Source of the DNA: Schizochytrium sp. TIO01
Lineage: Eukaryota; Protista; Bigyra: Labyrinthulomycetes
Length of the DNA stretch: 64,000 bases
NCBI GenBank assembly: GCA_004764695.1
Contig: SMSO01000032.1
Span: 2,294,001 to 2,358,000, forward strand
Reading direction: 5' to 3'
Made by a program: the position numbers and the translations under genes
Notes under the pieces: model-generated
Told to the model about the DNA's origin: nothing
Database searches by the model: none
What the model saw: the letters and a program-made list of their open reading frames with translations, nothing else
Shown here: positions 1-64,000 of the stretch, piece by piece
Position numbering within the stretch: position 1 is the stretch's first letter
Layout: every line of letters starts with the position of its first letter

Positions 1-476
1 TCAACCTGTTTAGCCAATTCACGCGTAGGCAACAATGTGAAAACACTTGGGCTGTTATGACGCGTAGACCTGCGCTCCTTCGACTTTTTGGCCCGAGTCT
101 GTTTCTCAAGAACATGTGCAAGGCCTGGGAGGAGGTATGCAATTGACTTTCCAGATCCCGTAGGCGCAATTCCAAGCACATCATGGCCCTCTAGCACTGC
201 AGGCCATGTGACACTCTGAATGGCTGTTGGTGTGGTTAAAGTCCCTCGACTATTACGAAAACATTCAGCAAAACATGAAGGAAGCCGAGAATCTTCAATC
301 GTGCTTGCTGCCTCTGGAAGATTGAGCTCGGCAGCAACTTCTTCATTGGTCTTGAGATTGTCAGAGGCACCCGCCTCCTCTTGAGAGCCTGTGGCACCCT
401 CAGCATTCTTGGCTGCACGCTTGGCCTGTTCACGCCGGCGCTTACGGCCTTGCGATTTTTTCTTTGGGTCTTCCAT
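1..476 (-). CDS. DEAD-box RNA helicase, 5' part only (continues beyond the left edge of the window)
   Basis: Hand translation from ATG 476, which has an in-frame TGA upstream, gives MEDPKKKSQGRKRRRE...TPTAIQ (Q motif)...IAPTGSGKS (motif I)...PTRELAKQ (motif Ia). It is absent from the ORF track because no stop codon falls inside the window. Confidence 0.93.
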   Translation of the reverse strand, partial: MEDPKKKSQGRKRRREQAKRAAKNAEGATGSQEEAGASDNLKTNEEVAAELNLPEAASTIEDSRLPSCFAECFRNSRGTLTTPTAIQSVTWPAVLEGHDVLGIAPTGSGKSIAYLLPGLAHVLEKQTRAKKSKERRSTRHNSPSVFTLLPTRELAKQV

Positions 477-821
477 TCTCCCGAATGCAAGTTCCGATGC
501 CCTTGCTCACAACAATACGGCAAGTCTCTCGCACGCAAGCCTTGAACACCTGACTGGGAACTGCTGCAATTAGTAGCAGCCACCCAAGGCGAATACTCAA
601 TGGACAATGCGTTTTCCAAAATTTTGGGTTGTGCAAGATGAAAGTAAGACTCTAAGGACTCCTATAGTAGATAATAATTAATCTTCTTTCCATTCCGGAT
701 TCTATGCTTTCTTTAAGCAAAATGGAGACCTATTCTTTATTGCAAATTAGGTTGTTCTAAATTATTTCAAGGTGCAAGGCAGGCTCGACAACTTTGAGCA
801 GAGTGATTCACCCATTGATGA

Positions 822-2651
822 TTAGTTTTCTGGTCTAAAGTCGGAACGTTTTGAAGTAGTAGGGGACAACTCTGGATTGCTGGTACGGCGACCTGGTGAG
901 CTGTTTGTCGAATGACGTTGGGAAATGCGGCGACTTAAACGATGCAGTAGTGAGCGTCTTTGAGATGTTTCATCATGTGGCTCAATCCAGCTTGTGGCAT
1001 TGTCTGCGTACGCATAAGCGTCTTCTTTGGTCCATACATACTCAAGAGCTGACTGAATTGTGTCCCGTAAACCTCGTCGAATCCTTCTTTTCATTGTATT
1101 ATTTGCTTCATCAGATTCCTCACCCTCATCGTTTTGATTCATAAAGAAATCTTGATTCTCATCTTCTTCGATCTTTTCCTGGTTCCAAGCTACAGAAGGA
1201 CTTTTGTGATTTTGTGTAAGACTCGAGCGAACTTTGAAATGGGGCCTGTTTTCGCTGAGATTATGAGTATGGACATTTTCTGCACTTTGTAATTTGAATG
1301 GGTTCTTTCCATATATGTCCACAGTGTCTTGAGCGTTATCCTCAATGTGTACTGATTCTGAAGAATCATTATATGACTTCAGACATGAGCCATGTTTACT
1401 CCTCACACTAGCCAAATAAACTTCAAGACGTTCACGAATGTCCTCATAAATCTCAGGCTGCTCCAGGATCCGATTCTGCCACTGGCTTCCTTCAAATTGA
1501 TCAAATGCTTTAGTAAGGTTGCTCACAAACTCCAATGGTACAGCACCTTTGCTAACCAGGTTAAGGACTGCCGGAGGCACAAACGAAAGCTTGAGATCAA
1601 TAAATTGAATATTTGCAAAATAACAGCTTCCATCTTCAAGAATTTGAATGTAGTATGCTGCACGGATGTCAAAGCGGGTGTATCCAGGCGTTAAGTCAGG
1701 AACAGTAAATCCATCTTGCGTAAAGTCCTTCGGAAGAGTTCTTACCCCAATACAAATGGCAGACCGTTCTTGAGTTATGTCATAGCCTTTGCCTTCAATA
1801 ATGACTTCACGTTTAGAGATGGGTAAGAATAATGGCGGTTGAATACGTATACGTGTGAATCTAGAGAACTTAGTCTCTGCTTTAAGAACTTCGTTTGACT
1901 TCATGAGCCCTCGTGGGAAATAATTTGGCATTAAATCAACTTCAGCGAAAAGACTCACAAGAGCAAGAAACGTATATGTTGCTGGCTTGCCGGGTACAGC
2001 TGAGAAAGTCTTAGAAGATTTGGTTACAAGGAAAGGTGATCCTTCTTCTTTCTTGAAGAACACTGCGACACCATCCTTCTCCAGAGACTTTGTCCATCCT
2101 TCCAAGCTATCGATCTCTGCTAACAGGTTTTCTAGCTCTCTTGCTTCGCGTAAGACTCTATGGATCGCTTTCTTACGTCTGTTGTATGCTTCTTGGGTTT
2201 CTACGCTTGACTCTGCAAGTTCTTCAGCCCTTTTCGCAAGGCGCTGTGCCTCGTATGGTTTATCTAAGGCAACAGCCTCATCAAATGCCTCGAAGACCTC
2301 CATCTCTAAACTCTGCTTACAGACCTCACAAGTTTCTGCGCCTGCTCCATTTGACGCGATTACTTTTTGGTGACTGTCTAGCTCCTTTGAGGTCTTCGTT
2401 ATTGAAGTATCCTCCACTACGGCACGTGCAGGAGAGGTATCTCGAGACCTAAACTTGCATCTTGAACACGCAAAGTGCGGGACCAAATGTCTCCTCCTAT
2501 GCTGCAGGCGTAGAGCAGGCGGCATACGACCTTTTGAACCAAGCAATGGTGTATTGCATTCCAACTCTGGCACTCCTCTAGTAGAGCTTTGTTTGCGAGC
2601 GCGGGATTTTAAAGCCTCGTGAGGTTTGACACAGAGGAACCTATAGTACAT
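822..2651 (-). CDS. START/SRPBCC (Bet v1-like) lipid-binding domain protein with a disordered C-tail; true start possibly ATG 2525
   Basis: 609-aa ORF. The central region GWTKSLEKDGVAVFFK...LFAEVDLMPNYFP...PISKREVII...VPDLTPGYTRFDI...IDLKLSFVPPAVLN follows the START-domain pattern. Confidence 0.75.
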   Translation of the reverse strand: MYYRFLCVKPHEALKSRARKQSSTRGVPELECNTPLLGSKGRMPPALRLQHRRRHLVPHFACSRCKFRSRDTSPARAVVEDTSITKTSKELDSHQKVIASNGAGAETCEVCKQSLEMEVFEAFDEAVALDKPYEAQRLAKRAEELAESSVETQEAYNRRKKAIHRVLREARELENLLAEIDSLEGWTKSLEKDGVAVFFKKEEGSPFLVTKSSKTFSAVPGKPATYTFLALVSLFAEVDLMPNYFPRGLMKSNEVLKAETKFSRFTRIRIQPPLFLPISKREVIIEGKGYDITQERSAICIGVRTLPKDFTQDGFTVPDLTPGYTRFDIRAAYYIQILEDGSCYFANIQFIDLKLSFVPPAVLNLVSKGAVPLEFVSNLTKAFDQFEGSQWQNRILEQPEIYEDIRERLEVYLASVRSKHGSCLKSYNDSSESVHIEDNAQDTVDIYGKNPFKLQSAENVHTHNLSENRPHFKVRSSLTQNHKSPSVAWNQEKIEEDENQDFFMNQNDEGEESDEANNTMKRRIRRGLRDTIQSALEYVWTKEDAYAYADNATSWIEPHDETSQRRSLLHRLSRRISQRHSTNSSPGRRTSNPELSPTTSKRSDFRPEN

Positions 2652-3361
2652 ACCTAAAGTAAACTAGGACATAGAATTCCTAAGGTTTTTAGTAACTTAA
2701 GCCAGGACAGCTTTAAGTTGAACACCATAACAGTGAGTGATGGGCACACTCAACTTCAAGAGCTATGCTTATGATGGTATGTTGTGCAGCGATGCTGGTA
2801 TAGGGTTAAGGCAGCGCGGAATCCAATACATCATGGTATACTTTGTTCGTACACTGATTTCTCACAAGTATTGGACTTAATAGACAGAAATTTACAGGAA
2901 ATTTTATTATATCAAGCAAATTGAACAGTGATCCAAGCGATGTTTGTACAGGAGTATATTCTACGATGGAGTCCTACACAACCTTTAACCTAAACCTGCA
3001 TCCGCATTAAACTTGAAAACGGTATTTGAAGAAACTAGAATTGCTCATCAAGAGTAAAATACAGACTATATAGAGGATTCCAAACAAGTAAGAGCAAATG
3101 ATGAATGAAGATACTAGTAATACTCACGTCCAATCTACATGAATGAAATCGAAAGATTTGTATATCGTCTTAGCGGCTCTTTTATATTTATTGTTCCATT
3201 TGTCCTATCCACGATTATGCAATCTCGCTTTGGGACATCAACCATCTCCCAATATCATCTTTTGCAAGGCAAATCTTTTAGCTACAAACACGTTTCTGAG
3301 ACATTGAAGTGACCTTTACGGAAGGGGCCAATGCTGATGCGTATGTTTCGGTTTTTGCAAA

Positions 3362-3764
3362 TGCCCAGAACTGCGCCAACGCGGACGCGAACTCACACAC
3401 ACACAGACAGAGAGAGAGAGAGAGATTATGCAAACCATTAAATAAAGACGCCAGACTTAGAATGAAGCTTGCTTCAATAGCAAAATAGGCCGATGTATAT
3501 GTCTATGAGTATTGTTGAAAAGAAGAATATGATTGTACTCTCCCAGTTTGAGGAGGATGATACATTATTATTAGCCCTGCCCAGAACTGCGCTAATGCGG
3601 ACGCGAAGTGAGAGAGATTATACAAACCATTAAATAAAGACGCCAGACTTAGAATGAAGCTGGCTTCAATAGTAAAACAGACCGATGAATATGTCTGTGC
3701 GTATTGCTGATAAGAAAAATATGATTGTACTTTCCCAGCTTGAGGAGGATGGTACATTATGATT
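3362..3764. repeat. Imperfect tandem duplication of about 200 bp (copies ~3362-3572 and ~3578-3764)
   Basis: Both copies begin TGCCCAGAACTGCGC, share CAAACCATTAAATAAAGACGCCAGACTTAGAATGAAGCT and end near TGAGGAGGATG..TACATTAT. Copy 1 carries an expanded (CA)/(GA) microsatellite. Confidence 0.92.
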
Positions 3765-4727
3765 GGTCCATTCATACATTAAATCAATGAGTAAGAACAT
3801 CATTTTTACAGTTTTGATATATTCTATGCAACCTTTAATAGTGAACATTGCAGTGCAATCTTGATGATCTACTATCTTCTCGCCCTGGATGTTATGCTTT
3901 AGTTTGAATTTTATCCATACTTTATCTTCATGGTATTCATTGTTCACGTTATAAAAGCAATGCATGGACTTTTAGCTGTTCAAGGGCTAGGTCAATTTTG
4001 CATAAATGGTGGGAAGGGACATAAATCGTTTTATGATCAGACTTCGCATAGCTACGTCACCCTGCGAGAAAGAGGCATCCCAAAGCACAGGAATAGGAGG
4101 AGTTCGGCGTGCAAGATTGTTCATATGTCGGGTTCCAACTGAGACTGGCAAACACTTTCTAGCTCGCGTTGCTCACTAGAACTTTTGGATTAGAAATGTA
4201 AGCTTGGAGGGGTACACAGTAAGTTAATAATTGTATAAGTGTTTCTTTTATATATACTACTAGTTGTTCGGAGTATCGGATTTATATACCAAAGATCTCC
4301 CTGTGTTACCCATAATAGTAAAGTGCGTCCCTGTGCGAGCCAGCGTCTACACAGGTTTCGGATAAATATGTAAAATAGTTAACATGCATCTCGGATTAAT
4401 ACAAAACGTCTAGAATACCCAAGTGGGTACGCTGGCTTCCAGAGAGAGATTAAATTGCCGCGATTTTAGGAGCCGTCAGAAAGCGCCCAAATCAGGAGTC
4501 GTTGCGAAAAAAAAAGGGGCATTGAGGATTCACACTATGCTCCATAGTATCACTACGGCACTGATGCATGTATCGAAAAGGTGAGGAAAATGAACAGTAG
4601 GAATAATGGTAGATAAAGTCTATTGAATTCTATGAAGGTCGAGTTTTCTCGCTCTCTTGAGAAGGCAGTGGAGTGCCTAAAATGGCTACAAGTGAAATAA
4701 AATAAAATACTTTATAATGTCTGCATG

Positions 4728-7700
4728 TAGGATATTTTGTATAGCCTAGTTTAAGAGGGGAGACACAAGTGGACAATAGAGTTGCGAGGAAAAGAGCAGA
4801 AATTTGGGAGCAGATTAGTGAACTTGAGATAGATAACAGTGAAAGCGTAGTTTGACTCAAACTGAGGCGCATCAGACCCGAAACTGCGACCACCAAAAAC
4901 GCACTTCTAAAACAGCATAACCACGTTAGGTTGCCTGACTACATCCTGTTAGTAGCCAAGGTACAACTAGCGATTTTACTACCTCCTCACTAATCTTTCT
5001 TCTTGAAGGACTCGTGCCTTCTTGTAAACCGGTCTAACTGCATCTGATAGGCTAGGGAACCTATTATAGGCTTGCTGCCTAGGTTGCTTCTGAAGTCACG
5101 CGCATCCTGGCAGGCAAGCAAGAGATTAACACTGGGCGGCTTTCGCAGCCATCGTAGCTTGATCAGTCAGAGATTTTTTTGCTAATCAAAAAGTTCTGTC
5201 GTTGTTTTCAACTGGTTCCAAGTAGGACCGCAGGATAAGGGTAGTGTCTGGCGAGGATAAGCAATATTGGAAGAAAGCTAGGAATTGTCTACCCATACGT
5301 AAAGGTTTTTTAAGCTTTGGGGACGCCGATCTTCTTGTTTTTTGAGATTGGCTTTGTAGTGTCACTTTCACAAGATACCCTCCGAAAGCTTGAGTGATAA
5401 TTTCCAGAGACAATACAAGACTTTCATTGGACCCAATTTGATTGAGCATTCCTTGCTTCTGGCCAAAGTGAAGTTGAACTTCAAAAGTTTGGAAAATAAC
5501 AAGTGTCCAAGAGAAGTTCTAGGTGCGAAAAAGTAGCGGACCGAATCACCAAAGCACTTGAATAAGATTCCAGCTTGAGGCCAAGGCCCGGCAGACAAGC
5601 ACACAAACTCGCCTTCAGGATATTGCACCAAGATATCAGCGCTACAACCACGTTGTGTTGCATTCAATTTCCCTGTAACACAATTTGAGAAGCAACCGTG
5701 GCCATCGAATATCGTATCGACCTACCGGTACCCAATCGGCAACAACATTGGTTCTTCCTACGATCCTATCCGTCCTATTCTAGGGTATTAGCTACTTTGC
5801 ACGCACCAGAAACTGGAATTGTTCTTCTTGGATCTACTATTTCAGCAAGCAAAGCAGCCATCCAAGGTTCAACGTTCTGCAATTACCCACGCATCTTAAC
5901 TTCTCCATTTACCCAAGGTACAGGACTTTGATTTTAAGTGGTAGAAGTGCTTCAATTTGTCATCCCGCGAGCCAGCTGCAGAAAAAGTTAATCAAGGAAA
6001 CGACTGACTGCCCAGTGCCTTCACATTCTAGCCATTTCGAGGTAGTGATAGCAGTAGGTGCTGCTACGAATATCAAGCGTGTCTATTCCATCCAACCCTG
6101 GCAAAGCAACTTGCGAGATAATTCACAGGCCTCAACAGCTACCTAAAGCGGGAACCAGTGCCAGCGCTGCGCCAGCGCCAGCACCACCAGCTTAACAAGT
6201 CTTCAAGATCACCAATAAACCAGCAACAGCCCAAGCGCATCGAACACAAGTCTCGTCTCAAGTGAAGTACCCTTTTGGAGCAAGTCAGTGCCCTATTTTC
6301 TTCGTTTTCTCCTTTCTGTCACTTCCTGTGATCGTTCTGAGGGGAATCAGCACCTAGGCTAGCTAGCTGGCTAGCTATACCTCGCTACCTTTATAGAATA
6401 GCTGTTCTCAGTTCACAGAACCCATACGTAACCCAAATAGATCGTTCCGAGATTGGTCGGTGTGGAAAAGGACGCTCGTTGGAGTCTCCTGGTTGATTTG
6501 GTTGATTCGCGTCACCACTTTGGCATCCACTCCTCGAGGCGCAACCAGAGTCCTTGGAGAATAACCTGAAGCTTCTGGAGCCTGAGTAGAGGCCTTCTGC
6601 ATAAGCGTCGCGCTGCTTTGCGACCCCGCGGTCTCCTGAGAAGCGGAGTTCAAATCAATTAACCAACCTACACCGCGCCGTTCCCAGATCCAAGTGCTAT
6701 AGTAGTTTTCGGTAAAGGAGCCTTAGTCAGCCCCATCGCTTCTTGAGTTTCGAAGTTTCGCGTCGCGACGACCGCAGGCAGCCCAGCGATTCGTTGGAGC
6801 CAGGAAGCTCCCGTCGAGAAAGCGTGCGCATCGGTGCTCTTGAAGGCACGCCAACCAGCCAGCTAGCCAGCCAGCCTGCCTGCCTGCCGGCCTGGCCTGA
6901 GTCGAGCTCCAGCTTGCTTCAGCTCGAGCGGTCTGCAGGTTTTGGGAAAGAGCAAATCTGAAAATTGGGAATTTGAATTTCGAAATTTCGAAATTCGACA
7001 GTTTTGGCGTTCCTTCTCCTTCTTCTCCTCCTTTTCTTTTCCAGTTTTTTGAATTTCTGGAATCCGCGAGAGTGAGTGAGTTTTGAATTGCGAGTTTTGA
7101 ATTGCGAGTTTTGAATTGCGAGTTTTGAATTCGCCATTCAAATTTGCAAAGAAAGCTCAAGCCCAATTCAAATTCTGAGTTTCCAGGTCTGACTTCGGTC
7201 GATCAGAACTCGTTCGAGGAGGCCCACGGACCGACCTCGCGAGAGCAGAGCAGAGCAGAGCAGGCGAGGCAAGAGGTCCGCCCGCCCGCCCTTGCAGCGC
7301 CGCCCTTTGCTGGGGATCCGGGCCAGCTTCAAGTTGAGCACGTAGGCAGAAGAAGAAGAAGAAGAAGAAGAAGAAGAGGAAAGCTCCGTCGTTGACACGG
7401 ACCCGTAAACCTGCTTGAAGCTGCGACGACTACAGCGTCGCACTCGCTTGCTGCAGGCGATCCGGAGTGGCCAAGCGGGAGGGAGGGGCCAGAGGCAGAC
7501 GGGGAATCGCCGCGCCAGACCTGCCTGCACCTTAGCCTCGAAGAACGGAGAGAGCGAGAGTTGACCGGCGTTGACCCCTGATTCCAACTCGTTGTTGGCC
7601 ATCGACGTCGTCTTCGTTGTCCACAGACGGCTACTGCATCCAGGCGTGCATCTAGCTGGCCACGAAGCACATCGACACATCGATTCCGACGTGCATTCTA

Positions 7701-7892
7701 TCCGACGGAGCTCGTGTGGTCATCCGAAGGAGTCCGAAGGAGTCGCCAGGAACACCGAGGGCAAGAGGCGTTCGCGCTGCCAACACGAGGAAAGGCGCCG
7801 ACCTAGGATCCAGAGCTTTGTTGACGTATCATCGGCATCGCCGCTGCATTGATTCGAGTGATTTGGGAGCCAAGATAGCCAGAACCAGTCAG
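4728..7892 (+). other. Putative non-coding 5' leader exon 1 (AUG-free) of the Myb-like gene
   Basis: Manual scan finds no plus-strand ATG from 4728 to 7974, while CAT is frequent. The block ends at a perfect donor AG|GTAAGT (7893). Confidence 0.65.
7078..7133 (+). repeat. 14-bp tandem repeat (GAGTTTTGAATTGC) x4
   Basis: Units start at 7078, 7092, 7106 and 7120; the last is slightly variant. Confidence 0.95.
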
Positions 7893-9250
7893 GTAAGTAG
7901 GTAAGCAAGGAGAGCTTGGAGCTTGGAGGGGGAGGGCTTAGGAAGAAGCGAAGAAGCCGTGGAGAAGCGAACAGATGGGCGGCAACCGTGGCTTGGCAGG
8001 CAAGACGGGGCTCGTTAGCGAGCGAATGAGCGAGCGGGTGGGTGGGTGGGTGGGTGGGTGTTTCATGGTGTTTCATCTTGAACGCTAGCGACACGACGAT
8101 GCATCCTTTGCATGGACGTTTACAGGTTAGGCCCGGAATAGTCCGGATCTAAGCATGCAGGGCGATGGACCGAACCCGGTATCGACAGGTGCCTGTGGGA
8201 CTGCGGGGACCCTGCTCAAAGAGACGGAAGCGGAAAGGGGGAACAAAGGGGGACCCGCACAGACAGCTGCGGGAAGATGACCGTGCATTCCAGCTCGCAT
8301 AGTACCAGCCGGACTACCAGCGCGGTTTACTTCCCTCTTAGCCAGTGGAGGGATCTAGGAGGTAGAGAGGAAGAGGTGCTGCGGGAAAGACAGAGGGGAC
8401 CCGCTGAAGAAGTGCCTAAACAATGAGAACAAGTATCTACGCTGGATGGAGGTGGCCCTCTCAGGAGCAGCGCGTTGAGAGGAGAAGAGCCATTTGACAA
8501 GATTAGATGGTAGGCGAATGAATGACAGTTGCGCGAGTTGGCCACCTCGAAACTAGCTCGGTTCGGCCTCGAAACTAGCCCTGTTGTTTTGGTGGAGGGA
8601 AGGGAGATATTGGAGGCAGACGAGGTCATGGCTGAGCCGGCTGAAACAAATGGAAAACCAAGATAAGATTGTGATGGCGAATCTTTGGCGATAGTCTTAG
8701 TACAACTCTGTGTACGCGGTATGTACGTATAGTAGCAACGCCGGTCACAGCCGCTGCGGCGAGATTGCCCAGTGCTGGGTGAAGAAAGAAGCTACCATTA
8801 TGATGGTAGTAGGCACTGATTGTTAAATCATGTCAAGGTGAGGCGACAGGCAAAGAAAGGGCAGGGAGAGTGGGAGGGGCCTGACTAAGAGCAGACGTGG
8901 GACTGTTTTGGGGTTTTGTTTTTGCCAGGTTGTTCATTTGTTTATCTGCAGCTTACGCGAAGTCCATTGTCCTCGATGAGATCAGTTCACACGGAAGGGT
9001 ACCCACACACGCTCGAGTTTAGAGGTGTTCTGAAGCAGGAGACGGGTAGGCAGGAGCGGGGGGTTTCGACCTCGCTGGCTTTGCAAGGAGACAACGAGAA
9101 GTAGTGAAATATAGAGGTGACTTATGTAGTATAGAAAGTGAGGACTCGAAAACAGGGGAACAAGGAGGTGGGGAAAATAGAACAGGAAGCAAAGTAGCAG
9201 CGGCTTGCCGCACCCTTGAGCTGAAAAGAACTATAGACTAACCTAACCAG
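7893..9250 (+). other. Putative 5'-UTR intron (acceptor uncertain: 8951, 9250 or 9328)
   Basis: Donor GTAAGT at 7893 and branch-like GACTAAC at 9237-9243 followed by CAG. The same branch motif occurs in the RPL27A intron and APC10 intron 2. The segment contains about 20 ATGs, unlike its flanks. Confidence 0.6.
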
Positions 9251-10947
9251 CTATCACAAAGGAAGAGGGGATTGACTCAACATATCTGCACACAACAAGC
9301 TTTGCCACGTGCGGACTGATTTGTTCAGCCCGTCTCTGACCTTCAAACAAGGACGCACAGCATAGCCTTGAAACTCCCAAGGTGGAAGAACAAGGGGAAA
9401 TCGAGCTTGTCTTTCACTCTTTTATTTACCTGACTCTTAACCGAGATTAACACTCCTTATCGAAGTACTGGTATTCTCAACATTAGTCGCGGTGCTTTGC
9501 CTGTCAACCTACCCTCTTAGTGTTAATTATATCACATTGGACAGGGCGTGAACTCATACGAAGGTGGAAGATCGAACTATACGTAGCCTACCACTATTAG
9601 TACCTACCTGCTTTGGCGTTTTCTAATCTAAACTCTGAAAAGCAGCCAACATTGGCACTGCATATACCAACGATTATTATACCAACGATTATTGCAGATA
9701 GAGTGCTACAAGTTAACAAGGGACGGAAAATAATTAGTTGATTGTTTTCAAGTACGGTGCTGGGAGAAAGGGAAAGGGCCTGGTGCGCAGTTAGGATAAA
9801 TCATAGCAGTCACACGGGAAAAGGGATCGACTCGTTTATCGCTCTGGTCTCTTGAATAGCTCAGATAGAGCTGGCTGGCAGGCCACAAATCAATAAGACT
9901 AGCTATCTAACTGCAGCTTTCGCTGCAGACACGCCAGCGGGCAGATAGAAGCATCAGAAGATATCGAGTCCTTCTTGTTTGCATTTGTTGGTTCATTCAT
10001 AAAAAGACTCAACCAGTGAGGCAATCAGTTTGCGATCAACTGAATTGGTTATTTGCATAGGCACCCAATTTGAGTAGGACACTAGCAAAGTGTCAAAGGA
10101 GAAAAGGAAATTCCTTCGTTTAGTTTTTGAGTTAATTGAAAGATTTACACAAAGAAAGAAAGAAAGAAAGAAAGAAAGAAGAACGAAATCAGTCAGTCAA
10201 ACAGAAAACTAGAGTAGAAGCTCCCTGTAGCTAGTAGAACATCGTTTGCATTTCTCCAAGGCGGCAGACTCGCACCACCAGCTCGCGAATTGCAATCTAT
10301 TCCATTGACAGGCTCTGACTTGGATAGCGGCCAGCCTCCAGAGCAGTGTACAGGTTGTTCAGGCATATTGGATAGCAGAAGCGGCTGAACATTTAAAAAT
10401 AGGAGGTCGAAAGGTGCGGGTGCCTTGCTCATCTTGGGACTTGCTCTGCTACATAGTCTTGTGAAGGTGCGGGAAAACCAGAAAACTTAGCGATTTCGCG
10501 AGATTGAAGAGACAGATCGCAAACGAATAGTCAACCTATCGGTCATCATCAGGTTGGTCGTGAGCTTGAGGTGGTCTGAGAGCGCAGAGACACACCGCCA
10601 GAGGTGGCAGTCTAAGCAGGTAACGCACAATCAAGCACCAGGAGCAACAAAGCCGCGGCGAGAAGCGGCGTGCTCATCCTGAAGCACAATTTATTAGCAA
10701 CGACAACGCGAAAGTCGGGAATTCGAAGCGCAAACGGCATATCCAGCTTCAAGAACCCGTATCAAGCGGATTAATATCAACCGAAACGAACCAGAGTGGG
10801 CGCGTGACAGCAGGACCAGCAAAATCTGCCGTTATATTACCTAGAATTCGACACAGCACATCGTCCTACTCTGCGTCTTCGTCATCATCATCGTCTTCTT
10901 CTTCTTCTGACACAGCTCCTATCCAAAGAAAGGTTTTCCAACGACCA
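9251..10947 (+). other. Putative 5' leader exon 2 (AUG-free)
   Basis: No plus-strand ATG from 9127 to 10947. The first ATG afterwards (10948) is in frame with the long ORF. Confidence 0.65.
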
Positions 10948-12546
10948 ATGCTAGCAACGAGTGAGCAAACTGGATTTGAGGGACCTGTAACATCCATGCA
11001 GCCTCAACATCATCACCCAAATACTAACTTGCCTTATTCAGAGGACGACTGGTCCTTCGTTGCAGATCTGCTAGGCCGTCAAGAGGCAAGTGCCGCTGCC
11101 GCAGCTGTAGCTGCAGCCTCTCCTTTACGGTCTGAACAACAACAAATGCAATATCACCATCCGTTCCAGTCTCAGCATCAACAACAAGAATACGAAAGGA
11201 ACCCAGTGCAAGTTTCGTCAATGTCAATTTACGAATGGGAGTCATTGCGTCCGAACCCGCGTTTCTCAGCCGAGAGGAGACCCAGTAGCTCAAGCTCAGA
11301 CACATCTAGTACAACGAATAGCTCAGTCATCAATGCCAATCGTTCCAAAAATAGTGCATTGCTTTCAACCACAAGCGAAAAGTCTGAGTATACTGCTGCA
11401 CCTAATTGCGCCAATTCTTACGAAAATCGAGTTTTGTTCGACACTATTCGATACACAGGTATTCCTTCTCCCACTGGTGCTACGGCTGGTGTTGCCGTTG
11501 CTACAGCAGCCCGCACCGGCTCTTCTGCTGCTCAGATAATGACAGCAAGCTCTGGTCCTTCGCATTATCAAACGCATTTCTCACAGCACCAGTCTCCCTT
11601 TTCTGACCAAGATCCATATAGCCAACTTCGCCTACGCCACCCTCACCAGCAATATTCACAGCCTACTGCTAACCGGCATGCTGACGCTCTGTACCCCATG
11701 TCAGTGCAGACCGAGGACAGTTCCAGAAGCAAGAACAACCATATGTTTGCAAGGCGATCGTCTTCACCGAACAAACGTAAAGCACTTAATGAGGACGAAG
11801 ACGAGGGACATTTGCACGGACACGATGCATACGTGGTGTATGCTAAGGAGTCTTCTGTGCAAGCAGAGGGAGGCCATCAGACATCTCTTCCTGCACGTTC
11901 AACATCTACAGGTGCTATGAGTCGGATCAGCAAAAAACGTCGCAGCCTAGACCACATGGATTTAGATGCCGGAGATGTGGGTTCTGAGGCCCCATCTGAG
12001 ACAAGCTACACCTCTGCTGATGACCCTGTAAGGTATCCTGGAAGGACCCCTACCCAGGCTACTATGCCACACACCACTGGTACAACTCCAACGATAGCAA
12101 ATGCACAAGCACGTAAGCCCGTGGACCGGAACAAGAAGCCCTGGGAGGAAAAGGAAGAACGCATGATTCTTTATGTGGTATATTATTTTGTGGAAAAGGA
12201 CCTTAAGACTATTTCACAAATTGCACAACGGTGCGATATTGATAGAAGTATCCGGGCCATTGACAAGAAGCTAAAACGTTTGCTAAATTTTGAAAAGTGG
12301 AACTCGCGCGTTCAAACCGAGATCCAGTCTAATATCCGTACAATCTTTCGCGACCGCAACATCACATTTACAAAGGTACAACGTGACAAACTAGCGCAGG
12401 CTAAACGAGAGTTTGCAGCTGCAAATTACCCCCCCTTGCCCTGCGATGAGGATGCGGCTCACATGGCATCCTCTATTGGAGGAACTATGTCCGGCTCGGC
12501 TTCTGATATTAAAACGAAACCGCATTATCCTCCTGCAACGTGGTAA
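10948..12546 (+). CDS. Putative transcription factor: Q/S/H-rich disordered N-terminus and a C-terminal Myb/SANT-like HTH domain
   Basis: ORF 10804..12546 with first ATG at 10948. KKPWEEKEERMIL...ISQIAQRCDIDRSIRAIDKKLKRL matches the Myb-like W-x-x-x-E-E...IA...RS pattern. Basic NLS-like stretches are present (NKRK, KKRR). Confidence 0.7.
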   Translation: MLATSEQTGFEGPVTSMQPQHHHPNTNLPYSEDDWSFVADLLGRQEASAAAAAVAAASPLRSEQQQMQYHHPFQSQHQQQEYERNPVQVSSMSIYEWESLRPNPRFSAERRPSSSSSDTSSTTNSSVINANRSKNSALLSTTSEKSEYTAAPNCANSYENRVLFDTIRYTGIPSPTGATAGVAVATAARTGSSAAQIMTASSGPSHYQTHFSQHQSPFSDQDPYSQLRLRHPHQQYSQPTANRHADALYPMSVQTEDSSRSKNNHMFARRSSSPNKRKALNEDEDEGHLHGHDAYVVYAKESSVQAEGGHQTSLPARSTSTGAMSRISKKRRSLDHMDLDAGDVGSEAPSETSYTSADDPVRYPGRTPTQATMPHTTGTTPTIANAQARKPVDRNKKPWEEKEERMILYVVYYFVEKDLKTISQIAQRCDIDRSIRAIDKKLKRLLNFEKWNSRVQTEIQSNIRTIFRDRNITFTKVQRDKLAQAKREFAAANYPPLPCDEDAAHMASSIGGTMSGSASDIKTKPHYPPATW

Positions 12547-13492
12547 TTGAAAGCATACACATCATGGCCTTTGGAATAGTCTTCTGAACTGATATATTAT
12601 CTCTTCTCATTTCTTTTTTATGAATTTTGATACTCTTTCATGGTCATCTCAATACTCTAGAAATCTGATTTGAGGCCTTCCAATTCGTTAATCAACATAT
12701 AGTTGTTGTCTTCGAATGTGAACCCAAATTTTAAAACAAATAAATAATAATAATTGAGTATCTCAGCATTCTTCATGATATAGATTGACAGACAGTAGAT
12801 TCCGCTCTGTTTATGTTTTGGAGCGGGCGAGCTTTTCTTTACCATGATTTGCATCAGGAAAGTAAGTAAAAGAACAAAATGCGCGAACAAGTGACGTCCT
12901 CACACTCTGCATATGACTACCTACTTATATGAATATAAATACCTGTAGACCTGTCAAAAGAGTTTTTTTTGTTTTCGCATTTTGCTCTAGACTTTCTGTG
13001 GAATACAGAATTCAGGTGCAACGCAGCCTGGTCGCTTTATCCTCACCTAGCCTTCTCACCGTGGACTGGTCGATTAAAAATTAAAATCTGCAAACTTTGA
13101 CTGCCTACCGTCACACTGACATTCCCACTTGAAAGCCACACTCTTGATTTCCATCCTTATAGGTCGATGACTTATTCTAATTGCTCTTGATGGTCTTTAC
13201 ATAGTTTGTGTTACAACGATACCATTTACGTAGCTGTAGATATTCAAGAGCTTATAATACCTCATTTCTGTAAAATGTTATACTTTAATATATAGTTTGT
13301 GCATATCTTAAAAGACCACATAATTAGAGGCCGTGGAAAAAGCTGCCCATTCTAACTACCCCATGTTCGTTGCTTAATTCTAATTGTTGCTTCTGAATAG
13401 TAGGTAGATAGGTAGATGCTACCAGGCGGTCTGCACGCAGACGCGAATACTCCATCGCTTGCGGGGCCGTGCGGGCGTCAAGAGTATAAAAA

Positions 13493-15961
13493 ATGAGCAA
13501 TGGCGACAGCTCAAAGGCACAGGGCGTGTCTCGTGTGCTCTGCATAGATTTGAGCAGCAACAAAAACGCTTTCGATGTGCCAAGGATGCTGGCACCAAAG
13601 CCCAAGGTGAGCAAGGTGGCTCCAAAGGCAGCAACTACAGGATCGGCAGCAACATCTTCTGCTATATCGTCAAAGTCATCAACGTCGTTGTCCTCAGCTT
13701 CTACTACTCAGGCAACCCAGAATTTAGAAGGGTCATCCTCAGGTGCTGGAAAGAATTCACAGAATCTAGCTGCAAGTTCGACGACTTTAGCCTCCGGGCC
13801 CAACGCCAGCCCGCTGGACCCTATGAAACGCATGGGTCTTGGAGATTCAATGGCGCGCCAAGAGGGTGCTCTGTCAGGTGGAGCACTGAGCACAGTCATC
13901 GCGAACCTTGAACAACGCTATTGCTCAGGGTATATGAGTGAAGATGGATTCGAAGATAATGACTTCATGGACGTGGAGGAGGATGACAATGATGCATCTC
14001 GCAAGAAGCAAAAACGTACTCCTGCTCGCCAGCGAAAAGCTAATAAAGAAGAATTGGAGTGGTTAGAAAGTGGAGAAGGTTTTCTTGCGGAGGAGTTTGA
14101 GGAGGACGAAGAAGATGTCGAACGACGTGGATATTATGAAAATGCACTCAAGTACAAAGATGAGGAATTCTATGTCCACCGAGGCCCACTGCTAACGCAA
14201 TCACTTCGCAAAGAGGTGTCTAAGAAAATGGAACAGGACCGCATACGAAAGGAAAAACGTAAACTTAACAGTATGCGTCAAAACACAGATGATTCCTTGT
14301 CTACTAAAAATGTCGAGAAACTGAAGAAAATGGTTCAACCAATCATGGGACATGTGGGTAAAGCTTATGCGAAGGCTGAGGCCAAATTGCAAACTCCAGA
14401 GGCAGAGGTCAAACCAATTGACCTATACACAAGGGAACTTGATACTATTTTGAGAAACTTCTTTACTAAGAAGAAAATTAAAAAGCTGCCCACAGCGCAT
14501 CTCAATTTTGTGTACGAGGAAGTAAACAAGGCTTTCAAGGATCAACCATTGGCAGACTTCAAATCACACCTCAAGCGGGCTTCCCACCAATTCCAAATTA
14601 TGTCACTGCGCAAGAAACATAACGAGGAAGTACGCGAGCTTGTTCAGAGCCTTAAAAAGCGTGGCATTGAACTCAATCCAAATAGTAAATTTGTGCGTCA
14701 AGTTGAGAAGGCAAGTGCTAAAGCAACTGCTGATGATTCTGCAAATCGGTCTGGTACCGCAAAGCCTGCACCTGTACATCCGTATGGGTTTGAGATCTGG
14801 GCAAGAGTGTTGACCCGGCCAGATGGTGTGGATGACGATATTCTTGAAAAACTTTACTTTGGTGATCTCGATGTTGCCACGCGTGATGGCACAAATGATT
14901 CCACCCCTCGCATCGAATCTCCACCAACAACATGGGCGGCCTTACGCGAGTCATTTATCAAAACTGTTAAGTCTTTAGAAGAGAAACAAGAGGGTCAACT
15001 CAAGGAGAAAGACCGTTCCACACGGGCCATGTGTAAGGGCTTTCTTCGCAGAAGTGATGAACTCAGTGGGCAAGATGTCGCAGAAGGAGAACAAGCCAAA
15101 CCAGCATTCTTCTGGGATCGGAAGTCAGCCAGACGCGTGCGCGTTGTTGGAGAGTCTCACAAGGGCTTTTTGAAGTGCTGTAACCAAGTATGGAAACGCG
15201 AGGATAAGTTGTTTGGAAAACTAAAGACACAATGTCCAGATCAGGACACACTCAAGAAGGAGCTCGCTGATATATGGCCTCTTCGAGTGATGTCTGGCGC
15301 AGAAATCGGTGCTCTTATTCACAAATCAAGGCTCGTAGCTTTCAAACCAAGCCACAAGGCCACTGCGCAGTCATCGTCTACTTCGGCTAGAAAAACTGCA
15401 ACTGGCGCAAATGCAGGCTCCAAATCCTCAGGGAATGTTCCTCCTTCATCTGAGGCAAATACCAAATCAAAGTCTAAGTCGAATGGTTCTAACAAAACCT
15501 CCAACCAACCCGATGCCTCTAAAAATGCAGCTGATACAAACAAATCTAATAAGGCTAGTTCCAAAACTACTGAAGCTGCACCTAAGCAAGCAGACAAGCG
15601 TAAACTTGGTGATGCTGAGGTCGCAGGTGCGCAAGAACCTGCAAAGAAAAAACGAGGTAGGCCAGTCCAAAGCAAGATGCCTCCCAAGGCGCTTGCAAAT
15701 ACCTTTCCTTCCGTCGTTTTCAAAGCGAAAGACTTTATTGTGAAAACATCGGGGCCAAAAAAGAAGACAAAAGGAGAGCAAAAGCAACCAGCAGAGAAAC
15801 TCAAGCCTCCCAAGAAAAACTCAGGGAAAGGTTCAGCTTCAGCAGACGACCAGGAAGATATCTCTGCGGACGCAGATGTTGACATTGCAGAGGAGACAAA
15901 TACAATTGGGGATGATCAAGAAATTGACAATCAAAGTACAATAACTGAGCCTGACCCATAA
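13493..15961 (+). CDS. Ubinuclein/HPC2-like histone chaperone subunit (HIRA complex), divergent
   Basis: 822-aa ORF. LSTVIANLEQRY followed by an acidic tract and EEFYVHRGPL resembles the HUN/HRD region (consensus-like xVIExIERxY...GF[YF]xNxGxL). The Lys-rich tail has an AT-hook-like KRGRP. Confidence 0.55.
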   Translation: MSNGDSSKAQGVSRVLCIDLSSNKNAFDVPRMLAPKPKVSKVAPKAATTGSAATSSAISSKSSTSLSSASTTQATQNLEGSSSGAGKNSQNLAASSTTLASGPNASPLDPMKRMGLGDSMARQEGALSGGALSTVIANLEQRYCSGYMSEDGFEDNDFMDVEEDDNDASRKKQKRTPARQRKANKEELEWLESGEGFLAEEFEEDEEDVERRGYYENALKYKDEEFYVHRGPLLTQSLRKEVSKKMEQDRIRKEKRKLNSMRQNTDDSLSTKNVEKLKKMVQPIMGHVGKAYAKAEAKLQTPEAEVKPIDLYTRELDTILRNFFTKKKIKKLPTAHLNFVYEEVNKAFKDQPLADFKSHLKRASHQFQIMSLRKKHNEEVRELVQSLKKRGIELNPNSKFVRQVEKASAKATADDSANRSGTAKPAPVHPYGFEIWARVLTRPDGVDDDILEKLYFGDLDVATRDGTNDSTPRIESPPTTWAALRESFIKTVKSLEEKQEGQLKEKDRSTRAMCKGFLRRSDELSGQDVAEGEQAKPAFFWDRKSARRVRVVGESHKGFLKCCNQVWKREDKLFGKLKTQCPDQDTLKKELADIWPLRVMSGAEIGALIHKSRLVAFKPSHKATAQSSSTSARKTATGANAGSKSSGNVPPSSEANTKSKSKSNGSNKTSNQPDASKNAADTNKSNKASSKTTEAAPKQADKRKLGDAEVAGAQEPAKKKRGRPVQSKMPPKALANTFPSVVFKAKDFIVKTSGPKKKTKGEQKQPAEKLKPPKKNSGKGSASADDQEDISADADVDIAEETNTIGDDQEIDNQSTITEPDP

Positions 15962-16699
15962 GCAATCTTAGAGGCGATTTTGCCTCCTCAAGATGATGAA
16001 TTATGAGAATAGCTTCTAAACTTTCGTCTCTTATGATCACGATCATAATTTTCATTTTCATGGGTTAGTAGTACCTTTCATATTCTGTTAATTACTATCT
16101 GAATCGACACATTGGGGATCTTCATTGAAAAAGCCACAGTCATGTTCAATCGCATGTACTAGAACATATACCTCCGATCTACTCAGTCTGAATTCTGAAT
16201 TCGTGTTGTACTTTTGTATTTGCTGCGGAGGCTTTCCGTCCTAGATACTTTGTCTCAACTCAACTGAAACATCTTTGACTGAAGGATTTTGCTAGTTTAC
16301 AAAATTCATTGCTCAATAGGCCGACCAAGTCTCAGAAAAGACCCAAGCACCCAACAGCGGAAAATCAGAACCAAGTATAAAATTATCATATCCGTCGCTC
16401 ATATAGCACATTACATTATATACGTCTTAATGAAATTCTAATTATCATGATGATAGCAAACTCAAGAGTAAAAGAGGAGTAGCAGTGCGACAAATGAAAT
16501 CAACTTGGGTGAATAATATTTTTATGAAGATACGTGACCTTCGATGGTTACGAGCGATTTTTCCGTTAACAATCCTACTTTAATACGCAAAGTACATCAA
16601 AGTCATAACATCATGTAAAATCAGCATCGTTCACATGTCTCTTAGGGTCAAAGTCCCTACTAGTACTCGGCAATATCTAAGCATGCTCGTAAAGCATCA

Positions 16700-17650
16700 C
16701 ATGACTCTACCTCTGACAGATAACCTTTTATAGATTTATAAGTGTCAAGTTCTACCTATATAATCGACAAGAAATAAGCAAAGTCTCAGTACCTTGAATT
16801 TGATACATCAATTTAGCTCAAACTTACTGATCATTTTCATAGGTAGTTTGCAGGCCAGGTAGCTACGCCGATAAACATATAAAGGTTACTATTTTTAACT
16901 GAGTAGCTTTCAGTTAAGCAGTGTTTGAAATTGGTGCTACTCTATTTGAACCCTTCGCAAGAACTTTGAAAGTTCTTGGGAGTATTAATATATGTGCAAT
17001 TTAGCATGACAGCATTGAGAACGTAATAAGGAATTATGCCAAAGGAGACCTATCAGCTCAACATCTGTAAATCTCTTCAATCCGTGCAGTTTGTCATGCA
17101 AGTGTTTTCAAGGGTAGATTCTCTGTGAAACAGGCGAAGCGGTCTTACCTTTTTTTCTTTTTTTTAAATGAATAGATAACAAATTTGTCTCGTTCATTCA
17201 CTGACCTTGATTTGCCACAGATGACAAAGATACCTTGTCAAAATGTAAACCCAAAACCTTTGATATCTCTGCAGCTTTACTCTTTAAAGTCAAAATCGGG
17301 TTCAAAAGATTATACCGCTTGGAGCAAACTAACCTACAACAAAATTGCTTCCACTCAGAATTCTACGTTCTAATTTGGCCGAGATAGGAGCGAAGAACAG
17401 CTTATTTAAAATTCTATACTTATCAGATAACGAATGTTTTACAGCAACTTTCTTGAAAGAGAAAGCCCCTTACTCCTTTCATGCAAAAACAATAGGTTTT
17501 AGGGGACTTTTTAGTTTCTATAGCAAAAGGGATGATAGAGATTTGAAAAAGTAAATAATTGTTGACTAGAATGTTCACTTGCAAGGTACAACTTTATTAT
17601 ATTGAAACAAACTGTAATTTTTGCGTTCGTTATCAAATTTGACAGTCTGT
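16700..17650 (+). pseudogene. Possible heavily decayed RNI-type LRR gene relic
   Basis: Broken frames contain LRR-like fragments SLSTLNLI, SFTDLDL, LTYNKI and LAEIGAKNSLFKILYLSDNEC, with many stops and frameshifts. Boundaries are approximate. Confidence 0.3.
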
Positions 17651-18549
17651 AATCATTCTTCAAGAATCTAAAGTTGACATTTTGTAGAGCCCACCATATT
17701 TCATTTTCCCCTCAAAACCACGACGCCTAGATTTGTACACACCACAAGCTTGCTTCTATATGCCATCCCATGACATGTCTACATCCGCGTACCACTCTTC
17801 CGAAGGTGCTATTAAACTTCTAATCTAGTCTGAGAACTCTTTCAGACCTCATCACAGTAAATCTATCATAAGCGATAACTAAGTATGCCTAGTGAGCTAG
17901 TACTGTGTAGGTAGGTAGGTAGGTACCTATGTTCTCTTCCTCCTTCTTCTGCACCCATCCATCCATGTATACCTGCTAAACACTCAGATCTCAACTACGA
18001 TACAACGACAGATATATAGCGCTCTTGGTAGGCGCGCCTTTTCTTCTAAATAACTAGCTAGCTAGCTAGCAGTCGTTCATTCATTCATTCATTCACCTAA
18101 ACTAAGTAGGTACGGATACTCATCACCAGTGGCGCCTATTCCTGCGCAACCCTTTTCCATTCCTCTCTGCGCAACCCTTTTTCTGCCATCCTCTTCCCCA
18201 TTCTTCTCCCTTCCTTTCCCATGCTCACCAACCTACCACTTACTCTTATCCCGCCCCTAATACCCCTCCACTCGCATTCAATTACCCTAACCCTATCCCC
18301 CCTTCTGCTCCTAGTCCCTCATTGCCCCCATTGAACCCCCTTATATACGAACATCCTCATTCCAAAGTGGGGTATTCTGAAACAGTTAGGATCCACAAGT
18401 ATATGAGGTAACGTAGGGAACCTCTGCTTGTCCATTGAAAAGGAAGGAAGGCGGGACGAGGCAATTAAGGTGGGAACTTAAGGAGGCAGGCGTCTCGCGG
18501 CGTCTAGAGCAGCAGCAGCAAGTCCTCTTGGTGGCGCACAGCAGCATCG

Positions 18550-19176
18550 GTACGTGGAGCTCGTCAGGACGCGGGTGGGTGGAGCCCGCTAGGGCGCTAC
18601 GCCTGGGCACCGCAAGGATCGGGGTCTCTCGCTTGAGGTTTCCGCAGGTTTAGGGCGACGGGGAGCACCTTTCGGCCGCGCATGGCGACATCAGGCACCA
18701 GAGCCACTCACCACCATGCATGTGGCTTCTACTAGCCTGACAAGCTTCGAAGGGCCAACCTTAGCTGCGGAAGAATAAGCTCGAGCTTGAAGAAACAGCA
18801 ACAGGACACTCGCACAGGACTCTTTTCATCGACTTCGAGGCGGATGAGACGGCTGGAGACTATTTGCTTGCTCGAGCAAGGTCACCACGATAAGCTCTCT
18901 TAGTATCCAGGTTACTAATATATCAATGCAACACACCTGCATCATTAGTGCATGGTGGCGCTTTGATTGGATGAGTTCGATTGAAACTGTTTCATTAGCT
19001 TTGAAGCAAACCCGAATGAGGTCTTGACAACGACCTGAAAGAATTCATGTGCGAGAGTCGACATAGCTGCGTGTTATTAGGGATATATATATGGCGTGTT
19101 GTGGGATGAAGATTGACTAACTTAGATTTGATGTGGTGTTCAATGGCTTTGTTACAAATATTGAATGAATGCACAG
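18550..19176 (+). other. Putative 5'-UTR intron of RPL27A
   Basis: Donor G|GTACGT at 18550, branch GACTAAC at ~19114 and acceptor GCACAG at 19176, 29 nt before the ATG. Confidence 0.6.
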
Positions 19177-19205
19177 TCGCGAGGTAAACTTAGAGGTTTC
19201 TCAAA

Positions 19206-19655
19206 ATGCCGTCCCGGCTCAGCAAGAACCGCAAGAAGCGCGGCCACGTCTCCGCTGGTCATGGTCGTATCGGCAAGCACCGCTCGCACCCCGGTGGTCG
19301 CGGTAACGCTGGTGGCCAACACCACCACCGTACCCTCTTTGACAAATTCCACCCGGGCTACTTCGGTAAGGTTGGTATGCGCCACTACCACCTCAAGAAG
19401 AACATCTATTACTGCCCCACCATCAGCGTCGAGCGCTTGTGGAACCTTGTCCCCGCTGAGGTCCTCGAGGGCGCCAAGGCTGACCAGTCTGGCAAGAACG
19501 CCCCCGTCATTGACGTCACCCAGCACGGTATCTTCAAGGTTCTCGGCACTGGCCACCTCCCCAAGGCCCCCGTTGTTGTGAAGGCACGCTTCTTCACCAA
19601 GGGCGCGGAGAAGAAGATCAAGGAGGTTGGCGGCGCTTGCGTGCTTACGGCCTAA
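19206..19655 (+). CDS. RPL27A: 60S ribosomal protein L27a (uL15)
   Basis: [42 protein letters not shown]...[11 protein letters not shown]...[15 protein letters not shown], with strong C-ending codon bias. Confidence 0.99.
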
Positions 19656-20705
19656 GTTACTGTGATCCTTTTTTCCTTTTTTCCTGCTTTGTTTTTTTTG
19701 CAATGATTCTGTTGTTATCCTCTGCAGACTCTGTCTGGCACTGTGCCTGCTCATCTCCTGTTGAGTCCCTGAGTCCCAGCTTGCTCTCGTGATATAGCCT
19801 TCTAGATCGGCTAGCGAGCTTAGTGTTAGCTACCTTGACCTCACTATAGGTGTGCAAAGAAAATACATGACTTATGGCTTTTGCTTCTCCCATGCATCGT
19901 GTTCTTGGCTCTGATAATTGCTGAGTATACGATCTTTCTCCTTTGTCTTGCTATCCTCTTGCTTGAAGACCTGCCCTGTACAGAGTGTCTATGCCTATGA
20001 GGACGCGCGATTGCTAATTTTTCTTATCTTTGGTGGTTGTCGATCTTGGCAATCTATTCATGACCTAGTTCACGTCTTTTTCGAAGATTAGTCATTTGAT
20101 AATGTCACATGAAGACGATTCATTTTAGCATCTGTAAATCATCGCGTCACTATTTCACTAGCAGTATAGAGAAGTAAAAGCTACACATTATACAAAAGCA
20201 ATCATAAATTTGTACTGATCATGCTTGATAAAATCTGACTCTCGATAGTTTCCCTGCGAGCTTCACACATTGTTTGGACAACAAGATCCTAATGCTCAAT
20301 GGAGTTTGAGCAGGATTTAATTCGCAATACTTCAATGCAAAGGAGATGAGAGTCTCTTTCTTTTTGAGAAAATGCCAACAAACATAATACTTCAAAACTG
20401 CCATCTTAAACACGTTCTTGAATCAAATGCTTCACAAATTTGTTTATTCAGTATCCTATTACGGAAGCCTATTTGCCTAGCTGCTGGGGAACTTTGCTTC
20501 TCATTGCTCTTTTACGTTTTCCATCTTGAGTGCTGACTAGCGGAGTATAATTAGGGTCCTAGAAGGACTCTTAATCATAATAGATACATCTACGGAAAAT
20601 GTCAAACCGTTTGCTCGCGCTCAAAGAAAGAGCTCTGCTGGGAGGCAATTCTGAACGGAGAAAGGCTAGAATCAAGCAAAGCGCTCCTTGCCAAAACCAT
20701 AGACC

Positions 20706-21630
20706 ATGGCAACTCCACAGAGCCAGCGGCCTGCGCACGCAACGCCGCAAACCCCAGCAGCAGCAGCAGCAGCAACCTCGATTGAGGTTCTCAGCGAGAC
20801 TGAGAAGCGAGAAATCGGAGACGAGGTAAGTTGGCTTTGCCCTCTGAAGGCATCGTCAGGCTCAGCACTTATAGCATTTCTGAAGAGAAGGAGAAGGGGT
20901 CAGATTTTGAGCGAGACGATTAATTCTAATGAGAAGATATGCAAAATCGTAAAGGATCTCCGCACAAATAGAAGGAGACAACTAACATTGTAATGCTGTT
21001 CGTCAATGGATTGGTTTTCCAACATACAGGCTGTTTGGTCACTTTCTACAGCGAAACCCGGCAACGGAGTCGAGCAGCTTCGTGACAATAATTTTGATTC
21101 GTAAGTAGTCTAACTTGAGTAGATATTAAAAACAAGACTAACGTTGAAGAGTCCACGTTCATAAACGATGAGGATGATGCGTACATGTGTGCCTTCTCAG
21201 GTATTGGCAGTCCGATGGACAACAACCGCATCTTATCAACATTCAATTTCACAAAAAGATGAGCATAGCAGAGGTTGCACTCTATTTAGACTACAAGCAC
21301 GATGAGAGTTACACGCCTAAGAAGCTGTGCTTCAAGGCAGGGTCAACATTTCATGATCTTGAAAAGGTGCATCAATTAGAACTAGAGGAGCCTCATGGGT
21401 GGGTTTACATTCCACTGGGCCAGATCGTAAATCATGGAGGCCAGGGCGTCTTACGCACTCACTTTTTACAGATTGAAATTCTTGCTATGCACCAGAATGG
21501 TCGCGATACTCATATTCGTCAAGTAAAGGTCTTTGGACCTCGTCAAACTGCAGTGCATCGAATGCTCCATGCTGCTTCTGATGGCGGATTTTCCTCCATT
21601 GATTTCTCTCAGTTTTCTTGTGTACGATAA
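20706..21630 (+). CDS. APC10: Anaphase-promoting complex subunit 10 (DOC1); exons 20706-20825, 21030-21100, 21201-21630
   Basis: GT-AG introns 20826-21029 and 21101-21200 (GTAAGT donors, CTAAC branch points) join in frame to give [46 protein letters not shown]...DESYTP...HQNGRDTHIRQVKVFGP. Confidence 0.96.
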
Positions 21631-21892
21631 CCAATGATTTGTAATTTCTTTTTAATGTCTATGCTGAGCTGTATCACTGCGAATGGTGGCATTTAATATA
21701 ATATCTAGCTAGACACACCGGATAGCTGGGCGAGTTGCCAGTCTTAAAATAATAAGCCGACAGAGGGTCGAATCATGCAAGTGATGACGTAGCATAAAAT
21801 TGTTGAATGCTTATTTTAAAGACTAAATCTATACGAATGTTTCAAATTGATCATCAGACTGCTAACACATTGCTTGCACGCTAATTCGAAAT

Positions 21893-24800
21893 TCAAACCC
21901 GTGCCACATCGTCTTGCTCTTGGTTTGAAATTCTTAAAGCAGCTGCAGTCGTAAATTCTAAAGTTACATCTGAGCGGTCGCCCGAAGCAACCGCTAAAGA
22001 GTATTTGACAATCTCTGGAGAGAGTCCAAGTTTGTCAGACAGGCTACGAACGTGCTCATCAGTATACACGGTTGTACCTGTATCAAGATTCTGTACAAGA
22101 ACAGAAGATGCACGCTCCAACAATTGACAGCTCCAGTCAAAAGTATTGGGGGGCGGCAAAGGTTCGCTTGTGGAACAGAGTTTCAGCCACGGGTGTTTCA
22201 AAAGTTCTTTTGCGCTTGGTCGCTGCTCTTGGTCCGGTGCCAGAACTTTTCCAATAAAATCGTGGAAGTTTTGAGAAAACTGAACACGGCCCATAGTTGC
22301 GTAGCCAGTTCCAGCTGGAGCACGAACACGAGCTTCGCGAGGGAGAGCTGCAGCGGCATCTCCAACACGCTCAAGTAGCTTCCAGTACAGGTCACTACCA
22401 CTACCTCCGCCACCACGATCCAAAGCATGTTGAAGTTCACCCTCATCCTGCAGCGCGATTGGATAACGTCCATGGACAAGCGCTAGCAATGTAATGCCGA
22501 ATGCCCAAATATCACTTGCATGAGAGGCAGGAGCACCGCGGAGGCGCTCGGGGCTCATGTACCTAAGTGTACCTGCCACCTTTGTGCTGTCATTACTGGA
22601 ATACTTGTCATAATTTTGGCAAAGTCCAAAATCAGCAAGAGTACAACGCCCATCACGAGAAAGGAGTACATTGGCGGGCTTCACATCAAGATGAAGGAGG
22701 TTGAGTTCATCAAGAGTCGCCAGCGCCTGCAGAAGATCCTGAGCAACTTGTGCCAGGATGCTTTCATTACAGATCCCGAAAACTTCAATCATGTGGCGGT
22801 CGTCCATATGAGAGGATGGTGGCTCATTGCCAGCCAAAATCCGATGAGCAATGGATGATGATAAGACAGTGCGCAGCTTAAAGCAAACATCATCACGATC
22901 GCGAACTAGAGTAGGAGACTGCTTGAGATCGGTGAGAACATCCTCCAATGAACCACCCGACTTAAAGTCCATCACAACAGCGATCCGTTGAGCATCCTGG
23001 TCCAGAAATGCATTGTACATGTGCAAAATGTGAGAGGTCTTCGTATCTGGAGAGTGCTTACAAACCATATCTAATGCACGTACTTCACGAGTAGCAAGTG
23101 ATGAATTCAATAAGGCAATCTCTTTCACTGCAAGAAGTTGCAAGTTGCGTTTGTCCATGACAATGAAGACTGTGCCACTTACACCTGTACCAAGAACTCC
23201 GAGTCTCACAAGGTTGTCCTTCGTTGGCATGTCTTCGGTGGCTGCAAGAGCTGCCTGCCAATCTTCATCCGAGTAATTATGATTCACTTGGCCACTCATT
23301 TTATATGCTTCAGTGCCAAAGTATATTCCATCAATGACCAGGTAACCACGGCTCGTACGCAGACGAGGCCCACGATCTTCGTTTCCAGTTACGTCAAGTG
23401 CCATAGTATGCTGCAGTCTAGGTGTTTGCAATTGCTGTTCTAGCATATTATGATCTTCTTGTTGTTGATGTTGCTGCTGCCTTTGATGAGAGAAGAATGA
23501 TGACGAAGAAGCCGAAGACTCGGCGTCTTTCCCACTCCTGGTTCCACGACTTCCTGGTGTTCGGTTAAGGAGGCTACGGCCAGCGCTACTGCGTGAGCCG
23601 CGGCTACCTCCCGCAACACGAATAGGAACATGAATTTCTGATTTTTCTTCCGACGAAGAAGCTTCTCCATCGGAGCTCTCCTCACGAGCGAATGAATTCA
23701 CTTGCTCCGGAGAAGGGGGTTGGCTGAAGTGCTTCTTATCATAGGGCCGAGGTGGAGGATAAGCTACCAAACCGGTGGTGCTCATTTCCATTTCGTTTGT
23801 ATGAACTTGGCCATTTTGGACACGGAAACCAGGCATGGAGTTTGCATGCTGGGGTTGGTACTGCCAAGCGGCATTGTCTCCAGGATCAGCTTGGGAATAG
23901 TGCGTATCCATGTCAGGTTCACTCTGAGCCCCACCAAATGCTGACGGGGTTGTAACAGGCGCAGTTCTATGATAAAAGTTGCGACGCAATTTCACGCGCA
24001 TCTCATCCTCTCTATCGGGATATTGGCTCAAATGAATCATATCATACACAGTGAAGACTAAAAACGCACAAATCTCAATAGCAATGATGCCCCACAACGT
24101 ACTGCTATATCCAATTCGAGCTGAAGAGTTTGTGCCAGAAGATAACCACAACATTGCACCAATACTGATTGCAATGAGGTTTGCCTGTGTCAATGACGCA
24201 AACGCAGCATCAAAACGGTTTCGGTAGGGTTGGAAAATCTGCAATAGAAAGACAGAAATGATCACGCAGACCAGACCGAACGCAATTTGAACAAATCCTT
24301 CTTCATATGCATTTGTCTGGGCTGTTGATCCATTCCGCTCAATAGGGGAAGGACCTGGTCTCAGTGCCACTACACCAGCAATGATTGCACACTTGCGTGA
24401 GTAATCATAAACTTCAAACCAAGAGGCGCGATTAGTGTATGGTTTATGGAGAAACTCAAGCCATCTGGCCTGGTCTGCTTCCTCTGGAGTCCAGTGTGGT
24501 TTACGCAAAAGCTTTCGATTTTGGTGCAGAGGAATAACTAGGGACAGGAATCCTCCGCAAATGAAAATGGCAAGGATGAAGCCAGAGTAGACCTCCCAGC
24601 CGCGATATGTGGCTCCTTCACAATATGTTGCGTAGCTGATACGCAAAATATAGTTGTCTTCAACATTTGAGCACATGAAAGTAGCTAGGGATGACCACAG
24701 ACCAAAAGGAAAAGTAAGCAAAAGCACGAAATAAAACCACGACGCGAGGCTATCCTTCGCAGATTGATACGCTTGTGCAGGTAGCATTCGTTTAGCAAAC

Positions 24801-27800
24801 CAAACTGCCACTCCAATGCAGAAGAGCCAAAGTACACCAGGTGCTGAGTAAAACACTAGCCAACCATAGTATGCTAGGTGGACGATACATGAGAGGTTTA
24901 AGAGGCTGAGTGTACGCATACTCCCAATCAACGGCATATCATCGACCACAAAGAAAATTGCCATGCAGAGGTAAATATGCACAAAGCCCAAAGCAATGCG
25001 TGCTTTCGCTGCACCACAACGATACAAAAGTTCCCAAACTCGTCGAATGCGCTGCATCCAAAGTGAGTAAGTTGTCCGCTGCAAAATGCGAGGATGATGC
25101 GTTTCATCATTGTGTTCCAGGTCACGATGTGAACGTCTAAATCGAAGATAAACGATAGTCACATACACAAAAGGCGATGCAGCAGCACAAACAAAAATGA
25201 CGACGACAGTAACAAGTGATACCCACTGTTCCCATCGGATGGTGTTAGTACATTTTGTACAGATGTCGTTTTCTCCGACATGAGTGAATCCATAGCCAGG
25301 TTTGCAACGAGAGCAAAGGAAGCCTTCGTGGTTTGCTGCACAGTACTGACGACTGTCATTGCGAGAAGGTTCGCAATACCCATCGTTGCACTCAAATATG
25401 TTGAGTGTAAAACGGTTTGCACGCCAATACCCAGGCATGAGTTCCATATTGGCTAGAGTGGTACCAGCCTCCGTACAATTCATGACACTTTGGCAGGTTT
25501 CCACCACCACCTCACCCGTGCAGTCACTAGCGTTGACTTGATCGCAGACCTGATAGTAACCGGGCTGGGCAATACTGCAATTTTCAGAAGATGCAGCACC
25601 CTTCACAGGTGACATGGTACCCGTGGAACACAAGGCACACACCAAAAGTTCGCTTGTGCTGTACGTATCTTTAGGACATATTTCACATTGAGAGCGTCCT
25701 GTGGTCTCGTTCACAGCTTGCACCACACCCATGCCAGCAGGGCAAGCGCGGAGACTCAGATAAGCGCCGATGGTGCTAGAAAAATACTCCTTCTCGACTC
25801 CTGAATTATTTGTTGCGATACGTGCAGTGTAAACAGCGGAGTTGCTTCCTTGCAAAAGGTAGTATTTCAGGTCAACATACCCTGACTTGGGCAAAGATTT
25901 ATGATAGATGATATTTCCAGAATAGGCATCTACAAGTTCCCAATAGGCATCATCGGCAAGTGAATAAGGTACACCGTTGCTCGTGGCAAGGCGGCGCGAG
26001 ACGCTCTTGGGGAATTCCAGAAGCAAACTAGAGTCGGAATCACTTTGAATCGAGACTCCCGATGGACGCGTACCGGCCGCAGCCTGAACACCGAAGTCAG
26101 AGAACACAGAGCTCTCACCACTCGCCGTTGTCCGCACAGCAAATGCAGTGACAGATGCAACAACATCTTCGCTGGTGTATGTGTCCACAGGGATGGTGCC
26201 TTCGTATGAAGTTGTATCAGCTGACATGGGCTTGACAAAACAGCACTCCGCATCTCGTGATGTGCGTTCGGTGAGTATCATAAATCCATATTCAGCAGTG
26301 GACCAAGGCGAACCAGAAGTGGCAACTGTAGTCAGAAGGTCTTCACAACCTGAGCAGGTATCAAAGCTCTCCCAGGTAGATAATGATCCGCTGCTACGCT
26401 TTGATGGAACATCATAGCGGCTAAGGTCTGAGGCACGGACAGTCCAATCAAGAGTGAGGTTGGATTCTCCAAAGTAGAAGGTGTCAATAATTGCAAAGGA
26501 AGTAGAGTCGCGACAAGGCGAGCCTGCTATTTCAATGACGGGGATCTCCATTGAGTTGGCAACGCTCGTCTTTGGATTGGTACAAGTCCAGCTAGCATCA
26601 ACTCCACTCACTCCATAGAACATGATTTGCCAAGCGGCGGAGAGAAGCGCGCAAGTACATATCATGGAGTTCTGGGTAAAGTCGACCTTTGTCTCATAAG
26701 AAGTGTTGAGCCACCATAAATTCGGTTCTCCGATTGAAGTGCTCACGTTGACGAGGTCAATACTCGAGAAAGAGTTCTGGGAAATGTCAATGGTAAACTC
26801 ATTCGCTGGCATTGGTACATAGTAGGTACCCGTAAAGTTGTTATTGGAGAAGTTTCCGATCAAAAGTTGCGAAGAAATGGCTTCATCGATGAAACCATTC
26901 AGTGCATTATTGCTCAGGTCAAGCTCAACAAGTTGAACCAGCTCCGTAAAGGAGACAGGAACTTCACCTGTGAGACTACAATTCGACAGCTGAAGCGCTT
27001 GCAGTGTATTTGTAATATTTGTGTACGTAGACTGTACAGAGGCATTTATAATGCTCGAGAGATTTGCATTGCCAGAGGAAATATCCATGTCTTGAATACT
27101 AAGTATACTCAGAGATGGGAGAGTCATAAAAAATGATTCCAAATCGCCCTGAATCCTCGAACCTTTGAGGTTGAGAATGCTTAGGGCAGTCATATTTGAG
27201 ATGCCTAACGATGTGATGTTTAGATCCTGGGAATCAGGCAATTGAAGAGTGAATTCCCTCAGACTGGGCAGGCCTTCCATATCTGGTTCTGAAGTGGTCA
27301 GCTGGACGCTGGATATGAAGAGGTATTCAATATTGGTAAGAACGAGCGAGAGAGCGTGGAGATTAAGGGAGAAATCGACTAAATTCTGGATCTCCAAGGC
27401 CAACAAGTTTCCGAGGGCGTCTTTATTGATGGCGCGGCGAATATCAACAAGCTCGGTGAAACCTGCAACACCAACCAGGCGCAATGATTGGAGAGATGAG
27501 AGATCGTGTGCACAGTTACCAACAGTTCCAGAGTTATCCGTGGTTTCAGCACTACTGACGAGACTATATTGCCAGATCTCATCTTCGTCAATAAAGGTTG
27601 TGGAAAGGATGGAGTCGAGGATATTACAAAAGTATGGTGTGCCGGTCGTATAGATTTCAATGTCAAATGTAGAGTTTTTTGCAAATAGAATACCGGCTTG
27701 GTCGGCAGCAGATTCGATAGCATTATCTAGAGACATTTCGCAAACACTTGCTCCACTAGCGCAGCTGTCATTGCAAATCACCGAATATGAGTTTAAAGCA

Positions 27801-28141
27801 GAATCCATTGAACACGACCACGGGCCATTAGCCGCCTTTGTGAGAGCTGCCGCTACCGGTTCGACTATGGTTGTCCAGGAAGAGATTGCGACTAGAACAA
27901 CAATGACGAGCTCCATGCCAACGCTCCTCCTCGTGGTGCCATAGTTGCAGTGAGTCCATTTCATTCTGTTTGTGGTAGGCTTGCTGCGTCTCCTTCCCAT
28001 GCTTGGCATACCTTTATCCCCATGATTCCTTTTCAACGCTATTCTTTCCTTGGCTGATACTTGCTGTTGGGAATATAAATGAAGAGTCTGCTTTTCTCGC
28101 GCAATGTGTTTTGGTCGCATTTCATGGTTCATCTCCGCCAT
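21893..28141 (-). CDS. Multipass receptor kinase: signal peptide, LRRs, Cys-rich (TNFR/GCC-like) region, about 9 TM segments, STE7/MAP2K-like Ser/Thr kinase
   Basis: Single ORF of 2085 aa. It has a hydrophobic leader from ATG 27916, LRRs (LQLSNCSLTGEVP, LDLSNNALNG), Cys-rich motifs (CPAG..CEICPKDTY and PGYWR..C..GFLCSRC..GY) and a TM block. Kinase motifs are GTGVSG, AVK, HLDVKPAN, DFG, GTLRYMSPER and SDIWAFG. Confidence 0.88.
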   Translation of the reverse strand: MAEMNHEMRPKHIAREKQTLHLYSQQQVSAKERIALKRNHGDKGMPSMGRRRSKPTTNRMKWTHCNYGTTRRSVGMELVIVVLVAISSWTTIVEPVAAALTKAANGPWSCSMDSALNSYSVICNDSCASGASVCEMSLDNAIESAADQAGILFAKNSTFDIEIYTTGTPYFCNILDSILSTTFIDEDEIWQYSLVSSAETTDNSGTVGNCAHDLSSLQSLRLVGVAGFTELVDIRRAINKDALGNLLALEIQNLVDFSLNLHALSLVLTNIEYLFISSVQLTTSEPDMEGLPSLREFTLQLPDSQDLNITSLGISNMTALSILNLKGSRIQGDLESFFMTLPSLSILSIQDMDISSGNANLSSIINASVQSTYTNITNTLQALQLSNCSLTGEVPVSFTELVQLVELDLSNNALNGFIDEAISSQLLIGNFSNNNFTGTYYVPMPANEFTIDISQNSFSSIDLVNVSTSIGEPNLWWLNTSYETKVDFTQNSMICTCALLSAAWQIMFYGVSGVDASWTCTNPKTSVANSMEIPVIEIAGSPCRDSTSFAIIDTFYFGESNLTLDWTVRASDLSRYDVPSKRSSGSLSTWESFDTCSGCEDLLTTVATSGSPWSTAEYGFMILTERTSRDAECCFVKPMSADTTSYEGTIPVDTYTSEDVVASVTAFAVRTTASGESSVFSDFGVQAAAGTRPSGVSIQSDSDSSLLLEFPKSVSRRLATSNGVPYSLADDAYWELVDAYSGNIIYHKSLPKSGYVDLKYYLLQGSNSAVYTARIATNNSGVEKEYFSSTIGAYLSLRACPAGMGVVQAVNETTGRSQCEICPKDTYSTSELLVCALCSTGTMSPVKGAASSENCSIAQPGYYQVCDQVNASDCTGEVVVETCQSVMNCTEAGTTLANMELMPGYWRANRFTLNIFECNDGYCEPSRNDSRQYCAANHEGFLCSRCKPGYGFTHVGENDICTKCTNTIRWEQWVSLVTVVVIFVCAAASPFVYVTIVYLRFRRSHRDLEHNDETHHPRILQRTTYSLWMQRIRRVWELLYRCGAAKARIALGFVHIYLCMAIFFVVDDMPLIGSMRTLSLLNLSCIVHLAYYGWLVFYSAPGVLWLFCIGVAVWFAKRMLPAQAYQSAKDSLASWFYFVLLLTFPFGLWSSLATFMCSNVEDNYILRISYATYCEGATYRGWEVYSGFILAIFICGGFLSLVIPLHQNRKLLRKPHWTPEEADQARWLEFLHKPYTNRASWFEVYDYSRKCAIIAGVVALRPGPSPIERNGSTAQTNAYEEGFVQIAFGLVCVIISVFLLQIFQPYRNRFDAAFASLTQANLIAISIGAMLWLSSGTNSSARIGYSSTLWGIIAIEICAFLVFTVYDMIHLSQYPDREDEMRVKLRRNFYHRTAPVTTPSAFGGAQSEPDMDTHYSQADPGDNAAWQYQPQHANSMPGFRVQNGQVHTNEMEMSTTGLVAYPPPRPYDKKHFSQPPSPEQVNSFAREESSDGEASSSEEKSEIHVPIRVAGGSRGSRSSAGRSLLNRTPGSRGTRSGKDAESSASSSSFFSHQRQQQHQQQEDHNMLEQQLQTPRLQHTMALDVTGNEDRGPRLRTSRGYLVIDGIYFGTEAYKMSGQVNHNYSDEDWQAALAATEDMPTKDNLVRLGVLGTGVSGTVFIVMDKRNLQLLAVKEIALLNSSLATREVRALDMVCKHSPDTKTSHILHMYNAFLDQDAQRIAVVMDFKSGGSLEDVLTDLKQSPTLVRDRDDVCFKLRTVLSSSIAHRILAGNEPPSSHMDDRHMIEVFGICNESILAQVAQDLLQALATLDELNLLHLDVKPANVLLSRDGRCTLADFGLCQNYDKYSSNDSTKVAGTLRYMSPERLRGAPASHASDIWAFGITLLALVHGRYPIALQDEGELQHALDRGGGGSGSDLYWKLLERVGDAAAALPREARVRAPAGTGYATMGRVQFSQNFHDFIGKVLAPDQEQRPSAKELLKHPWLKLCSTSEPLPPPNTFDWSCQLLERASSVLVQNLDTGTTVYTDEHVRSLSDKLGLSPEIVKYSLAVASGDRSDVTLEFTTAAALRISNQEQDDVARV

Positions 28142-29060
28142 AGTTATCAATATGTGAGTTTTGGTTTCTCAAATGCGCGGCGAATCAAAGAAAAAAATGA
28201 AAAGAGCAGGTGTTCTTGAGCAGCCAGGTCTACAGAAGCCAATCTTTCGAAGCCGCTATAGTAGATCAAGGTACCTTCGAAAGAGGGACGGCCAATCAAG
28301 ATCGGCAAGGAGGCCACTCCTCTCAAACTTCGCTGACGGCCTATTTACCTGCCTACTTGCTTGTTTATTCACCTGCCCAGAAATAGCTAGCAGGAGGCGA
28401 TCACGTGCCCGATGATGTTCTCAGCCTTCCCTGCGAGTACTTTGCAGCGGCGTAGAGTTGTTGAAGTGAAGGAGTGACCGATGAAGTAGTAGAGGTTGCC
28501 CAGGGCGTGAAAACTATAGATTCTCGAAATTCCAAATTTCGAGGATCGAGTTTCCGAGCGTTTAGCCTCCGGTGAGGGACGCTTCGATATCGTAGGGGAG
28601 CGAAGTGTCCTAAGGGAGGGAGGCGGGCAAGAAGAGGCTGCGAGCAGCGGCTCGCTCTTTCTCTGCCGCGAGGGAGAAGGAGGGAGCAGGTGGGCTCGGT
28701 TCGCTTTATTTTGCGTGCGTGTCGGCTCAGCTCCTTTCTATGCTTCTTTCTTTTCTTTTCTTTCCCCAAAGCCTATTCAACAAAACAATACGAAAAACAA
28801 GTTTTTACTTTTTATTCTGTTCAACTAAAACTTCGAAGTTTTATTTTAACTTTATTCTCATTTAAAGTTCAATTTTAAGTTTAAGTTTAAGTTAATAAAC
28901 TAAAGCAAAACAAAACAAAACAAACAAAACAAGTGTCGGTCTGTCTATGCCTACTAAATAGCAATCCTGTCTGTTCAAGCGCACTTATACCACTAACTAC
29001 GATATAGAACAGATTGAAAAGAAAGAAAAAAAGAGCAGCACATTTCGGAAAGAGCCACCA

Positions 29061-29100
29061 ATTCCATGATTCCATGATTCCATGATTCTATGATTCCATG
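29061..29100 (+). repeat. (ATTCCATG)n, 5 copies
   Basis: Direct reading; one copy is variant. Confidence 0.9.
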
Positions 29101-31813
29101 CCTCGACGATTCAATGCTTCTGCTGTTTCTGCCGATGGCTTCAGATCGCTTCAGGATCTCTCTGTCGATATCTCCCTTCTAATCATCTTCACGCACACGC
29201 TCTCCAATTTGCTTGAGCTGTTGGGCACCATCGCACATTTATGATTCATCCATCCATGCCTACTTTTTCTATCAGAGCGCCATACTTTTATACAGAACGA
29301 AAAACCAAATAGAAGAGGCTTTTCCGCTTCTTTTTTTAGTTTAGAGTTTTTGTTTTCACTATTTTTGATGGACTTCTACTGCACATGCTATCGGACGAGT
29401 ATCACGTACGGTCGCGAAGCACAACAAACGAAGAAGAGCCCATTCTTACTAGCCTCTTTTTTTTTTTTTTTTTTTTTTTCTGTTTTAAATTATAAAAATT
29501 GAATATAAACAAAAATTGAATTATAAGGAAATATATACACCATATACTTCCAACTTCCTTAATATTCACGGTTGAAAAACTTGGAAATAAAAGAGCGAAA
29601 GAACATTTGTTTTCTGTCTCAAATAAAAAATAGTTAGTTGCGATGGAATCATTGATAATAAATAGATGATTCGGACTAAACCAGGAAGAAGGGAGGTAGA
29701 AAGGAAGTAAAGAGGAAAATGATGCGTTTGAGTCTGGTTAACACCTGGTTCCCTTTAACTATACGTATTGTAGACTCTGATTGGTCGAGTTCTTCTAAAA
29801 ACCACACGCTGCTATCTATCTGTTAGCAGCTGTTAGCTTCATCTGGGATGACTTGCCCCATCATACTTTGCACTACAATGGTTTTGTAGGGGTTTTCTGA
29901 ATTGGACGATCAATACCCATTACATTTCCACACAAACAAAAAACAAAAAGCAAAACAAATGAAATAAAAGGAACACGGGGCTAAATCTACTCAGGAGTGG
30001 GAATGGCAGATATGATGTAGAACAAACAGAATACACAGGTAAGTACCATTTTGCATAGCACAGTACTGATTCTGTTTTCCAAAACTCAACTCTTGAAGGC
30101 TCCAGAATGGGAAACATACCCCAATGCATAGGTACCTACTACCTACCTATCATAGGTCAGACAGTCAGAGGTCGCCGCCGCTCTCACGATTCGTACGAAA
30201 AAAAAACATGGTGAATGAAGCGCAACGATTATCATCAATTCTTGAAGCATTGGAAAACCTCGGGCCCTAGGAAACGGGCAAACAAGCAAACTCGTTCTCC
30301 GAAAGATAGCGGCACGAGATGTTCTCACGATGCCAACTGATCGCTTGTTCAGATCGATTCATCCATCCATCCATTGGATTGGATCGATTGACTGATCGCC
30401 TGATGGAATAACCTGATTGGCTGCAATCTCCACAGATCAGCGAAAGAACACGAGCAACCAAAATCCAACCTCTTCATCGCAGTAAACAATTTCCGACGGC
30501 GGCGACGACAGGTTAAGCGCGCGTCTCTTCAGCCAGTAGGCGGAGGCCCTCGGGTGGCTGCCTCCAGCTCGGGTGGCTGCCTCCAGCGCGCGTCTCTTCG
30601 CCGCCAGCCACTCGCAGCAGCCCAGCTCTATGGTTGTCTCGCCTCTCGCATCCATCACATCCGCCACCATCGCGGAAGTCCTTCCAAAGACGGAGCGCGA
30701 GCGAGCGCCTCGAAGCTAAACCCGAGACCTGCAGCTCGAGCCGCAGGCGGTGCGAGTGCCCAAGACCTCCTACGCAGGCCCATCCATTCGATTCCGGTAC
30801 ATGTAAACCAGCTTCGGACGTGGTTCTGCTCAGGTCAGAGGTTTTCTGTCTGTGTACATATATATCGAGAGCGATGAAGAAGTCATTCCTTCATTCCTTC
30901 ACTCCTTCACTCCTTCACGTACGGGTGGAGAGCAGAGCTTCGAGCACACGCGAAGAGGGAGGATGTCAGCCATCGACGGCTTTCGGACTCCTTCCTCGTA
31001 ACGTCATCGCCGCTTCTTCGTCCAAGTCCTCACAGAAGCACAGCAGCAGCAGCAGAGGCCCTCTTGAAGAACTTTAGAGCCCTCTGCAGTTCCAAAGCGC
31101 CTATCTATCTTCCTCCCTACTACCCATTACCAGATACCTCTATGTACCCTTCTACCTTCTGCTACCTATTACTACTACCAACTATCTATCTATCCACCTA
31201 TCCATCTATCTATTGGCGAATGCGCCCTCCATACCTGAACCTTCGACCGTGGGTTCCGTAACGGTCCTCTTTAGTGTTTAGGTTATGAGGGTCGCTGGCT
31301 AGGGGATGGGAAAGTCTGTCTGTGTCCCTCTCCTTTCTGGAGCTCGAAGGCCTTAAATTTATACCTTTAAAAGGACAGCACGTTCTCTTTCTCTCTCTCT
31401 TCCTCAGTCAAAGAAGTACATATACGTACATACATGATGCTTAGCTATTGAAGTTTTTTTTTTTTTTTCCAAATAAAGTAAAATAAAGTTTTTAAAAAAC
31501 CTATAATTTTAAATTTTTTTAATTTTAATTTTACATTTAAAAATCAGTAATTAATTTAAATCGAAAGTCGAAGAAACTTGAAGGTAGGTAAGATTTGTTT
31601 TCTTTGATCTTTAAAGACTAAATGAGGGGGGAAAGAGAGACAGAGGAACACTGAAGCACTAATACTGAAGAAAAACACTAAAACGCCGGAATGCGCTAAG
31701 TAAAAAAAAAAGAAGTGCATTAAGAGCGCCTCAGACAGGACAGCCAACTGAGTCCTCTCTGCGAAGGCTCCTGCGTGCGCGCGTGAGGGCAAAGAAAGAC
31801 GCCTGCCTCGCCT

Positions 31814-31875
31814 CGCATCGCATCGCAGCGCATCGCAGCGCATCGCATCGCATCGCATCGCATCGCATCGCAGCG
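31814..31875 (+). repeat. (CGCAT/CGCAG)n pentanucleotide microsatellite
   Basis: Direct reading. Confidence 0.9.
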
Positions 31876-33263
31876 CGACGCGTGCGCAAGCGCTGAGACA
31901 CAGACAGAGACAGCAGAGGCGATCAGTTCTCTTTTCTTCTCTTCTCCGCCAAGCGCCGCTCCCTTCGCTAGGAGTTGGCTACCGCCATATAGCACTTCGC
32001 TCTCTCTCTCTTTCTCTCTTTCTCTCTTTCTATTTCTATGTAAGAAGGAGTGAATGTGTTTTTAAAAGTTAAAGTGCTCGTGACTGCTTTTTGATAGTAA
32101 CCACCGCTTAGGCGACGGGTAGGAGTCGGTCACGCGACTTAGAGACATGTACACATGATGACCCGAAGTTTGAACTCCTGGAGGTGCTGGGGTTTACAGT
32201 AGATAGCCCCTAACCAATGGGCCGAAAAGGTTCTGTTTTGATTGAGAATAAAACTGAGTTATGGGTTTAATTAAAATTGAAAAACGTACCTAATGCAGAA
32301 GATACATACATATACGGTGAGCCTGAGATGATGGTTGGCGTTTTGGTTAGTGTAACTTAACTTATGGAAAGGTTTGAGGTTGAAAGCCTCAAAAGCCTGT
32401 CGCCTTTTCTGATCTGCTCTTCTTTCTCTTCCTCTTCAGGCGCTTTTAGTGCGTAGGAAAGAAGAAAGAAAGAAAGAAAGAAAAACAGAAATTAAAAAAG
32501 AATGAAAGAAGGGAGGAACTGCGGGAAAACTTGGAAATTGAAATCATGAAAACATGGGAGGAGGTGTTAGCGTAACAGATAGGTGGGGCCTAGGTGCACG
32601 GACCGGGCGTTCCAGGCGCTTCTGCGACTTGCTGACTTCCAAGCGCCTTGTTCCCTGCAGAACAGAGAGAGAAAATGGCCTCCTTTTCGAAGAGAAGAGA
32701 TGCGCCAAAAGAAAGAACACTCGAACAAAGAAAGAACACTCGAACAACCGCTCAATCTCTCTCTCCCTTTCTCTCACGCGCCGACTGACCTGCTTTCTCA
32801 AGCGCCTCCTGAGCCCAGGGCGTGTTTACAGGCAGGAAGAGCGAATTCTCCCTCTCAGACAGACAGACAGGCAGACAGGCAGACAAGCAGACAAGACCTT
32901 CGCAGCTCCAGTGGTTGTGTTCTCTTCTCAGTTTCATTTCGAGGTTATAGCGAAAGCAATTCACTTTTAAATTAAAAAATCAGGGAAAACGCATTGTCTC
33001 GGACCAATGAGAGCGTCACCGCTCAAAAGAAGATCGTAATAATAAATGATCTTTTTTCTTTTTCTTCTTCTTCTTCTTCTTCTTTTTTTCCCTCTTTTTG
33101 TACCAGAAATAGCGTTCAAAATAACATTAAAAAAACTCTAACTTCTACATTTCTGACTTGAAGTTTCGAAAATAAGATGATGGATGCCATTTCGTTTGGT
33201 GCAAATGAGCGCGGAGGGCAACGTATCTCGTAGCTGTACGTAGCGGTATAAATAAATGTGGGT

Positions 33264-33396
33264 GTATGTATGTATGTATGTATGTATGTATGTATGTATG
33301 TATGTATGTATGTATGTATGTATATTGATTGATTCATTCATTCATTCATTCATTCATTCATTCATTCAAACCGACAGAGAGGCTAAGCGCTGCTAC

Positions 33397-33461
<65 letters not shown>
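33264..33461 (+). repeat. Compound microsatellite (TATG)n-(TTCA)n-(TAG)n
   Basis: Direct reading. Confidence 0.95.
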
Positions 33462-35529
33462 CTAATTAGGTGTAGAGAGACCTAAGAGGCGCCTAGCTCC
33501 AGCTAGCCAGCTCCTGGAGGCGAAAAAGCGAAGAGCAGGGATTTTGAAATTCAAATGTCACCGCAGGAGCTTCGCAGGAATCTTGAAACCCTTCGACAGT
33601 GGTAGAACTTGAAGGATTGAGGATTGGCTGATCGGTCAGGCACCCCGTGGACGAGCGAGGCGGGCTGACCAACCGCCCTGGGCACCTGGCGTCCTGGCGG
33701 GCGGGAGGCTTTCCGGGCGAGCGGAGTTCGTCTCGAATGGGCGGATGATCTTTGTGCGACGTATTCCAAGGTCTGGGCTGGCTGTTTGAAAAGGGCAAAA
33801 CGACAGAAGTATGGATTTTCTTTCTAACCTCCCTCCCTCCCTCCCTCCCTCCCTCCCCGCCGAGTCGAGTCGAGTGGAGTGGAGTGGAGTGAGTGCTAAA
33901 GTCTCGCTCGGAGCAAGCTCTCTCTGGAGGTTGTGACATTCTTTGGGCCCATCGTTTCGGGGCCTTTCATCCTCTGAATCCCAGCCAATAGGTATCCATC
34001 CTGCGAGTCGATCTCAATGACTGCGTCAACCAGCTTGTGGAAACCATCATCCACACCAGATCCTCCAATTCTTCGATAATCTCTTCTGCAAATTCGCTCC
34101 CCGCGATTGCGAAGGCCGGGTACCTATCGCCGCAGGGTATTCGTGACGACCACGATCAGCGATCGCGCCAAAGCAGAGGCGGTTACCCGGCTGGAGTCGG
34201 AGTATTTCCGAGCAATGGTTGGAGCTGTCAATTGGCGTGCCCTCCGTGGCCATTGAAAAGGTTCGCTTTTTTGTGGAGAAAAACCAGGGCAGCTTCTTCT
34301 TTTGCGGGCTCAAGAGCAGGCAAGCAAGAGCTCGTGATCGGTCGCTCCTTACGTCGTGGCCGGACTCCAAGTCACAGCAGCCACTTGCTGTCATCTGCTG
34401 CGCTGCCGTGCTGCTGCTGTTGCTCCTGCCGCTCGATATCCACACGCTGCTCGAGTTGGCACCACGAGAGTCCCAGAGCGTGTTCCCCATGGCGTTTGGG
34501 CTGCGGCTTCAGGGAAAAGATGGAGCCGCCCAGCAGACAAAAGCTACGGCGAAGAGGTACCTTGCATCTCCTAAGCTCTGCCTGCATACATGTGAAGGAA
34601 ACGAGAGAAGCTTAACGAGCGGGCTTCAAGAACTGGTTTCGACGCACGAGTGGCCGGCCCATCTTTGGTGGCAGCTATAGGGGCGGACACCCATTGGATG
34701 GAGAAACGATCGAATAGGTATAGGCGAACTTCGAATGATTGGGTGCATATGAAGGTAGCGTAACCTGTGTCAAGAATGTCGTAAATATCCATGTCTCATT
34801 CATGATCTTGTGAACGAAACCCTTGCAAGTGCTTTCATTTTATTTTAATTAAAACAAAAAATTAAAAAGTTAATTAAAAAAGCAAATTAGTGTTTTTAAA
34901 ATCAACAAAATTACTTACTTTTCTGTTTTTTGTTTTGTTTTGTTTTTTGTCTCGTTGAAAATAATATTTAAAAAGGAAGCTTTTACTTAGGTACTAGGTT
35001 CTTTGATCATTCATTACGCAGTGGGTAGATAGATAACTCTTCTGTGCACAATCTTTGCTTTGTTTACAATGAATGCTGGTTATCGCATAACTGTCTGAAA
35101 CCAAGCCATGATCACGGCAAGATTAAGCAACCAATCAATCAATTAATTGGTTAATTGCTCGCTGTACACCTGCGATCATTAGATTCACATCGTCCTCGCA
35201 AGTCCTAATTCTGTCATGACGAAAGCGTCAATCCCATAGTAGTGCAGGTATTCACTCGCAAAAGGTAATGCTTTGCGATCTTTTTCTCTTCTTTTCATTG
35301 AAAACTAAAGCTTGTGTAAAATAACCAATGCCAAATCAATCAATCAATCAATCAGTCAGTCAATCACTCCGTAGTATGGTATAGTACGAGCTCTGCCTGA
35401 TCACGCGCTCGCTCGCTTACAAACAAACGAACGCTCTATCTAACCTGCTGCCAAAATCCACGAAACCGCAACGCCTGCACAACCCATTTTCCTGCACGTC
35501 GAGAGAGCGGTAACTCAGGGGGCCCAGGG

Positions 35530-35559
35530 TGAGTCAAGGCTGACGTCAGGCTGACGTCA
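35530..35559. promoter_or_regulatory. Cluster of bZIP sites: TGAGTCA (AP-1) plus two TGACGTCA (CRE), spaced 11 bp apart
   Basis: Sites start at 35530, 35541 and 35552, about 750 bp upstream of the TLC-like gene. Confidence 0.5.
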
Positions 35560-36299
35560 TAGTGTAAAAGTAGGACTAGTACTACCTAGGATGAAGGCGA
35601 GGAGGAGGAGATTCGAGGAATTGACGATCGAGCTAGCTAGCTAGCTAGATAATCTATCTATTTTGCAGTGAAGGCTTGAACGCTTCGAATAGATTCGCTG
35701 AAGCGCAGGGTGGCTAAAGCTCTAAGACGCTGCACCGACATAAAGATGGAAATGCCTGAAAGAAGAGTGTAAGTTCCGAATAATGCGACCAGCTCACCTG
35801 AAAGAAGCAGTTGAAGGCAATTAGTTAGTGGTGATAGTTAAAGTTCTTTCCTTGCTTTCTTTGCTTTTTTCCCCCCAATACTCACTCCCACATATTCATG
35901 CATTCATTTTGTAATAGATGGATGGGAAGTAAATTTTAACCTACGCAGGCGCAGTAGGAATAAGCATAGCTGATGGTAATCCATATATCATAATGTTACC
36001 GGGTCCTGCACCACGAAACAACTGCGTCAGCGGACTCAGCGAAGACTCGCGCGACCAGTGCGCCTGCTTGGAGAAGAGAAACAAAACTTCTATCTTCCGT
36101 CGCCATTGCAAGACTAGAGCTCAGCACGGATCTTCTCCTTGCCTGCTTGCCTGGGAAGGCTCTCCCAGGCCACTCGGAATTCGTACGCCAGTTTTGTTGC
36201 GCAAACAGCCATAGACAGGTAGATCACCTGAAAGCAGAAACCGAACGGAAAAGGCTTCCTTCCCCTGAAAGCTGTTGTGAAGCGGCGATTGCGAGGGAA

Positions 36300-37043
36300 A
36301 TGCTCTACCCTCGCAGGTTCTTTGCGTGGAGTTTGGTGAAGACTGCAACGCAGCTCACTGTCTCTCTACTTTCACTTTGTTTTATTGTGGAGTCATGCTT
36401 CTTCGTGCCAGGGCACTATGACGCAAGCGTATGGTCTCGCGAGTCCGTTGCATGGATTTATATTGTGCAAGGCGCCTTCGAAGTCGCAGATTTAAGTGCA
36501 GAATTGTGGATGCTTTCCAAGGAGTCTGGTCGAGACCACCTCCCGTGGGACTCTATTTTGCACCATGGAACTAGCGCAGCCTATGCATTTTATATCAGCT
36601 GGCGTGCACCAGTGCTCGATATGGGATTTCTTGGCCTGACTATTGCTGCACTTTCTTGCCAAGTCATTGGACCTCTCTACACACTCCACCGTTGGCGCTT
36701 CAAGCACCCTCATTTGGCCCTTGCCATCCTCATTGTGCAGCTTGGCTACCGTTGCCCCTTGGCCGTGGTATCTATCATTCGCGCAATTCAGTATTTCAAT
36801 GAGGCACCTTTCCCCCATATCCTTATTATTCTTTGTCTTTCATACCTTGACTACAAATGGCTAGGTTGGGCCTTCAACCTGTACCGCCGTCGCCAGGAGC
36901 AGAAAAATGAGAAGCAGCAGGAGCAGGAACAACATTCCAAAGACGGGTCTGCCTCCGTCACAGATCCCTTTAAGCCGGCTAGGACGAATTCTGATGCTCG
37001 TGAAACCCTCACACAAGCAGCAAGAGCCTTGAAGACTCTCTAA
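36300..37043 (+). CDS. TLC (TRAM/LAG1/CLN8)-like multipass membrane protein
   Basis: ORF 36147..37043 with first ATG at 36300. It has about 6 hydrophobic segments, FEVADL, an ILHH motif, a conserved-looking GYR and a C-terminal Y.WL.W segment, all typical of TLC domains. Confidence 0.6.
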   Translation: MLYPRRFFAWSLVKTATQLTVSLLSLCFIVESCFFVPGHYDASVWSRESVAWIYIVQGAFEVADLSAELWMLSKESGRDHLPWDSILHHGTSAAYAFYISWRAPVLDMGFLGLTIAALSCQVIGPLYTLHRWRFKHPHLALAILIVQLGYRCPLAVVSIIRAIQYFNEAPFPHILIILCLSYLDYKWLGWAFNLYRRRQEQKNEKQQEQEQHSKDGSASVTDPFKPARTNSDARETLTQAARALKTL

Positions 37044-37899
37044 GCACACGAAGTGACAGTCTTACCTTCTATTACAGTTGCCGATGCCTATTACAATTGC
37101 CGGCATCGGTGACGATCTCGCATGTCGCCATAAGATCTATTTCATCATGACAAAACCTTCTTGAATGGAATGGTTTGTTTTTTCTCTTGCCACCCTCGGT
37201 CCCGTCACCCCCTCGCTTTGAAATCATTTGCATCGCTTTCTATGAAAAAGCTTGTCGACGCAACCGAGTGTGCTTTTAACAAAACTCCTTTCGGTAGACG
37301 TATTTTTCCGTATTTGCTCGGTTCTGTTTAACCCATCTTCCGCATTTGTGAAGAGATAGAGGAAACATGTGCATTACCAGTAGCATGACCTTGTCATATT
37401 ATCAAAGAAAGCAATGTTCGTCGACATCGTCTTCGTTGCTCCAACCTAGCTTATTCCGTTTCATTTCCTAAACACGGCCGTTGCGTGTGCACAAACAGTA
37501 GAAGTAGTAAGTCTTAAAGAAACAAAAGCATACGCCGTAATAATATGGAAACTAGTATCAGTGTTTTGTACGAGCAGCAGCAGTAGCACAACCGACAACT
37601 CCTATTCAAAAATTCATCAAAAACTTTTCCTTGTACAATAAGTAGCTATAAGTATTGATAACTTTGAAAACTTGTTTTTACGTTTAAGAATACACTTGAA
37701 GTTTGACCTACTCCAAACCATGCCAATGTGGATATTCACTTGTATGAAATCTGGCATATGCCCCCGCCCCCCCCGCCTTGTGACGCAACAGCAGCAACCA
37801 TCCCATTACTCATCAATTCAAAATGCAAAAATGGACAATCCACGTGCTCAATAAGGAGCCGAGGTCAAAATCATTCACTTTCCTCGAAGTAGCCATGGA

Positions 37900-38150
37900 A
37901 TTATACATAGACTACCTGCGATGATACAAAACATGAGCAATTGAAGGCAACTTATTGTCAATGAAATTTTAATTTCTCTACTGAAAATTGCTAAGTTGGT
38001 CCAATTTATAAAGGATATGAGCAATTGACGGCAACATATTGCCGCCGATAGCTTGATTTTGTTACAGCAGATTCCTACGTTGATCTAATCTATAAATATG
38101 GGAGCAATGGAGGTCTTCCAACACTTCAATGCTGCCAAATTAGGTACATA
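37900..38150 (-). pseudogene. Decayed 28-aa (RNI-like) LRR gene fragment
   Basis: The DNA repeats with an 84-bp period (ATGAGCAATTGA.GGCAAC at 37933 and 38017). Minus-strand translation gives IYRLDQRRNLL*QNQAIGGNMLPSIAHILYKLDQLSNFQ*RN*NFIDNKLPSIAHVLY, with in-frame stops. Confidence 0.5.
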
Positions 38151-38655
38151 TCTTATTATTTGTGTTTTATAGAACAAATTATCGCGCCAAAGAAGACATC
38201 ACAATATATTTGAAAAATGAATGCAAATGTATCGTTTTAAAAAGCAAATGAAGAATTCTCAAATTCGTTTACACATTATGGACTTCTAATTGGAAAATGG
38301 ATGAGAAGAAACATAAGAGCAAGTGGAAAATACTGGGATAAAGAAGCAGTAAGGCAGGGGAAAACGAATTAAAAATCGCCCTGTCTTATACTTGCCTTTA
38401 TATGCAAGTAATGACAATCCTTGCCTACGGCCTTTGTCCGACGTTACCCAATCGAACATGATTTTTGTTGCTTTATGTTCTTGAATTGATAAAAAAGTAA
38501 AAACAGCCAAGGCGGCTCGTGCTGCACAAGGCTTCAAAGATCTTGCAGGGGGTGGCGCAACTGTGCAATAACAGCAACAGTCTGTCCAGTAGAAGGTTTT
38601 TGAGATGAAATAAGGTGGGCTCATAAGATTCATTAAAAGAACCATGGAACCATGC

Positions 38656-39624
38656 TTAGGCCTGGGAGTGAGCAGTCTCCTTCTTGAGTGCGGCTACCTC
38701 TCCCTTCAGTTGAGCAATCTCATCACGCAACCGAGCAATCAAAGCAACACATGAACCATCACAGTCCTTTCCTTTCCTTAGAGCTGAATCACCAAGGGCG
38801 TCGGTGCGCAGAGCGGTCGGAAGCTCAGTGCCTGTCGCGGTTGTGGGCAATGTGGGTACAGTTGGTCCATCTCTTGATCCAGACGGATTTGATGGACCAT
38901 TTGAAGGCCTGCCACGTTTAAGTCTGTTGTATTGTCTGATGATGTCGTCGTCTGACTCGAAGTAAGGGTTCTGCGTGTTTCGGTTCAAAACCTTTTCTGT
39001 GATGTATAAAGGAAGTGCCTCCGGATCTTGTTCATTGATGGAACCACGCAAACGGTCCACAGCCTTGCTCATGTTTTCAATATATTCCATTTTGTGCGCA
39101 ATGAATTCAGCGTAGCGCTCCGCGGGTACGTTTCTTGCTTTACTGCCCACGTAAATTACATTGGAGCGTACCTTTTGCTCAATTGACTGGCCATAGGCCT
39201 TGATGCTGAAAATGAACTCTGCGACAAATTTGTTTGACTTGCACTCTTGCGTGTGAAGTTTCATGCTCACAGTTTCAGGTACCAACAGAATGAGTTGCAC
39301 GAATTCCTCTGACTCGCTGTTAAACTTATGGATAGCCTCGTCAATCTTGAAGTTGGAAGTGCGGTCAAACTCACCTCCCGTGGATGAGATTTGCAGCACG
39401 CGAATATTTTCTAGCCTCCATTGCACAGCCCCTCCCAAAGGTTTGCTTGGTCGCACACCTTGTGCTGGTGATTGTGGCGGCAAGAAAACTACCACAAAAT
39501 GCATAGACCGACCATGCGAACCCACGTTAAGAAAGGCCCTCGAAGATTGGTGCATGATATGAACGCTACTGGACTCGACGCCCGGTGGGTCCGGCGGCGA
39601 GCCTGAAGTGCCCTGAGAATCCAT
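38656..39624 (-). CDS. Uncharacterised 322-aa protein, possibly DNA-binding (beta-rich domain, KRGRP motif, C-terminal coiled coil)
   Basis: Clean ORF with a GCAAG-ATG start context. Alternating beta-strand patterns end in VRSNVIYVGSK, and there is a heptad tail IARLRDEIAQLKGEVAALKKE. Confidence 0.7.
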   Translation of the reverse strand: MDSQGTSGSPPDPPGVESSSVHIMHQSSRAFLNVGSHGRSMHFVVVFLPPQSPAQGVRPSKPLGGAVQWRLENIRVLQISSTGGEFDRTSNFKIDEAIHKFNSESEEFVQLILLVPETVSMKLHTQECKSNKFVAEFIFSIKAYGQSIEQKVRSNVIYVGSKARNVPAERYAEFIAHKMEYIENMSKAVDRLRGSINEQDPEALPLYITEKVLNRNTQNPYFESDDDIIRQYNRLKRGRPSNGPSNPSGSRDGPTVPTLPTTATGTELPTALRTDALGDSALRKGKDCDGSCVALIARLRDEIAQLKGEVAALKKETAHSQA

Positions 39625-40035
39625 CTTGCAGTTGCAAATTAATGTAACACAATTCAGCTACTCAAAAAGGCTGCACAATTTTCACGCACCTTGCGTGCGC
39701 CAAGCACCTCAAATTGCTTCTGCAACTCCACGCTGCCGCAACCCGTTTCTATTTCGGCCTCTTTTGGATGATCGTTTTATATGGTATTCTGTATCTGTAT
39801 ATCTGTATATATACTAGCTCTGTTCTCCTTCGCTGTTGTTTTTTCCCACTGCTCTCGCGCCCAACAGCGAAATGCTCGCTCCAGAGTCGCCGCTACAGAG
39901 CCGCCGCACAGACTGTGGCGCGTTCAAGACGCCTCGGAGGCCTACCCGCCGTACACGGAGCCGCGGAGGCAGCCGGAGAAGCGCGCACGAGCCCGCTCGC
40001 CCAGCGCAGAGATCAAGGTCTGTTGCGGACCAACT

Positions 40036-40117
40036 ATGACGAGTAAAAAAGAAGCAGAAAAAGACGAATACTGAGCATGACGAGTAAAAAAGAAGCAGAA
40101 AAAGACGAATACTGAGC
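40036..40117 (+). repeat. Perfect 41-bp tandem duplication
   Basis: ATGACGAGTAAAAAAGAAGCAGAAAAAGACGAATACTGAGC x2. Confidence 0.95.
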
Positions 40118-40933
40118 ATACCAACTTAGAAGACAGTACGTAGGTAGTAATACCACCTCCTACCTAGGAGTATAGTACCTAGTACCTACCTATCTGTCTT
40201 TATGCATTCATTGCTTTCGACCCAATAATAAGCAAATACTTTTATCAAGTAGAAGTATACGAGTACCTCGTGGAGAGGGAAAATAAACAAACACGCCAGA
40301 AACAATAATAAACATAATCATAACAAATGAAGCAGATAGCAAATACCGTATTACAGTTGGCTAACTGCTACGTAGTTGCTATTCCCTGCTAACAGCACAA
40401 AGGGATGGCACCTCGGGAATAAATAGCAAACTAGTACTACCTAGGTACTGTAGTTGATAATGTAATGCAGCAGAGAAGTGGCTCGCTAAAGGGAATAACG
40501 ATGGATTTGAGCAAGGCTTAGATATAATGTGGTCGTGAAATAAGTGCGTTCATAATAGATTACGTTGAGTTTGGTTTCAAGGTAGCTATAGCTCACAAGA
40601 ATAAACAACAAAGTGGATGCATGATATGGGCCGATTATGCCAAATGCTGCCATCCTCAGGAGGCGTCTAAGACTTGTAAATTTGCCAGGAAAATAGTTTC
40701 CTAGTACTGTGAGGATCTGTGCTGAATTGCCTTATTACTTTTAAAAGACAATTTCAAAGATAACTTGTAACACATTACTATTCGTCAAAGGAAGCAACCG
40801 AGGAAATAGCAACGATCAAAATCTTGCACGAAATTTAGCTCAATAAAATTCTGCAAATAAAAACAAAAGTGCAGCACTCAAATAAAGGACATAATAAGCA
40901 CGCATGCTTATACTGTGGTCATACCTGCTACCT

Positions 40934-42565
40934 TCATTCAGAATCATAGAGCTCTTCAGAGGCATCGTAAGAAGTTGCAACACGTAAAGCACGACTTCGC
41001 GAGCCACCACGGCTGAGCATTAAGATCCACTTCATGTCTTCGACACCCATACTCGATGGAGGGCTAAACCACTCAAGCCCTTTGTGAACTTGAAACCCGT
41101 AATTTATGAGCCGATCAAGAGCCGGCTGGTCTTCTTCGACCTCGACCAATGTTGTTCTTCTTGCTACCAAGTCGATTGAATTAGCTCCAAAGTGAAGCCC
41201 ATCATCAAAATAGGCTTCATCACTTCCGAATTCATCAATATCCTCGTTAAACTGATTTTCTCCACCCCCGCGAAATGGCCGTGTTGTCGAAGACCGCGAT
41301 TGTGGAATTTTACCATAAGGTGGTAAAACCGGAACCCCCATTTCAATAACCTTTGTGATTTCAGGGCAAACCTCTGCGCGTAACATTCGTAGAGTTTCTA
41401 AGCGGTGTCTAGAAAGAAAACCAGCTTGAAGCATGAGCTCAAAAGAAGCCCACGCGCAACAAGAGACATCTAAATACCGCAACGTACGGAAATTTTGCTC
41501 ATTGCCTAATGTACATAAGAGATAGAATGATGATTCGCCCGTGTTGAAATTACCTGCAAGAGAAAGGGCTTGTAAGCCTGGGCAAGCCTGGGCAAGGAGT
41601 TCTACTACATCTTCTGTAAGATTCGGGCAAAATGAAATATCCAGCTCTGTAAGTTTGTGGACGCCTCGCACCTGGATTGCATCATGCAGAAGTAACGCCG
41701 CCTCCCACGAGTCAATTAATCCATCTGAGACAGTCTCCGTCAAGACCTCATCTGTCACTTTATGAGTTGACGCGTCCTGGTTTTCACCGCCTTCTGAAGA
41801 GTATTTCGCCTGTAATGCCGCGAGCTCTTGCTCCATATCGTATTCAGCTCTTCCATAATCATCAGCTGATAGCTCCCAATCGTCAACAGTCTCGAGCTGT
41901 AGTAGCGTCTTCGGCTTTGAGCTATCATCTCCTTTGACGCCAGAAACCTCAGCACTAGGTTCAATAATGTGTACAAAGTCATCTGTGACTTCGGAGCACC
42001 GAAGTTGCAAGTATGTCATATTACCGTCCAGAAGTCCTACGAGAATCTCGTTAGTAATGATTCCACGCGGTCGACCTGTGTTACTATGCGTTTGCATCGC
42101 TACTAGCGCAGTTTGGCGCAGAATCTCAGCCTTAAGCCCTGGCGGCATGGTGGCCAGTGCCTCAATGTCTTCCCTGTTGACAAATTGCAGATCCCTGACG
42201 ACGTGACGTACACAAAGTGCTTCAAGCGAGTAAATCTTTGGGTCTACACGAAGCCAATCTGAAAGAGATCTTCGAAGGAAATCACGCGTGGCACGGTCAT
42301 ATTCAGGACCCGCGCTGCGACGGAGTGCTTGAGATGCAAGGTATTGTCGCTCCTTTTCCTGGCGACGCCTGAACCCTTCATACATTCGCATTTCCTGCAC
42401 CTGTCGAGAAAGTGTCATGTGATTTGAATTGCTGTCCTCATCACCATCTCTGTGAGGACCTCCAACGCCTTTCGAGATCGAGTGTCGTGAGAGTGCAGCA
42501 CGGATCTCGAATCGCGCCATGGCACGCCAGTGGCCGCATTTACCAGGCCGATCGGGGTCCGCCAT
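40934..42565 (-). CDS. Cys-containing LRR (AMN1/FBXL/Rad7-like) protein with a putative Elongin BC-box
   Basis: LRRs LTELDISFCPNLT, LQALSLAGN and LRYLDVSCC. N-terminal YSLEALCVRHV...MPPGLKAEIL resembles a BC-box plus cullin box. First ATG is at 42565. Confidence 0.72.
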   Translation of the reverse strand: MADPDRPGKCGHWRAMARFEIRAALSRHSISKGVGGPHRDGDEDSNSNHMTLSRQVQEMRMYEGFRRRQEKERQYLASQALRRSAGPEYDRATRDFLRRSLSDWLRVDPKIYSLEALCVRHVVRDLQFVNREDIEALATMPPGLKAEILRQTALVAMQTHSNTGRPRGIITNEILVGLLDGNMTYLQLRCSEVTDDFVHIIEPSAEVSGVKGDDSSKPKTLLQLETVDDWELSADDYGRAEYDMEQELAALQAKYSSEGGENQDASTHKVTDEVLTETVSDGLIDSWEAALLLHDAIQVRGVHKLTELDISFCPNLTEDVVELLAQACPGLQALSLAGNFNTGESSFYLLCTLGNEQNFRTLRYLDVSCCAWASFELMLQAGFLSRHRLETLRMLRAEVCPEITKVIEMGVPVLPPYGKIPQSRSSTTRPFRGGGENQFNEDIDEFGSDEAYFDDGLHFGANSIDLVARRTTLVEVEEDQPALDRLINYGFQVHKGLEWFSPPSSMGVEDMKWILMLSRGGSRSRALRVATSYDASEELYDSE

Positions 42566-43464
42566 AACGATGATTGGGGTCCGGTGCAAGGTCTAACCCA
42601 CAAAGTGGGAAACGGGCCGGACCTGGGATCGTACAAAATGTTAAAGAATGGCTCTGAAGAGGCAGAAGGTTGAGGCGAGTGAGGAATTGTGATGCTTGGT
42701 GAGTCATTACTTTCATTTCTTTCGCTTATTTTTGTTTATATTCTTTTTTGTTTATAACTTACACCTATACATAGAGACTACTACTACAATCTAGGCACAA
42801 CCTATGATATACTTGCTCAGCCGCTGCTGCAAATGCACCTTTTCTCCACCAAACGTAGGGCGTAACTCATCCAAACACGGCAGTCTAGATACTGTACATG
42901 TTTCAAATCAATGGGAACCATTCACGTGAATTGGAGTCGGTATTTTAAAGGAAGGAGAGTGTTCAACGAGTGTTTAACGTTTGTAAATCAGAACCCGAAT
43001 CTTAGGAACATATCAGGGACATATTGTTTGTATTTACCAAGCAAGATAATTGATCTCAAATTATCAACCTTGCAGACACCAACTATTCTTTTGCGCCTCA
43101 CTGCGCGATTCCCAATGATCAATCAGGTTGGGCTTGAAAATACAAAATTAGACCTCTGGCGGATCGACATACTTACTATCTTGCCTTTTTAAAGTTTTAC
43201 GAAATTGGTCAAATGACACTGGCCCGAACGACAGAGCAGTACATGCTTTTACTGCGCTGGGTACAAACCTCGAACGGGTGCTGACTTCACATTGTTATTG
43301 GCACCTATTCTTATCAGTCAAACTCAGAGCATTCTCCAAATTCACTGCACGAAAACAAAGTTTTTCTTTTACCAACAAACTTGGTTAACTACCTATCCAC
43401 GCAAAAGCAACTAACTCGGTTTCTGGCAGCCCTAGAACCTCAAAGTCTAGTGCCGACGAGACTG

Positions 43465-44949
43465 ATGCTGCGCGGTCTAGCCCTGGAAGAGGCTGCATCG
43501 TTGCTATGTCGGTGCGAGATTAACCGCGTTCTTACTGAGCAGCATGTTACTTTGAAAACTGAGCCCATGAGTGACATCCCAGTGTCCAAGTCAGGTGTGG
43601 AGGTTAGCACGGTGCCAGGAGGGGGCAACAATTCTTCTGAAAGGTCAAGGAAACGCAGGAAAACCAATGGGGAATGCGATCGTGACAAGGACCTTAGCGG
43701 AAGCAAAAGTAGCAAAACGAATGACATACACAAAGACATTGACCATGATAGTAGTAGCAAAGATAGTGTTGACTGCAATGACGAAAACTACAACAGCGAT
43801 GATGATAGTGACAATGAACATGACAATGGCAAAAAAGGTGAGGCTGTGCACGCAAAATTACATCCTCAAGGCACCACTGATGTGCAAGTTGGCGAGGGTA
43901 AAAGTGTAGAGAGGGATCTTCTAGAGATAGCTATTATCTGGCCTGCTCGGGACTCGTCGAACAGTGAACAGCTGCATCAAAATCAAGGCGGTTGTGAGTC
44001 AAAAATTGACAGCGCACTTGATTCTGGGCTTGCCTCACCAAGGTTGGCCCCATTGCTTCCTATTGAAACTGTGGAAAAAATGCAAGTGCGATTGAAATGC
44101 ACAGCATGCAAACACACTGTTGTTCCATGTGCATGTTGTAGGAGGGCACTCATTCCAGTTAATGATAAAGCAGCCACTCTAGAGGCCTGTGGACTGTGCG
44201 GATTTATTGAAGTTTTTGATTCTCAGCTGCGCCAGGACCTAAATCTATATCCGTATGACATTTTAACAAGATCCAAGGATGAAATTCGCTGGATTCAGTC
44301 CTGCCGAAGTCGACTTGGGTTTGCTGCGAAACTCAAGTCCCTTTGGAGAATTAAGGGAACTGAGTTACAGGTGATTGCTAATGAAAAAAAACCTGCTGAA
44401 CCTCGTTTAGAACGTGAGTTCATGCTATATCGAGAACTTATACTGGCCCTGTCAAATCCTCGCCAGCGACGAGCAGATACCCACCTCTCTCTAACAATTC
44501 GTCCTCCACGACGCTCACTTGAGGAAAGCTTACAGGAGTTGCGAGAACTAGAATCCAAGACGCAAGGGGAAACACAGTGTTCTGACGTAATAAGTATGCA
44601 CGCTCTTCCACGTGCTCGCCGCGAAGTCGAGCGAGCAGAGCAGCTTGCAGGTAAGCTTCCTGAACTCACTCAAACCCTCAGTTCATTAGAAATTGCGATC
44701 CGAACGCGACTTCAAGCAACAGAACAAAAGGAACAAAAGGGCACAGGATCAAGCTCTCGTGCAGAGAAGATCCTTCAACGCTATATGAAGACATGTTATG
44801 CGAGAGCCCTTGGAGAATACCAAGAGGCATTTTCGAAGGTTGGAAAAGCTCTTATTGCGGTGCAAGAGTTACTTCTAGATATCTTCGAGGCAACTCTACC
44901 TTTGGATATCTCTATAAACTCTAACAAGAGAGCGGGAACCCCAAAATAG
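43465..44949 (+). CDS. Uncharacterised protein with CxxC Zn-binding motifs and a helical C-terminus (start 43465 or 43567)
   Basis: 522-codon open frame (43381..44949) containing CTAC..CACC..CGLC, an NLS-like RKRRK and an acidic linker. Confidence 0.65.
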   Translation: MLRGLALEEAASLLCRCEINRVLTEQHVTLKTEPMSDIPVSKSGVEVSTVPGGGNNSSERSRKRRKTNGECDRDKDLSGSKSSKTNDIHKDIDHDSSSKDSVDCNDENYNSDDDSDNEHDNGKKGEAVHAKLHPQGTTDVQVGEGKSVERDLLEIAIIWPARDSSNSEQLHQNQGGCESKIDSALDSGLASPRLAPLLPIETVEKMQVRLKCTACKHTVVPCACCRRALIPVNDKAATLEACGLCGFIEVFDSQLRQDLNLYPYDILTRSKDEIRWIQSCRSRLGFAAKLKSLWRIKGTELQVIANEKKPAEPRLEREFMLYRELILALSNPRQRRADTHLSLTIRPPRRSLEESLQELRELESKTQGETQCSDVISMHALPRARREVERAEQLAGKLPELTQTLSSLEIAIRTRLQATEQKEQKGTGSSSRAEKILQRYMKTCYARALGEYQEAFSKVGKALIAVQELLLDIFEATLPLDISINSNKRAGTPK

Positions 44950-46953
44950 CCAGAATGTTACGCAGCGGAGCCTTGAGAGTAGTTATTCTCATCTTCAAAG
45001 AGATGAGAGTACGCTTGTTGCGCGCTTCAACTCTCAAAAACTCATTAAAGTTCTTCGTGAAATTTATTATGAACTTACTGCATGTACTATGATTCCTGTA
45101 CCTCGTCAAGGCCCCCCATCTCCACCGCCTTTATTCAAAGCCTCTCAAAAGTCTCCTATTGGAAAGGTGAAAGCTACTGCAGATTCACAAGCGGATATTG
45201 GAGGTAACGAGGAAGGCAGTTCTTATCAAGGTATTCCAGGAGCTGCTAGCCAGCTTAGCAAATATAGCCAGGAGTCTATATCAAGCAATGAGCCATACCG
45301 CTAGTCAGAGAAGCTGGTAGGCTAAGAAACTATGTGCATCCTACATTTTATCATTCAAACATATTATTAATCTTTGGCTTATTAAAAAAAAAGTTAACAA
45401 AACTAGGTATAATAAAAGACAGGGTAATATAGAACAACCTGTAGACCAAGTCCTGAATAAAAAATTTATAAATCATCCACTGATAGAATTGAATACAAAA
45501 TACTTACAATAATAGCCATAAAAGCTAGCGTGCATGGCAACTTGAATTGTAAAGGCACGATCAATGAGACTTCGCTTTTAATAATCTTTGTTTGTATGTT
45601 GTTCACTTTCCTACGAGCCAAGGGACAACTGTCATTGCTAGGCCACGCTGGACGGCCTTCGACAGTGCACGCAATACAACAGATAGTCACGAGCGAGCTC
45701 TGACTCGAGGTTCATTTGGGTGTCACAAAATATACACAATGTACACGAGCTGGTACAGTCCCAATTACCTCCCCAAGAACATTATTCTAAGTTAATCTTA
45801 AAGCTTGGCTTTTTCCCTTTGCTGTTTAAAAGAAAGCAGCGTGAAACAAACTCTGGCAAAGTTACATAACCTACTGCGAAGCTTGCATCACCTAGTAGTT
45901 TCCACCTTTCTGGCTAGACCTAACATATCCTTTGACAAGATTGCAGCACGTGTCTACTCATGCGAGGTAGACGTCATCGTCGTTCCATCAAAGAGGCAGC
46001 TGTCGAGATCATCAGAACTACGTCCCTTCTGAGCTTTGACTTTACAAAGCACACGCAACGGATGTCCTCGCCTCGGTCCGACAGAGCCCACTGAGTGATT
46101 GACTCACTCACTCACTGACTCCAAGACCTCATCTCCCTCAAAGCCCTCCATCGAAACGAGTTCCTCGCTAGCCTTAAGTCCAATAGCGGCCAACGAGGTG
46201 ACCGAACACGCGTTTCGGATGGGCACTCTCCCAACGCAGTCCCTGAGGAGTCAATCCGCATCTGTTATGGTGTTGCGGTCTCGAGTTCTGATTGTAGAAC
46301 TCAGCAGCACTGGTCACTCAGACCGTCTGAGGTCTTAGGAATCACTGAAGGAAGGCCCAATCGCGACGTGTCCCTATTGGTGGCGTATGAAGTGCTAGAG
46401 GGGCAATTACCAGGAGAGCGGAATGAAAGGAAGAAAGAAGGGAAGGAAGGAGGTCGTAGCGAAGCATTAGGTAATGGTAGAGGTGGCCAGAACGATGTAT
46501 TGTGATGGTCATTACATTACAATGATGATTATGGATGTTCCGAAGAGTTATTAGCTTCTGTCTACATAGTATGTACATGGGAGACTTCTGAAGAAGAAGA
46601 CCTGTGCGTCTCGGAGATCAAAACCTCAATTGAGGCTGGGTCTCGGAGCAAGCAAGCTGGCAAGGGCGAGGCCTATCAAGGAGCTGAAGGCAGAAGTGCT
46701 CTTCTTACTGCTACGTCTTGCTACTGTGGTTAGTGAAGGGTCCGCTAAGGGACAAGTTCCTAGTGAACTCAATCAGACACTAGTACGGGAAACCTGGCTT
46801 TGACGCCAAGCTTAGCAGCGAAAAGGACGAACAAAACTGAAAAGGCTAAGCCAGCAGTTCGTGGAACTTGCCTACAGCAAAATACATCTGGGAAGCAAAC
46901 CCATTTTACAGGTCTAGTTGGTTTGAAGTCTCGCACACGCCTCCTGAAGCAGA

Positions 46954-49107
46954 ATGTTGCATATTACCGATGGCGTTGTAGAACTTGCTCCTGATTTTAA
47001 GCTTGCGTACCAAGTTTGGCTGCCCGAGGGTGTTGCTTCATTGAATGACCTAGCACCGGAGCGTCGCATTCTGTCATGGCCTGGCTGGCTTGATAACTCA
47101 GGAAGTTTTGAACCAATTGCTCCGTTGTTCGCGCAACGTGGTTTTGGTGTGGTTGCCATAGACCCACCTGGTTGTGGCCGTTCTACGCACCGGGCTCAAT
47201 GCGCTTGGTATCATGATTTCGAGGAAGCTCACATGATAATGCACGTCGCTGATGTTTTAGGTTGGGCTGAACCTTTTGTGATAATGAGCCATTCACGCGG
47301 CTCAAATGTGACAATGTTTACAGCGGGCAGTTTTCCTCATCGGGTGCGTGCACTTGTGCTCTTTGAGAGTTCCCTTGGTATGGCAGGAACCTACATTTTG
47401 AACCGTAAGGAGGCTGGTCCAGTGTGGGGTGGATTTTCTACCGCCATCGATATGGATCACAAGAATCGCGCACGTGTACCCAGACGCTTCAAAGAGCTCG
47501 AAGAGGCCATCCAGCATAACTACACAAATCCTGCTTTCCCTAAGTCTCGCCAAGTTAGCGAATCCATCGTGAAGCGCCATATTGTGGATCATCCCGAGGG
47601 AGGAATTACCTTTTCACATGATGTCCGTACATATGGTCAGACTCAGTCGCGCTATATTGATGAAGAGGTGAATACGCCTTTCCTGCGCGCAACCCGTGCA
47701 CCAGTGCTCAATTTCTATGGCGCAGATTCAAGCTTAGCTCAATTTGCAATCTACGACACTGATGAAGAAGCAACTAAGGCATATCGTGAGATTTATAATT
47801 GGATTGAAGTACCAGAAAGCGTCTTTGCCCCATATGTGCGCGATGTGAGAGCACGAATGAGAGAACTCGTCGAGTTCAAGGCTGCAATCATCCCCGGTGC
47901 CCACCACCACCTTCATGGCGATGTGCCCGAAGAAGTTGCAGCTATCGCATTGCCGTGGCTTGAGGAGAGAATCTCAAAACCAATTGATACGTCTCTTCCT
48001 GAGGATTTGCGCGGCAAGGCGGGTGACCTTTGGCTTAAATCAAGTGTTGAACATCTCCTCGCGCCTATCGTGGGCAAAGAAATGCCAATGTCCGAGCTTC
48101 CAGAAGACCTTAGAGCGTCTCAAACACACGCCATCTTTGGAGAAGACATCGAGGTGGAGGTAGACGGTCTTGAACTTGGTGCCCAGAGATGGGGTAACCC
48201 TGACAGTGAAAATCGTGTCCTCGCATGGCCCGATTCCTGGGACTCGAGCGCCAGTTTTCAGCTACTAGCTCAACAAGCTGTTGCTGCTGCTCCGGATGGG
48301 GACCTCTGCGTTGTGGCTGTCGACCCTCCTGGCGTTGGTCTATCCCAGGGAGTCCCTTACGACTGGGGGTTTGGCACGTCAGAAACTGCCGCTCTCCTGC
48401 TTCGCGTGTCTGAGGCTCTTGGCTGGGAAGAAAACTTTTCCTTATGGGGTCACGGAGCAGGTGCATCGGTTGCTCTGTATGCCGCTGGAGGTGCTCCATC
48501 AAAGATCAATGCTGTTATATTATTCGATCCTCAAACACTGACCATCCCTGCAGAATGGGCACCTGCCGAGGTTTACTACTCCTATGAAGAGCGTTGCGCT
48601 GAGCCACTTACACTTCCTCACTTCAAGACTCGTGAAGAGCTAGTCTCTCGATTGCAAACTGACCCTAATTTCCCAAAGTCCATCACGACCGCTGAAGCAA
48701 TTGCAAGTCGTCTTGCTGTGCGAAGTGAAAAGGATAACTCATGGACATTGAACCTCGACTCTAGAGTTTTTCGAGTTCGCAAACCTATCCTTGAAACCCC
48801 TGCAGAGACTTACCACGACCTTCTTGCTGACATCCAGGCTCCTGTTCTTGCTATTTTCCCAACCGACAGTGCACGTGCTTATGCTGGACCAGCAAGTCAA
48901 CGCCGCCGCATTCTCACTGAGCTTGGAGCTATTCGTTCCCCCTTGACAACAGTTCGCGTAAAGGGTGGAAGTCTTGCTCACTCATGCAATGCCGAAAGTA
49001 TGTTGCCTGTGGTTCGTGATTGGGATCATCAACTTGAGTCTCTGCGCCGTCTAAACCTGGCCTCAACCAGTCGTGAGACTATGCAAGACGCTGTATCAAA
49101 GCTTTAA
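46954..49107 (+). CDS. Tandem alpha/beta-hydrolase (SERHL-like); second domain probably catalytically inactive
   Basis: Domain 1 has PGWLDNSGSF, AIDPPGCGRS, SHSRG (nucleophile) and HHHLH. Domain 2 has PDSWDSSASF, AVDPPGVGLS and GHGAG (no Ser). Confidence 0.88.
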   Translation: MLHITDGVVELAPDFKLAYQVWLPEGVASLNDLAPERRILSWPGWLDNSGSFEPIAPLFAQRGFGVVAIDPPGCGRSTHRAQCAWYHDFEEAHMIMHVADVLGWAEPFVIMSHSRGSNVTMFTAGSFPHRVRALVLFESSLGMAGTYILNRKEAGPVWGGFSTAIDMDHKNRARVPRRFKELEEAIQHNYTNPAFPKSRQVSESIVKRHIVDHPEGGITFSHDVRTYGQTQSRYIDEEVNTPFLRATRAPVLNFYGADSSLAQFAIYDTDEEATKAYREIYNWIEVPESVFAPYVRDVRARMRELVEFKAAIIPGAHHHLHGDVPEEVAAIALPWLEERISKPIDTSLPEDLRGKAGDLWLKSSVEHLLAPIVGKEMPMSELPEDLRASQTHAIFGEDIEVEVDGLELGAQRWGNPDSENRVLAWPDSWDSSASFQLLAQQAVAAAPDGDLCVVAVDPPGVGLSQGVPYDWGFGTSETAALLLRVSEALGWEENFSLWGHGAGASVALYAAGGAPSKINAVILFDPQTLTIPAEWAPAEVYYSYEERCAEPLTLPHFKTREELVSRLQTDPNFPKSITTAEAIASRLAVRSEKDNSWTLNLDSRVFRVRKPILETPAETYHDLLADIQAPVLAIFPTDSARAYAGPASQRRRILTELGAIRSPLTTVRVKGGSLAHSCNAESMLPVVRDWDHQLESLRRLNLASTSRETMQDAVSKL

Positions 49108-49467
49108 TTTTACGTAGCACAAAGCTGACTGCTATAAGTTTCCCAGATTGCATTAGAGTCATCTTCTTTATAATTATCATTTATCTTCCTATCTTGGACC
49201 TATGAAACACAGCTCATTTCTCAAGGATATATGACAAGAGAGACAGAGAGCAAGGAAAGCAAAGGAATAAAACATTTAGATTATTTAAGCAAGCATTCGA
49301 AAGGAATACTTCCTCGAGTCAGATATTTATCGTCAAAGTCAAAAAAGCGTTGTCATTGCACCATAGTCATGGGGCGCGACACGCAAAAGCATTCATGCTT
49401 TGTAAATTCAATTTAAGAATAGCAACTCTTCATAGGGGTATGGTAATCACTAAACTTTGATAAAAGG

Positions 49468-51219
49468 TTAGCGCCGTCCACGACCTTTGCCATGTCGACC
49501 TTTTCCATTAATTTTGCCAGACTTCACGTCACGGTTACGCTGTTGATTAAGCTGCTTCTCACGATTAAGGCGTTGTTGTTCAAGGCGGTCAATCTCATCT
49601 TGAGTGAGCGACTTGGTCTGTTGCTGTTGCGCACCTCCAGAAGAAGCAGGGCGATCCATGGTCTTTTCCCGGCGCTTTGACTCCTTGGTTGCAATAATAC
49701 GCAGGTCGACAGGAACCTGTTGATTACTATCCTCAAGGATCTTGAGAAGTTCTGGGGCAATCTTACTATCCTCATTCTTTAAAAAGAATGTTACAGCATG
49801 GCCATAGCGACCGGCACGACCGCAACGTCCAATGCGATGAACATAGTCTTCGATAGTCATACTCATTGTAAAGTTGACTACGAGAGATACTGCAGGCACA
49901 TCAAGACCACGAGCCGCAACATCCGTAGCCACAAGGACGCGGGACTCACCATGTTTAAAAGATCGCAAGGCTTCCTGGCGAGCCGTTTGACTCATGTCTC
50001 CGTTAAGAGCTTCTGCTTTGATGCCCGCCTCGCGGAGATCCTGAGCAAGTTTCTTTGATTCGGCCTTAAAGAGCGCAAATACGATGGCGAGGGTCTCGGG
50101 GTCTTTATTCAAAGCAGATTGAAGGACCTCTACCAAACGACGGAATCGAGGGGCGCCTTTGTGTTTGAGGACCTCTACAGTTTGTGTGACTGTTCGTGAT
50201 GCGGATAGTCCGGCGTGATCAACACCAATGAAGATGGGTTCTTCGACTGAGGAGCAAATGCGCTTTACAGTGCTCTCCATAGTTGATGTAGCCTCCCAGG
50301 TTGCACTGGTCAGGATGATACGTGGGCGCTTTGACATGAGAGCGCGAAGGCTGTGGACAGCTTCGAAGAAGCCCATGTCCAGCATTCGATCAGCCTCATC
50401 CAGGACAAACACAGAAACTTCGTCAAGGAGGATGCATTGATCCTCTGCATTACTTGTTCCTTCTTCACCAGCTTCGTCAAGTTCTGCACCAACACACAAT
50501 TGCAAAAGACGCCCAGGCGTTGCAATGATTAACTGAGGGGCGCTTTCAATAAGTTCCGCGCGTTGCTGATGAAAAGAATCGCCACCAATAGCACGTCCTA
50601 GCCTGGCTCGAATGCCCACTTCCGGATGCTTAAGGATAATTTCTGCAGCCTCAAAGGTCTGGCGTGCAAGCTCTCGAGTTGGGGATAGCACGATTGCTGA
50701 TGGAGACACCAGGCCCTTCGTGGCAATTTCGGCTGATTGCGTGGCTAATTCTGCAAGCACAGGTACCAGGAACGCCAACGTTTTGCCGGAGCCTGTCCTG
50801 GCTATAGCAATCATGTCGCGGTCCCAGGTATCAGGTGTGAGCAGAGCATGCCAGCACTGGCGCTGTACCTCTGTGGGCTTGGCCTTGGCGAAGTCTTTGA
50901 CGCCAAATGATGCGCACATGGCCTCCACAAAGCCTTCTGAAATCACATACCCAGACCTCGTCGGCGTTCCCACCAGTCCCGCAAATGTACTCATGGGGTC
51001 AACTTCAACATCGCTATAGTCTGCACCAAAGGCATTATCTCCAGAGGAAGCAGCTTGCTTCACGTCAGCCTCAGCTTCGTCTTCACTAGTATCTTCTTCT
51101 TCGTCGCTGTCATCGTCTTCGTCATCGTCGAACACAGGTTTCTTCACCACGAGACGTCGCAAGGACTCCTGCTCCGAGTCCGATGCCTCGGAGTCTGAGC
51201 TCGCAAGACCTGCAAACAT
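49468..51219 (-). CDS. DEAD-box RNA helicase, DBP3-like
   Basis: Motifs PTEVQ, ARTGSGKT, PTRELARQ, TPGRL, DEAD, SAT, TDVAARGLD and HRIGRCGRAG. IVFALFKAE and TIEDYVHRIG resemble Dbp3. Confidence 0.93.
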   Translation of the reverse strand: MFAGLASSDSEASDSEQESLRRLVVKKPVFDDDEDDDSDEEEDTSEDEAEADVKQAASSGDNAFGADYSDVEVDPMSTFAGLVGTPTRSGYVISEGFVEAMCASFGVKDFAKAKPTEVQRQCWHALLTPDTWDRDMIAIARTGSGKTLAFLVPVLAELATQSAEIATKGLVSPSAIVLSPTRELARQTFEAAEIILKHPEVGIRARLGRAIGGDSFHQQRAELIESAPQLIIATPGRLLQLCVGAELDEAGEEGTSNAEDQCILLDEVSVFVLDEADRMLDMGFFEAVHSLRALMSKRPRIILTSATWEATSTMESTVKRICSSVEEPIFIGVDHAGLSASRTVTQTVEVLKHKGAPRFRRLVEVLQSALNKDPETLAIVFALFKAESKKLAQDLREAGIKAEALNGDMSQTARQEALRSFKHGESRVLVATDVAARGLDVPAVSLVVNFTMSMTIEDYVHRIGRCGRAGRYGHAVTFFLKNEDSKIAPELLKILEDSNQQVPVDLRIIATKESKRREKTMDRPASSGGAQQQQTKSLTQDEIDRLEQQRLNREKQLNQQRNRDVKSGKINGKGRHGKGRGRR

Positions 51220-51865
51220 TTTGAATCCAACTAGCCTCGAAGTTGGTGTTTTACTAGCTTTCCAGGCTTGGTTGCCACGCGCTTCAAGGCAAGCGCCCTC
51301 AAAATGTTCTGCATTTCATTGTGAGAACTCCTCCTCTGCCACCATAAATCCCACGTAGGCCCCTTCTAGAGGATACTCCTATATCGCACATCAGGTCATG
51401 AAACTTTGCGGGACGATATATATACCTTCCTTTGTCAGCCTAAAGGTCTACCGAGCTATAATGAAAGCTGCAGCACTCTGCAAAACGCATTGCTGCAAGT
51501 TCTTATTAGCCCTCGTCAGCTCAAGACTCTCCTTTGGCACCACCTTTCTGCAGCCTCACGAGAACCGGCTCTGGCTCCGCCTCAGAATTAGCACGCACCT
51601 AACAAGCTTCTAAGCGGGCGCTTAATATTTGCGTCCACGGGATGTACTCATGAACTTCTTTATAAATCATATTCCCTCGCTCCGCGACTTTCCAAGTCCA
51701 ACTCGAGTAAGCGCAGCAAATGTCAACGGCCCGAGGAAGATCCACCCAGCGAAGAGCCATCTACCTACCCACTGCTTTACTGTCACAAGCGCATCAAATT
51801 AGGGATTTTCATGCTCCTCAAATATGGCAAGCGCGTAATCCTGTGGATACAGCTACATATTACTC

Positions 51866-51905
51866 AATGCAATGCAATGCAATGCAATGCAATGCAATGC
51901 AATGC
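51866..51905 (+). repeat. (AATGC)n microsatellite
   Basis: Direct reading. Confidence 0.9.
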
Positions 51906-52355
51906 CAGCAGTTATAATTGATCGATTCATGACGCACAGGCATTCACGTCGAGTGGAGTCGAGCCATAGCCAAACCGTCCATCCCAGCGCAAGAAGCAGC
52001 TCTTGTGAGTGGCGCAAGTAGAGCAAACGAGCGCACGGTAGCTATAATGAAGGTACGTGCCTATGAAGGTGCGTTCTCTCTCTCTTGTCAAAGAAACAGA
52101 AAGAAAGAAAGAAAGAAAGAAAGCACTGAGTGGTCAGACTTTGACTCCAGGTTCTGCCTGCTCAGGTGAGAGGTTGATAGCCCTGGGAGCGAATAAAATA
52201 CGGAGCAAGCACCTGAGTGCATACGCCTCGAGGCACTGTCGAGAATGTGCATGGCTCAGTTAGTTTACGTACTTTCCGTGGCGCGATGATAGCAATAAAT
52301 GGCGACGAGGGTTTTTTAATATTTAACACGCGAAGAAAGGAATCAGTAGTACATG

Positions 52356-52492
52356 CATACATACATACATACATACATACATACATACATACATACATAC
52401 ATACATACATACATACATACATACATACATACATACATACATACATACATACATACATACATACATACATACATACATACATACATACATAC
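52356..52492 (+). repeat. (CATA)n microsatellite, about 34 copies
   Basis: Direct reading; it is the source of the spurious MYVC/HTYI ORFs. Confidence 0.97.
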
Positions 52493-53086
52493 TTTTGAGA
52501 ATCTTTTTAGCCTAAAGTAACAACCACTCAGGTGATCTGTTCTTCTTCTTGGGCACAGAAAGAACAAAAGAAAAAGTGAATAATGAGGGAATGAATGAAT
52601 GAATGAATGAATGAATGAACGAATGAATGAAAGGAGAGTCGGAGCTCAAGCCAGTTCGCAAAACTCAAACTAGGTACGTGCGACGCGGCCCTCTGCGCGG
52701 GGCGGCGCCGGAGGGACTGGAGACTCGAGAGGGGGGACACAAGGCGTGGTTTTCCCGCCTCGTGCGGATCCCTCGCGGCGCGGGACGGCTGAGTGGAAGG
52801 GCAGAGAAGGAAGGACCTTTCTTCATCTTGTCTGGAATATGGCCGATTGTATGTATGTATGTATGTGTAGAAGAAGTTGGCTGACGAAGACGTGGAAACT
52901 CTGAACGATGACAACGGTGATGGCGATAACAATGGTGGCGAAATGCGGTTTGTAAAACTGCGGAATGTGTGTGCATCTGCAATCGCTTGTTGTTGTGGAT
53001 TTCATGCATGACAATATTGATGAATTTGCATGGGACAGACATATACCAAGTTTCTTTCTAGGTATCCTTTGTGAAAAACAAGAACT

Positions 53087-53260
53087 ATGCCCCGCGCCGG
53101 TGGAAAGAGCACTGCCCTTACGGCCAAGAAGGCCAAGGGCAAGGACAAGGTTGTCCTTGACGAGGACGTCGAGTTCAAGCAGAAGCAGAAGGAGCAGGCC
53201 AAGAAGGAGGCTGAGCTCCGTGCCAAGCTTGCCGGTGGCAAGGGTGGCAAGAAGAAGTAA
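53087..53260 (+). CDS. TMA7: Translation machinery-associated protein 7 (57 aa), with a putative 5'-UTR intron 52674-53061
   Basis: MPRAGGKSTALTAKKAKGKDKVVLDEDVEFKQKQKEQAKKEAELRAKLAGGKGGKKK*. The GGK...ED..FKQKQKE..K...L.AK pattern is TMA7-like and codon bias resembles ribosomal protein genes. Donor GTACGT at 52674 and acceptor TTTCTAG at 53061. Below the ORF-track length cutoff. Confidence 0.88.
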   Translation: MPRAGGKSTALTAKKAKGKDKVVLDEDVEFKQKQKEQAKKEAELRAKLAGGKGGKKK

Positions 53261-53854
53261 GTGAGTCGGCTTAAACGACGACAACGAAGTCTTTCTTCCC
53301 CATCGCTGCGAATCCCACAGGCCCATGCGTGAACACTTGATCAAGTGCAATCGCCTGGACAACACGCGTTGGACGGCTGCAACGCCTGATGAAGGGAACC
53401 TGCATGTAAAGTCCAATGTCTACTCCTTGAGGGTCTTTCCACTTGCTTACCCCAGTGAACTGTACTCTGCATAACAAAGTATGTGCGCTGACCGTTTTGC
53501 TTGTGACACTGCACCGTAAGAGTATAACGAATCCTTTTCTTTTTCCATTATGATGAAACATTGCCGAGCACGGACTTTCCAAGTCTTGACCAATACCTAG
53601 GCTTTTGTTTCCTGCACCTTGAACTTCTATTTCTTTCGTTGCAGAAAATTTTCATTTTCATCTTGTCGTGACCACCCATGCATCGAACAGCTTTCAACAA
53701 CTTATGTATTAGAAGTATGTAGTATATATTACTTGGAAGAGCTCTCGCTACAGTAATAATTCGTATCGAGTGTTTTAGACACTATCAACAACGACATGAG
53801 CATGAGAAAAGTCAAATCAATCGATATTAGAACAAATAGAAGTCATTACTTATA

Positions 53855-55843
53855 TTACTCGGATCTAGAGAGCATCGAAAGAAGATCACCCAGGAAGTCA
53901 TTCGTTGACTGTCTGGGTTTACCTTCGCGAAGCCAGGACTTGATAATACTAATCTCGCGCGCACGACCTTGGCGCAAAGAGGGAGGGTCATCTGGGTTCG
54001 AAAACATGAAATCTGTATGATGAGCGCCATGCTCAAAGAATACAGCTTCAATACCACGCGGCTCATTGCTCTCCAGAACGCCTGCAGCAGACCATGGATC
54101 GTAGCGTCCATTGCTAAAAATAATGTTGCTTCCATACCGGCTAATGTCGCGACCCATGTATTGAGCTAATGGCCATAAACCAAGAGGATCCAGCAACTTG
54201 GCTTCGCTTGTAACACCGTAAAGACCTTGCTCGTGAAACGCAGAGCAAGATGCCTCAGCTCGAGCAGCCCGCACAAGGTCATTGTAAGTACTGTTGGCGA
54301 GAACTTCCTTTGAAACACTTGGAGGCCAGTATATGTCACGTCCCATACCCCGCAACAAATATTGCACGAGGAAAAAACCTTCGTTGCACACAAGCGCTCC
54401 CCAGCCATCCAGCATCTCAACATGGTCAACTCTACATACATTTTCTGTAGAGTTGGCCTTGTAAGCTGGAGGTGAACGAAGGTTACCCATTTTTTTCTGT
54501 GTAGAAGAAGACCTTCCAATTGTTGTGCGGCTTGGTACAGATGGACGAAGAGATTGCCGCATACGCAATGTAGCAGGTGACTCAGAAGTTCCATCAGTAG
54601 CTTCACCGCCGTAACATTTGACCGTTCCGGTAATATTATATAGCATACTATACATCTCGCCAATACCCTTAACTAGGTCTTGGGCAATTGGCAGACTTGC
54701 AAGATCCACAGTTGTCGCACCTGATTGAAGGGAGGCTTGATCCCAGTCGATATCAAGTTTAATGCGACCTGACTCCAGGTCTACACTGAACTTCACTTTT
54801 GAGCGGTCGCCAACCAAGCTCACACGGTCTTTGGGTTGGCGGACTTTAGCACAAACATGACGCATAGGCCATGCAGGAAGCTTGTAGCCTCTCTGGTTAA
54901 CCGTAGCAAAGACAATGTAATCAGATGGAAATGGAAAGTTAGACTCGGCAAGTAGAAATAGTACATCTTGCAACGTCGCAATAAGAGTGTCAGCAGCTGG
55001 GAGCGGACTGCACCAGCCGAGCTCTTTCTGAATTAAATCGCGACCTTCTTTAGATTCATACAGGAGAGAAATAACAGCCCATGCCGAGAGAAAGCTATCC
55101 CAACATTGCTGATCGAAATTTCCCTCTGAGTCCTCAATGCCCTGAGCAATAGCCGCATACGCACCATCAAGGGCTGGGCGACTGGTAGCAAATCCGAGCA
55201 CAGGCGCCGATCCAGCGACGGCTCCTGCATTACACACATGTGGATACCGCAAACGGAAGTATGCGGCAAGCATACCACCATAAGAACCTCCAAAGGCTAC
55301 AACTTTAGCATCGTGGGCAATCCCAAGTTTTGATTTCACATAAGGTACAACCTCAGCATAGTCAGCAAGAGCTTGGGCGCTCGAGACATATGCCATACAA
55401 TTTTCCATCCCATCTAGGTTCGGAAACGATTCACCAAAATAGCGATGCTCCGCGAAAACCAAGATGGCTCCAAGTTCCTTACCAAGACTCCACATCAATC
55501 CCGTGTTGTTTACGTAGAGATCGACAGGACCTTCATTCCCCGTGTAGAACAGCATCGGTATATCTTCGCCATCTTGGGGTCGGCGAAAAGCATCATGGAT
55601 ACAAACACGTTGTTTGAAAGTGGCCCACGGGCTATTTGCTAGCCCATTAAAATGATCAACAGGTTGCTCAACGTAGATGATCTCCGTACAATTCGCCAGC
55701 GATGCATGGTCCTGAAACTCATGACCTTGACAGTTTTGTGGTAGAAAGCCTATGAGGACAGAAATGATGCATGCAATTTTCCACAGAAGACTCCCGTCTT
55801 GAGCACGCGGGCCAAGACCTAGTGTAGTGATGAACCTGGTCAT
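53855..55843 (-). CDS. PRCP: Lysosomal Pro-X carboxypeptidase (serine peptidase family S28, PRCP/DPP7-like)
   Basis: Hydrophobic N-terminus and motifs QPVDHF, FYTGNEG, FAEHRYFGES, QALADYA, GGSYGG (Ser), SNGRYDPW (Asp) and GAHHTD (His). Confidence 0.93.
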   Translation of the reverse strand: MTRFITTLGLGPRAQDGSLLWKIACIISVLIGFLPQNCQGHEFQDHASLANCTEIIYVEQPVDHFNGLANSPWATFKQRVCIHDAFRRPQDGEDIPMLFYTGNEGPVDLYVNNTGLMWSLGKELGAILVFAEHRYFGESFPNLDGMENCMAYVSSAQALADYAEVVPYVKSKLGIAHDAKVVAFGGSYGGMLAAYFRLRYPHVCNAGAVAGSAPVLGFATSRPALDGAYAAIAQGIEDSEGNFDQQCWDSFLSAWAVISLLYESKEGRDLIQKELGWCSPLPAADTLIATLQDVLFLLAESNFPFPSDYIVFATVNQRGYKLPAWPMRHVCAKVRQPKDRVSLVGDRSKVKFSVDLESGRIKLDIDWDQASLQSGATTVDLASLPIAQDLVKGIGEMYSMLYNITGTVKCYGGEATDGTSESPATLRMRQSLRPSVPSRTTIGRSSSTQKKMGNLRSPPAYKANSTENVCRVDHVEMLDGWGALVCNEGFFLVQYLLRGMGRDIYWPPSVSKEVLANSTYNDLVRAARAEASCSAFHEQGLYGVTSEAKLLDPLGLWPLAQYMGRDISRYGSNIIFSNGRYDPWSAAGVLESNEPRGIEAVFFEHGAHHTDFMFSNPDDPPSLRQGRAREISIIKSWLREGKPRQSTNDFLGDLLSMLSRSE

Positions 55844-57499
55844 CCTCGGCAGGATAATTCACCTCTTCTCTCTCAAAACGCCAGGAGAAGAAAGACGCGC
55901 TGCACTATTTTATTCCTAGAAGTGTGTATTAAAGCGCGTGGCTGACTCCCGGCCATGCAGGCTTCTTGAGAAGGCTGTTGGAATCAATCAACAAATGCAG
56001 GTGCGCCTGGAGCCTGGGCAACACAGGACATTTAGCTCTCTCAATGGAGATTAGGGATACACGTGAGTATCTTTCTTATCTATCTCCTATATACTAAAGT
56101 TACCGCAACCCGTTTTTATTCTTCTAAATTACCTATGGATTACCTTAAATGTGCTATGATTTCAAAAATTAAATTGAAAATAATATATAAAATTGAATAT
56201 ACATCTTATATATCTATTCAAAAAGTGCTTTTAAAAAAATGTTTTAGTTTATTTTAAAAAGTGTTGTTTCTAAACATCTAAGATAAGAGAAGAAAATAAT
56301 GGAGAATATTTGGTAGATACATACCTAGGTGTTTTACAGAATAATCATGATAATAAAGTAATTGAAATGAAAGTTGAGTTGAGCAGGATTTACGTCTGTC
56401 TCTTCGGCAGTAGTGTCAACTTTTGGTGCTGAAGCGCAGCTACATGAAGGCAGATCACATACACAAACCTGATCATTCGTTTAATATATTGTTATCAGTT
56501 TCCATGAATCGGTTGAGTTTTGATTGCACGCATTTCTTTTCCCCTATCCTTACATTGTGTGGTGTTTAGGTTTGGGTGCTAGATTTAGTACAACCTCAAC
56601 AAACTTTGATACGCTTACCCGGTTTCTTGCTTGCACCGCATCAAAGGATAGTCAGGTAAGGTTAATTGGTGATTTCTTTCTGTACCCCTCAAAACCTCAT
56701 CAATAGTGCGTGCGAGCACCATCTACAGTGCGCCTGAGATGATTCCACGAAAACCAGTTCGCAGAGGGATGAACTGAAGATGAACTTCACAAGCCACCGC
56801 GAGAGAATTGTGCGAGTTCAGACACCCAATTGTGAGAGTTTGAGGGTGTCATTCTGCCAAGTTTCCCTCTGTTGGCTGTAGAGTGCTCGCGATTACTTCT
56901 TTTTTTGTTGGGTATGTTTACTTTTGTTAGGAGTGCACGAGTATTTGACCGTTACGCTACTCGGTTGGAGGCAGCGAGTTACGAAGAGAACGACGGGAGG
57001 TCTCTTGGCGAAAGGGAAGGAAGCTTGCGACGAGGGAAGAATAGCTAGATGAGCGACAGTGACTGACGCCGGTGGATGCAGTAAGTTTGTACAGATTTAG
57101 GAGGCGGTGCTGGCTTGCAGGAAGCATGGCCACGACTCTCTTTTAGGTGGTCGACTTGGCTTTAGTAGCAGGAGGCGTGTACTTTCTGTTATCTAGCATT
57201 GCATAGCACTGCATCGCGAGATGTGTTCATGAGTACCGGTGGCTGGTTGACAATTATTTAGTCTGGATGGGCAAAGGGAGAGTCTTCATGCCTATTTTCT
57301 AATTTCATGATGCTACCAGAGATGCTTACGAATCTTGCAATAATTTGGCAGCAAGAAGTTCATAGTAGAGGGCATCTTTTTTTACAAACTCAGCATGCAT
57401 GGTTTATGTGTGCCCATTAGTTTGGATGATGACCGGGGCCTATCGCAAAAATAGAGGCGCCTCATTTCTTTTGTACCTTCAAGAAGCCTGGTTCAAAAA

Positions 57500-58450
57500 G
57501 CATAGTCAACTTTGTTAGCCTTTCCAAGGTACATTTATGATTTTGCTAATATGAAGCCTAGCAGGTTCTTAGAGCACTTAAGCTCATTTCTTTGTACGTC
57601 CGAATGTCTAAGGTCTTGAGTTAGGCTAAAGCTTTACATAGGGGAGGAATAACGAAGCTTTACGTTTCATACGTAAGAAAAACGCAACTGTAAAATCCAC
57701 TCTTATGACATAGTACAGTACTAAAAGTTCACTGCGAGAATATTTTAAGATTTCATGAGTCTCTATGAATCTGTTTTATGTTGTTCTTGAAGCAGCTGTC
57801 TCACATGCTTCGATTACACTTTGTAGGGGGCTCAACAGCACTTCCACATCTGGACTCGCGACGAAGTGCTGTAGAACTAGAGGGTGCGCGCTTTGAAAAG
57901 TCTCCCTTTCATAGCCCCACGCATGCTATAGGATGCTATTTCCAACAAACGATTTTACCGACGAAGGCAAAGCAAGCAGTAGCATCACATAAATAATCTC
58001 AGTCCAATTCTTGGGCATTTCATAATCTTCATTGCGCTTTGCTTTTATATGCAATGTTTTCAGGCAACATTAACACTTTGTAACTCTGCGCCGATCCTGG
58101 CCAAAGACCTGTTTCCTTCTTTCAACTTGTCTGTCTGTATTTCACAGGCATCTTACAACTTTAGCAAACGAAGCGTGAGGCCTTTTGATCGGCGCGAGAA
58201 GAGAAACCCCTTTTTTAATTCTATCATTATAACAAAATTTTCAATTTTTAACTCTGTAAACTGCAGTAATATGGTTCCTGAGTGATTTGTCTATCTGCTC
58301 GCTCGCCTTTGTCCATTGCCAGCGCGTGGTATTTTGCCTCTGCATCAAATACAACTTGTATATCTTCTCGCAATATAGTCGAAGTAGACGGCAGCCGCGA
58401 ATGCGTGCTCAAATTGGAGATATGGAGGTGGATTGTACCAGAGAAGAAAC
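57500..58450 (+). pseudogene. Possible decayed RNI-type LRR gene relic
   Basis: Fragments in broken frames include LEHLSSFLCTSECLRS, KNATVKS, STALPHLDSRRSAVELEGAR and SAWYFASASNTT..SRNIVEVDG. Boundaries are approximate. Confidence 0.4.
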
Positions 58451-59233
58451 CACTAATTAAATTAAAAACGAAAAAAAAACGAAAAAAAAAAAACGATTTT
58501 TCTATTTCTTTCTGCGCAAAATGAATGTAACGAAACTGGAAAGAAATATAGGTATTATAAGATAACAGGGAACGCGATATGTCCTGTCCTGAGAACAGGT
58601 GTTTTGCATTGATGTAGTTTGTGGTAATCTGCAACCTGCCCTCCTTACCCTTGGACGAGCACAGCTGTTGCCCTCCATAACACGTGGAGCCAGAACTTTT
58701 CCCAGACCGCCTTCGTGGACGGTCTTCACGCGCCCGCGCGTATAAGACAAGTGTGGTTTTACATCTTTCACATTCTGCAAATTTAGAGAATAAAAGGGAA
58801 ACGACCAGCAGAACACAGGGAGCCCGGGGATTCTCCGAGGGTGCCCAACCTAACCCCGAATCACTGGTTAACTAGCTATCCTACACCCCAGCTTGCACCC
58901 TGGGATAGGCATGAAAAGGGGGCAGTAAACTAACTTGGCAAAACCTTCGTAATGTCGGCGAAACATGAAGGCTTCACTCCATCTTTGGTGCTATGATTTG
59001 CGAGAAAATGCGAAGGGAGTTTGCTTTGGCTTTGGTTTCTTTCGGCGAAAAGGAAAGAGCTGGAGAAGAGACCAGCCTCCTCCGCGACTGCGATGGGTCG
59101 ATTGGGTGCCTCTCGATGCGCCGAGGGCGGCCGATATCCAGCTAGCTCGTGCCTGCCTCGAGTCGTTTCCCATCTCATCTCGCGCTTTCTGTTTCTGGCG
59201 GGTGCTTAGGAGGGCCTATTCGGGTCCTAGCGC

Positions 59234-59330
59234 CTGTTTCTTTGTTTATTTCTTTGTTTATTTCTTTGTTTATTTCTTTGTTTGTTTCTTTATTTATTCC
59301 TTTGTTTGTTTCTTTGTGTGTTTATTTCTT
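59234..59330 (+). repeat. Degenerate 12-bp tandem repeat (TTTCTTTGTTTA)n
   Basis: Direct reading. Confidence 0.85.
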
Positions 59331-60621
59331 TCTTTTTGGAGTGTCAAAGAGACTAAACTTTGCTTTGGGTCGAAGAGAAGAAGAAACGAAACTCGCGCAT
59401 CGAATGAAAGCGAGAAACTGATTCAAGGAATCCTCTTGCATGCCGATCCTTCGCTCGTCTCCCGTGGAGGAGGTGATGAACGAAGAAGATGCCCTCACAC
59501 CACACAGCAAGCAGCCTATGTGTGTCGATGAGCAACGCGATGGAAATTTTGCGATTTAGAGCAATACATACATACATACATACATACATACATACATACA
59601 ATAAATAGATGGGAAGGAAAGAAGATGCATGTAGTGCAATGTAATGTAATGCGAATGCGAATTGACTGATGGACAATTCGTTCATCACCACGTCAAGCAG
59701 GGCGTGGGTTTATGGTGAAATCCATATTGGCCCACATCTTCTTCGCCGCAAACGCCTCGCCAACTTGCTCTCCGGGTCCTCCTCCGCACGCGAGTCGTGA
59801 ATTGAAGTCCGAGTCGTTGCTGTCTCATTCTCTCATTCTCTCATTCTCTCATTCTCTCATTCATTTGTTTCTGTTTCTGTTTCTGTTTCTTTCTCTCTCT
59901 CTCTCTCTCTCTCTGTCCATGTCACTCCTACATCATCACCCTAGCAGTCCTACAGACAGACAGCAACAGTATTGTCTCCTCTTCTTTCTCCTTTCATCAT
60001 TGTTATTGGCAAAAGCAATTATTTAAAATGGCTGCTCTCTCTTTACTCTCTTCTCTCTCTCTTCTCTCTCTCTTCTCTCTCTCTCTCTCTCTCTTTTCTG
60101 CCTCTTCTCTCTCTTTCAAGCTCGTTCTCCTCTCATCGAAGCGCCTCTCATTGACTTTTTAAATTGACTGTTATGCCGGAATTTTGTGAGGGGAAAGGGC
60201 CCCCCACTACTAGCCCACCAGTATCATATACTGTAGGTGGGCTTGAAACTTGGCGAGAACAGGAAATGCGGTGATGATTATGAAGAAGAAGAGTGCACTG
60301 GTACCTCCTGTGGCTGTAGAGTAGTATCTACTATTTGCTAGCTAGGATGCCGAGTGACGATTTGAAAAAACGATTGTTTTCTTTTTTAACATGAAATGTT
60401 AGATAACAAGTTTTCACGGAAGAGGATGTTTTGTTTTGTTTGTCTGTTTATTTGCTATTGTGACGATGGATTGATTGTTGAAGAAGTTGTTATGCTGTAG
60501 AGTGAGTTATTTTGGTTTTGGTTTTTTTCAATCAATGGAAATGTTTTTTTTGTTGTTTTTTTTGTTGTTTTTTGTTTTTTTCTGTTTCTGTAGCAAAGAA
60601 CAAGAACACGAAAAAGAAATG

Positions 60622-61617
60622 GTAAAAGAATAGATAAAGTAAGTAAGCAAACAGACCAAAGCGAGGCGACCACGGACGAAACCTCCGCCGCCGCCTCGCT
60701 CAACGCCGGCGGGCCGAGCACAGACCCGCGAGCGAGAGCTCTGAGACCCAGCGCCAAGGAACCTCCACCGGCGTTTGCTCTGGAGCGGAGGTAGGGCCTT
60801 TGCCACTGCCGCGCGCGCATCCATCGGCTTCGCTGCAGCTCGCTGCAAACGGACCGCTCGCTGCTCCTTTATATATATTATAATATATTATCTTCATATC
60901 GTCAACGAAGGCACGTGGTGGACAAGGGTCGCGCTAGCAGCCTACCTGGTCAAGGACTGCGAGGCATACTCAGAGGCGTCGGCAACTGCTCCCGCGAAAA
61001 CTTGCTACTGCGAGTCGTGTTGCGGAGACAACTGGGAATTTGAAGGGTTTTGAGTTTCTTTCTTCCTCCCTGGTTTTAGGATACTTTTCTTAAGGCACGT
61101 ACTCCTTGAGCAGAGTTTTGGAGGCACGCATCGAAGGTCAAATCTAGCACACAAGACGCGCGCTTCAAGTTGCTTCTTAAATACACCTGTGGAAACGACG
61201 TTGGTGGGGTGACAGAAAGTATTGTCTAGGGGTGCACGAAGACCTGCAGAACTGGACTGCCTGGGAAAAGAACGAAGTACTTCGGAGCTTGTACTGGATA
61301 TACATTTATATATATATATATATATATCAGCTTTATTCCTTGCAACTCCAAGTGGCGGGTAACCCACGTAAACCCGGATATTTCCCAGTAATTTGAGGTC
61401 CCTCGAAAAGCTTATAAAAGCTATCCCGAGAGGCATCATTTCTGTGAAATTAGCTCAGCTTTATAGCAGCTTTATATATCCATATTTTAAGAGTCTGTTA
61501 TAGTGTGCTCGAGAGCGCACTTTACGATTAAGGTGCTCGCTTAGACAATCGGAGGACGTGGAGAAAGTTTGCTGTCACCACTATTGGCACAAAGAAAGGA
61601 GTAAAACCACAGCCACG
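60622..61617 (+). other. Putative AUG-free 5' leader of PP2A B55, about 1 kb
   Basis: No plus-strand ATG between 60622 and the start codon at 61618 (manual scan). Confidence 0.55.
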
Positions 61618-63111
61618 ATGGACGACAGCATTGACGACTGGAAATTTAGCCAGTGTTTCGGCGAAAAGACAGCATTGGAGGACTTGAACGAAGCGGATAT
61701 CATCTCAGCAGTGGAATTCGACCCGTCAGGAGCATTCCTGGCAACCGGTGACAAAGGAGGCCGAGTGGTAATCTTTGAACTCGATGGACACAATGCCGTG
61801 CAGGGCATTGCCGCAGCGACCAGCAAAACGCGCCGGCCGCTGCGAAACCCACTGGAGTTTCGCTTTCAAAGCGAGTTTCAGAGCCACGAGCCAGAATTTG
61901 ACTACCTGAAGTCTCTTGAAATTGAGGAGAAGATTAACCGCATCCGCTGGTGCCGGCCATCAAACAATTCATTATTCCTGCTCTCGACGAACGACAAAAC
62001 CATTAAGTTATGGAAAGTCTACGAAAAAACTATCAAGTCCGTGTGCAACTTGAATATGGGCGGAAACTCGAGGTCCCGAAGCACTAGTGGCGCAAGTAAA
62101 TCTCACCACTCAAAGCAACCTCTACGCGCTCGTGCGCCTCATGAAGACGAAATGATGGAAATTGTTGAGGAGAACGGCAAGGAGCCCGATGTGCCCTTGT
62201 TCCAGCGCAGGCACGTCCCGCAGCTTCTCGTGCCCAAACTTAAGTACGAATCTCGATGCATGGCGTCCACTGCCCGTCGCGTGTACTCTAATGCGCACGC
62301 TTATCACATCAATTCCGTGTCTGTAAACAGCGATGGAGAGACGTTCATTTCCGCAGATGACCTGCGAATTAACTATTGGAACCTTGACATCAGCGACCAG
62401 TCGTATAATATTGTGGACATCAAGCCAGATAATATGGAAGAGCTGGCAGAGGTGATCACGGCCGCCGATTTTCACCCGTCGCATTGCAATCTCTTCATGT
62501 ACAGCAGTAGTAGGGGAAGCATTCGCCTCGGAGATATGCGCGCGCAGGCGCTTTGTGATGTCCATGCCAAGACCTTTGAGGAACCCGAGCTGCCCGGAAG
62601 CAAGTCTTTTTTCTCTGAGATTATCGCTTCGCTCTCAGACATCAAGTTTTCTTATGATGGACGCTATATCATCTCACGTGATTACTTGACCGTGAAAATA
62701 TGGGATATTAACATGGAGTCTAAACCCGTTAAGACAATCCCTATTCACGATCAACTTCGATCTCAGCTCTCGGAGTTGTATGAGAGTGAGTGCATCTTTG
62801 ACAAGTTCGAGGTGGCTGTTTCCCGTGACGGGAACGGCCTCGCAACCGGATCTTACTCTTCCCAGTTTCACATTCTTGATAGAAACGGCAAATCCAACCT
62901 CTGTATTGAGGCAGGCAAAATGCCACCCAAGCAAGCTTTGTCATTTCGCAAGCAAGGTATCGACTTCAGTCCCTCCATGGAGGTTTCTTCAGACAATCTC
63001 AAGAGCGGGCCGTTGGACTACAACCGCAAGGCATTACACATGTCCTGGCACCCGCAAGTTCCGCTCGTTGCTGTTGCGGGCCTCAATAATCTTTTCATCT
63101 ATTCTCGGTAG
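61618..63111 (+). CDS. PPP2R2: Protein phosphatase 2A regulatory subunit B55 (WD40)
   Basis: Motifs WKFSQCFG, LATGDKGGRVVIF, FQSHEPEFDYLKSLEIEEKIN, STNDKTIKLWK, NAHAYHINS, DIKPDNMEEL, SFFSEII and CIFDKFE. Confidence 0.98.
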   Translation: MDDSIDDWKFSQCFGEKTALEDLNEADIISAVEFDPSGAFLATGDKGGRVVIFELDGHNAVQGIAAATSKTRRPLRNPLEFRFQSEFQSHEPEFDYLKSLEIEEKINRIRWCRPSNNSLFLLSTNDKTIKLWKVYEKTIKSVCNLNMGGNSRSRSTSGASKSHHSKQPLRARAPHEDEMMEIVEENGKEPDVPLFQRRHVPQLLVPKLKYESRCMASTARRVYSNAHAYHINSVSVNSDGETFISADDLRINYWNLDISDQSYNIVDIKPDNMEELAEVITAADFHPSHCNLFMYSSSRGSIRLGDMRAQALCDVHAKTFEEPELPGSKSFFSEIIASLSDIKFSYDGRYIISRDYLTVKIWDINMESKPVKTIPIHDQLRSQLSELYESECIFDKFEVAVSRDGNGLATGSYSSQFHILDRNGKSNLCIEAGKMPPKQALSFRKQGIDFSPSMEVSSDNLKSGPLDYNRKALHMSWHPQVPLVAVAGLNNLFIYSR

Positions 63112-63839
63112 AACAAGAGTACACAGAACTGCGAGACTTTTCACGTTTACAAAAAAAATACAGCTGCGAAAAAAAAACAAAAAAACACTAATACCCTACC
63201 AAACACAACAATCAATAGACTTCTTCAACAACCTCTGCCTTTCTACCTTTTTCTTCGCTATATTTTCTCTCTTCCCTCTTTTATTTGGGTAGGTTAATTG
63301 AATGCATATTATGCTTTTCCTTTGATGATACTTTGTTTTTTTAATTCTCATGGGGCTCCTTACTTTAGATACATTTTCCAAATCTCTCGTTCAATCCATG
63401 TCACGGCTTCTCACAAAACTTCATGTGAAGGTGCTTAGGTGCAGAGACTTCAATGTTTATGCGACTCTTAATATACTTCTTCTTTGTTTTGAGCTCCTTA
63501 TTTTCTGTTTTCAAAATCAAGTAATGAAAATAATTATAAAGACAAAGATCGATCGCACAGTATGCTAGCTGCATCACGCAATGCACTGCTGCCCAGATTA
63601 TTTCTTTGTCATTGCTTCACGGAGCATATTCTAAATTTATTTATTTGTATTATTGGGAAAGTAATAGACATGCACCAGACTATCGTTAGCGAATATATCA
63701 TGCTACGACGCTTACTTACGATCATTTGCGCTTACGCATTCATTTGATTGCTTGACTCATAAATTACAAGCTTCTGCGACAAAAGAAAGGATTCAGATTG
63801 TAGCTCCTGACACTGAAGATGAAGATATTGTACTCAGGC

Positions 63840-64000
63840 TAATGATAGGAAAACTTGCAAACTATCCTTAGGGTCGTCTGGAGAGTAAGAATGATATCGG
63901 TTGCCCATAAGCAAGAAGCTTGTTACATTTCGTTCGGTCATTATCTGCACTTTCAGCACAGATACCATCCTCATGGCGCAGAGCTCAAGAAGATGCGAAT
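63840..64000 (+). pseudogene. Possible decayed RNI-type LRR fragment at the window edge
   Basis: NLQTIL (frameshift) LESKNDIGCP*ARSLLHFVRSLSAL resembles L.L..N.IG..GA..L. Confidence 0.3.

Follow-up and report, generated by a model that had tools for sequence, protein, structure and literature searches.

The window (the 64,000-nt stretch of DNA analyzed here, numbered from its first letter) derives from Schizochytrium sp. TIO01 and contains, on its plus strand, a single-exon ORF preceded by about 6.2 kb in which ATG triplets are distributed very unevenly. The features of this region, those assigned to the leader being candidates, are as follows:

4712..4718, plus strand: TATA-like TTTATAA, directly upstream of the last upstream ATGs (4717 and 4725)
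4728..7892, plus strand: candidate leader exon 1, ATG-free and noncoding
7893..9250, plus strand: candidate leader intron, to which all 22 upstream ATGs are confined; donor CAG/GTAAGT at 7893
9251..10947, plus strand: candidate leader exon 2, ATG-free and abutting the start codon
10948..12546, plus strand: single-exon coding sequence (532 aa) that scores strongly as coding and is of low complexity over its N-terminal three quarters
12100..12447, plus strand: conserved C-terminal five-helix domain, 63% identical to that of a relative in Mucochytrium quahogii

The ATG at 10948 opens the ORF of 532 codons and is, as originally predicted, the first to follow the second of two long ATG-free stretches (hereafter, deserts). 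The MMETSP0960 transcriptome and Logan contigs contain near-identical proteins, including one with 99% identity (P0001) on a Logan contig of 7,810 nt; because a near-identical protein is present in a transcriptome, the ORF is considered real and expressed. A scan of metagenomes by protein alignment returned no relative. Databases also list the protein in a 580-aa form (P0006) that continues for 48 codons ahead of ATG 10948, and the public contig behind it (source JGI/IMG, from either RNA or DNA) extends at least 144 nt into candidate exon 2. The start codon itself lies in a poor context, with C at −3, whereas A occupies this position in 32 of 48 long ORFs.

The C-terminal domain, for which 45 representatives were found, is the only part of the protein held in common with the relative in M. 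quahogii (a Mucochytrium-like relative, P0009, is encoded on a contig of 8,959 nt). The protein had been introduced as a Myb-like transcription factor, a family assignment that is not upheld: at E ≤ 0.01, Pfam contains no family for the 532-aa protein or for any of 41 aligned domain sequences (the domain in the window plus those of 40 relatives), and fold matches are weak. A sequence search of the PDB yielded no match below E = 0.1, and Foldseek, queried with an AlphaFold2 model of the domain (pLDDT 92), yielded none at E ≤ 0.001. The best fold matches of this model have Z scores of at most 6.1, none of them significant. In VIA-align, where Z 8 serves as the caution line and all fold matches of the domain fall under it, the Myb, trihelix, and SANT matches score only Z 4.4 to 5.1 (GT-1 trihelix, Z 5.1; R2R3 MYB, Z 4.7 with an rmsd of 2.1 over 48 residues; c-Myb R1, Z 4.6) and winged-helix proteins and unrelated helical proteins appear among them. 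As modeled, the domain is possibly a Myb/SANT-like DNA-binding fold. Five paralogs carry the same C-terminal domain; where their (short) flanks are readable, the ATG-free distances are 118 and 225 nt.

A manual scan had reported no plus-strand ATG in 4728-7974 or 9127-10947, about 20 ATGs in the block between them, and a loss confined to one strand, and the computed counts agree with all of these figures to within one or two. The first desert spans positions 4726 to 7974 of the plus strand (3,249 nt, bounded by ATGs 4725 and 7975) and contains no ATG versus about 51 expected (50.8 from local base composition for the 3,247 nt of 4728-7974); the second spans positions 9125 to 10947 (1,823 nt, bounded by ATG 9124, the last in the middle block, and ATG 10948) and contains none versus about 31 expected (31.0 for the 1,821 nt of 9127-10947). 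The Poisson chance of finding zero ATGs is roughly e^-51 for the first desert and e^-31 for the second. CAT, the reverse triplet of ATG, occurs 36 and 28 times in the two deserts, and the middle block (7975-9126) holds 22 plus-strand ATGs versus 20.6 expected. When gaps are compared for all 64 trinucleotides across the 64-kb window, the longest belongs to ATG (3,250 nt), with that of any other triplet being at most 1,176 nt. With both deserts pooled, a first-order Markov model expects 54.6 ATGs where none is observed (z = −7.4), and the second-lowest triplet has z = −3.0, leaving ATG as the sole depleted trinucleotide; near-cognate start codons show no depletion in the two deserts by this test.

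The loss of ATG is, thus, genuine, restricted to one strand, and much greater than chance would allow. The notion that the deserts arose by chance or from base composition, without any function, can draw on short microsatellites within the region and on nothing further: tandem repeats make up only ~300 nt, such that low complexity is not the cause of the loss, and this notion fails to account for the near-normal frequency of the antisense triplet and for the recurrence of the same pattern upstream of other ORFs. Refuted by the ATG counts, the triplet gap lengths, and the Markov expectation alike, it retains a negligible probability.

The pattern was evaluated more widely in 264 kb around the window. 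Here, ATG-free gaps of at least 450 nt number 29, versus ~4 expected (about seven times chance), the desert at this locus being the longest. Ten of the 29 end exactly where an ORF of at least 250 aa starts; ATGs that open ORFs of at least 300 aa constitute only ~0.5% of the total (48 of ~9,070). For 45 long ORFs, the ATG-free distance ahead of the start has a median of 158 nt versus ~41 nt by chance, and it exceeds 200 nt in 44% of them. Two other loci display the succession of a desert, a few ATGs, a second desert, and a long ORF, and in one of these, a GTAAGT...TTGCAG interval holds two of the three upstream ATGs. Numerous unrelated genes across these 264 kb are preceded by ATG-free leaders of 0.45 to 1.8 kb, and the commonness of ATG-free gaps before other ORFs indicates a genome-wide habit and not a system private to one gene. 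As such, the dedicated translational-control system originally envisaged for this regulator is not supported: long, strictly AUG-free leaders characterize the genome of this Aurantiochytrium-like thraustochytrid as a whole, and this locus is one extreme case.

At the upstream end of the first desert, the position of TTTATAA suggests that transcription starts at approximately 4740 to 4760; TATA-type motifs also overlap the last ATG at two other desert starts. The first desert is present in a single copy in the genome, and its plus strand is devoid of coding signal as judged by coding score. Read on the minus strand, it yields a spurious ORF of 170 codons, for which a protein database search returned no match. 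An Rfam search of positions 4000 to 13500 recovered no family of note and none for candidate exon 1, and selection on RNA structure was not detected in the leader (mean z of about −0.1, similar to the values for the intron, the coding sequence, and the antisense strand).

The plus strand of the middle block lacks coding potential: its coding score is the lowest among all blocks, and 150-nt scores across it never exceed 0.2, whereas real coding sequence averages 8.3. Position 10948 is, therefore, the only functional start downstream of the first desert. Splice-site motifs flank this block where they had been predicted. The donor consists of GTAAGT at 7893-7898, directly after CAG and 82 nt upstream of the first ATG in the block (7975); among the 14 GT dinucleotides of 7700-7975, those at 7893 and 7901 alone are donor-like, with 7893 providing the sole consensus donor in the vicinity. 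At the other end, GACTAAC is found at 9236-9242 and CAG at 9248-9250, providing a candidate acceptor, CTAACCTAACCAG, which ends at 9250 in a CTAAC...CAG context; an alternative candidate, TTTGTTCAG, ends at 9328 in a CTGAT..TTGTTCAG context. A consensus-like GT donor and AG acceptor are present whether the candidate intron extends from 7893 to 9250 or to 9328, and neither junction (7892 to 9251 or 7892 to 9329) makes a new ATG. A further acceptor that had been put forward, at 8952, is rejected because ATGs 8976 and 9124 would remain in the leader.

An AG-free tail is absent from the candidate intron, in which the longest gap between AGs is 91 nt. Genome-wide, GTAAG[TA] is enriched upstream of desert-ending ATGs (5 of 19, versus 5.5%; P = 0.003), and no enrichment was detected for GTAAGT and CTAAC; the lack of enrichment of GTAAGT, along with the ~5% chance of meeting one in the final 150 nt of a desert, weighs against the proposed spliced leader. 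Only 4 candidate coding-sequence introns are available in the 264 kb, too few for a splice-site weight matrix.

Because ATG is lost on one strand, the second desert ends at an expressed ORF, and a noncoding block lies between a donor and acceptors, the best reading of the 6.2 kb upstream of 10948 would be a spliced, scanned, AUG-free 5′ leader of ~4.85 kb, to which we assign a probability of roughly 0.6. The choice between two acceptors and the poor context of AUG 10948 count against this reading. The original prediction of one multi-kilobase leader is, in this respect, partly supported, but without the “dedicated” control system. The region would, then, be transcribed 5′ leader and not intergenic DNA, with transcription starting just past ATG 4725, downstream of the TATA-like box. 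An intron of ~1.36 kb (7893 to 9250 or 9328) would be spliced out, leaving a mature mRNA with a leader of ~4.85 kb and zero AUGs, and a cap-loaded 40S subunit would scan the whole of this leader to AUG 10948. Only if 7893-9250 is spliced out is the first desert followed by the AUG of the main ORF. Purifying selection against upstream start codons would maintain the ATG-free state; since this selection would act on exons and exempt the intron, the latter would stand out by its normal density of ATGs. The transcription start, the splicing of the middle block, the presence of both deserts on one mRNA, and scanning as the selective agent are all predictions from the DNA sequence. With respect to the distances involved, 40S complexes in yeast scan at 10 to 20 nt/s and maintain this rate on longer leaders (PMC11446271), and leader length per se has only a modest effect on yield (PMC12415969), making the scanning of several kilobases physically plausible.

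Other transcript architectures would divide the region differently. There could be two promoters and two transcripts, in which case the working mRNA would start just past 9124 and have a leader of ~1.8 kb, and the first desert would be either a conditionally used alternative first exon or a separate cytoplasmic, AUG-free noncoding RNA that avoids translation and nonsense-mediated decay. We regard this arrangement as fairly unlikely, although it is favored by a TATA-like ATATAG situated 15 to 20 nt upstream of ATG 9124, by the occurrence of other desert starts on TATA-like motifs (including that of an internal desert at a comparable locus, L011), by the somewhat distant position of candidate acceptor 9250 (126 nt past the last ATG; P ~0.12), and by the fact that 0.5 to 1.8 kb is the common leader size in this genome. 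However, there is no known reason for an RNA to lose all ~51 expected ATGs on one strand if scanning never carries ribosomes to a functional start on it, the block that follows the first desert lacks coding potential, and a consensus donor sits exactly at the required start of the intron; moreover, if the upstream exon serves this gene at all, the two-promoter arrangement merges into that of a spliced leader. It is highly improbable that the first desert is instead the leader of a small gene of its own, namely, a 37-codon ORF for a microprotein that begins at ATG 7975. This ATG, the first after the 3.25-kb desert, lies in a favorable immediate context (A at −3, G at +4), but its whole-context score is only average (−0.38, versus 1.37 for real genes), the 150-nt coding scores of the block are those given above (≤0.2), and a leader of 3.2 kb for an ORF of 37 codons would be odder still.

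Part of the second desert might itself be coding if translation began at a non-AUG codon within 10624-10947 to produce an N-terminally extended protein, which would be compatible with a spliced leader for the rest of the region. No stop interrupts the frame for 108 codons upstream of 10948 (P ~0.007, based on the local stop frequency), the frame-0 coding score in 10624-10947 is above those of both other frames, and the context of AUG 10948 is weak. Nevertheless, the coding scores of +3.5 and −1.0 per 144 nt are far under that of real coding sequence (+9.5), open runs of 88 to 120 codons arise by chance in the first desert, and the Mucochytrium relative has no N-terminal sequence in common; on balance, such an extension is quite improbable.

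Returning to the spliced, AUG-free leader, its implications derive mainly from its size. Selection against upstream AUGs is well established, but the known effect is statistical and spans a few hundred bases. A leader of ~5 kb that is free of AUGs, along with the commonness of kilobase AUG-free leaders, would imply that the first-AUG rule is very strict in this organism, that selection is efficient enough to restrain hundreds of near-ATG sites, and that 40S subunits are able to cross several kilobases productively. To our knowledge, there is no AUG-free cellular leader longer than the ~4.85 kb predicted here, if it is real, and a literature search uncovered no paper describing such long AUG-free leaders in this setting. 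The organism could, thus, offer a natural test bed for scanning, including its processivity, its directional versus diffusive movement, and its helicase dependence. In addition, ATG deserts could allow transcription units, leader introns, and genuine start codons to be located from DNA alone, thereby improving the annotation of this genome, and the cloned upstream “promoter” DNA of Aurantiochytrium genes may be leader.

A bolder proposal, which we hold to be unlikely in its entirety, is that ribosomes of this thraustochytrid routinely scan kilobases (~4.85 kb in this instance) and that the leader intron acts as a splicing or promoter-choice switch at the 10948 gene. Removal of the intron would produce a translatable mRNA, whereas retention of the intron, or use of the upstream promoter without splicing, would place 22 upstream AUGs in the leader and prevent translation of the main ORF. 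How much of this putative DNA-binding regulator is translated would then depend on splicing or on the promoter used, and not on re-initiation after upstream ORFs (uORFs).

Each of the known systems that resemble this locus differs from it in some respect. A survey of 478 species found the depletion of upstream AUGs (uAUGs) in eukaryotic 5′ UTRs to be partial, with observed/expected ratios below 1 and the strongest effect near the coding sequence (PMC7889888). The locus conforms to this general depletion in its strand-specific shortage of AUGs between the predicted cap and the main start, in the first-AUG rule, and in the exemption of introns, but the ratio is zero over the ~4.85 kb of predicted leader and is zero or near zero over 0.5 to 1.8 kb before many genes of this genome. 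As in known 5′-UTR introns, a GT...AG interval within the leader is exempt from exon constraint and has ATGs at the chance rate, although the candidate intron here is proposed on the basis of splice-site motifs and of where the ATGs fall. The uORF switches of GCN4 and ATF4 likewise feature a long leader before a regulatory protein (a putative one in the present case), but there are no AUG-initiated uORFs in the predicted leader exons: all 22 ATGs reside in the candidate intron, and uORFs would be present only upon its retention. Among protists, the Apicomplexa also have leaders that far exceed those of yeast, plants, and animals. The 5′ UTRs of Toxoplasma gondii, with a median of 713 to 800 nt, have been called among the longest known; 90% of them contain uAUGs (median, 5), and selection against uAUGs is weak (PMC12338608). 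The thraustochytrid regime is the opposite, in that its long leaders are strictly AUG-free.

The plus strand upstream of the open reading frame (ORF) that begins at 10948 contains two stretches wholly devoid of ATG, here called desert 1 (4726-7974, flanked by ATGs at 4725 and 7975) and desert 2 (9125-10947, flanked by ATGs at 9124 and 10948). The original prediction described both, together with CAT counts of about 35 and 28 and an intervening block of about 20 ATGs, and direct counting bears it out: the deserts hold 0 and 0 ATGs versus 50.8 and 31.0 expected from local base composition, CAT occurs 36 and 28 times, and the block (7975-9126) has 22 ATGs versus 20.6 expected. The predicted motifs also lie where they had been placed, with CAG/GTAAGT at 7893 (slashes mark junctions), GACTAAC at 9236-9242, and CAG at 9248-9250. 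The 3,250-nt ATG gap is the longest for any of the 64 trinucleotides in the 64-kb window, all others reaching at most 1,176 nt. Under a first-order Markov expectation for the pooled deserts, ATG stands at 0 versus 54.6 (z = -7.4, followed by z = -3.0 for the second most depleted triplet), and the near-cognates CTG, GTG, TTG, and ACG show no depletion. Tandem repeats account for ~300 nt in total of the desert region, which is single-copy in the genome (64-Mb assembly, 37 contigs). A compositional cause is ruled out by the triplet gaps, the Markov scores, the few repeats, and the single copy number.

Such stretches recur across a contiguous 264-kb sample (the window plus 200 kb upstream), in which the two strands carry 14 and 15 ATG-free gaps of ≥450 nt, when ~2 per strand are expected given an ATG density measured at 0.017 per base. 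Of these 29 gaps, ten terminate at an ATG opening an ORF of 250 to 2,082 codons, and the locus upstream of 10948 is the longest. The ATG-free distance ahead of ORFs of ≥300 codons (45, none overlapping) has a median of 158 nt, versus ~41 by chance; 44% of these ORFs have more than 200 nt and 18% more than 450 nt. Four further stretches in the window end exactly at the first ATG of a long ORF:

60620-61617, plus strand: ATG-free stretch of 999 nt, before a 497-codon ORF (ATG at 61618)
28142-28860, minus strand: ATG-free stretch of 720 nt, before a 2,082-codon ORF
39625-40077, minus strand: ATG-free stretch of 454 nt, before a 322-codon ORF
46578-46953, plus strand: ATG-free stretch of 377 nt, before a 717-codon ORF

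Given this excess of gaps and these long ATG-free distances, AUG-free leaders are a general property of the genome; a control system dedicated to a single regulator, as originally proposed, is thus unsupported, and what is noteworthy is the scale and genome-wide habit of such leaders. A 574-nt stretch in the window (33365-33939, minus strand) harbors a long (TAC)n microsatellite close to its end, which lies at ATGAATGAATGA, and is probably in part a compositional effect rather than a leader. Elsewhere in the genome, a 982-nt ATG-free stretch (L008:1556, plus strand) ends at a two-codon upstream ORF (ATG TGC TGA); a 793-codon ORF follows 8 nt downstream, with its start codon overlapping the stop of the upstream ORF.

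We very probably see in desert 2 a leader scanned by ribosomes. The fuller reading, to which we give a probability of roughly 60%, is that the deserts are two exons of one leader and the block is the intron between them; in this model we infer where transcription starts, where splicing joins the exons, and that desert 1 is physically linked to the coding sequence. The mature mRNA would then carry ~4.85 kb without AUG, composed of 3,165 nt (4728 to 7892; shorter if transcription starts at ~4,745) plus 1,697 nt, and 40S subunits would scan all of it from the cap. Coding potential was scored per 150 nt by codon usage, with 39 long ORFs from the 264-kb sample as the training set: the coding sequence (10948-12546) averages +8.3 and the block -9.4 (maximum, 0.2). 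The block is non-coding on the plus strand, so that 10948 is the sole functional start downstream of desert 1; ribosomes from desert 1 could reach it only with all 22 ATGs removed, which is exactly what an intron would achieve. Only two of the 14 GTs in 7700-7975 are donor-like (7893, CAG/GTAAGT; 7901, TAG/GTAAGC). Past the last block ATG, the best acceptors are CAG at 9250, preceded by two CTAAC motifs, and TTGTTCAG at 9328, preceded by CTGAT; an ATG would arise at neither junction. The main rival places a second promoter just past 9124 and takes desert 1 to be either an alternative first exon or an RNA of its own; it and the single spliced transcript are mutually compatible.

Evidence bearing on splicing also comes from other loci. 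GTAAGT is not enriched across the genome as a whole; within the last 150 nt, GTAAGT or GTAAGA occurs in 5 of 19 deserts ending at a non-gene ATG, versus 5.5% of all ATGs (binomial P = 0.003). Two other loci, L011 and L017, repeat the pattern of desert, ATGs, and desert. In the first (L011:2263-5719, plus strand), a 294-codon ORF is preceded by a 3.4-kb leader with just three ATGs: two lie in a ~295-nt segment from GTAAGT (L011:3134) to TTGCAG (~L011:3428), and the third follows TATAAA by 21 nt, hinting at an internal promoter. The second (L017:6664-8349, minus strand) has deserts of 876 and 805 nt, split by two overlapping ATGs following GAG/GTAAGA. Candidate introns in coding sequences number just four in 264 kb, so coding regions seem intron-poor and leaders may be richer in introns; among the four is a 646-nt candidate in the window (20826-21471, plus strand) with ends GAG/GTAAGT and TTTTTACAG/.

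The start at 10948 lies in a poor context (C at -3, C at +4; among 48 long ORFs, position -3 is A in 32), and the next in-frame ATG (10996, codon 17) has T at -3. Leaky scanning may yield a shorter isoform, and one transcriptome model of the protein (P0004) begins at codon 17. The frame is also open for 108 codons upstream within the ATG-free leader (10624-10947; stop at 10621; P ~0.007 from local stop frequency), with a weak coding score, and could encode a non-AUG N-terminal extension. Another database version (P0006, 580 residues) starts at GTG 10804, 48 codons upstream of the ATG, so that a public contig, either RNA or DNA, covers 144 nt or more of desert 2. The reach of this contig and the presence of the protein in a transcriptome are two indirect hints of transcription.

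Yeast ribosomes scan at 10 to 20 nt/s and keep this rate on longer leaders (PMC11446271), and leader length itself has a modest effect on yield (PMC12415969); kilobase scanning is therefore physically plausible, one passage of ~4.85 kb taking 4 to 8 minutes at yeast rates by our own arithmetic. The leader shows no sign of selection for weak or strong folding and contains no known RNA family.

The ORF (10948-12546, plus strand) encodes 532 mostly low-complexity residues without a Pfam match, 99% identical to proteins in the MMETSP0960 transcriptome. Its sole conserved part is a C-terminal segment of ~104 residues, 63% identical to a Mucochytrium quahogii protein:

12100-12447, plus strand: C-terminal domain of five predicted helices, with invariant W15, L35, R49, R52, R60, and W67

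Helix 3 is basic (RAIDKKLKR). An exhaustive HMMER search of public data found 45 representatives, and the genome has five paralogs (L025-L029); a metagenome scan by protein alignment found no relative. None of 41 aligned sequences (the window's domain and 40 relatives) belongs to a Pfam family and the domain has no PDB sequence match; it defines an unannotated family without a Pfam model. The AlphaFold2 model has five helices (pLDDT 92), with which Foldseek returned nothing at E ≤ 0.001. VIA-align matches, all below the tool's caution line, include GT-1 trihelix (Z 5.1), R2R3 MYB (Z 4.7), and c-Myb R1 (Z 4.6), as well as TRF1, LUX, and ARR1, intermixed with winged-helix and unrelated helical proteins. 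"Myb-like" is accordingly a reasonable guess at the fold rather than a family assignment.

In the literature searched, no organism, thraustochytrids included, is described as having kilobase AUG-free leaders. Upstream AUGs are universally yet partially depleted (PMC7889888), whereas here the depletion is complete over kilobases, gene after gene. Protists noted for long leaders, Toxoplasma among them, retain many upstream AUGs in these (PMC12338608), in contrast with their entire absence over kilobases here. Total absence on this scale, gene after gene, constitutes a different regime.
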